Of a stretch of 40,617 bases of DNA, positions 1 to 40,617 are shown one piece after another. How positions within the stretch are numbered: the first letter of the stretch is position 1; every line of letters starts with the position of its first letter. Origin of the DNA: Opitutia bacterium (GTDB lineage: Bacteria; Verrucomicrobiota; Verrucomicrobiia; Opitutales; JANYDI01); the NCBI GenBank assembly GCA_025363695.1, contig JANYDI010000148.1:1-40617 (forward strand), written 5' to 3'. The notes beneath the pieces are model-generated. The model made no database searches, was not told where the DNA came from, and worked only from the letters and a program-made list of their open reading frames with translations. The position numbers and the translations under genes are program-made.

Positions 1-598
1 AATAGAAACACCGTTCCCTATTCCCTTTTCGGTAATTTGTTCACCAAGCCACATAAGAATAACGGTGCCTGTAGTTAGGAATATAGCCGATGATATAGTA
101 AACCAAAAAGGATTTGCTATAACAATAGGACCATAGAGATCAATATTGAAATCACCACCAATGATCATTCCTGGATTTTTATGAAGAGCTCGGATTAAAA
201 GCAGACCCTGAACCAAGCAAATAGCTATCGTCAAGTAACGAGTATACTGAGCCAGCTTTTGACGACCAACATCACCTTCCCTTTGAAGTCTAACCAAAAA
301 CGGAGCAACGGCTCCCATTAACTGCATAATAATGGATGCAGTAATGTAAGGCATTACTCCAATTGCAAAAAGTCCACCATTGAGAAGCGCCCCGCCCGTG
401 AACATATTGTAAAGTCCCAATAGAGCATTCCCTCCTGAAGCCATTCGATCTGCATAGAAATTCTGAAGAGGAGCAGGGTCTATTCCGGGCAAAGGAATAT
501 TTGCACCCATGCGTGCAATAAAAACAACACACAGAGTGAAAAATATTCGATGCCTTAACTCTGCAACCTTAAAACAATTTAAAAAACTTGAGAACATG
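1..598 (-). CDS. secY: Preprotein translocase SecY, N-terminal ~199 codons (rest lies beyond the left edge)
   Basis: Own translation of the minus strand from ATG at 598-596: MFSSFLNCFKVAELRHRIFFTLCVVFIARMGANIPLPGID...GVMPYITASIIMQLMGAV...MWLGEQITEKGIGNGVSI. Follows rplO as in spc operons. Absent from the ORF track because it has no stop inside the window. Confidence 0.9.
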
Positions 599-606
599 AA
601 CAGAAA

Positions 607-1050
607 CTAAGCTTCTAATAATACACAAGTTCCGCCTGCAGACTGTATTTTATCTCTAGCAGACTGGGAGTATTTATCCAAGGTGACAATAAGCCTATTA
701 GTTACGATACCCGAGCCTAGAAGCTTTACCGGAGAGTCAATGTTGCGGATCAGACCACAAGCCGCAAGAGTACCACGAGTCACCTCTGCATCCATGCCAA
801 AAACAAGAAGATCTTCCACGTTTACAATCTGATACGAAACTCTAAACGAATCATTATTGAACCCACGATGCGGCAGGCGACGATACAACGGCATTTGCCC
901 TCCTTCGAATCCGGGACGAATGGACTTCCCAGCACGGGCCCGTTGACCCTTATGGCCTTTCCCTGAAGTCTTTCCGCGACCACTACCAGGACCACATCCC
1001 AAACGTTTCTTTTTTGCGTTTCCAATATTTGGTATACTATGCAATTCCAT
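607..1050 (-). CDS. rplO: 50S ribosomal protein L15
   Basis: GSGRGKTSGKGHKGQ...GFEGGQMPLYRRLP motifs; AGGAGG (1061-1066, minus) 10 nt upstream of the ATG; synteny. Confidence 0.95.
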   Translation of the reverse strand: MELHSIPNIGNAKKKRLGCGPGSGRGKTSGKGHKGQRARAGKSIRPGFEGGQMPLYRRLPHRGFNNDSFRVSYQIVNVEDLLVFGMDAEVTRGTLAACGLIRNIDSPVKLLGSGIVTNRLIVTLDKYSQSARDKIQSAGGTCVLLEA

Positions 1051-1054
1051 AAAA

Positions 1055-1558
1055 CTAAGCCCTCCTTAACGCGTAAATTTCACTCTTAGACCGAACGCGC
1101 CCCAGTCCTTCTAACGTGGCGCGCACCACAGAAAGAACATTATTGGACCCCAGAGATTTAGAAAGAATATTTTTGATACCTGCCGCTTCCAAAATAGCAC
1201 GAACACTACCTGAAGCAATTACACCTGTCCCCTCCGTGGCCGGCTTCAGCAAGACTCTCCCACCCCCAAAGTGACCAATAACCGAATGTGGCAACGTGCC
1301 ATCTTGAGTGCAAATTGGCCCCATGCTGCGAATAGCTCTTTGAGAAGCTTTTTTTATAGCATCTGCAACTTCTTTTGCCTTCCCGTACCCCACTCCCACG
1401 CTTCCCTTCCGATCTCCATAAACAACAAGAGCGGAGAAACTAAATCGACGTCCACCTTTAACTACCTTGGAACATCTATTTAAAGATAAAACTTTTTCAT
1501 AAAAATTCTTATCTTTGTCTCCCGAAGAAGACTCTCTCATATTAGATTTGGTATGCAT
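1055..1558 (-). CDS. rpsE: 30S ribosomal protein S5
   Basis: KVVKGGRRFSFSALVVYGD..GVGYGKAKEV motif; synteny. rplO follows directly, so there is no rpmD between them. Confidence 0.95.
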   Translation of the reverse strand: MHTKSNMRESSSGDKDKNFYEKVLSLNRCSKVVKGGRRFSFSALVVYGDRKGSVGVGYGKAKEVADAIKKASQRAIRSMGPICTQDGTLPHSVIGHFGGGRVLLKPATEGTGVIASGSVRAILEAAGIKNILSKSLGSNNVLSVVRATLEGLGRVRSKSEIYALRRA

Positions 1559-1570
1559 ACAAAAATACTA

Positions 1571-1933
1571 CTAAAAAACTAATCCAGACTCTCTGGCCGC
1601 ATCAGCAAATGCCTTCACGCATCCGTGAAAACGTCTGCCACGTCTATCGAAAACAACACGATCTATACCAAGACTTTTCGCCCTTTCTCCAACCAATCCA
1701 CCAAATTCTGAAGCAGACTTCAGATTTGCAATCAATCCAGAGGAACGAAACGCAGGCTCCAACGTAGATTGATAAAGCATAGTTTTCTGAGCAACATCAT
1801 CTATAAACTGAGCGTATATATGTTTATTCGAAAAAGAAACGGACAAACGAGGGCATGCAGACGTTCCTGACACCTTACTTCTCACCCGCAATATTCGTTT
1901 ACGTAACAAAACTTGTTTTCTAAGCAATTTCAT
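1571..1933 (-). CDS. rplR: 50S ribosomal protein L18
   Basis: ...SNKHIYAQFIDD...DRVVFDRRGRRFHGCVKAFADAARESGL. I prefer the ATG at 1933 (MKLLRKQ...) because the track start at 1993 would overlap rplF by 56 nt. Confidence 0.9.
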   Translation of the reverse strand: MKLLRKQVLLRKRILRVRSKVSGTSACPRLSVSFSNKHIYAQFIDDVAQKTMLYQSTLEPAFRSSGLIANLKSASEFGGLVGERAKSLGIDRVVFDRRGRRFHGCVKAFADAARESGLVF

Positions 1934-1937
1934 AACA

Positions 1938-2474
1938 CTAGGATGTCTTCTTTCCTTCTTTGCGAACAACGAACTGCCCGACAATACGAACACCCTTTCC
2001 CTTATAGGGTTCTACGGGATAATAAGATCGAATGCGTGCAGCAACCTCGCCTACTAACTGTTTATCAATTCCGGAAACCTTAAGTTTCACTCCATCTGTC
2101 ACATCAATGGAAATGCCCGCAGGAATGGGATAACGTCTCGGCTCAGCATAACCCAGATTAAGAGTTAACAGAGAATTGCTCACAGCAGCACGAAAACCAA
2201 CTCCTGAAATCTCAAGATCCTTGAAATACGGCTGAACAACACCCTGCACCATATTAAACAAAAGAGAACGGATAGTTCCCTGAAGGGCTCTAACAGAAGG
2301 GATAGACCGAACAGGTGAAACCTCTATGGTACTTCCAGTAACCAAAACATTCACATCATCAACCAATAACTGAGAAAGCGTTCCCTTTGGACCTTTAACG
2401 GTAAAAACATTACCTAACAAAGAGCAATTAACGCCACCAGGAATCGAAATGGGCTTATTTCCTACTCTACTCAT
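1938..2474 (-). CDS. rplF: 50S ribosomal protein L6
   Basis: MSRVGNKPISIPGGV...YPVEPYKGKGVR. The ATG at 2474 avoids overlap with rpsH (the track start at 2489 is also possible). Confidence 0.9.
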   Translation of the reverse strand: MSRVGNKPISIPGGVNCSLLGNVFTVKGPKGTLSQLLVDDVNVLVTGSTIEVSPVRSIPSVRALQGTIRSLLFNMVQGVVQPYFKDLEISGVGFRAAVSNSLLTLNLGYAEPRRYPIPAGISIDVTDGVKLKVSGIDKQLVGEVAARIRSYYPVEPYKGKGVRIVGQFVVRKEGKKTS

Positions 2475-2478
2475 AACA

Positions 2479-2874
2479 CTAATAAACACTACAAATTAAC
2501 TCACCACCGACCTTCATCTTCTTAGCCTCAAAACCGGTAAGCAGGCCCTTAGACGTAGATAAAACAAGAACTCCCATGCCATTTAAAACTCTAGGCAGAG
2601 AATCCGAAGCCGAATATACACGACACCCAGGCTTACTGATACGAGTAACAGCGCAGAGAGCAGGAGCTCCCTCAACATACTTCAACTGAAGACTCAACCA
2701 CTTCCCCGTCGAGTTTTCGAGAAACTTACAGGAAGAAAGATACCCCTGTTTAAAAAAAATCAAAGCTATTTTTTCCTTAAGAACGGAATGACGCACCAAA
2801 CAAGAAGAGAGATTCGCCTTGTAAGCGTTTCTGATTTGAGTTAAAAAATCACCTATAGAATCGTGTACAGCCAT
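2479..2874 (-). CDS. rpsH: 30S ribosomal protein S8
   Basis: MAVHDSIGDFLTQIRNAYKA... typical S8 N-terminus; synteny. Confidence 0.95.
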   Translation of the reverse strand: MAVHDSIGDFLTQIRNAYKANLSSCLVRHSVLKEKIALIFFKQGYLSSCKFLENSTGKWLSLQLKYVEGAPALCAVTRISKPGCRVYSASDSLPRVLNGMGVLVLSTSKGLLTGFEAKKMKVGGELICSVY

Positions 2875-2886
2875 AATTAATTATAA

Positions 2887-3192
2887 TTACCAGGAAGACT
2901 TGGTGACTCCTGGGATTTTTCCATCCAATGCCCACTCTTTAAATAAATTACGACATATACCAAAGTGCCTAAGATAAGCCCTTGGACGAGAAGTAATCGC
3001 ACAACGATTTCGCACTCTTACGGGAGAAGAATCTCGAGGAAGCCTATTCAACTGATCCTGAGCTTTATAGAAATCTTCTTCGGAAATATTCGGATCCTTA
3101 AGTACTGAATGAAGACGAGCACGCTCGGGAGCCCATTTCGCAACCAAACGAATACGTTTCTTATTTCTTTCTTCTAACGCTTTCCTTGACAT
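2887..3192 (-). CDS. rpsN: 30S ribosomal protein S14 (long, 101 aa form)
   Basis: C-terminus ...[41 protein letters not shown]; synteny. Confidence 0.95.
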
Positions 3193-3206
3193 AATAAAAG
3201 TAACAA

Positions 3207-3755
3207 CTATGACTTTCTAAAAGGAATGCCTGCAAGCTCCAGTAACAGCTTCCCATGCTCATCATTCGAGGCGGTCGTAACAACAGTAATATCCATACCA
3301 ACATTTTGCTTAACCTGAGCATCCATTTTTATTTCAGGAAAAACCGTATGGTCAACTAAACCTATAGTATAATTGCCACATCCATCCAAACGAGAGGGAA
3401 GACCCCTAAAATCACGAACTCCAGGCAAAACAATATGGATAAGTTTATATAAAAACTCATACATCAAGCGCCCTCGCAACGTCACCTTAACCCCCACAGG
3501 CATTCCCTCCCGCACCTTAAAATTAGAAATGCTTTTCTTAGCAAGAGTAAAAATTGGCCTCTGTCCGGAAATTTTACCAATATCACCCAGTATGCGATCT
3601 AAGGTAAGTTTATCCGTGCTAGAACGAATACCTGAGTTAATAACAACTTTCTCGAATTTTGGAACACAATGAACGTTTGAGAAAGACAACTCCCTCTTCA
3701 ACGCTGGAACTATCGTAGTTCCATAGTACTCCTTAAAAAAACAATGAACACTCAT
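3207..3755 (-). CDS. rplE: 50S ribosomal protein L5
   Basis: ...[32 protein letters not shown] motifs; synteny. Confidence 0.95.
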
Positions 3756-3773
3756 AAGAAAATCAAAAACAAA

Positions 3774-4016
3774 CTACTCCCTATCAAGGCGAAGGTTTGA
3801 AATATGTATCGGAATCTCTTTCGTAAGAGTCGCATCTGAAGAACCTTCCTGTCTCGCCTGTGACTTCTTCACGAAGGTCTTCCGGAGATTTACTCCCTCA
3901 ACAATAACCAAATCCTTTGAACGAAGGTACTCCAACACCTTACCCTTCATTCCCTTGCTAGCGCCTGATGAAACAACAACCAGCACACCCTTTTTAATAG
4001 ACTTCGACAACTTCAT
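3774..4016 (-). CDS. rplX: 50S ribosomal protein L24 (short, 80 aa)
   Basis: KOW-like IKKGVLVVVSSGASKGMKGKV; 4-nt overlap with the rplN stop; synteny. Confidence 0.9.
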   Translation of the reverse strand: MKLSKSIKKGVLVVVSSGASKGMKGKVLEYLRSKDLVIVEGVNLRKTFVKKSQARQEGSSDATLTKEIPIHISNLRLDRE

Positions 4017-4375
4017 ACAACCTCCGGAGCTAAAGAAACAACCTTCATATACTTATCACGCAATTCTCTGGCGACGGGAGCAAGAACCCGCGTTCCCTTT
4101 GGACGACCCTCGTTGTCAACTATAACAACCGCATTGTGATCGAAGCGTAAATAACTACCATCTGCTCGAGAAACCGGAGCCCTCGTCCCAACGATCACAG
4201 CCTTAACAACCGATCCCTTAGGAATAGGAGATTTTGTAATACACTCAACAACGCTACAAACAATCAAATCACCGACAGAAGCCGTACGCTTGTTTTGACC
4301 AAGCCTACGAATCATTCTCACAACCTTTGCCCCAGTATTATCTACAACTGAAAGCCGACTCGACATCTGAACCAT
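4013..4375 (-). CDS. rplN: 50S ribosomal protein L14
   Basis: MVQMSSRLSVVDNTGAK...; synteny. Confidence 0.95.
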   Translation of the reverse strand: MVQMSSRLSVVDNTGAKVVRMIRRLGQNKRTASVGDLIVCSVVECITKSPIPKGSVVKAVIVGTRAPVSRADGSYLRFDHNAVVIVDNEGRPKGTRVLAPVARELRDKYMKVVSLAPEVV

Positions 4376-4379
4376 AAGA

Positions 4380-4643
4380 CTAAATAACCTTTTCTAAAAT
4401 TTCAACCAGACGCCAACGCTTTAGCTTACTCAAAGGCCTTGTGGCAACAATGCGCACACGATCTCCAACCGAGGTCTCATTAAGTTCATCATGAACATGA
4501 ACTGTTGTTTTTCTTTTAATTTCTTTACCGTAAACGGGATGCGGAATCTTATAGAAATAGACCATCTTAAAAGTTTTATCTCCAGTCCGCCCTACGACCA
4601 CCCCGGTCAACTGTTTTCTCAAATTTCTAGATTCTAAGAGCAT
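4380..4643 (-). CDS. rpsQ: 30S ribosomal protein S17
   Basis: ...LTGVVVGRTGDKTFKV...VHDELNETSVGDRVRIVATRPLSK. ATG at 4643 chosen; the track start at 4685 overlaps rpmC. Confidence 0.9.
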   Translation of the reverse strand: MLLESRNLRKQLTGVVVGRTGDKTFKMVYFYKIPHPVYGKEIKRKTTVHVHDELNETSVGDRVRIVATRPLSKLKRWRLVEILEKVI

Positions 4644-4659
4644 ACACAAACTTCTAAAA

Positions 4660-4851
4660 TTAAGCTTCAATCCCCGCTTGAGCAACTGTTTTCATTCTAG
4701 CAATAGCCTTCCGCATCGAAATCATTTGATGCGCACTTTGACGACCCAAACCACCTCTGTGAAGACGCAAAGTTAATAGCTTTTTTTGAAAAGACTCAAG
4801 TCTTTTTTGCAAATCTTTTTGAGATAGCGCTCTAATATCTTTATTATTCAT
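4660..4851 (-). CDS. rpmC: 50S ribosomal protein L29
   Basis: 63 aa, IRALSQKDLQKRLESFQKKLLTLRL; synteny. Confidence 0.9.
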   Translation of the reverse strand: MNNKDIRALSQKDLQKRLESFQKKLLTLRLHRGGLGRQSAHQMISMRKAIARMKTVAQAGIEA

Positions 4852-4854
4852 AAA

Positions 4855-5265
4855 TCATTCTTCTCTTTCAATAAAACGGCAGGAAAATGGAAGCTTATTG
4901 TCGGCCAGTCGAAAAGCTTGCTTTGCCAAAGAAATAGGAACTCCACTGACCTCAAACAAAACAACACCTGGCTTCACTTCCACAACCCAGTGATCAACGG
5001 CGCCCTTTCCCTTCCCCATTCGAGTCTCAGCCGGCTTAGCGGTTACAGGCTTATGAGGAAAAACTCGAATAAAAACCTTTCCCCTTCTCTTTAACTGACG
5101 ATTAATAGCAATACGAGCAGCCTCGATCTGAGCACTTGTCATTCGACTTCGTTCAAGGGCTTGAATTCCACATTCTCCAAAGGAGAGAGTATCTCCTCCT
5201 TTTGCCATACCAGTATTGGTACCTTTATGACATTTACGATATTTGGTCTTAGAAGGAATTAACAT
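4855..5265 (-). CDS. rplP: 50S ribosomal protein L16
   Basis: MLIPSKTKYRKCHKG...; synteny. Confidence 0.95.
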   Translation of the reverse strand: MLIPSKTKYRKCHKGTNTGMAKGGDTLSFGECGIQALERSRMTSAQIEAARIAINRQLKRRGKVFIRVFPHKPVTAKPAETRMGKGKGAVDHWVVEVKPGVVLFEVSGVPISLAKQAFRLADNKLPFSCRFIEREE

Positions 5266-5277
5266 AAAAATAATAAA

Positions 5278-5895
5278 CTAGATACAAATCCAACATTTCA
5301 CACCAATAATACCATAAACAGTATGAGCCTCAGAAAATCCATAATCAATGTTTTCCCGAAGAGTGTGCAGAGGAACTCGTCCTGATCTCTGGCATTCACG
5401 ACGAGCGATCTCAGCTCCTCCAAGCCGACCCGAACACTGAATTTTTACGCCTTGAGCACCAAGAGACATCGACCCCTGAAGCGCTTTTTTCATAGCACGA
5501 CGAAAAGAAACACGACGCTCGAGCTGTAAGGTAATTGACTCAGACACTAATTGGGCAACAAGCTCAGGTTTTTCAACTTCCTGAACATCCAACAAAATCT
5601 CCTGACCCAATATTTTCTCTATCTGCCCTTTGAGCTTTCCAAGCTCTTGGCCTTTTCGGCCAATCAAAAAACCAGGCCTAGCACTGAGAATTTTAACTCG
5701 AACACGAGTGCCTGCCCTCTCTATGATAACACGATGCACTGCGGCACCTTTCAAATTTTTCTTCACATAATCACGAACGCGACCATCCTGAATCAAATTG
5801 GTGGCATACAAACGCCCCTCTGCATACCAACGAGAATCCCACGGATCATTACTAACGCAAAGTCTAAAACCTCTAGGATGAACTTTCTGACCCAT
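5278..5895 (-). CDS. rpsC: 30S ribosomal protein S3
   Basis: MGQKVHPRGFRL...GRLGGAEIAR motifs. Confidence 0.95.
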   Translation of the reverse strand: MGQKVHPRGFRLCVSNDPWDSRWYAEGRLYATNLIQDGRVRDYVKKNLKGAAVHRVIIERAGTRVRVKILSARPGFLIGRKGQELGKLKGQIEKILGQEILLDVQEVEKPELVAQLVSESITLQLERRVSFRRAMKKALQGSMSLGAQGVKIQCSGRLGGAEIARRECQRSGRVPLHTLRENIDYGFSEAHTVYGIIGVKCWICI

Positions 5896-5900
5896 AACAA

Positions 5901-6242
5901 CTAAATAACACTTGAAGTTTCCAACTCAATAACAAGATGACTTCTCTTTTTTCGTATTAAATGCGCTGACCCCCTCGCTTGAGGCATGTGACGTCGAACA
6001 ACCGGCCCTTGTTGTGCATGAGCGGAAAAAACCATTAAACTATCTGACGTCACGCCATAGTTATTCTCTGCATTAGCAACAGCCGAGCGCAACACCTTTA
6101 AGAAAAGAACAGCAGATTTTCTTGGTATATTTTTAAGGAGCTGTGATGCATCCTCTGCAGTTCGACCGCGAATAAGAGAAGCAATATGTTTCGCCTTTTT
6201 TGGAGAAACACAAGCATACCTGGCTGAAGAAGATATTTTCAT
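5901..6242 (-). CDS. rplV: 50S ribosomal protein L22
   Basis: 113 aa; SPKKAKHIASLIRG...; synteny. Confidence 0.93.
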   Translation of the reverse strand: MKISSSARYACVSPKKAKHIASLIRGRTAEDASQLLKNIPRKSAVLFLKVLRSAVANAENNYGVTSDSLMVFSAHAQQGPVVRRHMPQARGSAHLIRKKRSHLVIELETSSVI

Positions 6243-6262
6243 AAAATAAAAGTCAACAAAAT

Positions 6263-6535
6263 TTATTTCTTTTCTTTTGTAGACGGATGTCCTTTAAATA
6301 TGCGAGTAAGCGCGAACTCACCCAGTTTGTGCCCCACCATATTTTCCGTAACATAAACAGGATGAAAACCCTTTCCATTATGTACAGAAAAATGAAGGCC
6401 TATAAAATCGGGAGTTACAGTAGACCTGCGCGACCAAGTGGCAATAGGCTTCTTTGAGTCAGACTTAACTGCCTCCCTTATTTTTTCAAGCAAATGACCA
6501 TCAACAAAAAAACCTTTTTTTAACGAACGACTCAT
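6263..6535 (-). CDS. rpsS: 30S ribosomal protein S19
   Basis: [12 protein letters not shown]...[27 protein letters not shown]; ATG at 6535 preferred. Confidence 0.93.
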
Positions 6536-6547
6536 AATTAGCAAATG

Positions 6548-7393
6548 CTAGTTTCTATATTTCTTACCATTACGACCTACTATAATTTGCTTATTGGTAG
6601 GGTTAGAACGACGACGCGTTTTGTACCCCTTGGAAAGCTGCCCCCAAGGTGAACATGGATGTCCGCCACCAGAGGTACGCCCCTCTCCCCCACCCATAGG
6701 ATGGTCCACGGGATTCATAGCAACACCGCGAACACGTGAACGACGACCAAGCCAACGATTGCGTCCTGCTTTTCCCAAGTTGCGATTCTGATGCAAGCCA
6801 TTCCCGACTTCACCTATCGTAGCACGACAACGAGAATCCACGTAACGTAATTCACCGCTAGGAAGCTTAAGAATAGCACGAGAAGCATCAAAGCCTACCA
6901 GCTGAACAGAAGATCCTGCAGAACGAGCAAGAACAGCTCCTCCACCAATAAGAAGCTCTACAGCATGGACCTTTGTAGAGGGAGGCACGTGCAGCAATTG
7001 TAAGGCGTTGCCCGGTTTGAAATCCCCTTTTTCGGAAAAACTAGTCACCGTATCACCAATGGAAACACCGGAAGGAGCCAGAATATAAGACTTTAAGCCA
7101 TCTGCATAAGCAACCAGCGCAATATTGGCAGAACGATTAGGATCGTACTCAATAGACTGAATAACAGCAGGAATATCGCACTTAGTCCTCATGAAATCAA
7201 TTGCTCGATACATACGCTTATGCCCTCCCCCTCTACGCCTAGAAGTAATGCGACCGTTACTGCGCCCCTTGCAACGATGATTACTTGAAGTTAGACTTCT
7301 TAGGGGACGATTCTCGGAGGAAACCAACTCATCCCGATTTAAAGCAAGAAACCTTTGCGAGGGAGTGATCGGCTTTTTTCTTATAATAGTCAT
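6548..7393 (-). CDS. rplB: 50S ribosomal protein L2
   Basis: ...GRNRWLGRRSRVRGVAMNPVDHPMGGGEGR... Confidence 0.96.
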   Translation of the reverse strand: MTIIRKKPITPSQRFLALNRDELVSSENRPLRSLTSSNHRCKGRSNGRITSRRRGGGHKRMYRAIDFMRTKCDIPAVIQSIEYDPNRSANIALVAYADGLKSYILAPSGVSIGDTVTSFSEKGDFKPGNALQLLHVPPSTKVHAVELLIGGGAVLARSAGSSVQLVGFDASRAILKLPSGELRYVDSRCRATIGEVGNGLHQNRNLGKAGRNRWLGRRSRVRGVAMNPVDHPMGGGEGRTSGGGHPCSPWGQLSKGYKTRRRSNPTNKQIIVGRNGKKYRN

Positions 7394-7409
7394 AATATTC
7401 TAAAATTTA

Positions 7410-7697
7410 CTACAAAAGTTCTATTTTTTCGCCCGCAGGAAGAGATACTATGGCTTTTTTAAAGCCAGAAACACATCCTGGTTTTGATCTAGCCGAACGC
7501 CCACGTTTTGTTTTTTCCTTGCGGTTAATAATATTCACAGAAAGAACACGGACATTAAATAAAGATTTAACGGCGCTCGTCACTAAGTATTTATTAGCAG
7601 AAGCAGAAACAACAAAAGTATACTGATTAAGCTCAGAGGACTGTTGTGTTGCCTTTTCGGTAACACGTAATTCTTTTAAAATCAAAGACCCTAACAT
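7410..7697 (-). CDS. rplW: 50S ribosomal protein L23
   Basis: 95 aa, position between rplD and rplB, L23-like sequence. Confidence 0.9.
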   Translation of the reverse strand: MLGSLILKELRVTEKATQQSSELNQYTFVVSASANKYLVTSAVKSLFNVRVLSVNIINRKEKTKRGRSARSKPGCVSGFKKAIVSLPAGEKIELL

Positions 7698-7712
7698 AAT
7701 ATTCTTCTAAAC

Positions 7713-8339
7713 TCAACGAACAACCCTAGACAGGAGAGCATGAAAAGCCGACTCACTCAATATAATTTTCTTAAAACTTACAAGATCCAAAGCATTTAGA
7801 TCCGAAACATTAGCTGTAGAGACAAAATCCAGATTACGAGAGGCAAGCATGACTGCCGAAGGAACGCTCACATCCACCAACAAGATAGAACGATCCAGGG
7901 AGATATTTCTAACAACCGCACTCATTGTCTTTGTTTTAGAAAGACCCGAATCCCACTCTTCAACAAGGGCTACACGCTGAGAAGAACACACGTCAAAAAA
8001 GGCACGCGAAAAAGCCAAAGCCTTCATTTTTTTATTGATCTTTTGAGAGTAGCTTCGTGGCTTTGGACCAAAAACAACACCGCCTTTTCGCCAAATGGGC
8101 GAGCGCTTGGATCCATGACGAGCCATACCAGTCCCCTTCTGCTTATAAGGCTTTTTTCCAGTACCACTTACCTCGCTTCTGTTTTTCGTACAAGCATTAC
8201 CCTGTCTAAGATTTGCACGATAAGAGAGGATAACCTGACGCAATGCTCGAATACCTTTTTCTCCCTCAAAACAAGGAATATCCGAATAATCCTTGTTTTC
8301 TTTTTTAATCCCCTCTTTTGTGTAAAGATCTAGCTTCAT
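7713..8339 (-). CDS. rplD: 50S ribosomal protein L4
   Basis: ...GTGKKPYKQKGTGMARHGSKRSPIWRKGGVVFGPKPR...; 4-nt overlap with rplC. Confidence 0.95.
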   Translation of the reverse strand: MKLDLYTKEGIKKENKDYSDIPCFEGEKGIRALRQVILSYRANLRQGNACTKNRSEVSGTGKKPYKQKGTGMARHGSKRSPIWRKGGVVFGPKPRSYSQKINKKMKALAFSRAFFDVCSSQRVALVEEWDSGLSKTKTMSAVVRNISLDRSILLVDVSVPSAVMLASRNLDFVSTANVSDLNALDLVSFKKIILSESAFHALLSRVVR

Positions 8340-8977
8340 ATGGACTTAATCGTTTTTTTGGCAACGCGAAGATAAACTAAGGAATGATTATTCCCAGGAC
8401 AAGACCCCTTAACCATTAATAAATTTTTGGAAACGTCAACTCCCAAAACCTCTAAATTTTGCATTGTTCTTCGACGTACTCCCATATGCCCAGGCATTTT
8501 CTTGTTTTTAAAAACATGTCCAGGAGTCTGCCTTTGACCAATAGAGCCTATCCTTCGGTGCATCATGCTACCATGAGAGTCGGGTTGGCCACTAAAATTA
8601 TACCTTCGAACAACGCCCTGAAAACCCCTTCCCTTAGTAAAGGCGACAGCATCTACTTTTTGACCCACTTTAAACAGGTCAACCGTTAAAATTTGTCCAG
8701 GAACATAAGAAGACGTATCGTCGGTATTAAACTCCCTTAAACAAGACGCACTAGAAACCCCCGCCTTGCTTAAATGCCCCTTAAGCGGCAACGACATACG
8801 AGCCGAGGAACGCGATCCAAAAGCTATTTGAACAGCGCTATAACCATCCGTGGACAACTCCTTCACTTGTGTGACAGCACAAGGACCTACCTGAAAAACA
8901 GTAACAGGAACAAGACTATTGTCCTCCCTGTAAATCTGGGTCATTCCCAGTTTTCTGGCTAACATTCCAAAACGCAT
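8336..8977 (-). CDS. rplC: 50S ribosomal protein L3
   Basis: ...LARKLGMTQIY...FTKGRGFQGVVRRYNF.GQPDSHGS... Confidence 0.95.
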   Translation of the reverse strand: MRFGMLARKLGMTQIYREDNSLVPVTVFQVGPCAVTQVKELSTDGYSAVQIAFGSRSSARMSLPLKGHLSKAGVSSASCLREFNTDDTSSYVPGQILTVDLFKVGQKVDAVAFTKGRGFQGVVRRYNFSGQPDSHGSMMHRRIGSIGQRQTPGHVFKNKKMPGHMGVRRRTMQNLEVLGVDVSKNLLMVKGSCPGNNHSLVYLRVAKKTIKSI

Positions 8978-8990
8978 ACCTAAAATATCA

Positions 8991-9308
8991 CTAAATTTGT
9001 TTTACTTCAACACCAACTTCAACCTCAGCAGGAAGCGTCAAAACTTTAAGAGCTTCTACCGTTCTAACCGTAGGATCTACAATCCTAATAATGCGCTTGT
9101 GAGTTCTTCGCTCAAACTGATCCATCGACTTCTTGTCCACATGGGGAGAGCGATTAACGGTAACTTTTAATATTTTCGTAGGCAACGGACATGGACCAAT
9201 CACACGAGCACCTGTGCTTTTAGCGGTACGCACAATTTCATTCGTAGACTTATCCACAATTCGGTGATCAAAGCCTTTTAATTTTATCAATATTTTTTGC
9301 TTACTCAT
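8991..9308 (-). CDS. rpsJ: 30S ribosomal protein S10
   Basis: [17 protein letters not shown]...GPCPLPTK...; directly downstream of fusA, with no second tuf. Confidence 0.95.
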
Positions 9309-9317
9309 AACGTTAAC

Positions 9318-11468
9318 TTAACTGCGCACAACCTGACGTGGTGAATTTTTAATGATTTGCTCTAATTGACTAGCAGGCACTTGCTCAAAATGTGAAGGAT
9401 CCATAGAGTAATCAGCACGCCCCTTAGACAGAGAACGCACTTCCGTCGCATAGCCAGTCATAGCTTCCAAGGGAACCTGACAACTTACAACAGCAAGAGT
9501 TCCTCGAATTTCCATATTCTGTATCTTGCCTCTTCTGCGATTAAGATCTCCCATAATGTCGCCTTGATACTCCTCCGGTGTGCGAACCTCAACGGCCATA
9601 ATAGGTTCCAAAAGTATTGGCTTTGCATTACGCATGGCTTCTTTAAAACCAAAAATACCTGCCATTTTAAAGGCAAGCTCCGAAGAGTCAACGTCGTGAA
9701 AACTCCCGTCGATCAAGCGCACCTTAAAATCAATAACGGGATAACCAGCAACTACACCATTATTTGCTGCCTCATTGATACCTTCAATGGAAGGCTTTAT
9801 AAATTCCTTGGGAATGGCTCCGCCGACAATTTCATTAATAATCTCGATTCCTTTTCCTTTTTCATTAGGCTCGAGCTTAAGCACCACATGTCCGTACTGA
9901 CCGCGGCCACCAGACTGTCGAATAAACTTTCCCTCTCCCTCGGAAGAAGCGGTAACGGTTTCTCTGTAGGCAATTTGAGGTTTTCCAGCCTCTGCCTCTA
10001 CTTTAAACTCACGAAACAAACGATCTCTCAGAATTTCAAGATGAAGCTCGCCCATTCCTGAGATGATAGTCTGACCCGTTTCATGGTTAGATGAAACAAA
10101 AAAAGTAGGATCCTCATCCGCAAGACGCTGAAGACCAATAGACATCCGCTCCTGATCGGCCTTAGTTTTTGGCTCGATCGACATACTAATCACGGGCTCA
10201 GGAAATGTTGGTGGCTCAAGAGAGATAACATGAGACTTATCACAGAGAGTATCGCCCGTTACAACCTCTTTAGCCCCAATAATAGCACAGATATCACCCG
10301 AATAAGCAACATCAATATCTTTTCGAGAATCTGCACCCATCAACACAAGTCGACTAATGCGCTCAGTTTTTTGAGTACGAGGATTATAGAGAGCTGCGCC
10401 CTTTTCAAGCTTTCCAGCATACACTCTAAAAAACACTAACTTCCCAACGTAAGGATCAGACCAAAGCTTAAAAACAAGACCAGCAACAGGGGTCCTATCG
10501 TCAGCAACTACAGAAACCTCTTCTCCGTCTGAATTGCAGGCCTTCGTCGGCACAACCTCAAGGGGGTTTGGTAAATAATCGATAACAGCGTCCAAAAGCA
10601 TTTGAACACCCTTATTCTTGAAGGCACTTCCAGGAATAACCGGAATAAATTTTCTCGCTAAAGTAGCCTTACGAATCGCTAGACGTATTTCATCGGCAGA
10701 AACAGCCGAACCTTCCAAATACTTCTCAGCCAAAACATCATCAAAATCTGAAAGAGCTTCAAGTAAGCGGTCGCGATATTTATGCACATCAGCCTTATAT
10801 TCAGCAGGGACATCAAGAATATTAAAGGCCATCCCGTCTTTGTCAGATGGATCGTAAACGTAAGCTTTTTCTTCTACGAGATCAATAATCCCTAAAAATC
10901 TATCCTCAGCTCCTATAGGAATATATATGGGATGTGCATTTCCGCCCAACTTGGTAACGATATCATTAACAGCTGAGTAAAAGTTTGCGCCCGATCGATC
11001 CATCTTATTGACAAAGGCAATTCTGGGCACATTGTACTTGTCCATCTGACGCCAAACCTTTTCAGATTGAGGCTGAACTCCAGCCACACCACAGAAAACA
11101 GCGATAGCACCATCAAGTACACGCAAAGAACGCTCCACCTCAGCAGTAAAGTCTACGTGCCCAGGGGTATCAATAAGATTAATCCGATGAGGAATAGATG
11201 GAAACAAGCCCGTTTTTGCAGTCCAACCACAAGAGATCGCAGCAGCCGTTATAGTAATTCCACGCTCACGTTCCTGCTCCATGTGATCAGTAACCGTGTT
11301 ACCATCATGGACATCGCCCATTTTATGAACAACCCCGGTATAAAACAAAATACGCTCAGTGGTAGTTGTTTTCCCGGCATCGATATGGGCAGCAATACCA
11401 ATATTTCGAGTAAACTCTAAAGGAAAGGAACGACTCGGTGAATTGGACTTTGATAAATTACTAGACAT
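9318..11468 (-). CDS. fusA: Elongation factor G
   Basis: NIGIAAHIDAGKTTTTERILFYTG, DTPGHVDF, NKMD GTPase motifs; 716 aa. Confidence 0.97.
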   Translation of the reverse strand: MSSNLSKSNSPSRSFPLEFTRNIGIAAHIDAGKTTTTERILFYTGVVHKMGDVHDGNTVTDHMEQERERGITITAAAISCGWTAKTGLFPSIPHRINLIDTPGHVDFTAEVERSLRVLDGAIAVFCGVAGVQPQSEKVWRQMDKYNVPRIAFVNKMDRSGANFYSAVNDIVTKLGGNAHPIYIPIGAEDRFLGIIDLVEEKAYVYDPSDKDGMAFNILDVPAEYKADVHKYRDRLLEALSDFDDVLAEKYLEGSAVSADEIRLAIRKATLARKFIPVIPGSAFKNKGVQMLLDAVIDYLPNPLEVVPTKACNSDGEEVSVVADDRTPVAGLVFKLWSDPYVGKLVFFRVYAGKLEKGAALYNPRTQKTERISRLVLMGADSRKDIDVAYSGDICAIIGAKEVVTGDTLCDKSHVISLEPPTFPEPVISMSIEPKTKADQERMSIGLQRLADEDPTFFVSSNHETGQTIISGMGELHLEILRDRLFREFKVEAEAGKPQIAYRETVTASSEGEGKFIRQSGGRGQYGHVVLKLEPNEKGKGIEIINEIVGGAIPKEFIKPSIEGINEAANNGVVAGYPVIDFKVRLIDGSFHDVDSSELAFKMAGIFGFKEAMRNAKPILLEPIMAVEVRTPEEYQGDIMGDLNRRRGKIQNMEIRGTLAVVSCQVPLEAMTGYATEVRSLSKGRADYSMDPSHFEQVPASQLEQIIKNSPRQVVRS

Positions 11469-11476
11469 ACAAACAA

Positions 11477-11947
11477 CTAACCTAGGTGAGAAAACACACG
11501 ATTGGCCTGAGCCATACGATGCACTTCTTCTTTTTTGCGAACAACCTCGCCAGTATTATTGTAAGAATCAACCAAAATGTCAGCAAGTGCCTCCATCATA
11601 GAAACCCCCTTCTTAGCGCGAGCTGCATCCCTAATCCACCTTAAAGCCAAACTTTGCTGACAATCATAAGATAGCTCCACGGGAACCGAATAGGTTGCAC
11701 CACCAAGACGACGGCTTTTTGCCTTAATCTTAGGACGTGCATTCGACAAAGCCCCTAAAAGCAAATCTACAGGATCGCCCTTACCCAAACGCTCACTGGC
11801 AATGCCAAAAGCATCATAAACAATCTTAGATGCAATCGATTTCTTGCCACTAAGCATGACAACGTTTATAAGATGGGATACAAGCGTACTTCCATACCTT
11901 GGATCAGGAACGCGATCACGAACTTCAGCCTTTCTGCGACGAGACAT
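11477..11947 (-). CDS. rpsG: 30S ribosomal protein S7
   Basis: MSRRRKAEVRDRVPDPRYGS...; synteny. Confidence 0.96.
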   Translation of the reverse strand: MSRRRKAEVRDRVPDPRYGSTLVSHLINVVMLSGKKSIASKIVYDAFGIASERLGKGDPVDLLLGALSNARPKIKAKSRRLGGATYSVPVELSYDCQQSLALRWIRDAARAKKGVSMMEALADILVDSYNNTGEVVRKKEEVHRMAQANRVFSHLG

Positions 11948-11965
11948 AATAACTACTCAACAACA

Positions 11966-12346
11966 CTACTTACCACTTTTAGGACGACGAACCCCATACT
12001 TTGAGCGACTTCTACGCCGCTTCTCGACACCCTTACAGTCCAAACACCCACGAACCACATGATAGCGCACCGCCGGAAGGTCCTTTACCCGTCCACCACG
12101 CACAAGAACAACGCTATGCTCTTGCAAGTTGTGTCCTTCGTCCGGAATATAGACAATACTTTCAATACCATTAGTCAAACGAACCTTTGCCACTTTTCTT
12201 ATGGCAGAGTTAGGCTTCTTGGGTGTTCTTGTCATAACCTGAACACAAACCCCACGTTTCTGAGGGTTGCCTGCTAAGGCAGGCGACTTGGAGCCACACA
12301 AGACTGGACATCTAGGACGGCGAATGAGCTGATTAATTGTCGGCAT
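11966..12346 (-). CDS. rpsL: 30S ribosomal protein S12
   Basis: Universal N-terminus [12 protein letters not shown] begins at the ATG at 12346; the track start at 12382 adds 12 unlikely residues. Confidence 0.95.
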
Positions 12347-12475
12347 AACTATTGATCTTTTGAAAGGATGGAGCGTACGCATTCATTTTTTTTTAGCAAG
12401 CTTTTTTTTGCTTTTTTGTTCAAAACACAAAAAATACTTCTATTTTCTGGATGATAGATTCATGAAATAAATAAT

Positions 12476-15400
12476 CTAAAATGCAACCTGACGTTTGATC
12501 AGTTTCAGATCCTGATATAAAGAAAAACCAGTGCCGGCAGGAACGCGACGTCCGACGATAAGATTTTCCTTTAAACCTCTAAGCTCATCGCGCTTACCCA
12601 GGGTCGCAGCCTCGGTAAGAACGCGCGTTGTTTCCTGGAAGGAAGCCGCAGAAATAAAACTCTTCGTCTCCAAAGCAGCTTTTGTTACCCCCAGCAAAAC
12701 AGGCTCACCCTGAGAAGATTCACCCCCAGCATCAATCACGCGCACATTCTCGAGCATAAAATCATAACGATCAGCCTGAGCGCCCCATAGGAAATTCGCA
12801 TCTCCTGGATCAATAATCCGTACTTTTCGGAGCATTTGAGAGATTATCAACTCTATATGCTTATCATTGATAATAACCCCCTGCAACCTATAAACTTTTT
12901 GTATCTCAGAAAGCAGATACTCCTGGACAGCACGAGGCCCCAAAATCTCGAGGATTTCATGCGGATCGGCAGATCCTTCTGTAATGTGTTGCCCCTTACG
13001 AACCACATCGCCAGCATGCACAATGATATGCTTTCCATGCGGAATCAGATGCTCTTCTTGTTGCGCCGTTTCTTGATCGGTAATAACCAATCGCTTCTTG
13101 CCTCTGACCGTTCCAGCCAAAGAAACAATTCCGTCTATTTTAGCCATTTCAGCGGCATCCTTAGGTCTCCTGGCTTCAAAAAGCTCGGCGACCCTAGGAA
13201 GTCCCCCGGTAATATCTTGTGTTTTTGAGGCTTGACGTGATGTTTTTGCCAAAAGCGCCCCAGGAGCAATCATGTCTCCCTCTTCAACCACCAGTTGCGC
13301 TCCTGTAGGAATGACGTACGTTGCGATCACCTTCGATTTTTTGACAGCATCTATGGAATCATACTCTAGACCGGAAACATATTCATGAATCTGAATTTGA
13401 GGACTTAAGTCTTCTTTGTGTTCAATAACAACAATCCCAACCTGCCCTGTTGCTTCGTCTAGCTGACGCTTCACCGTAACTCCGGCAATCATGTCGCCAA
13501 ATATAACGATTCCCGCTCTTTCAGACAAAATAGGCGCATGGTGAGGATCCCATATGGCAAGCGTCTGCCCTGCCTCAATGAGATTACCGTCCGCAACGGC
13601 CAAAACGGCACCAGCCACAATACCATAGGTCTCCAATTCCTTGCCATCAGAGTCGACAATACTAATAGAACCCGTTTTATTAAGCACGATATTAGAACCG
13701 TCTTCCGCTGGCACGAAACGCAAGCCTCGATATTTTACTCTTCCAGCATTACGTACTGCAATTTCAGGATTTTTGAAGACCTGACTGGCAATCCCCCCGA
13801 TGTGGAAAGTACGCATGGTAAGCTGTGTTCCAGGCTCTCCGATAGATTGCGCGGCAATGATGCCCACGGCGCGGCCGATTTCCACCAGCTCATTTGTCGA
13901 CGGATCCGTACCATACTCCAAGGCCGTAGCGCCCACCTCAACGCGACTGGTTAAGGGGGACATGATCTTTATACGCTCAATGCCAAAATCCTCTATAAGC
14001 TTGGCAACCGCCTCGGTGATAATTTCTCCGTTTTTAACTAAAAGGCTTTGAGGATCTAGGGGATTAGGAAGGTCTAGGGCTGAAGTTCTCCCCACGATGC
14101 GATCAAAAAGAGGCACAATTTCGTCATCGCCTTCACGAATCGCATATTTCCATATACCATCACGATTGCCATCATCCACTTCTTTAATAATGCAATCCAT
14201 CGCGACATCGCACAACTTCCGAGTCAGGTAACCGGCATCGGCAGTTTTCAGCGCAACGTCCGAAAGTCCTTTACGAGCACCGTGTGTCGAAATAAAATAC
14301 TCAAACACATTCAGGCCCTCACGGAAAGACGAAATGATAGGCCGTTCAATAATCGCACCTGAAGGCGTTGCCATAAGACCTCGCATCCCGCACAGCTGAC
14401 GCACCTGCTGACGGTTACCCCGAGCACCCGAATTAGTCATGATGGAAACGGGATTGATTTCACCCTTCCCTTCATTGACCTCCAGACGCTTAAACACGGA
14501 CTTGGCAACCTCATCGGTAGCACTCGTCCAGGTGTCGATGATCTTATTTGAGCGTTCCCCTAGGGTCAAAATACCTCTTCGGTATTGATTTTCAACTTCC
14601 TGAATCTTCTTTTTGGCCGCTTCTATAATTTTTGGCTTGTCCTTCGGGATGATCATATCGCCCATGCCTATGGAAATACCAGAACGTGTAGCAACGTTAA
14701 ACCCGATCTCCTTCATCCGATCTAACGTGTGTATCGTTTCTATTTTACCACAAGCTTTATAGGTACTATAAATAAGATCTCCCAATTTTGCCTTGGAAGC
14801 CGGTGCATTAACAAAACCCAATTCCGAAGGCCATATCGTATTGAATATAATACGTCCTATCGTCGTTCGAAGATACTTACGCTCCGAATCTCCATACTGA
14901 GTTTCCTTTTTGTAGTCCGGATTCGAGTAATTAACCCAATCATGGTATGATAACACCCCTTCAACTTGAGCAAAAAGTGCCTCGTTAATGCTTGCTATGA
15001 GAGGAATTCGCTGACCATCAAGAACTTTTTTAGCAGGATCTAGGGTTAAGTAATACGAACCCAGTACAATGTCCTGTGAAGGCGTTAAAGTCGGCTTTCC
15101 ACTGGAAGGTGAAAAAATGTTCTGAGTTGCCATCATCAAGAGCTTACACTCGAGAATAGCTTCCAGCGACAAAGGCACATGCACGGCCATTTGGTCTCCG
15201 TCAAAGTCCGCATTATAAGGCGTGCACACAAGAGGATGCACGCGAATAGCGTCCCCTTCGATCAAAATCGGCTCAAAGGCCTGAATGGAAAGGCGGTGCA
15301 AAGTCGGCGCGCGATTCAGTAAAACAGGATGCCCTCGGGTAACTTCTTCCAAAATATCCCAAACCTCTGGCGAGCGCTTTTCTATCATGCGGCGCGCCCC

Positions 15401-16657
15401 TCGAACCGTATGGACAAAGCTAAGCTCCTTGAGTCGCTTAATGATAAACGGTTCAAAAAGAACCAACGCCATTTTCTTAGGCAAACCACATTGATGCAGC
15501 TTAAGCTCCGGCCCGATTACAATAACCGAGCGACCACTATAGTCTACGCGTTTACCTAAAAGATTTTGACGAAAACGCCCATTTTTTCCCTTCAGCGAGT
15601 CACTCAAGGACTTTAAAGGCCTATTTCCAGCTCCAGCAAAAGGCTTACCATGCCGCCCATTATCAAAATACGCATCCACAGATTCCTGCAACATGCGCAT
15701 TTCATTATGGATAATGACGTCAGGAGTTTTTAACTGCAGCAAATTCTTAAGGCGATTATTTCTATTAATCACGCGCCTAAGCAAATCATTAAGATCACTC
15801 GTGGCAAAGCGCCCGCCTTCCAGCGGAACCAAGGGCCTTAAATCAGGAGGAATAACAGGCAGCACCTCCAAAACCATCCACTCAGGACGTGCGCCAGAAT
15901 CGATAAAACCCTGAGTCACCTCCAAGCGCTTAGAAAGTTTTTTCTTTATTTGCTTGGATCGTGTACTGTAAAGCTGCTCCGTAAGCGCGGCAACCAGCGC
16001 CTGCAAATCCAAGCGCCTAAGGATATCCAACAAGGCACCAGCCCCCATTTTTGCAGTAAAAGCATCCTCGCCATATTCCTCCTGGAACTGAACATACTCC
16101 TGCTCGTTAAGCAACTGCTTTTCCTCCAGACCCGTATGCCCGGGATCCGTGATCATGTAGTTTTCGTAATAGACAACGCGTTCCAGATTCCGAGCTGTAA
16201 CATCCAGCAAAAGACTCAAGCGGCTAGGCATATTTTTCAAAAACCAAATATGCGAAACAGGAACCGCCAGCTCAATATGCCCCATGCGTTCACGACGCAC
16301 GCGAGAAATCGTCACCTTAACGCCACAACGATCGCAAGTAACATCCTTAAACTTGATACGTTTATACTTGCCGCAGGCACATTCATAATCACGCAAAGGA
16401 CCGAATATACGTTGACAAAAAAGTCCATCAGGCTCAGGCTTCAGCGTCCGATAATTGATCGTTTCAGGACTTTTCACCTCTCCATAAGACCATTCGCGAA
16501 TTTTCATCGGAGAGGCTATCGAAATAGAAAGTCCATTAAAAGGACGCTCTTCCTGTATGCCCAGCGCTTCTGTAAATCGTTGACTATCCGTCTCCGACCA
16601 TTGCAATTTTTCTTTAGGAACGGAGGCTTCCTTCGTGGAGTTTTTTGTCTTTATCAT
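12476..16657 (-). CDS. rpoC: DNA-directed RNA polymerase subunit beta prime
   Basis: 1393 aa; zinc motif CACGKYKR...CDRCGV; catalytic [12 protein letters not shown]. Confidence 0.98.
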
Positions 16658-16684
16658 GGTGTCCTTTACAGCAAGTTCCAGCGA

Positions 16685-19600
16685 TCAACCTAACAACTTT
16701 ATATCTTCAACGCCTTCATTATCTAATTCCAGATCAAGGCACAAACTCTGGATTTCTTTTCGCAATACATTAAAGGACTCTGGGATCCCAGCCTCGAGAT
16801 TATTAACATCTTTAACCAGATTTTCATACATCTTCGTACGACGAGCCACGTCATCAGACTTAACCGTCAAAAGCTCCTGCAGCGTATAGGCAGCCCCATA
16901 GGCCTCAAGCGCCCAAACTTCCATTTCTCCAAAACGTTGACCCCCATACTGAGCTTTCCCACCCAGAGGTTGCTGAGTAATTAAACTATAAGGACCTACT
17001 GCCCGCGCGTGGATTTTATCAGCAACAAGGTGGTTCAGCTTCATCATATAAAGGTAGCCAACCGTCACCTCTTGATCAAAAAAATCTCCCGAACGGCCGT
17101 CTATCAAACGCGATTTACCGTGAGAAGGCAGACCCGCTTTTTTAAGTAAATCAACAATCTGAGACTCCTTGATCCCGTCAAAAACAGGCGTAGCAATGGA
17201 AATCCCCAATTCCTTACAGGCCCAACCCAAATGCGTTTCCAAAACTTGTCCCACATTCATCCGACTAGGAACGCCTAAGGGATTGAGCACAATTTGAACA
17301 GGGGTTCCATCGGGCATATAAGGCATATCTGCTTCAGGAACAATTTTTGCAACAACGCCTTTATTTCCATGGCGCCCAGCCATCTTATCACCTACCTGTA
17401 TTTTTCGCTTAGCAGCGATGTAAACCTTGACACTCTTAATAACCCGTTGAGTTGCATCCAACCCTGCCTGCACATCGGCAACTTTTCTATCCCTTTCTTG
17501 ATCCATTTCATCAAATCGAGACTGAAAGGAACTAATGATATCCATGATTTTGATTCGAACCGGAGAAGGATCTATATCAACATGAACATATACGGCAGCC
17601 AACCGACGCAACAGCGTTTTGGTAATTTTCCTATTAGCAGGAATAATGATTTCTCCCGTTTCTTTATTGCGGACATCGAGAGGAATTTTTTCACCTAAAA
17701 GGATATTAGAAAGCGCCTCGGTCAAATCTTCGCGAATTTTATCTGAATCGCTTTTGTAGTCCTCGTTAATTTTCTTGATATGACGACGCTTGTCCGAAGG
17801 CGAGAGCTTCTCCGCATCCCCTTCTGTGCGGCTTGAAACGCGAACATCCCGCACAACACCATAAATTCCTGAAGGCACGATCAAAGAAGTATCCTTAACG
17901 TCAGCGGCTTTCTCGCCGAAAATAGCACGTAACAGCTTTTCCTCGGGAGCCAACTCGGTTTCGCTTTTGGGCGTAATTTTACCCACAAGAATATCGCCGG
18001 GCTTAACATGAGCCCCCACTAAAATAACGCCTTCTCGGTCCAAATACTTGAGCGCTTCTTCACCAATACTAGGAATATCACGAGTAATCTCCTCGGGCCC
18101 CAACTTGGTATCCCTGGCAATAATTTCAAATTCCTCTATATGAATTGAGGTAAAGATATCGTCCTTTAACAGCTTTTCACTCAGAAGAATAGCATCTTCG
18201 AAGTTATAGCCATTCCATGGCATAAAGGCAACAAGGACATTGAACCCTAAGGCAAGCTCTCCTCGCTCAGTAGAAGCACCATCAGCTAAAACACTCCCAA
18301 TTTTAACGGATTCTCCTAATTTAACAATGGGCCTTTGATTAAAACAGGTCCCATTATTGGATCTTAAAAACTTAATAAGTTTATAAACATAGAGATCCTT
18401 ACTTTCAGGCGTATCGTAGTCGAAACGCGCTGGCAAACTGCCGTCAGGCGTCACGACAATACAGAAGGCATCAACAAAAGCAACTTTGCCCTCTGAATGC
18501 GATAGAATAACGGTCCCCGAATCCTCGGCAACCAAACGCTCAATACCTGTACCAACAAAAGGCGCCTGAGTCCTTAACAGCGGAACCCCCTGCCGCTGCA
18601 TGTTTGATCCCATAAGGGCACGATTGGCGTCATCGTGCTCAAGAAACGGAATCAAACCTGAAGCCACTGAAACCAGCTGCTTGGGCGAAAGATCGATATA
18701 ATTCACCTGTTCAGGCTCGATTTCGACAAAATCATCGCGCCTACGCACGGTAACAGGCCCTATAAGCTTCCCCTCTTTATCCAAAGCAGCATCGGCCTGA
18801 GCTACGGTAAAATTCTCTTCCTGATCAGCCGTCAAATACTCAATGGCTTCCGTAACGACACCCTCTAATACCTTTCGATAGGGCGTTTCAATAAAACCAA
18901 ACTCATTAATCTTCGCATAAATACTTAAGGAGTTAATGAGCCCAATATTAGGACCTTCGGGTGTTTCAATGGGGCAAATTCGCCCATAATGCGAGGGATG
19001 TACGTCACGCACCTCAAATCCAGCTCGATCACGATTCAAACCACCAGGTCCTAAGGCTGAAAGTCGACGCTTATGGGTAAGCGCCGCCAAAGGATTAATT
19101 TGATCCATGAACTGACTAAGCTGACTTCGAGCAAAAAAATCCCGAACAACGGTACTAAGCGCCTTTGGATTGATGAGCTTTTGAGGACTTATAGAATCTA
19201 CGCTTTGGTCATATAACGCCATACGTTCCTTGACTAGACGTTCAGTCCGAGCCAGGCCAACGCGACACTGATTCATCAAAAGTTCACCGACCGTACGCAC
19301 GCGACGACTCCCTAAGTGATCAATATCATCAACAACACCCTCCCCGCGCTTCAGTCGGGCAAGATACTTTGTGGCTTCGACAATATCGTCTGCCTGGACA
19401 ATTCTACAATGGATTTCTGTCGAAAGTCCCAGCTTCTGGTTGAGCTTATAGCGCCCGACTTTTCCAAGATCATAGCGTTTTGGATCTTGAAACAATCTCC
19501 GCAATAATGATTTTGCGTTAGCTACCGTAGCCGGCTCTCCAGGACGCAAGCGCTTGTAGATATCCTTCAGCGCCTCATCCTCATTACGCGAAGGGTCTTT

Positions 19601-20467
19601 TTTCAGGCAACGAATGATAAGACCATCGTCAAAACTAGAATCAACGATACGCAGCGCATCAATGCCATTTTTATGGCAAGAACGCAGAATCGTTTTCGTC
19701 AAGGGCTCAAAAGCGCGAGCAAGCACAATCCCCCTTTGGGCATCAATAACATCCTCGACAAGAACCAAATGCGAAACATTCTCGCTTTTTAGAACAGAAT
19801 CCAGTCTGATATTTTTTATTTCATAAAATAGCTGTAAAATGTCATAATCAGAAGAATACCCCATTGCCCTCAGGAATGTAGTAATCAGGAACTTGCGACG
19901 ACGGCGACGACGATCCAAATAAACATAAAGCAAGTCATTTTGATCGAACTGAACCTCAATCCAAGTGCCTCTATCGGGCATGATACGGAAGGAACGCAGA
20001 AGCTTTCCGCTCGCATGCATCGATTCTTCAAAGCAAATACCCGGTGAACGGCAAAGCTGGTTCACCACAACGGTTTCATCTCCATTGATGATAAACGAAC
20101 CATGTTGCGTCATCATTGGAAATTCACCCATATAGATTTCTTCTTCCTTAACGAGATCCCCCTCCCTTAGCCGAAGCGTAAGATACAAGGAGAACGTATA
20201 AGTAGTTCCATTATTTATGGTATTAGACTCACTCTCCTTAGGCTCCCCTAAGCGATAAGAAACATACTCCAAGACATAACGTCCGTCGTAGCTCTCCACC
20301 GGAAACACCTCATAAAAGACTGCATGCAAACCCACTAGGTCCAGTTTTTCCAACGGGACTCCAAATTGCAGGAACTCCCGAAATGAATCAATTTGGTTTT
20401 GAATCAGTTTCGGAGGCGCGATGATCTCTTGTATTTTACCGAAGTTAATGCGTATCTCAGAAGACAT
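16685..20467 (-). CDS. rpoB: DNA-directed RNA polymerase subunit beta
   Basis: About 1260 aa with conserved beta-subunit blocks (...GDKMAGRHGNKGVV..., ...PSRMNVGQ...). ATG at 20467 preferred; a TTG at 20473 is possible. Confidence 0.98.
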   Translation of the reverse strand: MSSEIRINFGKIQEIIAPPKLIQNQIDSFREFLQFGVPLEKLDLVGLHAVFYEVFPVESYDGRYVLEYVSYRLGEPKESESNTINNGTTYTFSLYLTLRLREGDLVKEEEIYMGEFPMMTQHGSFIINGDETVVVNQLCRSPGICFEESMHASGKLLRSFRIMPDRGTWIEVQFDQNDLLYVYLDRRRRRRKFLITTFLRAMGYSSDYDILQLFYEIKNIRLDSVLKSENVSHLVLVEDVIDAQRGIVLARAFEPLTKTILRSCHKNGIDALRIVDSSFDDGLIIRCLKKDPSRNEDEALKDIYKRLRPGEPATVANAKSLLRRLFQDPKRYDLGKVGRYKLNQKLGLSTEIHCRIVQADDIVEATKYLARLKRGEGVVDDIDHLGSRRVRTVGELLMNQCRVGLARTERLVKERMALYDQSVDSISPQKLINPKALSTVVRDFFARSQLSQFMDQINPLAALTHKRRLSALGPGGLNRDRAGFEVRDVHPSHYGRICPIETPEGPNIGLINSLSIYAKINEFGFIETPYRKVLEGVVTEAIEYLTADQEENFTVAQADAALDKEGKLIGPVTVRRRDDFVEIEPEQVNYIDLSPKQLVSVASGLIPFLEHDDANRALMGSNMQRQGVPLLRTQAPFVGTGIERLVAEDSGTVILSHSEGKVAFVDAFCIVVTPDGSLPARFDYDTPESKDLYVYKLIKFLRSNNGTCFNQRPIVKLGESVKIGSVLADGASTERGELALGFNVLVAFMPWNGYNFEDAILLSEKLLKDDIFTSIHIEEFEIIARDTKLGPEEITRDIPSIGEEALKYLDREGVILVGAHVKPGDILVGKITPKSETELAPEEKLLRAIFGEKAADVKDTSLIVPSGIYGVVRDVRVSSRTEGDAEKLSPSDKRRHIKKINEDYKSDSDKIREDLTEALSNILLGEKIPLDVRNKETGEIIIPANRKITKTLLRRLAAVYVHVDIDPSPVRIKIMDIISSFQSRFDEMDQERDRKVADVQAGLDATQRVIKSVKVYIAAKRKIQVGDKMAGRHGNKGVVAKIVPEADMPYMPDGTPVQIVLNPLGVPSRMNVGQVLETHLGWACKELGISIATPVFDGIKESQIVDLLKKAGLPSHGKSRLIDGRSGDFFDQEVTVGYLYMMKLNHLVADKIHARAVGPYSLITQQPLGGKAQYGGQRFGEMEVWALEAYGAAYTLQELLTVKSDDVARRTKMYENLVKDVNNLEAGIPESFNVLRKEIQSLCLDLELDNEGVEDIKLLG

Positions 20468-20723
20468 AAACAAACGGCTCAGTTATGGGATAAAACAGCA
20501 AAACTTCCATGACAGCGAATGGCTGCCACAAAGGTTTTTTAGCTGAAACGTGTACAAAAAAATGAGGCCGAAGTCACTTTTAAGCAAGTCGCATGAGCGA
20601 TTCATCGTTTTTTAATTACAGCTCAAAATAATAAAAGGAAGCCTAGTCTAGTAACATAACTAAACTAAGCCTTCCCAAACAAAGAATGACTTATCAATCG
20701 AGACGCATTTGAGGATAAAAATC

Positions 20724-21107
20724 CTACTTAATCTCAACTTCAGCACCCGCTTCTTCAAGCTTTTTCTTGATTTCCTGTGCCTGCTCTTTGCTAAGCGCTT
20801 CCTTGATGACCTTAGGCGCAGCTTCTACGAGATCCTTGGTTTCCTTCAATCCCAAAGCTGTGATTTCGCGAACGACCTTAATGACATTAAGCTTATTGGG
20901 TCCACCTGATTTAAGCACAACATCAAACTCCGTCTTCTCCTCAACAGCTTCCACCGAAGCTCCCGAGCTAGCCGCAGCTGCTACAGCAACCGGTGCCGCT
21001 GCGCTCACGCCCCACTTTACTTCCAGGTCTTTTACAAGCCCTGCGATTTCCAAAACAGACTGATTACTCAACCAATCAATGACTAATTCTTTACTAAGTT
21101 GCGACAT
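20724..21107 (-). CDS. rplL: 50S ribosomal protein L7/L12
   Basis: 127 aa, Ala-rich hinge, C-terminus ...[14 protein letters not shown]. Confidence 0.96.
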
Positions 21108-21206
21108 GATTTTTTTTACGATTAGCGTTAAGAAACATTTAAGAGCAGCCTGCTCCTAACCGATTCACAGTGTAAAACCAAGACTTTAGAGTCTTGATTT
21201 AAAATT

Positions 21207-21713
21207 TTAAGCTGACTTGCTTTCCACATAGGCCTGCAGCACACGAGCAACAGACGAAGGCACCGCTTGGCAGACAGTAACAAATTGACGAGCGGGTGTA
21301 GAAAGAAGCCCTACAAATTGAGCACGCATAACATCCAGCGAAGGCAACTCGGCCAAACGATCGATGTCTGCCGCATTAAGAACGGAGCGGTGCAAAGCTC
21401 CTGATTTAATGCTTAGCTTATTTTTTTCCTTTATAAAAGCCTTAAGAACTTTTGCAACCTCAGACGCATCTGATTTGCCGCAGACAAGCGCCGTAGGGCC
21501 ATTAATCGACCCCAAAGAAATACCCTTCTCCGCCAGAACACGAGAAAGCAGCGTATTTTTCACAACGTGAAAACGCGCCTTGTGCTGCGCCAAGCGCCGT
21601 CTAAGCTCCTGGACATCAAGGACCGTTATCTTTTGATAGTCGGTGAGAAAGAAATAGCTCGCATGCTCCAATTTAGAAGCAATATCTTCCGCCAAATATT
21701 TTTTAATTTCCAT
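21207..21713 (-). CDS. rplJ: 50S ribosomal protein L10
   Basis: 168 aa; position between rplA and rplL; L10-like sequence. Confidence 0.92.
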   Translation of the reverse strand: MEIKKYLAEDIASKLEHASYFFLTDYQKITVLDVQELRRRLAQHKARFHVVKNTLLSRVLAEKGISLGSINGPTALVCGKSDASEVAKVLKAFIKEKNKLSIKSGALHRSVLNAADIDRLAELPSLDVMRAQFVGLLSTPARQFVTVCQAVPSSVARVLQAYVESKSA

Positions 21714-21718
21714 AACGA

Positions 21719-22402
21719 TTAAACCTTAGAATACTCGATATTACTCAGTTCGACACCAGGGCTCATAGAAAGGCTCACCGTTAAACTACCGATATAAACG
21801 CCCTTATGCGATGCCGGCCTGGCTGAAATAAGCACCTGCATCCCTTCTTTGATATTTTCTTTAATCGCTGATTCTGAAAAAGAACGCTTTCCCATGATGA
21901 TGCCGACGTTAGCCGTCTTATCCATCTTGAACTCAACCCGACCCGCCTTAAGTTTGGCAATCGCCTCGGCAACATCGTCCGTAACGGTACCCGATTTTGG
22001 CGTAGGCATCAGACCACGAGGGCCTAAAACACGAGCAATCTTGCGTACTTCCTTCATCGCATCCGGCGTCGCCACCGCAACATCAAAGCCTAACCAACCT
22101 TCTTGAATCTTGGCCATGAGGTCCTCAAGGCCTGCAAAATCGGCACCTGCCTTCAACGCCGCCTGCGGATCACTGGTGAAAACCAAGACAGATACCTTGC
22201 GGCCACTTCCGTTAGGAAGGTCCAAAACCCCACGAACCATGTGTTCATTGTTCTTGGGATCCACCTTCAGCCGAGCTGAAAGCTCAACGGTTTCGTCAAA
22301 CTTGGCCCTGGGCATCTTATACAAAAGTGCCACAGCTTCATCCAAGGAATAACTTTTCGTTAAGTCCCCTACTTTTTGAGCCTCTTTATAGCGCTTACTC
22401 AT
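21719..22402 (-). CDS. rplA: 50S ribosomal protein L1
   Basis: 227 aa; ...FDETVELSARLKVDPK... and ...VLGPRGLMPTPKSGTVT... Confidence 0.96.
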   Translation of the reverse strand: MSKRYKEAQKVGDLTKSYSLDEAVALLYKMPRAKFDETVELSARLKVDPKNNEHMVRGVLDLPNGSGRKVSVLVFTSDPQAALKAGADFAGLEDLMAKIQEGWLGFDVAVATPDAMKEVRKIARVLGPRGLMPTPKSGTVTDDVAEAIAKLKAGRVEFKMDKTANVGIIMGKRSFSESAIKENIKEGMQVLISARPASHKGVYIGSLTVSLSMSPGVELSNIEYSKV

Positions 22403-22410
22403 ACAAAAAC

Positions 22411-22851
22411 TTAATCCTTAACCTCGATTCCCATGTTTCTAGCCGTTCCAGCAATCATGCGAACGGCTGCCTCGTCGTTCGAAGTATTGAGGTCCTTCTT
22501 CTTTATCTGTACGATTTCCAGAAGCTGAGCACGCGTAACCGTCCCTACCTTTTGACGATTGGGGACAGGAGACCCCTTCAAGATGCCCAACATCTTTTTC
22601 AAGAGCGCAGCAACTGGGGAAGACTTTAGAATAAACGAATACGTGCGATCTTGATAGATAGTGATCACAGCAGGCACAACAAGTCCTGCCTGATCCTTCG
22701 TACGCTCATTAAATTCCTTACAGAAAGCGGCAATGTTGATCCCGTGCGGACCCAGTGCAGGCCCAACCGGAGGAGCAGGATTCGCTGCTCCGGCAGGCAA
22801 TTGCAACTTAACCCTTGCCTTTTCTTTTTTCTTTTTTACTGCTGTACTCAT
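22411..22851 (-). CDS. rplK: 50S ribosomal protein L11
   Basis: ...[31 protein letters not shown]... Confidence 0.96.
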
Positions 22852-22882
22852 ATCTAGAACGTTTTAATTAAAATAAAAAATA

Positions 22883-23458
22883 TTAATCCACTCGCTGAAC
22901 TTGCCAATATTCAAGCTCAACCGGTGTACTGCGCCCAAAAATAGAAACGGAAACCTTCAGACGCCCGCGTTCTGGATCTATCGCATTCACTTGGCCTGTC
23001 AACTCAACAAAAGGACCGTCATTAATCTTCACAACCTCCCCAAGCCCAAAGGAAACCTTCAAAACTTCCTTATCTTCGGAATCAACAACCTGCTTCTTAA
23101 TTCTATCGATTTCAAAAGCTTTCAAGGGCGTCGGTTTATTGCCTCCAATAAACCCAATAACACCCTGAGTTTCCCATATAACAAACTGCCAAGGAGCCTG
23201 AAGCAACTCACCCTCCGCATCGAAAAGATGCATCAGAATGAAAACATAGCCAGGATAGACCTTGCGCACGCGTTGCAATTTCTTGCCATGCTTGACCTCA
23301 ACCACATTTTCAGTAGGCACGAGTACCTCCAAAACATAATCCTTGAGATCTCCCAACGCAACAAACTTGTCCAAGTACGACTTGACCTTCAGCTCCTGAT
23401 TTGGGAGCGTATGTAAAGTGTACCACTTGGCTTCACCAACTGCGACGGGATATGACAT
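22883..23458 (-). CDS. nusG: Transcription termination/antitermination factor NusG
   Basis: 191 aa; KWYTLHT NGN start; C-terminal KOW (GEVVKINDGPFVELTGQV); synteny with secE and rplK. Confidence 0.93.
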   Translation of the reverse strand: MSYPVAVGEAKWYTLHTLPNQELKVKSYLDKFVALGDLKDYVLEVLVPTENVVEVKHGKKLQRVRKVYPGYVFILMHLFDAEGELLQAPWQFVIWETQGVIGFIGGNKPTPLKAFEIDRIKKQVVDSEDKEVLKVSFGLGEVVKINDGPFVELTGQVNAIDPERGRLKVSVSIFGRSTPVELEYWQVQRVD

Positions 23459-23466
23459 AAAAAAAC

Positions 23467-23673
23467 TTAGGATTTAACCCAGTCCGTAAAAAAGGAAATA
23501 AGGTTGTACAAGGAAAAATCAAATAAAGCAACAAAAAAACCTAAGACAGAAACAGAAAAAAGCACCACAAGCGTAGACTGCCAAAGTTCTTGGAAGTTAG
23601 GCCAGGAAGCTTTTTTGAGCTCTGTTACGGTTTCACCAAGGAAAACGCGTGTCTTTTGAAAAGGATTAAACAT
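23467..23673 (-). CDS. secE: Preprotein translocase subunit SecE
   Basis: 68 aa, a single C-terminal TM segment, located between tRNA-Trp and nusG. Confidence 0.85.
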   Translation of the reverse strand: MFNPFQKTRVFLGETVTELKKASWPNFQELWQSTLVVLFSVSVLGFFVALFDFSLYNLISFFTDWVKS

Positions 23674-23684
23674 ACATTTTAAAC

Positions 23685-23761
23685 TGGCGGGAGCAGAGGG
23701 ACTCGAACCCCCAGCCTACGGTTTTGGAGACCGTTGCTCTACCAAATTGAGCTATACTCCC
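23685..23761 (-). tRNA. trnW: tRNA-Trp (anticodon CCA), 3' CCA encoded
   Basis: Minus-strand read GGGAGTATAGCTCAATTTGGTAGAGCAACGGTCTCCAAAACCGTAGGCTGGGGGTTCGAGTCCCTCTGCTCCCGCCA. Folded by hand into a cloverleaf with anticodon loop CT-CCA-AA and T-loop TTCGAGT. Confidence 0.93.
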
Positions 23762-23833
23762 AAAATGGAGTATTTTTCCAAGAGCATTCGGATGCACGCA
23801 TCTTCCGTACATCCGCCCCATAATAACACCTAT

Positions 23834-25024
23834 TTATTTTATGATTTCAACAATACGACCAGCCCCGATGGTTTTTCCGCCTTCACGGATAGCAAAACGC
23901 TGCCCTTTTTCCATGGCAATCTTTTTTTCCATCTTAAGCTCGATCTGAATATTGTCTCCAGGCATCACCATTTCCTTACCCTCAGGAAGGAAGCATTCGC
24001 CGGTCACGTCAGCGGTACCATAATAAAACTGAGGACGATACCCGTTAAAGAAAGGCGTATGACGTCCACCTTCTTCTCTGCTCAAAACATAAATCTCAGC
24101 CTTAGCTTGGTCGTGAGGCGTAATACTGCCCGGAGCGGCCAAAACTTGCCCGCGTTCAATTTCTTCCTTAGCAACCCCACGCAAGAGCAAGCCTACGTTG
24201 TCGCCAGCAACCCCTTCATCGAGGATTTTACGGAACATTTCAACGCCTGTGCAGATAGCCTTACGTGTCGCACGGAACCCAACAAGCTCGACTTCTTCGC
24301 CCACTTTGACCTTACCGCGTTCAATACGACCCGTGGCCACAGTTCCGCGACCCGTAATCGTAAACACGTCTTCAACAGACATCAGGAAAGGCTTGTCGAT
24401 TTCACGTTGAGGCAAAGGAATTTCCTTGTCCAGTGCATCCATCAACTGATTAACAGAATTGACACCCATTTCTGAGCCTTCCATAGCACCCTGAGAGGAG
24501 CCGCGCACCACAACGGTCTTTTCGCCGTCATAACCATACTTAGTCAGTAGGTCGCGCACTTCCATTTCGACAAGCTCCAAAAGGTCAGGGTCGTCGATCA
24601 AATCGATTTTATTAATAAAAACAACAATTTTTGGCACCCCTACTTGATAGGCCAAAAGAATGTGCTCGCGCGTCTGAGGCATCGCACCGTCAGCGGCACT
24701 GACAACAAGAATCGCACCGTCCATCTGAGCGGCGCCCGTAATCATGTTTTTAACAAAGTCAGCGTGCCCAGGACAGTCCACGTGAGCATAGTGACGCGAA
24801 GCCGTTTCGTACTCTACGTGCGAAACCGCGATGGTCACCGTCTTATTGGCGTCACGCACCGTACCACCCTTGGTGATTTCAGCATAACTCTTCAACTCAG
24901 CCAGTCCTTTACCCGACTGAACCTTAAGAATTGCTGTCGTAAGCGTAGACTTCCCGTGGTCAACGTGACCAATTGTGCCCACATTAACGTGAGGTTTTGT
25001 TCTTTCGAATTTATCTTTTGCCAT
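23834..25024 (-). CDS. tuf: Elongation factor Tu
   Basis: [29 protein letters not shown]..., [12 protein letters not shown] motifs; 396 aa. Confidence 0.98.
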
Positions 25025-25064
25025 AGCGATTCAGATTTAATGGTTGTTGTTGGTTAAAAAAGAC

Positions 25065-25140
25065 TGGAGCCCACGAGCGGATTCGAACCGCCGACCTCGT
25101 CCTTACCAAGGACGTGCTCTGCCAACTGAGCTACATGGGC
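25065..25140 (-). tRNA. trnT: tRNA-Thr (anticodon GGT), 3' CCA encoded
   Basis: Minus-strand read GCCCATGTAGCTCAGTTGGCAGAGCACGTCCTTGGTAAGGACGAGGTCGGCGGTTCGAATCCGCTCGTGGGCTCCA. Cloverleaf folded by hand; classic tRNA-Thr-tuf arrangement. Confidence 0.93.
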
Positions 25141-25387
25141 CTTTCACTCTATTAGAAAGACGCTTCGTTAGGTAAGACAGAAACACTCAAGAGTTCAAGC
25201 GAGCCGCAAGCCTTAAAAGAAGCAAAAACCCTGCTTCCCCTAGAGAGGTGGACAAGATTGAGATGCACGAGGATGCTTAAAGATTTTTTTAAGGTCAAGC
25301 TTTTATTTTAATAAAGTTAAAAAATACGCAAAAACCCTCCTTCAACGACCAGCCTCCACAGGTCTTCAAAAGAAAATACGCAGCTTT

Positions 25388-25423
25388 CCCCTCCCCCATT
25401 CCCCAAAGCCCTTTCGCCCCCCC
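25388..25423 (-). other. G-quadruplex / i-motif-capable tract
   Basis: The plus strand has C-runs of 4, 5, 4, 3 and 7 nt (25388-91, 25393-97, 25401-04, 25409-11, 25417-23). The minus strand therefore reads G7-N5-G3-N4-G4-N3-G5-N1-G4. Confidence 0.5.
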
Positions 25424-25580
25424 GAACCTTTTGAGGTTTTATTAGGTGCCCATTGTTTCGAAAATAAAGACTATTGTCAATACCTAAATCAAAAAAAATT
25501 TAGCAAAAACTGAAATTTGCCTTCAAATCTTTGTTGACACAAAACCCCAAAACCCCCATCTTAAGGTTTTATACTCAGTT

Positions 25581-26706
25581 ATGCTCAGTTTTGAACTACG
25601 AAAAGATTTTAACACGCTGCTGGAACGCACGGACCACCTGTGGGGGTTCCTTTAAGGTCCCTCAAAAAGAGGCGTCCATAGCCCAAATAGAAGCCGAAAT
25701 GGCCCTGTCTTCTTTTTGGGAAAACAAGGAAGTCGCGCGCCTAAAAAGCGCCCAGCTCAGCCAGCTCAAGCGCGAGCATGGGCAGATTACCGATTTTAAG
25801 CGTCAAGTAGAGGATTTTGCTGTCCTTTGGGAGCTGGCCAATGACGAAGCCTCCCTCGACAGCGCAACGCTTTTGGAAGTCGAAAAAACGCTCAAAACCC
25901 TCCTGCAGCGCCTGGCCAGCCTTGAAGTTTTGGCCTTTCTGAGCGGCCCGCAGGACTCCCATAACGCCATTCTCTCTATTCATGCGGGCGCCGGAGGCAC
26001 GGAATCCTGCGATTGGGCTCAAATGCTGCTGCGCATGTACACCCGCTGGGCTGAACGCGAGGGCTATACTGTCGAAGTCCAAGACCTACAAGCGGGCGAA
26101 GAAGCCGGCATCCAAACGGCCTGCTTGCGCATCATCGGTCCCCACGCCTACGGCCATGCCAAGGCCGAACGGGGCGTCCATCGCCTCGTGCGTATCAGCC
26201 CCTTTGACTCCAATAGCCGCAGGCATACGTCCTTTTGCGCCGTCGACGTCATTGCCGAAGTCGAAGACGATGCCCCCATAGAAATTCTCGATAAAGATTT
26301 AAGGATAGATACCTACCGAGCCGGCGGCGCAGGCGGCCAGCACGTCAATAAAACCGACTCAGCCGTGCGCATCACCCACCTCCCTACCAACATCGTAGTG
26401 GCCTGTCAAAATGAGCGCTCCCAGCACAAAAACAAGGCCGCAGCCATGAAGGTCCTCAAATCTAAGCTGTATGAGAAAGTCATGGACGAAAAACGCTCTC
26501 AAATGGAACAATTCTATAGCGAAAAAGGCGAAATCGGCTGGGGCTATCAGATCCGCAGCTACGTCTTCCAACCCTATCAAATGGTCAAGGACCTTCGCAC
26601 CGGCACCGAAAGCTCCAACCTCCAAACCATCATGGATGGCGACATTAACCCCTTCATCCACAGCTGGTTGCGTAACGGTTGTCCAAGAAAGCGCTTAGAA
26701 AGTTAA
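25581..26706 (+). CDS. prfB: Peptide chain release factor 2, expressed by programmed +1 frameshift (25581-25652 joined to 25654-26706)
   Basis: Frame 0 reads MLSFELRKDFNTLLERTDHLWGFL then TAA at 25653-25655. Skipping T25653 continues as KVPQKEASIAQIEAEM... into the long ORF, which has SPF (VRISPFD) and GGQ (AGGAGGQHVNKT). The track's N-terminal extension from 25531 is not believed. Confidence 0.93.
25641..25656 (+). promoter_or_regulatory. RF2 autoregulatory +1 frameshift site
   Basis: TGGGGG-TTC-CTT-TAA-G: an SD-like GGGGG lies 3 nt before the slippery CTT, followed by an in-frame stop. This is the same architecture as E. coli AGGGGG-UAU-CUU-UGA-C, but with UAA as the stop. Confidence 0.85.
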
Positions 26707-26710
26707 GGCC

Positions 26711-27036
26711 AAGGGGCGCTTGCGCCCCTTGGATCCCCTACCGATAGGCGATTTTTAAAAATGCGATGCATTTTATAAAAATCGCCTATCGGGAAGGGTG
26801 ATACAAGGCCTCTCCAGATCCCTTCGGGATCGAATCTAAGTAATTTAACTATTCATTGAAACCGCAAAATGAGAGCCCTACAGGGGCGATTCATTAAATA
26901 AAAAGCGTTCGATCGCAAAGCGATCAGGATGGGCCTTAGTATATGCTTCCCGATGGGCAATTTTCCTAAAATGCGCTTGCGCATTTTAGAAAATTGCCCA
27001 TCGGAAAGGGGATCCTAAGGGGAGCAAGCTCCCCTT
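26711..27036. repeat. Composite palindromic intergenic element E1 (A-B-C / centre / C'-B'-A')
   Basis: A 26711-26730 AAGGGGCGC-TT-GCGCCCCTT, then GGATCCCC. B 26741-26792 CCGATAGGCGATTTTT..AAAATGC-GAT-GCATTTT..AAAAATCGCCTATCGG. C 26817-26831 GATCCCTTCGGGATC. C' 26911-26925 GATCGCAAAGCGATC. B' 26950-27004. A' 27017-27036 AAGGGGAGC-AA-GCTCCCCTT. Lies between convergent prfB and the TPR gene. Confidence 0.9.
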
Positions 27037-27040
27037 AGCC

Positions 27041-27385
27041 CTAACTCATCAGCGATTGAAATTCGGGGGTCCCGTGGAGCGGTTTAAGGTCTGAGTCCTT
27101 GCGCATCCACTGAAAATCGGAATAGCCCAAAGACACAGCCAGAGTCAGAGCGCCCAGAGCCCCTTTTTTATCACCGGACAAAGAAAGGCTGCAAGCGAGG
27201 TTATAAAAAGCGGTAGGACACTTGGGTTTAAGGGTGACCAAATGACGGTCCAGCGCAAGGCCTTCTGCTATGCGGCCTGCTTGAGTATAGCGCTGGGCCA
27301 GGGCTTCCAGGGCCTCGATGTAGTCGGGATACCGACGCACAATGCCCTCTAGGAGCCCAATTTCAAAACTGTACTGCGCAGCCAT
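27041..27385 (-). CDS. Small TPR-repeat protein (114 aa), function unknown
   Basis: Helical repeat pattern typical of TPR (...YIEALEALAQRYTQAGRIAEGLALDRHLVTLKPKCPTAFYNLACSLSLSGDKKGAL...). No closer assignment is possible by eye. Confidence 0.7.
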   Translation of the reverse strand: MAAQYSFEIGLLEGIVRRYPDYIEALEALAQRYTQAGRIAEGLALDRHLVTLKPKCPTAFYNLACSLSLSGDKKGALGALTLAVSLGYSDFQWMRKDSDLKPLHGTPEFQSLMS

Positions 27386-27452
27386 GGTGACGATTTTTTC
27401 ACTTTTTCCTTGGTAACGGGGTCTATATTCACTTAATCTATGGACGCTTATT

Positions 27453-29660
27453 TTGTCAATGCCATTAAATTACCATGCAGAAATACTTACGTTATCCGGG
27501 CCCGATAAGGCGCTGCACTACAGCATTCCCGAAAAGCTCCTAGTAAAAAAAGGGTCTCTGGTTTGGGTGCCCTTGCAAGGACGCAAGACGCTGGGCCTCG
27601 TGCTGGCCTGCAAAACAGAAGGCCTGCCCTATGCGCTTAAGCCGATTTTGGCCCTCGTTTATGAAGCTCCCGTTCTGACCGAAGACCTCATTGAGCTGCT
27701 GCTGTGGATGCGTAGTTATTATGCCGTTACGGCTGAGGGCCTGCTGCAAACCTTTTTGCCCGCGGTTGTGCGCAAAGGCTTTGCGATGCAAACCGAAACC
27801 ACTTTTGCTTTATTGGCCAGCCCTGCAGACTTTGAGGGCTTTGAACGCCGGGCCCCCAAGCAGGTAGCTTTATGCCGTTTATTACAGGAAAAAGGTCCTT
27901 TGGGCCAAAAAATACTTATTAACAAAAATGGTATTTCCCTTGAATCCCTCCGAGGCGCTGCTCAAAAGGGCTGGATAAGCTCTGAAAAAAACCGCCTCGA
28001 ACGCCGTTTGCAACCTGCTAGCCTCGAAGCCCCTGCGGCGCCTTGCACGCTCAACGACGAACAAGCTCAGGCGCTCGCGTTGATAGAAAGCCACTTAGGT
28101 CATTTTAAACCCATTTTACTCGACGGCATCACGGGCTCAGGCAAGACGGAAGTGTATCTAAGGGCGATGGCTCTTGTCCTGAAACAAGGAGGACAGGTGC
28201 TGTACTTAGTCCCCGAGCTTTCCCTAACGCCCCAAATTTATGGCCGCTTGCATAACCGTTTTGCAGACGCTGCCTTAGCGCTCTGGCATCACCAACTCTC
28301 GGACGGCGAACGCCTCGACACCCATCAGGCGATTGCCCGAGGCGCCGTCAACATCGTGCTGGGCGCCCGCTCGGCCGTGTTTGTTCCTTTGCCCAAACTA
28401 CAGCTGATCATTGTAGACGAAGAGCACGAGCCCAGCTACAAACAGGAGGACAACCCGCGCTACCACGGCCGAGATGTTGCCATATATCGGTCAAAATGCC
28501 TGAACATTCCCTGTATTTTGGGCTCTGCTACGCCTAGCACGGAATCCTTTTTAAATGCTCAGCAAGGCCGTTACGCCCACGCCATTCTTTCCAAGCGCGC
28601 CAAGGCCGAGAGCCTCCCCAAGCTCCACATGGTCGATATGCGCCTAGAAATGAGCAAAACCGGCCTGCCCAGCGGCCCCCTTTCGCGCCTATTGCTCGAT
28701 AAACTCCAAGAACGCCTCGACAGCGGCCAACAAAGCCTACTGTTTATCAACCGTCGCGGTTACAGCCGCAGCTGCCTATGCCCCGCTTGTGGATTTAAGG
28801 CGCTATGTCCCGCTTGTTCCTTAGCGCTGACCTATCATCGCCATGACGAACGCTTGCGTTGCCATTTATGCCAGTACGCGATCGCTGCTTTTCAACGCTG
28901 CCCACAATGCCAATCCCCCAAAATCGCCTGGAAAGGCCTAGGCACCCAGCGCCTCGAAGCCATCCTGCAACGTTGCTTCCCCAAGGCCCGCGTGGTTCGC
29001 GTTGATGCCGATACCATGCAGGGAAAGGAGAGTATCGTTAAATGCCTATCAGCCCTAGCCCAAGGCCACATCGACATCCTGGTAGGCACGCAAATCCTGG
29101 CCAAAGGGCTGGACTTCCCCAAAGTGACGCTCGTGGGGCTCATCGATGCTGATATGGCCTTCAACATGCCGGACTTCCGAGCCCAAGAGCGCGGGTTCCA
29201 GCTCCTCATGCAGGTTTCCGGCCGTTCGGGTCGTGGAGACACCCCGGGTGAAGTTGTCATCCAGAGCTTCGACCCTCAAAACGCTCTCTTTACCTGGGCC
29301 AAGCAAGGCGACACCCACGGCTTCCTACACGCTGAACTCGCCCAACGCAAGGAATTGGGCTACCCACCCTATCGCCGGCTCATCCGGCACCTCTTTTTGG
29401 GCCCCGATCTAGAAGCCCTCATCACCTGGACGCAAACCTGGGCTAGCCTCCTCAAAAAGCATCCGCTGCCTGCCTGTGAAATCCTCGGGCCCGCTCCAGC
29501 AGCGCTCGAAAAATGCAAACACCTCTATCGGTACCACTTCTGGTACTTCACCCCAAGCATCTCCGCCCTCCTGCCCGCACTCCTAGCCCTACGCAGTCAG
29601 CACCCAAGCCCCAAGACCATCGAAGACCGCCTGGATGTGGACCCCGTGCAGGTAATGTAA
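27453..29660 (+). CDS. priA: Primosomal protein N' (PriA helicase)
   Basis: Walker A GITGSGKTEVY; DEEH box IIVDEEHEPSYKQ; Cys-rich zinc region CPACGFKALCPACSLALTYH..LRCHLCQY...CPQCQS. Start is TTG 27453 or ATG 27459. Confidence 0.93.
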   Translation: MSMPLNYHAEILTLSGPDKALHYSIPEKLLVKKGSLVWVPLQGRKTLGLVLACKTEGLPYALKPILALVYEAPVLTEDLIELLLWMRSYYAVTAEGLLQTFLPAVVRKGFAMQTETTFALLASPADFEGFERRAPKQVALCRLLQEKGPLGQKILINKNGISLESLRGAAQKGWISSEKNRLERRLQPASLEAPAAPCTLNDEQAQALALIESHLGHFKPILLDGITGSGKTEVYLRAMALVLKQGGQVLYLVPELSLTPQIYGRLHNRFADAALALWHHQLSDGERLDTHQAIARGAVNIVLGARSAVFVPLPKLQLIIVDEEHEPSYKQEDNPRYHGRDVAIYRSKCLNIPCILGSATPSTESFLNAQQGRYAHAILSKRAKAESLPKLHMVDMRLEMSKTGLPSGPLSRLLLDKLQERLDSGQQSLLFINRRGYSRSCLCPACGFKALCPACSLALTYHRHDERLRCHLCQYAIAAFQRCPQCQSPKIAWKGLGTQRLEAILQRCFPKARVVRVDADTMQGKESIVKCLSALAQGHIDILVGTQILAKGLDFPKVTLVGLIDADMAFNMPDFRAQERGFQLLMQVSGRSGRGDTPGEVVIQSFDPQNALFTWAKQGDTHGFLHAELAQRKELGYPPYRRLIRHLFLGPDLEALITWTQTWASLLKKHPLPACEILGPAPAALEKCKHLYRYHFWYFTPSISALLPALLALRSQHPSPKTIEDRLDVDPVQVM

Positions 29661-29664
29661 GACT

Positions 29665-30168
29665 AAGGGGCGCTTGCGCCCCTTAGGATCCCCTACAGGT
29701 AGCGATTTTATAAAATGCGATGCATTTTAATAAAATCGCTACCTGGAAGGGCATACTAAGGCCTCCCAGATCCCTTCGGGATCGAAAATACTATTAACAA
29801 CAGTCCACACTTAAGGAGGCCTGAAAGACCGGCAGATGATAGCCCAGGGCGTAAGCCCTGGGTTTACGGCAAGAAATAAATTGGAGCCCTGTAAGGGCGG
29901 CACTCAGAACGTGAATGGGAGTGTCGCCCCTGTAGGGCTCAAAAATTTTTCTACCATGACCCAGGGCTCACGCCCTGGGCTATCATCTGCCGGCCCTTCA
30001 GGCCTCCTTAAGTGTGGTTTAATGAATGACTCATATGCTTATACTCGATCGCTTCGCGATCTGTGGGGCTCCTTGTATAGCCTATCCCGATAGCGATTTT
30101 CCTAAAATGCGCTAGCATTTTAGAAAATCGCTATCGGACAGGGGATCCAAGGGGCGCGAGCGCCCCTT
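29665..30168. repeat. Composite palindromic element E2 carrying a nested inner palindrome
   Basis: A 29665-29684; B 29696-29745; C 29769-29783; inner inverted-repeat unit 29805-30017; C' 30047-30061; B' 30087-30137; A' 30149-30168 (AAGGGGCGCG-A-GCGCCCCTT). Lies between convergent priA and rpmA. Confidence 0.9.
29805..30017. repeat. Inner palindromic unit nested in the centre of E2
   Basis: Arms CCACACTTAAGGAGGCCTGAAAGACCGGCAGATGATAG (29805-) and CTATCATCTGCCGGCCCTTCAGGCCTCCTTAAGTGTGG (-30017). Sub-hairpins CCCAGGGC-GTAA-GCCCTGGG (29843-29862) and CCCAGGGC-TCAC-GCCCTGGG (29960-29979). Central hairpin 29884-29905 / 29919-29940. Confidence 0.85.
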
Positions 30169-30223
30169 GGCCCTTTCCCTTCCATGACGCCGTCCCAACC
30201 CCGAACGCCACCCTAAACCACCC

Positions 30224-30472
30224 CTAAACTACTACCGTGACCATGCGCCTGCCCCTTCTGACTCCAAACGCCACCACGCCGTCCTCCAGCGCAAAAAGCG
30301 TGTGGTCGCGGCCTATCCCAACGTTGGTGCTGGGATGAAAACGCGTACCGCGCTGGCGTACAATGATGTTGCCGGCACGCACCACTTGCCCGCCAAATTT
30401 CTTAACACCCAAATACTTTGGGTTACTGTCCCGACCATTGCGGGAGGTTCCTTGTCCTTTTTTAGTTGCCAT
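30224..30472 (-). CDS. rpmA: 50S ribosomal protein L27
   Basis: [56 protein letters not shown]. Confidence 0.96.
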
Positions 30473-30569
30473 GATAGGTAATAAATAAAATAAATGCTCT
30501 ACTCCAGACTTTTTTTCTCAAACTGTAGATTTTTGGAGCCCGTATTGCTGGAGATACCAAACGCGGCCG

Positions 30570-30697
30570 GCGTAGGCGCGTTTTTAAGAGCCTAGTTCTA
30601 GGCGCCTCGGAGCGCAAGACCCTGAGCGTATCCTATATACGTGATGGGTCTGAGCACCGCGGCAACAACGAAATAGGCCGTAAAAACGCGCCTACGC
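30570..30697 (-). repeat. Long hairpin in the rplU-rpmA spacer, closed by a 17-bp perfect stem that contains the rplU stop codon
   Basis: GCGTAGGCGCGTTTTTA (30570-30586) is the exact reverse complement of TAAAAACGCGCCTACGC (30681-30697). The 94 nt between them contain sub-hairpins GCCTAG-TT-CTAGGC (30590-30603) and AGACCC...GGGTCT (30618-30651). The arm sequence resembles B-module arms (CGATAGGCGATTTTTA). Confidence 0.8.
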
Positions 30698-31006
30698 AAC
30701 AATGGATTCGACCTGGATGACGGAAAGCTCCTGCCTATGCCCCTTGCGGCGCTTATAGCCCTTACGGCGCTTTTTCTTGAAGACGACAATCTTTTCGCCG
30801 CGCTTGTGCTCTAAAATCTTTACGGTTACTTGAGCTCCGGGAACGTAGGGCGTACCGATCCTAAACTGACCTTCTTGACTGACGCCAATGACGTCATTTA
30901 TTATTACATTACTACCGCTTTCGTAGTCGCTATAGCGATTAACAAAGAGGATGTCGCCCTCCTCAACGGTAAACTGCCTTCCTTGCATTTTGATGATGGC
31001 TTTCAT
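30692..31006 (-). CDS. rplU: 50S ribosomal protein L21
   Basis: MKAIIKMQGRQFTVEEGDILFVNR...VKILEHKRGEKIVVFKKKRRKGYKRRKGHRQ. Confidence 0.95.
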   Translation of the reverse strand: MKAIIKMQGRQFTVEEGDILFVNRYSDYESGSNVIINDVIGVSQEGQFRIGTPYVPGAQVTVKILEHKRGEKIVVFKKKRRKGYKRRKGHRQELSVIQVESIVA

Positions 31007-31101
31007 AAAGAGAGAGGATGCAAATAGCTTTCAGCATTTTTAGCAAGCTTTTTCTCTTTTTTTATCGTCTTAAACGTAATTTTCTCTTTATTTTAGACAT
31101 C

Positions 31102-31734
31102 ATGTCACGCCTTCCCTTCTATTTTCCTGAGTTTACCCCAGCTCAATTAGAGCGTTTTTCAGCTTGGGCCAGCTTGCTCAAGCACTGGAACACGCAGCTT
31201 AACCTCATCTCCCGCAAGGACATAGACAACCTAGAAGCCCAGCACCTGCTTCCCTGCTTGGGTTATTTAAAGCTTAAATGCATTGAGCCTTCGATGACGC
31301 TCCTAGACCTTGGGACCGGCGGCGGCCTCCCGGGAATCCCCTTGGCCATCGCCCTTCCGGAGGTCCATTTTATCCTGGTAGACAGTGTGGCCAAAAAAAC
31401 ACGGGCCCTTGAGGCCATCTGTAAGGACCTCAAGCTCGACAACGTAAGCGTTATTTGCAGCCGCGCTGAAGACCTCAAAGCCCAAGCTGACTTCGTCATC
31501 GGCCGGGCCGTGGCCCCCTTTGAAAAACTCATTCCCTGGAGCCGCCCCCTGTTGCGTAAAAAATCCGCACAAGGCCGCTTGGCTCCAGGCCTTCTTTATA
31601 TGAAGGGGACCCATTACGCCCAAGAACTCGCGGGCCTTGACATCCAGGCCTGGCAGGCCTGGCCTCTAGAAAGCCTCCTAAGCGGCGTTACAGGAGCCAT
31701 CGACAAATATATTATCTATGTTTCCTTGACTTAA
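31102..31734 (+). CDS. rsmG: 16S rRNA (guanine527-N7)-methyltransferase RsmG (GidB)
   Basis: ...WNTQLNLISRKDIDNLEAQHLLPCL...LLDLGTGGGLPGIPLAI...VDSVAKKTRAL. ATG at 31102 preferred; the track's 28 extra codons are low-complexity spacer. Confidence 0.88.
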   Translation: MSRLPFYFPEFTPAQLERFSAWASLLKHWNTQLNLISRKDIDNLEAQHLLPCLGYLKLKCIEPSMTLLDLGTGGGLPGIPLAIALPEVHFILVDSVAKKTRALEAICKDLKLDNVSVICSRAEDLKAQADFVIGRAVAPFEKLIPWSRPLLRKKSAQGRLAPGLLYMKGTHYAQELAGLDIQAWQAWPLESLLSGVTGAIDKYIIYVSLT

Positions 31735-31766
31735 TAAGCACATTGTGACACTTCTTTTGGTAAAAT

Positions 31767-32747
31767 ATGAAAGCTAAAATCATTTTCCTGGGTTCTGACC
31801 CCATTGCCCTACCCCTCCTGGACGCCCTCGCCCAAAGCCCTGCCCAGCTCCTAGGTGTTTTTACCCAGCCGGACAGACCCCATGGGCGTGGGCAAAAATG
31901 CAGCCCTGGAGAGATTAAAACCTGGGCCATGGGCAGAAATCTGCCCATTTTTCAGCCAGAAAAAAAACCTGGCAAAGACGAAATTGCCTGGATTTACAAA
32001 AATCAAATCGACCTAGCCATCGTCCTGGCCTACGGACACCTCCTCACGCAGGCATTTTTGGATGCCCCCCGACACGGCGTGATCAACGTACACGCCTCCC
32101 TGCTCCCCGCTTACCGAGGCCCATCACCCATCGAAACAGCCGTAGCTATGGGAGAAAACCAAACAGGGCTATCCCTCATGCGCCTAGTCCTCAAGATGGA
32201 CGCCGGCCCCGTCATGGCTCAAACAACCCTCCCCATTCACCCCGAAGATACGTCTGCGCAGGTCCGTCAACGCATGGCCGTGGCCGCTCCGCAGCTGGTC
32301 CTTGAGGCGCTAAGGCCCATTTTGAGCAATAATGCCGTTTTTATCGAACAAGACCACGCCCAAGCCACCTATTGCCGCATGCTAACCCGTGCCGATGGCG
32401 CCATCGACTGGAACCTATCCGCCCAGACCCTCGATGCCCGTATCCGCGGATTCACCCCATGGCCAGGCGCCTATACCTATACCTCAGAAGGCCTTATGCT
32501 CAAAATCGGTAGCGCCCAAGACCTCGAAGCCCCCTGCAATGCCGCCCCAGGAACCCTCCTAGCTGCCAGCGATACAGGCCTTTACGTGGCCACAGCCCAG
32601 GGAACCCTCTGCCTAAAAAACCTTCAACGCCCAGGCGCCAAAATGCTCCCCGCTGGCCTCTTTCTAAGAGGGTTTCCCATGCGCATAGGTAGCGTTTTCG
32701 GAGGAAGTCATCTGGCCGAACAAGCACCCCTGAGTGTTAAAGGGTAA
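31767..32747 (+). CDS. fmt: Methionyl-tRNA formyltransferase
   Basis: MKAKIIFLGSDPIALPLL..., ...INVHASLLPAYRGPSPIE.A..., 326 aa. Confidence 0.93.
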   Translation: MKAKIIFLGSDPIALPLLDALAQSPAQLLGVFTQPDRPHGRGQKCSPGEIKTWAMGRNLPIFQPEKKPGKDEIAWIYKNQIDLAIVLAYGHLLTQAFLDAPRHGVINVHASLLPAYRGPSPIETAVAMGENQTGLSLMRLVLKMDAGPVMAQTTLPIHPEDTSAQVRQRMAVAAPQLVLEALRPILSNNAVFIEQDHAQATYCRMLTRADGAIDWNLSAQTLDARIRGFTPWPGAYTYTSEGLMLKIGSAQDLEAPCNAAPGTLLAASDTGLYVATAQGTLCLKNLQRPGAKMLPAGLFLRGFPMRIGSVFGGSHLAEQAPLSVKG

Positions 32748-32774
32748 AGGGCCAAGAGTAAAAGGTAAAAGGCC

Positions 32775-33107
32775 AAGGGGCGCTTGCGCCCCTTAGGATC
32801 CCCTTTCCGATAGCGATTTTCTAAAATGCGCAAGCGCATTTTGGGAAAATCGCTATCGGGAAGAAAATACTAAGACCTCCCCGGATTCCTTCGGAATCGA
32901 GGTAACCTAAGAAATATAACTATTTATTTGAACCACAAAATGAGAGCCCCCTGACATGTGGTTTTAATAATTCAAAAAATACTCCCGGATCGCTTCGCGA
33001 TCTGTGGGGGCCTTAGTATATTCTACCAGGTAGCGATTTTATTAAAATGCATCGCATTTTATAAAATCGCTACCTGTAGGGGATCCTAAGGGGCATAAAT
33101 GCCCCTT
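32775..33107. repeat. Composite palindromic element E3
   Basis: A 32775-32794; B 32807-32859; C 32884-32898 GATTCCTTCGGAATC; centre with AACCACA...TGTGGTT (32931-32963); C' 32988-33002; B' 33027-33076; A' 33088-33107 AAGGGGCAT-AA-ATGCCCCTT. Confidence 0.9.
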
Positions 33108-33140
33108 GGCCCTTTCACTGAAATACTTTTCCTCGGGCCT

Positions 33141-33189
33141 AAAAAAAATAAACCCGAGAACCCATGTTGTGAACCACGGACTCTCGGGC
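33141..33189 (-). terminator. Intrinsic-terminator-like hairpin plus T-run (minus strand)
   Basis: Minus strand reads GCCCGAGAGTCCGTGG..loop..CATGGGTTCTCGGG followed by TTTATTTTTTTT. The G-T pairs in the stem are wobbles only in the minus-strand RNA (they are A-C mismatches on the plus strand). It lies 230 nt downstream of the kinase stop. Confidence 0.5.
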
Positions 33190-33271
33190 ATAACGTGAAC
33201 CTAACTGGGCGCCGTATGAACCTTATAAAACAGACTCTACAGCTCCGCAAGGGCGATTCCCGACTTGATAC
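33153..33271 (+). repeat. Family-2 repeat, copy 1 (hairpin ... AGCTCCGCAAGGGCGATTCCCGACTTGATAC)
   Basis: Matches the reverse complement of 40164-40282. Both copies have the CCCGAGAAC...TCTCGGG hairpin, a 45-50-nt spacer, then AGCTCCG(C/T)AAGGGCGATTC(C/T)CGACTTGATAC. Confidence 0.8.
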
Positions 33272-33419
33272 CTAATTCAATTTACTAAAACCTACCCCAC
33301 CACGAAAACATAAATTTCCTTAAAAAGCAAGCTTTTTTTAAAAATAGTTAAAAATAAGGTTCAAATTTTAAATGAATTTATTATTAAATTTAAAAATATT
33401 ATAATATATCTTTGAAACT

Positions 33420-34355
33420 TCAGCCTGAAACCTTCCCAGCCAAACTACTGATATACTGGGCAAACTTTTCATTCGTAGGGCCATAGTGATCATGATACAA
33501 ATAATCTTCCAGGACGCTCAAAAACTCATAAGCCGTGGCGTAGCGCCTGGATCGTGGACGTTCTAAAACTTTTTGGAGGATTTTTTCTAGCGGGGCATCG
33601 ATGTCGAGGCGCAGAGCTGAAAACTCCGGCAAAGGCAGCTGCAAAATATGGTTGCGCGTCAGCTCACCGCTTTGGGCCTCAAAGCAATTATGGCCCAAAA
33701 GCAACTCTGCAAGGATGATGCCGCATGAAAACAGGTCTGCACGGCCATCGGTGACTTCCTTGCGCGCCTGCTCGGGCGACAGGTACGCATCGTGGCCAGC
33801 AATGACCTCGCCCTCCTTATTATACATGAGGTCCAGGGCCTTGGCGATGCCAAAATCCGTCAGCTTAACATCGCCTTCTAAGGAAATCAGGATGTTTCGC
33901 GGCGTCACATCTCGGTGTACAATCCCCAGACTGCGACCGCAAGGGTCCATTTTACTATGCGCATAGGCAAGCCCTCGGCACACACGCGAAACGATAAATA
34001 CAGCCCATTCGACCGGAACCGGGCGTCCACGCATGCGATGCAGCTCCAAAAATTCCTCCAAATTCATCCCCTGAACATACTCCATGGCCATGAAATACCG
34101 CTCCTGAACAATGCCCAGATGGTAGATTTGCACAATATTGGTATGAATCAGATCCGCAACCAAAAGCGCCTCACCCACAAAATTATCCCTAAACAGCTTA
34201 ATGGCCGAAAACTCTTCTCGAATCAGCTTGATAGCCACGGTTTTTGAAAACCCTTCAGCCCCCAGCTGCTGCGCCTCGTACACAATGCCCATGCCTCCAC
34301 TGGCAATCTCACGCAGCAAACGGTAATTAAAAGCACTGTGAAGCATACTGAGCAT
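33420..34355 (-). CDS. Hanks-type Ser/Thr protein kinase, catalytic domain only (311 aa)
   Basis: Gly-loop [16 protein letters not shown] lysine, catalytic loop [15 protein letters not shown] (LTDFGIAKA), APE-like SPEQ. No TM or sensor domain. Confidence 0.88.
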
Positions 34356-34362
34356 AAATGAG

Positions 34363-34391
34363 AGTTTATCATATATGGAATGTTAAATCAA
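34363..34391 (-). promoter_or_regulatory. Candidate sigma70-type promoter of the kinase gene (possibly leaderless mRNA)
   Basis: Minus strand TTGATT (34391-34386) - 17 nt - TAAACT (34368-34363), then 7 nt to the ATG at 34355. No purine-rich SD in between. Confidence 0.35.
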
Positions 34392-34430
34392 TAGGAAAGT
34401 TCTCGTGTTGGAAGTGGAAAGGAAAGGGCC

Positions 34431-34689
34431 AAGGGGCACAGGTGCCCCTTAGGATCCCCTTTCCGATAGCGATTTTGTGAAATACTGCGTATTTCAGCAA
34501 AATCGCTATCGGGAAGCCTATACTAAGGCCTCCACAGATCCCTTCGGGATCGAAATTAATGTACTCCCGGATCGCTTCGCGATCTGTGGGGGGCTTAGGT
34601 TCTTCTACTAGGTAGCGATTTATTATAAATACGTAGTATTTTAATAAATCGCTACCTGTAGGGGATCCTAAGGGGCGCAAGCGCCCCTT
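34431..34689. repeat. Composite palindromic element E4 (compact form, almost no centre)
   Basis: A 34431-34450 AAGGGGCAC-AG-GTGCCCCTT; B 34463-34512; C 34537-34551; C' 34570-34584; B' 34610-34657; A' 34670-34689. The track ORF 34369..34680 is just this repeat read through. Confidence 0.9.
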
Positions 34690-34695
34690 AGCCCT

Positions 34696-36084
34696 TTATC
34701 CTTGGACAGCAAGCACTGTGAAGCCACTCGGCCCATCCTTAACCTTCCAGCCGGCCGCCAGGAGCTGCTGACGCAGGCTATCGGCGCTGGCAAAATCGCC
34801 TTTAAGCTTGGCCTCCCAGCGAGCCTGAGCAAGGGCCTGGATTTCCGCGGGAACGACGACAGACTCAGCCTTTGGGAACCTTAACCCTAGCGCATAAAAA
34901 ACGGTTTTCAAACCAGCAAGAACGCCCGAAGCTTGAGCATCCAGTGTATTGAGGGTTGAAAAAAGGGCCCCCAAGGCCTTGGGTGTATTGAGGTCCTCGC
35001 ACAAAGCTTCATGGACCGCCTCAAAAGGACCCCATGGGGCGCTGGGTTCATGGCCCGTTGGGCCCGTTTGGGCTAACTGCTGATAACTGTGAACATGGCC
35101 TTCAAGGCGTTTAAGCGCTCCTTGAGCAGCCTGCAGCGCCTCGAAGGTAAAATTCAAAGGCTGGCGATAATGCCCCGAAATCAAGGCGTAACGGACCGCA
35201 TCGGGCGTATAGCCCTTGGCTTGTAGGTCCTCAAGCGTGTACTTATTGCCCAGGCTTTTACTCATTTTTTGACCATCCACCTGCAAATGCGCGCTGTGGA
35301 ACCATTTTTGGGCACAGGGCTGGCCGGTGGCGCCTTCGCTTTGGGCAATTTCATTTTCGTGGTGAGGAAAGCATAAATCAATACCTCCGGCATGCAGGTC
35401 CATATTGGTACCTAAGTACTTCATGCTCATCGCACTACACTCAATATGCCAACCCGGGCGCCCGCGTCCCCAGGGGCTTTCCCAAAAAACAGCCCCGTCT
35501 TCTGCCTTGTAGGCCTTCCATAAGGCAAAATCAGCGATACAGTCACGGTCATACTCATCTGCAAGGTTCGGCGCTTGATCGCTGTTTTCAGCCTGAGTCT
35601 GCAAGGCGCTACGATTCAGCCGACTCAGCTTTCCATAGCTCAAAAAAGCCTTTACTCGAAAATAGATCGATCCATCTCCGCCGACATAGGCCTTCCCGCG
35701 CTCCAAAAGCTGCGCAATCAGGGCGATCATTTCCGGAATATGCTCCGTTGCCTTAGGCTCTACATGCGGTGGCAAGAGGCCCAAAGCTTGGCAATCGGCC
35801 TCAAAACTTTGAGTCCATTTTTGGGTAAAGGCTGATAAAGACTGCTGGCTCTCCTGAGCTCCGCGAATCGTTTTATCATCCACATCCGTAATATTACGGA
35901 CATGCAAAGGCTCTAAGCCCTCTAGCTCCATCAAGCGCCTCAGGACATCCTGCAATAAAAAAGTCCTAAAATTCCCAATATGCGCCGGCCCATACACCGT
36001 CGGCCCACAGCAATAAAAACGTAGGCGCCCCTCCGGCCTCAAGGGCTCCACCGCCCGCGTAGCCGTGTTGTATAGCGTAATCAT
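34696..36084 (-). CDS. cysS: Cysteine--tRNA ligase
   Basis: MITLYNTATR..., HIGH variant (PAHIGNFR), KMSKS present. ATG at 36084 preferred over the TTG at 36099. Confidence 0.94.
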   Translation of the reverse strand: MITLYNTATRAVEPLRPEGRLRFYCCGPTVYGPAHIGNFRTFLLQDVLRRLMELEGLEPLHVRNITDVDDKTIRGAQESQQSLSAFTQKWTQSFEADCQALGLLPPHVEPKATEHIPEMIALIAQLLERGKAYVGGDGSIYFRVKAFLSYGKLSRLNRSALQTQAENSDQAPNLADEYDRDCIADFALWKAYKAEDGAVFWESPWGRGRPGWHIECSAMSMKYLGTNMDLHAGGIDLCFPHHENEIAQSEGATGQPCAQKWFHSAHLQVDGQKMSKSLGNKYTLEDLQAKGYTPDAVRYALISGHYRQPLNFTFEALQAAQGALKRLEGHVHSYQQLAQTGPTGHEPSAPWGPFEAVHEALCEDLNTPKALGALFSTLNTLDAQASGVLAGLKTVFYALGLRFPKAESVVVPAEIQALAQARWEAKLKGDFASADSLRQQLLAAGWKVKDGPSGFTVLAVQG

Positions 36085-36090
36085 CCCCCC

Positions 36091-36119
36091 ATTGTCCAAA
36101 AACCCACCCCCAAAAGCAA
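36091..36119 (-). promoter_or_regulatory. Candidate promoter of cysS
   Basis: Minus strand AAAAAACGC-TTGCTT (36119-36114) - 17 nt - GACAAT (36096-36091), then GGGGGG and the ATG at 36084. Confidence 0.3.
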
Positions 36120-36135
36120 GCGTTTTTTAAGGGCC

Positions 36136-36431
36136 AAGGGGAGCAGTGATCCCCTTGGATCCCCGAATGGGAGTTTTAGCGGGGCCTTTTGAGCGGGGAC
36201 TGTGTCACCTTCGCGCTCGAGTGCTGTAGCACACGTCGCGCTAGGTTCCTTGTCCGCGCTCAAAATTCCTCCGCTAAAACTCCCATTCCGAGGCAGTTCT
36301 AAAAGCACACCCGGATCGCTTCGCGATCTGTGGGGGGCTTAGTATATCCTTCCAGGTAGCGAATTGTTAAAATGCATGCATTTTAACAATTCGCTACCTG
36401 TAGGGGATCCTAAGGGGCGCAAGCGCCCCTT
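36136..36431. repeat. Composite palindromic element E5 (the left B slot holds a different 124-nt hairpin)
   Basis: A 36136-36156 AAGGGGA-GCAGTGA-TCCCCTT, then GGATCCCC. Long hairpin 36165-36288 with 18-bp outer stem GAATGGGAGTTTTAGCGG / CCGCTAAAACTCCCATTC. C' 36314-36328; B' 36353-36400; A' 36412-36431. Confidence 0.88.
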
Positions 36432-36468
36432 ATCCCCTTGCCCTTTCCTTTACCTTTAACCCCTTCCT

Positions 36469-37719
36469 TTACCGGCATTTTCCCCAACGGGATGAAATGG
36501 GATAGTATATGAAAAACGCGCGACCGACGAGGGCTTTTTCGGGGATGGGGCCAAAGGAGCGGCTATCGCCGCTTTCGTAGGAGTTGTCGCCCATGCCGTA
36601 GTAGTGGTTTTTTGGGATACGCTCCTTAAGGCCCTTGGCGAGGCGTCCGCGCTCGGAATAGCCTCGAAACCCGGGCAATTGCTGGGCATTGGCCTCAAAG
36701 GCGGCATTACCGCTAATCGGAGCTCCGTTGCGATAGAGCACAGGGCTTTTGACCTGCAGTGTGTCTCCAGGTAAGCCGACTAGGCGCTTGATAAAGTACT
36801 CTGCAGGCCTGTCATTGAGCGTTTCCATCGTGTCGGTACGAAAAACAATCGGATCTCCTAAATTGGGTTTTTTAAAGTGGTAACTAAAGCGATCTACGAA
36901 GAGGATATCTCCGGAAAGAATATCGAAATCCATCAAAACAGCATTTTCTTTTGGGTAAATATCCGTGTGTAGGCATACCTCTTGGCTGTTGACATCGTAG
37001 CGGTTGTTGATAATCTGGCTGCGATAAAATTCCTGAAACGAACGCGTGTTTTCTGCAAACAGGGCATCGTGCAGGATCTCATCAAGACTGAAATCTCTAG
37101 GCAAATAAAGATCGATGAGCTTGTCGTTCACGTACAATTGATAGTGACGTTCTATCGACGGCAAAGGCGTAAAACGACGTACCAGCGTGTAGCGCACCAG
37201 GCCTGTGCCTGAGCGTGGGTCATCCGGGCCAAAAACCGGGATTTTAAGCATTCCAGCCCCGGGAGATTTTACGGTATAGCTCTTGCGCCAATTGCGTATG
37301 CGCTGCCACAGGTCTCCGACAAACCCTGGCCTGGGCGCCGCCTCCGTATACACCAAAGACTGCATGCCACTATAGGTTGGATACATTGAGTTGGTCGGGA
37401 TCTGGAAAGGATGCAAAAAGAAAAACCGCACCCCAATAGCCAAGAGCGCCGAAACGATAAAGACCTCCACATTCTCAGCCCAAAACCGTTTTGGAAAAAA
37501 TGTCCCACCCAAAACCGTCAACTGCCCCTCCAAGGCCGTCGTCCTCACCTTCAGCCCCTCTAACGAAGTTTCCTCCAAAGCCCTCTCCAGCCCCTCAACC
37601 CCGCCCGTCAGCTGCTCCACTTGCTCGCCGCTCATAAGGTCCCGCCGGTAGTGGTACACCTTCCGTGCACACGCCAGCACCGCTTCCGCTCTGTTACGCC
37701 ATTGTTTGATTTCTTTCAT
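36469..37719 (-). CDS. lepB: Signal peptidase I
   Basis: IPTNSMYPTY (Ser box), ...IKRLVGLPGDTL..., GDNSYESGDSRSFGPIP; 416 aa with a long N-terminal region. Confidence 0.92.
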   Translation of the reverse strand: MKEIKQWRNRAEAVLACARKVYHYRRDLMSGEQVEQLTGGVEGLERALEETSLEGLKVRTTALEGQLTVLGGTFFPKRFWAENVEVFIVSALLAIGVRFFFLHPFQIPTNSMYPTYSGMQSLVYTEAAPRPGFVGDLWQRIRNWRKSYTVKSPGAGMLKIPVFGPDDPRSGTGLVRYTLVRRFTPLPSIERHYQLYVNDKLIDLYLPRDFSLDEILHDALFAENTRSFQEFYRSQIINNRYDVNSQEVCLHTDIYPKENAVLMDFDILSGDILFVDRFSYHFKKPNLGDPIVFRTDTMETLNDRPAEYFIKRLVGLPGDTLQVKSPVLYRNGAPISGNAAFEANAQQLPGFRGYSERGRLAKGLKERIPKNHYYGMGDNSYESGDSRSFGPIPEKALVGRAFFIYYPISSRWGKCR

Positions 37720-37740
37720 AAGGATTGGATTGGATTGATT

Positions 37741-37959
37741 TTTGGGGGCGCTTGCGCCCCCAAACCCCCCATTGGAAGGCGATTTCCTTAAATGCTGCGC
37801 ACTTTTAAAAATCGCCTTCCAAGGAGCTTAGGTGTTCGATCCCGAAGGGATCTAGAGGGTGCCTTGTATCGCCCTATCCCGATGGCGATTTTCCTAAAAT
37901 GCGCAGCATTTTAGAAAATCGCTATCGGAAAGGGGATCCAAGGGGAGCTGGCTCCCCTT
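37741..37959. repeat. Composite palindromic element E6, in the lepA-lepB spacer
   Basis: A variant 37741-37764 TTTGGGGGCGC-TT-GCGCCCCCAAA; B 37772-37822 TTGGAAGGCGATTT...AAATCGCCTTCCAA; C 37838-37852 GATCCCGAAGGGATC; B' 37879-37928; A' 37940-37959 AAGGGGAGC-TG-GCTCCCCTT. Confidence 0.88.
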
Positions 37960-37970
37960 GGCCCTTTAAA

Positions 37971-39764
37971 TCATTGGTTCTTGAGAATCTGTACAAACGT
38001 CTCTTGCGGGATGTCTACTTTGCCGACGCGTTTCATACGTTTTTTGCCTTCTTTTTGTTTATCGAGGAGCTTGCGTTTTCGGCTGATGTCGCCGCCGTAG
38101 CACTTCGCGGTGACGTCTTTTCGGAAGGCATTGATGGTCTCGCGGGCGACGATCTTGCCGCCTACAGCCGCTTGGATAGCGATCTTGAACATTTGGCGAG
38201 GGAGGATTTGGCCTAGGCGTTCGCATAGGGAGCGTCCGCGGCTTTCGGCCTTGGATGCGTGCACGATGGAGGCAAAGGCGTCTACGGGCTCGGTGTTTAC
38301 GAGGATTTCCAGCTTGGTGAGCTTGGAGGGGATGTATTCGCCCAAGCAATAGTCCATGGAGCCGTAACCCTTGGTGATGCTTTTGAGGCGATCATGAAAG
38401 TCGACCAGAATTTCATTCAGCGGCAAGGTGCACGAGAGGATAACCCGTTGCGTATCAATGCTTTCGGTGCTTTCGTAGATGCCGCGTTTTTCCGAAATAA
38501 GGGTCATGAGCTCTCCAATACAAATATTGGGGATGATGATGGTGGCCTTGACGGTGGGCTCGTACATGGCTTTGATGATGGTAGGATCCGGCAGTTTTAG
38601 CGGGTTGTCGATCATGAGCGTTTTGCCAGCTTCGGTCTCGATACGGTACACCACGCTGGGATAGGTCGATATAATGTCCAAATCATACTCGCGCCGCAAG
38701 CGTTCCTGGACAATATCCATGTGCAAAAGCCCTAAAAACCCGCAACGAAAGCCAAAGCCCAGCGCGGTTGAGGATTCCGACTGATAGGTAAAAGCGGCAT
38801 CGTTGAGCCTGAGCTTGGCCACGCTGGCCTTGAGCTTTTCGTAGTCCGTGCTATCAATGGGGTAAATACCACTAAACACCATGGGCTGGATTTCCTTATA
38901 CCCAGGGAGCATTTCTTGGGCCGGATGCTCTAAATGCGTCAAGGTATCGCCGATTTTGATTTGCGATACTTCCCGTAAATTAGTAACAATGTAGCCTACT
39001 TGCCCAGAGCCCAAGGTGGCCTCTTGCCGCATTTGAGGCGAAAATACGCCGACTTCCTTCACCTGGGCCACCTGACCATCGCTCATCATCATGAGCATGT
39101 CATTTGCCCTTACCAAGCCCGAAAACACCCGCACATAGCAAATCACGCCACGATAGGCATCGTAAGCGCAATCAAAGATCAGCATGCGTGTTTGTGGGTA
39201 GTCGCCCCAACGCGGCCCTGGGAGGCGATGTGCCACGGCTTCCAAAATTTCTGAAATACCCAGGCGCGCCTTTCCGCTGGCCAACAGGGCATCATGGGCC
39301 GGAATGGCCAAGATGTCCTCGATCTCACGACGGCGTTTTTCCGGCTCGGCTCCGGGTAAATCAATTTTGTTGATGACCGGAATGACCGTAAGGCCTTGAT
39401 TGATCGCTAAATGGGCGTTGGCTACCGTCTGTGCCTCAATGCCTTGGGCGGCGTCCACCAGCAACAAGGCTCCCTCGCAAGCCGCCAAACTGCGGGATAC
39501 CTCATACGCAAAATCTACGTGTCCAGGCGTATCAATGAGGTTATACAACCAAGGCTCCGTGCTTCCCTTGGGCTGATAAAGCATCGATACGGGGTGACAC
39601 TTGATCGTTATACCGCGCTCACGCTCCAGGTCCATCGCATCCAGCAGGCACTCCTTCATCGCCCGCTTGTCGACCGTAGACGTTGCCTCCAGCAGGCAGT
39701 CCGACAAGGTCGTTTTCCCGTGGTCCACGTGTGCGATAATGCAAAAATTCCGAATCTCTCTCAT
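37971..39764 (-). CDS. lepA: Elongation factor 4 (LepA)
   Basis: IRNFCIIAHVDHGKTTLSD, DTPGHVDF, NKID motifs; 597 aa; lepA-lepB adjacency. Confidence 0.96.
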   Translation of the reverse strand: MREIRNFCIIAHVDHGKTTLSDCLLEATSTVDKRAMKECLLDAMDLERERGITIKCHPVSMLYQPKGSTEPWLYNLIDTPGHVDFAYEVSRSLAACEGALLLVDAAQGIEAQTVANAHLAINQGLTVIPVINKIDLPGAEPEKRRREIEDILAIPAHDALLASGKARLGISEILEAVAHRLPGPRWGDYPQTRMLIFDCAYDAYRGVICYVRVFSGLVRANDMLMMMSDGQVAQVKEVGVFSPQMRQEATLGSGQVGYIVTNLREVSQIKIGDTLTHLEHPAQEMLPGYKEIQPMVFSGIYPIDSTDYEKLKASVAKLRLNDAAFTYQSESSTALGFGFRCGFLGLLHMDIVQERLRREYDLDIISTYPSVVYRIETEAGKTLMIDNPLKLPDPTIIKAMYEPTVKATIIIPNICIGELMTLISEKRGIYESTESIDTQRVILSCTLPLNEILVDFHDRLKSITKGYGSMDYCLGEYIPSKLTKLEILVNTEPVDAFASIVHASKAESRGRSLCERLGQILPRQMFKIAIQAAVGGKIVARETINAFRKDVTAKCYGGDISRKRKLLDKQKEGKKRMKRVGKVDIPQETFVQILKNQ

Positions 39765-39776
39765 GCTTGTGTCGAT

Positions 39777-39805
39777 AGGTTAGGCAGCGTTGGCCGCAAA
39801 AGCAA
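39777..39805 (-). promoter_or_regulatory. Candidate promoter of lepA
   Basis: Minus strand AAAAAAACTTTCGC-TTGCTT (39805-39800) - 17 nt - TAACCT (39782-39777), then 12 nt to the ATG at 39764. Confidence 0.3.
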
Positions 39806-39818
39806 GCGAAAGTTTTTT

Positions 39819-39902
39819 TAGGGGGCGCTTGCGCCCCCTAAAACCCCCATTCCGATAGCGATTTATTAAAATGCTAACGCATTTTAGATAAATCGCTATC
39901 GG
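39819..39902. repeat. Half element E7 (A-B only)
   Basis: A variant 39819-39840 TAGGGGGCGC-TT-GCGCCCCCTA; B 39852-39902 CCGATAGCGATTTATTAAAATGC-TAAC-GCATTTTAGATAAATCGCTATCGG. Confidence 0.85.
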
Positions 39903-39987
39903 GAATGGTGTTCTAGGATCAATGATGTATTGTGATATTTATTTGATTTTATGATAAATTTTAGGAATTTCGAGGACAATTTTCATG

Positions 39988-40049
39988 AAAAAGCCCTGCT
40001 CCCTACGCCAAGGCTCCGGAGAGCCAAGAGTTTTAGTGAGCAGGGCTTT
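39988..40049 (-). terminator. Hairpin plus T5, terminator-like on the minus strand
   Basis: Minus strand AAAGCCCTGCTC (40049-40038) ... GAGCAGGGCTTTTT (40001-39988). This is a 12-bp stem whose 36-nt loop holds the inner hairpin GGCTC-CGGA-GAGCC (40012-40025). Confidence 0.4.
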
Positions 40050-40163
40050 AAGCGTGAAGTATTCTCAATAGATCTTTTTAAGTTTTAAGCGTGTAAGGGC
40101 GATTCTCTTGTTGATTTATGCTTGTAGGCTTAGGCTTTTGTGGATGGAATTGGTTATTAAAGT

Positions 40164-40282
40164 ATCAAGTCGAGAATCGCCCTTACGGAGCTCTAAAGTT
40201 TTATTTAGTCTAACCTATCTTTGTGTAAAGACAGGGGGTCAGGACGCCCGAGAACACGTATTCACGATCTGAGTTCTCGGGC
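40164..40282 (-). repeat. Family-2 repeat, copy 2 (inverted relative to copy 1)
   Basis: Plus strand ATCAAGTCGAGAATCGCCCTTACGGAGCT ... GCCCGAGAAC (40246-40255) ... GTTCTCGGGC (40273-40282). This is the reverse complement of the pattern at 33153-33271. Confidence 0.8.
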
Positions 40283-40470
40283 TGAATTCGCTTCTTAAGC
40301 CGGTGAGAAAGGATTGTGGTAAGTTCCATGGTATCAAATCCGGGCATTATTTCGAGTAAAAGAACTTGGTCGTTTTGGGTTTTCATGATGATTTTTTTGG
40401 AGAAAAGGAGGGCCCTTGGAGGGGGAATTTTTTTACCGCTGGCCAGCCGTGTTTTGTCCCTGTCCCCACA

Positions 40471-40498
40471 ATTATACCAAAAAAATGTCGATTGTCAA
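40471..40498 (-). promoter_or_regulatory. Near-perfect sigma70 promoter with extended -10 and an upstream A/T (UP-like) tract
   Basis: Minus strand reads AAAAAAATTTAAATTTTTTCAAAAAACCCC-TTGACA (40498-40493) - 16 nt ending in TGG - TATAAT (40476-40471) - TGTGGGGA. Both hexamers match consensus; TGn lies before the -10; phased A/T tracts lie at -40 to -70; the discriminator is G-rich. Confidence 0.6.
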
Positions 40499-40617
40499 GG
40501 GGTTTTTTGAAAAAATTTAAATTTTTTTAAAAAAAAGTTTAGGGCGTAAATGAGAATTTGGTATTGATAGGTAACCTAAGGAACGGGGTGGAAATGACCT
40601 AAGTTGTTGATTAAAAA

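Follow-up and report, generated by a model that had tools for sequence, protein, structure and literature searches.

Genes and Repeat Elements at the Locus

In the window, i.e. the whole 40,617-nucleotide stretch of DNA that was analysed, all 20 of the sizeable ORFs scanned with Pfam (from 58 ORFs of at least 100 aa), together with lepA, which was placed by homology, are housekeeping genes, and the remaining coding-strand ORFs, outside the Pfam scan, match the usual ribosomal-protein operon order. Pfam agrees with the gene names previously assigned from the letters alone for prfB, TPR, priA, rpmA, rplU, rsmG, fmt, kinase, cysS, lepB and lepA. The statement, made in the same preliminary description, that the window encodes no transposase likewise holds for the scanned ORFs, among which there is neither a Y1 nor any other transposase; the related contigs are also without a Y1 transposase.

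The seven palindromic elements (E1-E7) reported in that description are all present. A half-unit HMM identifies 13 half-units in them (E 1e-37 to 7e-4), all within 26704-39920, with zero matches in window positions 1-26700, and every one of the direct repeat families D1-D10 and inverted pairs I1-I25 obtained in a repeat search lies inside an element spacer. The window contains 44 hairpins whose stem is 9 bp or longer vs 6-15 in shuffles, with 26 of the 44 lying right of 26.7 kb, and the fold z-scores of the elements range from -9 to -18. The locations previously given for the elements are right; their true ends, with TAAAGGGCC termini, mostly lie 2-14 nt further out, and the right end of E7 lies 18 nt beyond that reported (39920 vs 39902). 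A further hairpin at 30570-30697, which had been called B-like, is real (z = -6.4), its homology to B being undetectable with the half-unit HMM. The elements take up about 16% of the 13-kb stretch of housekeeping genes, and in this part of the genome nearly all the spacers that follow a gene contain one.

Half-unit Architecture and the Seven Elements

The basic unit is a polar half-unit of ~130 nt, in which the terminus TAAAGGGCC is followed by hairpin A (24 nt, 10-bp stem), (A)GGATCCCC, a bulged hairpin B (50-60 nt, 23-27 pairs), a TATACTAAGGCC linker and hairpin C (15 nt). The pattern (G)CC-AAGGGG(N)-loop-(N)CCCCTT-GG-ATCCCC(C) describes hairpin A together with its tail; the flanks of hairpin A are AAAGGGCC and (A)GGATCCCC, those of hairpin C CCMCA and GA. 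Such sequences are far from chance expectation, CCCCTTNGGATCCCC occurring 7 times vs 0.00 expected and the C hairpin 9 times vs 0.12 expected. The half-units fall into type I (CCGATAGCG) and type II (CAGGTAGCG), with a type III B hairpin in E6. The doublets, of 230-520 bp, are two head-to-head half-units of differing subtypes, and their centres carry additional palindromic modules, including a 213-bp inverted repeat in E2. The halves of an element, previously described as mirror images, are thus not exact ones: they are 66-71% identical, vs 79-84% for halves of the same subtype across elements. That each half is most like the same-subtype halves elsewhere argues against an origin by local inverted duplication. 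Over the whole half-unit, identity between copies is 60-84%, and at this level of identity the copies bear no sign of recent movement.

E1 (26704-27043), a doublet in the convergent spacer of prfB and TPR, has hairpins A (26709-26732), B (26741-26792) and C1 (26817-26831) on its left, a polar centre (26832-26910) containing a module D, GAGCCCTACAGGGGCGA, and C2 (26911-25), B' (26947-27006) and A' (27015-27038) on its right; the flanking stop codons, 26704-06 and 27041-43, each lie 2 nt from an A stem. The largest doublet, E2 (29658-30176), lies between the priA and rpmA 3' ends, with A (29663-86), a type II B (29696-29745) and C1 (29769-83) separated by a centre of nested elements from C2 (30047-61), a type I B' (30086-30138) and A' (30147-70); the gap between the priA stop codon (29658-60) and the A stem is 2 nt. 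E3 (32768-33118), a doublet 3' of fmt identified by direct repeat D12 and the half-unit HMM, comprises A (32773-96), a type I B (32805-62), a variant C1 (32884-98), a polar centre (32899-32987) with 85% identity to that of E1 over 46 nt, C2 (32988-33002), a type II B' (33026-75) and A' (33086-33109).

E4 (34423-34700), between the cysS stop and the kinase start, is a minimal doublet without a centre, with A (34429-52), a type I B (34461-34515), C1 (34537-51), C2 (34570-84), a type II B' (34606-60) and A' (34668-91); its RNA fold has z = -17.9, and 4 nt separate A' from the cysS stop codon (34696-98). In E5 (36129-36445), between the lepB stop and the cysS start, an A hairpin with a 9-nt loop (36134-58) is followed by an unrelated large hairpin X (36165-36288; fold z = -9.7) that replaces B and C, and the right half comprises C2 (36314-28), a type II B' with a perfect 24-bp stem (36353-36400) and A' (36411-32). 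E6 (37739-37970), between the lepA stop and the lepB start, has a variant A'' (TTGGGGGCGCTTGCGCCCCCAA plus ACCCCCC; 37741-64), the type III B (37772-37822), a single C (37838-52), a type I B' (37877-37930) and A' (37938-61). E7 (39816-39920, plus strand; E = 5.5e-21, z = -10.1) is a lone half-unit upstream of lepA, consisting of A'' (39816-43), AAAACCCCC, a type I B (39850-39905) and a degenerate linker.

The insert in the centre of E2 (29805-30017, inverted pair I7) has arms, 29805-29863 and 29959-30017, that are 95% complementary and both match Rfam Acido-Lenti-1 (RF01687; gathering score 37 bits), the left arm at 29817-29862 on the minus strand with 55 bits and the right arm at 29960-30005 on the plus strand with 60.8 bits. 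The innermost palindrome of the insert, at about 29884-29940, is made of two inverted D modules. The likeness to Acido-Lenti-1 (Weinberg et al. 2010, PMC2864571) extends to two full-length matches above the gathering score; by contrast with a free-standing sRNA gene, the matches here are the arms of a nested 213-bp inverted repeat, they lie outside the A-B-C consensus, and no such match is present in the six remaining elements. A side result of wider reach is that a nested repeat can have Acido-Lenti-1 sequences as its inverted arms.

Compensatory Change and Strand Polarity in the Hairpins

The alignment of hairpin B has 90% paired cells, and two-sided changes occur in 12 of its 25 pairs; none of 500 shuffles gave covariation as good, and slid controls reach 35-48%. 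The two arms of hairpin B are 92.5% identical within a copy vs 77% between copies, a 1-nt bulge is retained in 12 of 14 copies, and hairpins A and C also show paired changes. Judged from the aligned copies, compensatory change preserves the pairing of the three local hairpins. The symmetry of a palindrome can also persist via intrastrand repair without functional selection.

The two strands do not differ in folding energy or in G-U count. The loops of the C hairpins, by contrast with the mirrored arrangement first described, are unmirrored: the minus strand reads C-GAA-G in seven of the nine computed C hairpins, or in eight of ten when the variant on the left of E3 (32884-98), which we added by our own reading, is counted. 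In E2 and E4 (and, with the variant, in E3) the two C hairpins of the element share this minus-strand C-GAA-G reading, which breaks the mirror symmetry. Four C hairpins contain GCGAAGC, an extraordinarily stable DNA mini-hairpin (PMC13037366). The equal folding of the two strands and the C-GAA-G polarity, the latter an orientation bias of about 10 hairpins that is statistically non-significant, were counted in favour of DNA rather than RNA as the folded form. GC skew, likewise counted in favour of DNA, is negative on the plus strand, also beneath plus-strand genes, so that the minus-strand sequence is the likely lagging-strand template.

Dispersal of the Family

The seven copies lie within 13 kb, with none in the first 26.7 kb of the window, a distribution that might point to duplication in place or to an artefact of assembly on this contig alone; such an origin is extremely improbable. 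The L053 contig of the Logan collection, assembled independently from another sample (SRR23617308), is 100% identical to window positions 30148-32794 over 2647 nt and covers parts of two elements, both its ends breaking within hairpin A. The window copies themselves differ by 16-40%, with subtypes common to several elements. Moreover, among the matches listed, three JANXME contigs (L003, L005 and L019) carry four half-units that are 85-98% identical to window copies and adjoin genes that are absent from the window; these contigs end inside elements. Local duplication, contradicted by the JANXME copies and by L053, was therefore rejected. The ORFs within the elements are short and overlap hairpins, and one of them has a database match: a spurious 103-aa ORF across E4, used as a protein probe, gave a single match, on another NCBI contig, spanning C-B-A.

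The closest relative, L051 (LepA 81% identical), has a lepA-lepB spacer of 6 nt vs 251 nt with E6 here, and LepA terminates at the same residue position in both; with L051 as the single empty site, at 81% protein identity, exact insertion junctions are unreadable. E6 thus shows repeats splitting a formerly tight lepA-lepB junction. In a relative with LepA 71% identical, no such palindromes are present in 15 kb. The copies at unrelated loci on the three JANXME contigs, the copy on the NCBI contig and the empty L051 junction together establish, at the level of sequence comparison, a dispersed, lineage-specific family rather than a local duplication, as the preliminary description had anticipated. 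The JANXME bin with the related copies is labelled Actinomycetes. Short-read assemblies are broken up by such repeats, and the resulting contigs end up scattered among wrong bins.

The A-B-C family is rare in public data. No match was found for E4 in blastn against plasmids or for E2 against phages, viral contigs scanned for the hairpin-A motif gave 0 matches, and exact-protein look-ups with translated cysS, lepA, P0001 and P0121 gave none. A metagenome scan with CCCCTTN{0,1}GGATCCCCN{6,9}GCGATTT returned 8 matches, all to one gut-bacterial coding sequence, and no family members. The consensus has no Rfam match at the gathering threshold or with E up to 1, in line with the view that the family is unnamed; a match to a described family was obtained for the nested insert of E2 only, and not for the A-B-C family itself. 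Weak Rfam matches, to miRNA precursors and group-II-D1D4-5 (27 vs 34.5 bits), were rejected as long hairpins or gapped matches. In the literature search, no description of the A-B-C family was found, and the A-tail CCCCTTGGATCCCC was in no paper found.

Gene Ends and Transcription

As first described, the spacers that contain elements are all convergent or co-directional. A gene 3' end is followed by an element in at least six of the seven cases, and hairpin A begins 2-9 nt past five stop codons, those of prfB, TPR, priA, cysS and lepA. By the half-unit HMM, elements are absent from the divergent spacers 27385-27453 and 31006-31018; they are also absent from the ribosomal and RNA polymerase operons of the window. 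The co-directional genes from lepA to the kinase gene, with E4-E6 among them, have a perfect sigma-70-type promoter (40498-40471, minus strand) at one boundary of the run and a good terminator (33189-33152, minus strand) at the other.

In the inbound direction, GGAUCCCC comes after hairpin A and there is no U-tract. A terminator scan gave weak, outward-facing matches at three A hairpins only, with 24 sites in total vs 20.1 in shuffled sequence. Intrinsic terminators were rejected on the grounds that the hairpins are without an inbound U-tract and the site count is at shuffle level.

The placement behind gene 3' ends, counted here for all elements, the short distances from stop codons, the covarying stems and the position of E4-E6 in a run bounded by promoter and terminator could all be accommodated if the elements were RNA elements selected by the host, as terminators, 3'-exonuclease barriers, RNase III sites or translation-termination brakes, and an effect of REPs within 15 nt of a stop codon is documented (PMC12306157). 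Such elements would be expected to differ from what is seen, in that folding energy and G-U pairs are without strand asymmetry, there is no inbound U-tract or Rfam match, and the element is missing at the 6-nt lepA-lepB junction of L051; moreover, near-identical sequence at unrelated loci cannot evolve in place. We consider this explanation improbable, and any RNA role is likely a secondary effect, not the reason for the existence of the family. With hairpins 2-9 nt past the stop codons of essential genes, the locus offers a testable case of expression change driven by repeats.

Comparison with Known Repeats

The evidence supports the earlier proposal of a modular, nested palindromic family of REP/BIME, Correia or MITE type. 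The A-B-C family is a newly seen, unnamed example of known REP/BIME/MITE-like DNA and not a new kind of system. Its likeness to the REPINs/BIMEs of Enterobacteria and Pseudomonas (PMC3733652, PMC12306157) is extensive; these are likewise intergenic, behind convergent or co-directional genes and often a few nt from stop codons, with head-to-head units that often differ in subtype, hairpins and conserved linkers arranged as a mosaic, and imperfect stems with a conserved bulge and compensatory upkeep. As in BIMEs, type I and type II halves are joined by GGATCCCC and TATACTAAGGCC linkers, a correspondence of architecture only. A REP is defined as a palindrome of 20-40 bp with a 6-13 bp stem and a GTAG or CGTC tag at one end (PMC3733652). 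Hairpins A and C fit this size, hairpin B and the 130-nt unit lie outside it, and the placement, i.e. intergenic, mostly downstream and between convergent or co-directional genes, is that of REPs. By contrast with REPs, the unit here is of 130 nt with three hairpins (24, 50-60 and 15 nt) vs one of 20-40 nt, there is no terminal GTAG/CGTC tag (GTAG is found only within the type II B stem, paired with CTAC), no sequence similarity and no RAYT known for the units, and the doublets reach 520 bp and hold nested foreign palindromes. A further group, the TIR families with TIRYT tyrosine transposases, is unrelated to REPs and moderately abundant (Di Nocera et al. 2013, PMC3733652); these share with the present elements long inverted repeats, some of them doubly palindromic, dimers or clusters, and an occurrence in phyla outside Proteobacteria. 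However, neither GGGGCGCT nor GGGGAGCT matches the GGGGWSAS motif common to TIRYT-linked TIRs.

Small non-coding structured repeats with inverted ends include Correia/NEMIS in Neisseria, RPE in Rickettsia and BOX in Streptococcus pneumoniae, which insert near genes and are co-transcribed, the modules of BOX being interchangeable. The present elements differ from all of these in having no regular TA duplication and no sequence similarity, in the hairpins within each arm and in arms of different subtype. To our knowledge, descriptions from PVC bacteria have so far been limited to the short GTAG REPs of Opitutus terrae; the A-B-C elements add a well-resolved mosaic repeat family. An integron attC/cassette array, in which imperfect palindromes between RYYYAAC and GTTRRRY core sites come after cassette ORFs, was rejected, the conserved termini being TAAAGGGCC and GGCCCTTTA, with no GTT core sites and with essential housekeeping genes as flanks.

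A cut-and-paste MITE, in which the ~130-nt half-units would be long terminal inverted repeats for a DDE transposase encoded elsewhere (e.g. IS630/Tc1-like, with a TA target), is in our judgement unlikely. The elements do have long terminal inverted repeats, are below 600 bp and have no coding capacity; 10 of 14 ends, including both ends of E1, have a TA 0-2 nt beyond the A(A)AGGGCC terminus, and a C-terminal fragment of an IS1595-like transposase is present on JANXME L005, about 1.5 kb from an element. However, no consistent target-site duplication was recognised: TA is present at both ends of E1 only, being missing at one end of E2, E3 and E4, four of the TA dinucleotides are the stop codons of flanking genes, and no other direct repeat was seen. 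The window also contains no full-length autonomous element with such ends. Nor would a DDE enzyme binding duplex ends give a reason for three compensated hairpins and a conserved bulge, or sit easily with left and right halves of differing subtype. In addition, no protein family recognisable as a transposase recurs near the hairpin-A motif at 42 listed loci of other organisms.

Proposed Mode of Spread

The elements very probably constitute a dispersed, selfish mosaic repeat family. In the fuller reading that we regard as probable, they are non-coding, non-autonomous mosaic palindromic selfish DNA of an uncultured Opitutales-like member of the Verrucomicrobiota that spread as folded single strands. 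A hairpin-specific enzyme from another locus of the genome would recognise the folded strands, an HUH/Y1 transposase of the RAYT or TIRYT type being the likeliest candidate; this single-strand/Y1 route specifically is proposed only tentatively. The absence of a GTAG/CGTC tag beside the hairpins and of a transposase in the window counts against such spread. Elements would persist only in harmless spacers, i.e. behind gene 3' ends, where they would be co-transcribed. As a by-product, the very stable hairpins near stop codons would probably change the processing or stability of mRNA 3' ends, or translation termination.

Hairpin A in Distant Phyla

A second side result of wider reach is the presence of hairpin A with its GGATCCCC tail in repeat families from distantly related phyla (at least 42 loci, with one genome per species). 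Rfam gave no match over the hairpin-A motif at 16 related loci, and an all-vs-all comparison of ORFs from the 42 listed loci yielded no recognisable transposase, with one family of 5 ORFs in four organisms. A Rhodobacter-type element gave 5 weak partial matches to plasmids, with nothing annotated beneath them. It is conceivable, if rather doubtful, that hairpin A and its tail mark a cross-phylum superfamily of tagged palindromic repeats served by one conserved enzyme or host factor, to be placed alongside the GTAG- and CGTC-tagged REP superfamilies.

Among the matches listed, a deltaproteobacterial lineage (JAEUKK, JBJONS) contributes 17 loci and the Rhodobacteraceae 7 (three named Pararhodobacter species and two bins), with further carriers in Candidatus Adiutrix, an Acidocella-like lineage, a Lentisphaeria bin and others; the loci in these matches are multi-copy, multi-hairpin intergenic elements. 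The basal stem and tail are constant across lineages, the apical stem and loop lineage-specific, and the Acidocella copy is a nested composite palindrome of about 240 nt.

Locus and extent of the elements

The 40.6-kb contig, from an uncultured member of the Verrucomicrobiota whose best named LepA matches (~70% identity) are in the Opitutales and Puniceicoccaceae, carries on the minus strand of its left 26.7 kb operons for ribosomal proteins, rpoBC, fusA, tuf and nusG; its right part contains prfB, a TPR gene, priA, rpmA, rplU, rsmG, fmt, a Ser/Thr kinase gene, cysS, lepB and lepA. G+C is 41-48% over the ribosomal/RNA polymerase operons (1-26000), save for one 1-kb bin at 50%, and 50-57% over 26000-40000, save for one bin at 45%; plus-strand GC skew is negative along the whole window, independent of gene orientation.

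All the hairpin repeat elements that the preliminary description had placed in spacers of the right part were recovered by repeat finding and by a half-unit profile HMM: E1 (26704-27043), E2 (29658-30176), E3 (32768-33118), E4 (34423-34700), E5 (36129-36445), E6 (37739-37970) and E7 (39816-39920). Inside those spacers, a repeat search identified 10 families of direct repeats and 25 pairs of long inverted repeats; the HMM gave 13 matches, all within 26704-39920, leaving the first 26.7 kb without a match. In the window, CCCCTTNGGATCCCC occurs seven times (0.00 expected), the C hairpin nine times (0.12 expected) and hairpins with a stem of ≥9 bp 44 times, compared with 6-15 in shuffles. The elements have fold z-scores of -9 to -18 and, including conserved termini, cover ~2.1 kb, i.e. 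~16% of the 13-kb stretch.

Architecture of the half-unit and its pairing

Alignment of all halves, read from the outside inwards, defines a polar unit of ~130 nt, comprising a terminus (TAAAGGGCC), hairpin A (CCAAGGGGCG-CTTG-CGCCCCTTGG, with a 10-bp stem), a spacer ((A)GGATCCCC), hairpin B (50-60 nt), a linker (G..TATACTAAGGCCYCCMCA) and hairpin C (15 nt, GATCCC-TTC-GGGATC or GATCGC-GAA-GCGATC). Elements E1-E4 each consist of two units, head to head. The halves had been described as mirror copies, but the two halves of one element are only 66-71% identical, whereas same-subtype halves from different elements are 79-84% identical; the doublets thus combine halves of different subtypes, designated type I (CCGATAGCG...) and type II (CAGGTAGCG...), which rules out origin by local inverted duplication. 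BIMEs and many REP dimers likewise pair two different subtypes (PMC3733652).

In E5 the left B-C is replaced by an unrelated 124-nt hairpin, X (36165-36288, GAATGGGAGTTTTAGCGG...CCGCTAAAACTCCCATTC; z = -9.7), a palindromic module with no second copy in the window. E6 carries a variant form of A (GGGGGCGCTTGCGCCCCC plus ACCCCCC), a third type of B and a single C, and E7 is one A-B unit. The centre is almost absent from E4; E1 and E3 have a polar AT-rich centre in common (direct-repeat family D12, 85% identity over 46 nt). The centre of E2 contains a 213-bp inverted repeat (29805-30017) enclosing a palindrome built from a module also found in E1; its inverted arms (29805-29863 and 29959-30017) each match Acido-Lenti-1 (RF01687), and were the only Rfam matches within the elements. 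The Acido-Lenti-1 'sRNA' motif may thus in some cases form the terminus of a repeat element. Among the seed sequences of RF01687, the first-listed Lentisphaera copies are ~200 nt apart on the same strand. Outside some element ends (32745-32772, 36433-36468) there are purine-rich TAAAGG-like short repeats, or partial terminus duplications, e.g. TAAAGGGCCAAGAGTAAAAGGTAAAAGGCC at the left end of E3.

Maintenance of local hairpins

Hairpin B has 90% of its cells in standard pairs, with two-sided changes in 12 of 25 pairs, values matched by none of 500 shuffles; when partner columns were slid as a control, pairing fell to 35-48%. Its arms are 92.5% identical within a copy, compared with 77% between copies, and 12 of 14 copies retain one extra base in the inner arm. 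Paired changes occur also in A (e.g. GGGGCGC/GCGCCCC, GGGGCAC/GTGCCCC and GGGGAAC/GTTCCCC) and in C (GATCCC, GATCGC or GATTCC, with matching partners). No long-range pairing is preserved between the left and right halves, so it is the local hairpins that are under constraint.

The two strands have equal folding energies and equal G-U counts, so a strand-specific RNA is without support. The feature that breaks the mirror symmetry is the orientation of the C loop: seven of the nine listed C hairpins read C-GAA-G on the minus strand, or eight of 10 if, by our own reading, a variant in the left half of E3 (32884-98) is included, and the bias covers both C hairpins of E2 and E4, and of E3 too if that variant is counted. 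Four of these C-GAA-G hairpins contain GCGAAGC, an extraordinarily stable DNA mini-hairpin (PMC13037366). Since plus-strand skew is negative even under plus-strand genes, the template of the lagging strand probably has the minus-strand sequence. The loop bias, seen over only ~10 hairpins, may thus reflect folding of single-stranded DNA during replication. Such folding is known from IS200/IS605 and RAYT systems.

Dispersal and insertion

A Logan contig assembled from a different sample matches 30148-32794 at 100% identity, and its two ends fall within the A hairpins of E2 and E3; this confirms the sequence and shows that short-read assemblies break at the repeats. Three short contigs of another bin, JANXME, labelled Actinomycetes and probably mis-binned, carry four half-units 85-98% identical to the window copies, adjoining unrelated genes (a hydrolase-like gene, a sigma-54-type regulator and a kinase-like gene); these contigs too break within elements. 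The possibility that copies are confined to this locus is thereby refuted, and local duplication is contradicted both by copies at unrelated loci and by the sharing of subtypes between elements. On another NCBI contig, a spurious 65-aa ORF spans C-B-A.

The nearest relative, whose LepA is 81% identical, has 6 nt between lepA and lepB; in the window, LepA stops at the corresponding residue, but the spacer is 251 nt and contains E6, which starts 2 nt past the lepA stop codon. In a relative with 71% identical LepA, comparable palindromes are absent across 15 kb. The copies on other contigs, the 6-nt junction and the relative without comparable palindromes together establish the family as dispersed, inserted and lineage-specific. 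It is rare in public data; a metagenome scan, a viral scan and plasmid and phage searches gave no member.

A 20-nt exact match, CTTCCATGACGCCGTCCCAA, links 30179-30198, next to the right end of E2, with positions 4-23 of a JANXME contig (L019), a hint that the two genomes are closely related and share a further repeat. Positions 1-125 of JANXME contig L005 encode the C terminus of an IS1595-like transposase (..FHLFLKECEWRFN.., recognised by eye), ~1.5 kb away from, and not adjacent to, that contig's element.

Placement and transcription

At least six of the seven elements lie behind a gene 3' end, the seventh, E7, lying upstream of lepA, and none is in a divergent spacer of the window. The A stem starts 2, 2, 2, 4 and 9 nt past the stops of prfB, the TPR gene, priA, cysS and lepA, respectively, and 25-53 nt past those of fmt, lepB and rpmA; the consensus terminal TAA often doubles as the gene stop codon. 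Most simply, the spacers would originally have been very short, as is the relative's 6-nt junction, and only insertions exactly between genes would have survived; a target preference for TA or TAA is also conceivable.

E7, E6, E5 and E4 lie within the co-directional run lepA-lepB-cysS-kinase, which is bracketed on the minus strand by a perfect sigma-70-type promoter (40498-40471; TTGACA, 16-nt spacer, TG-extended TATAAT) and a strong intrinsic terminator (33189-33152); they are therefore almost certainly transcribed and would share one transcript. Hairpins this near stop codons lower translation in E. coli (PMC12306157), and the elements likely affect expression of flanking genes, effects that look like a consequence of insertion rather than its purpose.

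Mechanism and classification

A purely RNA-functional origin is contradicted by the strand-equal folding, the near-identical copies at unrelated loci and the relative's empty junction; an integron-like array is likewise contradicted by the evidence. The leading explanation is that the elements are selfish mosaic palindromic DNA, which would be moved in trans by a hairpin-recognising enzyme. An HUH/Y1 enzyme (RAYT or TIRYT-like), acting on single strands, is a candidate, because it would fit the conserved bulge, compensated stems, two-subtype pairing, lack of target duplications and GAA-loop bias. The main rival, a DDE-type MITE with a TA target, accords with the TA adjoining 10 of 14 element ends, but TA is present at both ends in only one element.

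Unlike classical REPs, which have a GTAG or CGTC tag (PMC3733652), the window elements have no such tag. As they also lack the target duplication of a MITE, and match Rfam only in the nested Acido-Lenti-1 arms, they are outside every named family, although in kind they match REP-doublet, BIME, BOX or MITE repeats. Repeats in Verrucomicrobiota are no surprise, as Opitutus terrae has many short REPs of the GTAG type (PMC3733652); what sets the present elements apart is a unit of three hairpins, how deeply they are nested and how densely they occur among essential genes.

Hairpin A-like motifs in other phyla

A scan of one genome per species with the pattern AAGGGG-N8-9-CCCCTT-(N)-GGATCCCC, in which 20 bases are fixed, gave at least 42 loci (e.g. 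L021 2298-2540, L011 and L041), and none in a viral collection. They include at least 17 loci in two bins of a deltaproteobacterial lineage and at least seven in Rhodobacteraceae (three named Pararhodobacter species and two further bins); Candidatus Adiutrix, an Acidocella-like lineage, Lentisphaeria and others are also among the matches listed. Among these listed matches, CC precedes the motif in 35 of 43, the stem reaches 2-4 pairs further inward in nearly all, the apical sequence is lineage-specific and no recognisable transposase gene lies beside the loci; in 16 related loci, no Rfam family covers the motif. The Acidocella copy is a nested composite palindrome, and matches outside JANXME to hairpin A plus its tail (CCAAGGGG..CCCCTTGG-ATCCCC) lie in multi-copy, multi-hairpin intergenic elements. 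It seems rather unlikely that hairpin A and its tail define a true cross-phylum superfamily; the alternative is convergence on very stable G4/C4 stems, from which a superfamily is not separable with a pattern that itself fixes 20 bases.

Other repeats and hairpins

The hairpin between rplU and rpmA (30563-30700, GCGTAGGCGCGTTTTTA...TAAAAACGCGCCTACGC), previously called B-like, is indeed large (DNA fold z = -6.4), but homology to B could not be detected. A further repeat, ~170 nt long and unrelated to the elements, is present at 33120-33310 (minus orientation) and 40085-40310 (plus); the copies are 76% identical, have no Rfam match and both contain GTATCAAGTCGrGAATCGCCCTTrCGGAGCT and a GCCCGAGA...TCTCGGG hairpin. 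The first includes the terminator at 33189-33152, and the second a long hairpin at 40093-40190. A recurrent AAAAGCAAGC(N)TTTTTT motif (direct-repeat families D14 and D16), a small AT-rich palindrome often on the gene-start side of elements, occurs at 36111-36133, 39800-39822, 33322-33344, 12390-12416 and 31037-31063, and at ~1755-1775 of JANXME contig L003.

What the first reader, a model, noticed from the sequence alone, without database searches (positions are those of the whole stretch)
39988..40560. Textbook strong promoter in a gene-free tail drives a ~480-nt region with no convincing ORF
The last 850 bp (39765-40617) contain no credible gene. Yet the minus strand shows TTGACA - 16 nt (ending TGG) - TATAAT (40498-40471), preceded by about 35 nt of phased A/T tracts and followed by a G-rich discriminator. 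This is by far the best promoter match in the window, and such promoters typically belong to stable or very abundant RNAs. Downstream lie several palindromic motifs (GCTGGCCAGC, AGGGCCCT), family-2 repeat copy 2 and a hairpin with a 15-bp perfect core (40093-40107 / 40172-40186). The region ends in a 12-bp-stem hairpin followed by TTTTT (40049-39988). Directly after that hairpin there is another promoter-like pair, TTGTCC-17-TATCAT (39979-39951), facing lepA. The only ORF is 58 aa (40386-40210) with no SD, and it overlaps the repeat hairpin. I could not find the invariant tmRNA, RNase P (GGAAAGUCC) or SRP (GGAAGCAGC-type) blocks.
Basis: partly seen in the sequence, partly recalled or inferred. 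Interest (0 to 1): 0.65.

Follow-up and report, generated by a model that had tools for sequence, protein, structure and literature searches.

The report
Repeat-built orphan transcription unit upstream of lepA
The gene-free tail really does hold a near-perfect promoter and a terminator around about 475 non-coding bases, but the block is one copy of a repeat family private to an uncultured Opitutae bacterium, not a missing housekeeping RNA.

Summary
TTGACA-16(TG)-TATAAT at 40498-40471 (minus strand) is the only 12/12 promoter match in the window; 0.02 are expected by chance. It has a UP-like A/T block and is followed about 475 nt later by a strong hairpin plus T5. No Rfam family, tmRNA or tRNA matches, and the 58-aa ORF has no real homologue and no confident fold.

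The unit is not unique. Metagenome contigs from the samples that hold this organism cover about 39928-40570 with at least 7 variants at 84-92% identity, while the adjacent lepA is one clean contig. The middle of the unit (40090-40320) recurs at 33120-33330 in the opposite orientation to transcription, where its hairpin serves as a terminator. It recurs again on another contig of the same genome. Hairpin 2 looks like a local MITE.

In 12 of 14 Opitutae relatives fabD sits 18-98 nt upstream of lepA, so the tail is a lineage-specific insertion. Nothing similar exists in JGI metagenomes, phages, plasmids or the relatives' lepA loci.

Best reading (about 0.5): a multi-copy, repeat-derived non-coding promoter-to-terminator cassette, comparable to promoter-bearing MITEs that give sRNAs.

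The parts
40499..40570 (-). Upstream edge of the repeated unit, with a UP-element-like A/T block directly before the -35
   Evidence: Sequence. The 40 nt before the -35 are 85% A+T. Variant contigs turn unlike the window at 40564-40570, with 3-4 different neighbours there.
40471..40498 (-). Core sigma-70-type promoter TTGACA-16 nt (TG)-TATAAT
   Evidence: 12/12 match. It is the only match of 11/12 or better in the window; 0.023 are expected by chance. The -35 and the TG are unchanged, and there are no indels, in at least 8 variant contigs. One contig has TAAAAT as its -10.
39988..40464 (-). Predicted non-coding transcript of about 475 nt (inferred start about 7 nt after the -10)
   Evidence: Fold -128.5 kcal/mol, z -4.3 to -5.3. 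No Rfam match. The start and the end are inferred, not observed.
40435..40450 (.). 16-nt near-palindrome ACGGCTGGCCAGCGGT at about +15 to +30; possible protein-binding site
   Evidence: I15. The core GCTGGCCAGC is kept in two of three variant loose ends, with one change in the third (AGTTGGCCAGC).
40400..40435 (-). 36-nt segment with a small C-rich hairpin, missing from one variant copy
   Evidence: Joint 40399>40436 in X3 and the loose end at 40399.
40210..40386 (-). 58-aa ORF, judged not to be a gene
   Evidence: No Pfam match. No homologue among 5.8 billion proteins. phmmer over 1.84 billion representatives found only a spurious tandem-repeat ORF. AF2 pLDDT is 54. Variable sites fall 3/7/7 over codon positions, P=0.33. 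The frame is broken in copy 1 and one variant has a 4-nt deletion at 40224.
40090..40320 (-). Family-2 repeat body: hairpin 1, the conserved core GCTCCGTAAGGGCGATTCTCGACTTGATAC, and an AT-rich stretch
   Evidence: 78% identical to 33120-33330(+). Shares short words with the orphan unit on another contig of the same genome. Summed depth up to 346 against 13.5 for lepA in X1.
40246..40282 (.). Hairpin 1, 10-bp perfect stem GCCCGAGAAC/GTTCTCGGGC
   Evidence: I10. No variant is listed across 40237-40300 in the metagenome contigs.
40093..40186 (.). Hairpin 2: 15-bp GC-rich arms around an AT-rich centre; looks like a resident MITE
Evidence: z -6.3. The arms are almost unchanged (one X3 contig differs at 40103-40104) and very deep, while the centre is hypervariable with indels.
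39988..40049 (-). Intrinsic-terminator-like Y-shaped hairpin followed by TTTTT
   Evidence: -35.5 kcal/mol, z -5.5. An exact contig exists in X3. Another copy carries a different, simpler hairpin on the same GCCC/GGGC base at the same place, next to the same T-run site (loose end at 39996).
39928..39987 (-). AT-rich tail of the repeated unit with weak promoter-like motifs facing lepA
   Evidence: Three overlapping 9/12 matches, no better than shuffles give. The stretch is itself multi-copy, with edges at 39928/39935 and three different neighbours.
39802..39917 (.). Separate hairpin-mosaic repeat element between the unit and lepA
   Evidence: Repeat families D4, D6 and D10 and inverted pairs I6 and I21; blastn matches.
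33120..33330 (+). Copy 1 of the family-2 body, without promoter. Its hairpin 1 reads as a terminator on the opposite (minus) strand, behind the kinase gene
   Evidence: Alignment A1. A 15-pair stem followed by TTATTTTTTT on the minus strand.

Best explanation
The tail holds one copy of a lineage-specific, multi-copy, non-coding cassette of about 640 bp (about 40570 to 39928, minus strand). It was inserted, together with other repeats, into what is a tight fabD-lepA junction in most related Opitutae.

The cassette carries its own near-ideal sigma-70 promoter: a UP-like A/T block, TTGACA, a 16-nt spacer with TG, and TATAAT. RNA polymerase would start near 40464. It would transcribe about 475 nt made largely of dispersed-repeat modules: the family-2 body with hairpin 1, and a MITE-like hairpin 2. 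Most of it would stop at the Y-shaped hairpin plus U5 near 39990.

The product would be a highly folded, probably abundant RNA with no protein product. It is a repeat-derived small-RNA-type gene, or a selfish transcribed repeat, of the kind known from promoter-bearing MITEs. Terminator read-through, or the weak promoter-like motifs in the cassette's AT-rich tail, may supply transcription to lepA-lepB, which has lost its usual upstream neighbour.

Shown: the sequence features, multi-copy status, modular repeat make-up, absence of coding or known-RNA signal, and the synteny break. Inferred: that the promoter fires, where the RNA starts and ends, and any function of the RNA.
For: - Promoter 12/12, unique in the window, chance expectation 0.023.
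- Hairpin plus T5 terminator. Another copy has a different hairpin top on the same base at the same T-run site, which suggests that termination is kept.
- Multi-copy status in run X1. lepA is one 1783-nt contig with 0 differences and depth 13.5. In contrast, 39928-40570 is covered by many 50-200-nt contigs at 84-92% identity, depth 4-50 each, summing to 100-350. At position 40487, 7 contigs all differ from the window.
- The variants are also seen in X3 at about the organism's own depth.
- The body recurs at 33120-33330 and in an orphan promoter-to-terminator unit on another contig of the same genome.
- The -35 and TG are unchanged, the -10 changes once, and there is no indel between the hexamers among variants.
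- No ORF support.
- No known RNA family.
- In 12 of 14 relatives fabD is 18-98 nt upstream of lepA, and there is no fabD remnant here.
- Precedent: QMITE1 of Coxiella carries sigma-70 promoters and gives rise to sRNAs (PMC5896051).
Against: - No RNA data of any kind, so transcription is unproven.
- No covariation. Nearly all stem positions are unchanged among the copies seen, which says nothing for or against RNA structure.
- The excess conservation of promoter positions is not significant on its own (1 of 14 against 26 of 102 variable sites, P=0.11).
- The family-2 body occurs in the opposite orientation to transcription at 33120-33330. The body is therefore not an RNA gene with a fixed sense.
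- No terminal inverted repeats or target duplications mark the cassette edges, so how it multiplies is unknown.
- Copy counts rest on depths of short Logan contigs. Some copies may lie in other replicons or organisms. For example, a 1306-nt contig of depth 92.5 in X1 shares 39928-39975, and no such copy was laid in X3.
- The exact letters of 40400-40617 are not reproduced by any contig.
Confidence: 0.5

Rival explanations
1. Long leader or attenuator of the lepA-lepB operon. The strong promoter is the operon's real promoter. The 475-nt structured RNA is a 5' leader, and its hairpin plus U5 is a regulated or leaky terminator that sets how much polymerase reaches lepA.
For: - The promoter, the terminator and lepA are all on the minus strand, with no other convincing lepA promoter. 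The alternatives score only 9/12, at chance level.
- lepA has lost the fabD neighbour that precedes it by 18-98 nt in most relatives, so it needs a new source of transcription.
Against: - The block is multi-copy with different downstream neighbours, so it did not evolve as a lepA leader.
- No relative has any long lepA leader, and none has similar DNA.
- The terminator is strong (-35.5 kcal/mol).
- A further hairpin repeat lies between it and lepA.
Confidence: 0.15
2. No function at all. A chance or decaying promoter sits in stacked junk repeats at a contig end, and part of the sequence may be a chimeric assembly path through paralogous repeats.
For: - The contig ends in repeats. The letters beyond 40617 match the arm of the Acido-Lenti-1-bearing inverted repeat at 26 of 30 positions.
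- No exact contig supports 40400-40617.
- The tail is a patchwork of modules with different depths.
Against: - A 12/12 promoter with TG and a UP-like block is expected 0.001 times in the tail.
- The -35 hexamer and the TG are the same in every variant contig, and the -10 changes in only one, so they are not an assembly artefact.
- The promoter-body-terminator order recurs at a second locus of the genome.
- Another copy keeps a hairpin next to the same T-run site with a different stem top.
Confidence: 0.2
3. A small-protein gene family. The unit is an mRNA for the 58-aa product (40386-40210), translated without an SD as most genes here are.
For: - Most genes of the window lack an SD.
- No indel was seen in 40262-40399 in five variant contigs that differ at 8-13 positions.
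- The ATG and the first 13 codons lie in a conserved, deep stretch.
Against: - No homologue in two exhaustive protein searches; the single hit is a spurious tandem-repeat translation.
- No Pfam match. AF2 gives pLDDT 54 with one short helix.
- Variable sites show no third-position excess (3/7/7, P=0.33).
- The frame is broken in copy 1, and one variant has a 4-nt deletion at 40224.
- The ORF overlaps the most conserved hairpin of a repeat that also works in the opposite orientation.
Confidence: 0.07

Closest known systems
QMITE1 of Coxiella burnetii, the source of sRNAs CbsR3 and CbsR13 (Wachter et al. 2018, PMC5896051)
   Same: A multi-copy, non-coding intergenic repeat of a few hundred bp that carries sigma-70 promoters. 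It is transcribed at several loci, gives rise to small RNAs, and may influence neighbouring genes.
   Different: QMITE1 is a typical MITE with short direct repeats, about 50 copies and 300-400 bp. This unit is about 640 bp and shows no terminal inverted repeats or target duplications. It has its own terminator, contains another MITE-like hairpin as a passenger, and has perhaps 5-20 copies. Its transcription is unproven.
Correia repeat-enclosed elements of Neisseria, and small repeats such as REP/BIME, ERIC, BOX, RUP and BRE of Bordetella (PMC3184786; PMC3110155)
   Same: Lineage-restricted intergenic repeats built of hairpins. They can supply promoters or terminators and appear inside sRNAs. 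Copy 1 of the body here acts as a terminator-like hairpin behind a gene.
   Different: Those elements are 35-160 bp single modules. This is a composite promoter-to-terminator cassette several times larger.
Multi-copy sRNA gene families whose copies each have their own promoter and terminator (for example Qrr1-5, LhrC1-5, cyanobacterial Yfr2 family; own knowledge)
   Same: Several diverged copies per genome, each a self-contained non-coding transcription unit.
   Different: Those RNAs are 50-120 nt, conserved across genera, and have a conserved single-stranded seed. This one is about 475 nt, is made of repeat modules, and was not found outside one organism.
Housekeeping stable RNAs with strong promoters (tmRNA, RNase P RNA, SRP RNA, 6S RNA)
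   Same: A near-consensus promoter with a UP-like block, a structured RNA of a few hundred nt, and its own terminator.
   Different: No match to any Rfam model or to ARAGORN. The unit is multi-copy, not conserved in relatives, and sits in an insertion that relatives lack.

Membership tests
Known structured RNA families (Rfam 15: tmRNA, RNase P, SRP, 6S, large ncRNAs, ribozymes, group II intron domains) | Match to the family covariance model at or near its gathering score | tested here: not met
   cmscan of 39000-40617 at E<=10 gave only chance hairpin hits far below gathering scores. The whole window at gathering score gave 2 tRNAs and 2 Acido-Lenti-1 hits elsewhere. ARAGORN found no tmRNA.
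Sigma-70 promoter with UP element | -35 TTGACA, 16-18 nt spacer, -10 TATAAT; optional TG and an A/T-rich block at -40 to -60 | tested here: met
   12/12 with TG and a 16-nt spacer. The 40 nt upstream are 85% A+T. Activity was not tested.
Intrinsic (Rho-independent) terminator | Stable GC-rich hairpin directly followed by a U run on the transcribed strand | tested here: met
   39990-40049 folds at -35.5 kcal/mol and is followed by UUUUU on the minus strand only. The simple scan missed it because its loop exceeds 8 nt. The U run is short (5).
MITE | Multi-copy, non-coding, under about 600 bp | tested here: met
   At least 7 variant contigs, no credible ORF. The unit of about 640 bp is at the upper size limit.
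MITE | Terminal inverted repeats at the element's ends | tested here: not met
   No inverted repeat joins the edges at about 40570 and about 39928. Only internal hairpins are present.
MITE | Target-site duplications flanking each copy | tested here: inconclusive
   None is visible at this copy. The other copies are known only from 30-letter loose ends.
REP/BIME/REPIN | Short palindromic units, in inverted doublets, mobilised by a RAYT (Y1) transposase | not testable with these tools
Type I toxin-antitoxin locus | Small hydrophobic toxin ORF (under 60 aa) plus an overlapping antisense RNA with its own promoter | tested here: not met
   The 58-aa ORF is hydrophilic with one short predicted helix. 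No promoter-like site of 9/12 or better lies on the plus strand in 38500-40617.
Small protein gene | ORF kept open in paralogues, with third-position bias and homologues | tested here: not met
Conserved structured ncRNA (Weinberg/Breaker-type motif) | Conservation across species with compensatory base changes in the stems | tested here: not met
   No similar DNA in 80 lepA loci of relatives, JGI metagenomes, viral contigs, phages or plasmids. Nearly all stem positions are unchanged among the copies seen, so there is no covariation.

The most novel reading that the evidence does not exclude
The cassette is a true multi-copy RNA gene family private to this Opitutae lineage. Each copy would make an abundant, about 0.5-kb folded RNA from a maximal promoter. 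The RNA would act in trans, for example as a regulator or as an RNA partner (guide, template or decoy) of the machinery that spreads the genome's hairpin repeats. That would explain why promoter, body and terminator are copied and kept together.
Probability: 0.12. Interest if true: 0.6.

Novelty: new member of a known kind. Interest (0 to 1): 0.3.

Why it matters
As it stands, little. The work removes a candidate 'missing stable RNA' and files it with repeat-derived transcription units, which are known from Coxiella, Neisseria and others.

It does add two points. An uncultured Opitutae genome carries a family of self-contained promoter-to-terminator cassettes, not just bare hairpin repeats. 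Such a cassette has also replaced the usual fabD neighbour upstream of the essential-type lepA-lepB pair, so it may now supply their transcription.

If the RNA proved abundant and the family were kept by selection, it would be a case of repeats turned into regulatory RNA genes in a poorly studied phylum.

Tried and rejected
1. Known RNA: cmscan at E<=10 and at gathering score, plus ARAGORN, found nothing.
The exact lepA product is not on record.
3. Copies elsewhere:
   - The exact 43-nt promoter was not found in GTDB genomes.
   - A degenerate promoter pattern and a body-core pattern were not found in JGI metagenomes.
   - The body core and a neighbour 25-mer were not found in viral contigs.
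   - blastn against phages and plasmids found nothing.
   - blastn and nhmmer against 80 lepA loci found nothing.
4. RNA evidence: no RNA run holds the stretch.
5. Small protein: see the rival explanation. The phmmer hit P0001 is a translated tandem DNA repeat, not a homologue.
6. Decayed fabD pseudogene in the tail: tblastn with four relatives' FabD proteins gave nothing.
7. 'Portable promoter driving different genes': rejected. The copies that diverge just downstream of the promoter (at 40452) or at 40192 do so into similar MITE-like ends (CCTGTTTTWAYGG...GGGTTATGT). These are MITE insertions into other copies, not other genes.
8. A larger mobile element continuing downstream: a 1306-nt contig of depth 92.5 in X1 shares 39928-39975, but no such copy was laid in X3, where the organism is present. 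It probably belongs to another replicon or organism, and its content could not be read.
9. Strand of function from G-U pairs: both strands of the unit fold about equally well.
10. An apparent G-C to A-U compensatory pair (40467/40422) was discarded because 40467 lies upstream of the inferred start.

Full report
**1. Observation**

- The consensus scan returns TTGACA-16-TATAAT with TG before the -10 at 40498-40471, scoring 12/12.
- My own scan of the whole window on both strands finds no other match of 11/12 or better; thirteen matches score 10/12.
- From base composition, a 12/12 match is expected 0.023 times in the window and 0.001 times in the tail.
- The 40 nt upstream are 85% A+T, in A and T runs. 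By my own knowledge of the Estrem/Gourse consensus, they fit most specified positions of a UP element.
- About 475 nt downstream lies a Y-shaped hairpin (39990-40049, -35.5 kcal/mol, z -5.5). It is followed by UUUUU on the minus strand only.
- The whole predicted transcript folds with z -4.3 to -5.3. The signal comes mainly from three perfect palindromes, and the opposite strand folds about as well, so it does not identify the functional strand.
- The lepA-facing TTGTCC-17-TATCAT scores 9/12, which is no better than shuffles give.

**2. Not a known RNA and not a protein gene**

- cmscan against Rfam 15 at E<=10 gave only chance hairpin hits. At gathering score the window holds two tRNAs and two Acido-Lenti-1 motifs, all elsewhere. 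ARAGORN finds no tmRNA.
- The 58-aa ORF (40386-40210) has no Pfam match and no homologue among 5.8 billion proteins.
- An exhaustive phmmer search of 1.84 billion representatives gave a single hit, which is a translated tandem DNA repeat.
- AlphaFold2 gives pLDDT 54.
- Lack of an SD is not an argument either way, because most genes here lack one.
- Among paralogous variants, the 17 variable sites in the ORF fall 3/7/7 over codon positions (P=0.33). One variant has a 4-nt deletion at 40224, and the in-window copy of the repeat breaks the frame.

**3. The unit is a repeat**

The organism is an uncultured Opitutae (Verrucomicrobiota) bacterium. Its best lepA relative is 70% identical. Only DNA runs from rock and sediment metagenomes hold it, and no RNA run does.

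Logan contigs of these runs were laid on the tail, with these results:

- In X1, lepA sits on one 1783-nt contig with 0 differences and depth 13.5.
- The stretch 39928-40570 is covered by many 50-200-nt contigs at 84-92% identity, depth 4-50 each, summing to 100-350.
- At 40487, seven contigs all read a base different from the window.
- No long, slightly diverged lepA contig appears. The variants are therefore not close relatives of the organism but extra copies of the tail.
- In X3 the variants have about the organism's own depth.
- The variants turn unlike the window at 40564-40570, with 3-4 different neighbours, and at 39928/39935, with three neighbours. This delimits a block of about 640 bp that includes the promoter, the transcribed part, the terminator and the AT-rich tail with the weak promoter-like motifs.
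- Two copies continue to 40615 and then, like the window presumably, run into an arm of the Acido-Lenti-1-bearing inverted repeat. The 30 letters beyond the window match 29805(+) and 29988(-) at 26 of 30 positions. This explains why the contig ends there.
- Some copies are interrupted at 40192 or 40452 by similar MITE-like ends. One lacks 40400-40435. One lacks the terminator hairpin. Another has a simpler hairpin on the same GCCC/GGGC base next to the same T-run site.

**4. Modular make-up**

- 40320-40090(-) aligns at 78% with 33120-33330(+) (seed match). The two share hairpin 1 and the core GCTCCGYAAGGGCGATTCYCGACTTGATAC.
- Copy 1 has no promoter. On the minus strand, opposite to the sense of the tail unit, its hairpin 1 is a 15-pair stem followed by TTATTTTTTT behind the kinase gene. 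The body therefore works in either orientation, as REP-type repeats do.
- The arms of hairpin 2 are almost unchanged and are the deepest part of the unit (up to 346). Its AT-rich centre is hypervariable with indels.
- An earlier finding on another contig of the same genome describes an orphan unit of about 410 nt with a consensus promoter and a terminator. It shares short words with both the hairpin-1 and the hairpin-2 parts of my unit, but none with the promoter module.
- The promoter-body-terminator order therefore recurs, but the body is a generic repeat.
- No terminal inverted repeats or target duplications mark the block.

**5. Context**

- In 12 of 14 Opitutae loci a fabD-type acyltransferase gene ends 18-98 nt before lepA. 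The other two gaps are 207 and 350 nt. lepB follows lepA.
- Here more than 850 nt of repeat DNA stands in that place, and no fabD remnant is present.
- Nothing like the tail occurs in those loci, in JGI metagenomes, in viral contigs, or in phages or plasmids.

**6. Interpretation**

The most likely reading (about 0.5) is a lineage-specific, multi-copy, repeat-derived non-coding cassette that makes a folded RNA of about 475 nt from a maximal promoter. Its closest known analogue is QMITE1 of Coxiella, a MITE with sigma-70 promoters that gives sRNAs (PMC5896051). Looser analogues are Correia elements and the BRE repeat of Bordetella (PMC3184786; PMC3110155).

Weak support for selection on expression comes from three observations. 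The -35 and the TG never vary. The -10 varies once, conservatively. There are no indels between the hexamers. However, the contrast with the other positions is not significant (P=0.11).

Rival readings are a co-opted lepA leader or promoter donor (0.15), functionless junk or partial assembly chimera (0.2), and a small-protein gene (0.07).

**7. Limits**

- There are no RNA data.
- Paralogues are known only as differences and 30-letter loose ends.
- Copy numbers rest on Logan depths.
- 40400-40617 is not reproduced exactly by any contig.

**8. Verdict**

The 'novel stable RNA' reading is only partly supported. The unit is a new member of a known kind, and interest is about 0.3.

Noticed in passing
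window 29817-29862 (-) and 29960-30005 (+); also just beyond 40617: The two Acido-Lenti-1 RNA hits (Rfam RF01687, 55 and 61 bits) are the two arms of one 213-bp inverted-repeat unit nested in a hairpin-mosaic repeat. Another copy abuts the window's end, and two paralogous copies of the tail unit have the same neighbour. In this Verrucomicrobiota genome the motif therefore behaves as part of a dispersed palindromic repeat. Its listed taxa are Acidobacteria and Lentisphaerae (PMC2864571).
   Followed up: partly
window 39765-40617 against loci L001-L028 upstream of lepA: There is a synteny break. In 12 of 14 Opitutae relatives fabD ends 18-98 nt before lepA, but here fabD is absent from the window and repeats fill the place.
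   Followed up: yes
window 33152-33189 (-): Hairpin 1 of family-2 copy 1 is a 15-pair stem followed by TTATTTTTTT on the minus strand, directly behind the Hanks-type kinase gene. It is a repeat module serving as that gene's likely terminator.
   Followed up: partly
window 39928-39975: A 1306-nt Logan contig of depth 92.5 in run X1 (about 7 times the organism's depth) shares this 48-nt AT-rich stretch with 2 differences and then continues into unrelated sequence. No such copy was laid in X3. It may be another replicon, phage or organism carrying the same module; its content could not be read.
   Followed up: partly
window 40435-40450: A 16-nt near-palindrome, ACGGCTGGCCAGCGGT, lies at about +15 to +30 of the predicted transcript. 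Its 10-nt core is kept in two of three variant loose ends, with one change in the third. It could be an operator or a restriction/modification site (TGGCCA).
   Followed up: no
window 40047-40056 and 40084-40093: A perfect 10-nt direct repeat, TTTAAGCGTG, stands next to the terminator hairpin and next to hairpin 2, 27 nt apart. One variant copy lacks 39992-40068.
   Followed up: no
loose end behind 40569 in run X1: One paralogous copy is flanked upstream by a divergent gene start with a strong SD (AAGGAGGTGAAAATGAAC). This is unlike the SD-poor genes of this window, which hints that this copy sits in foreign or mobile DNA.
   Followed up: no
window 12390-12416, 31037-31063, 33322-33344, 36111-36133: A short motif, AAAAAGCAAGCTTTTTT (a palindromic A-run/T-run hairpin), recurs behind genes. 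It may be a bidirectional terminator motif of this genome.
   Followed up: no
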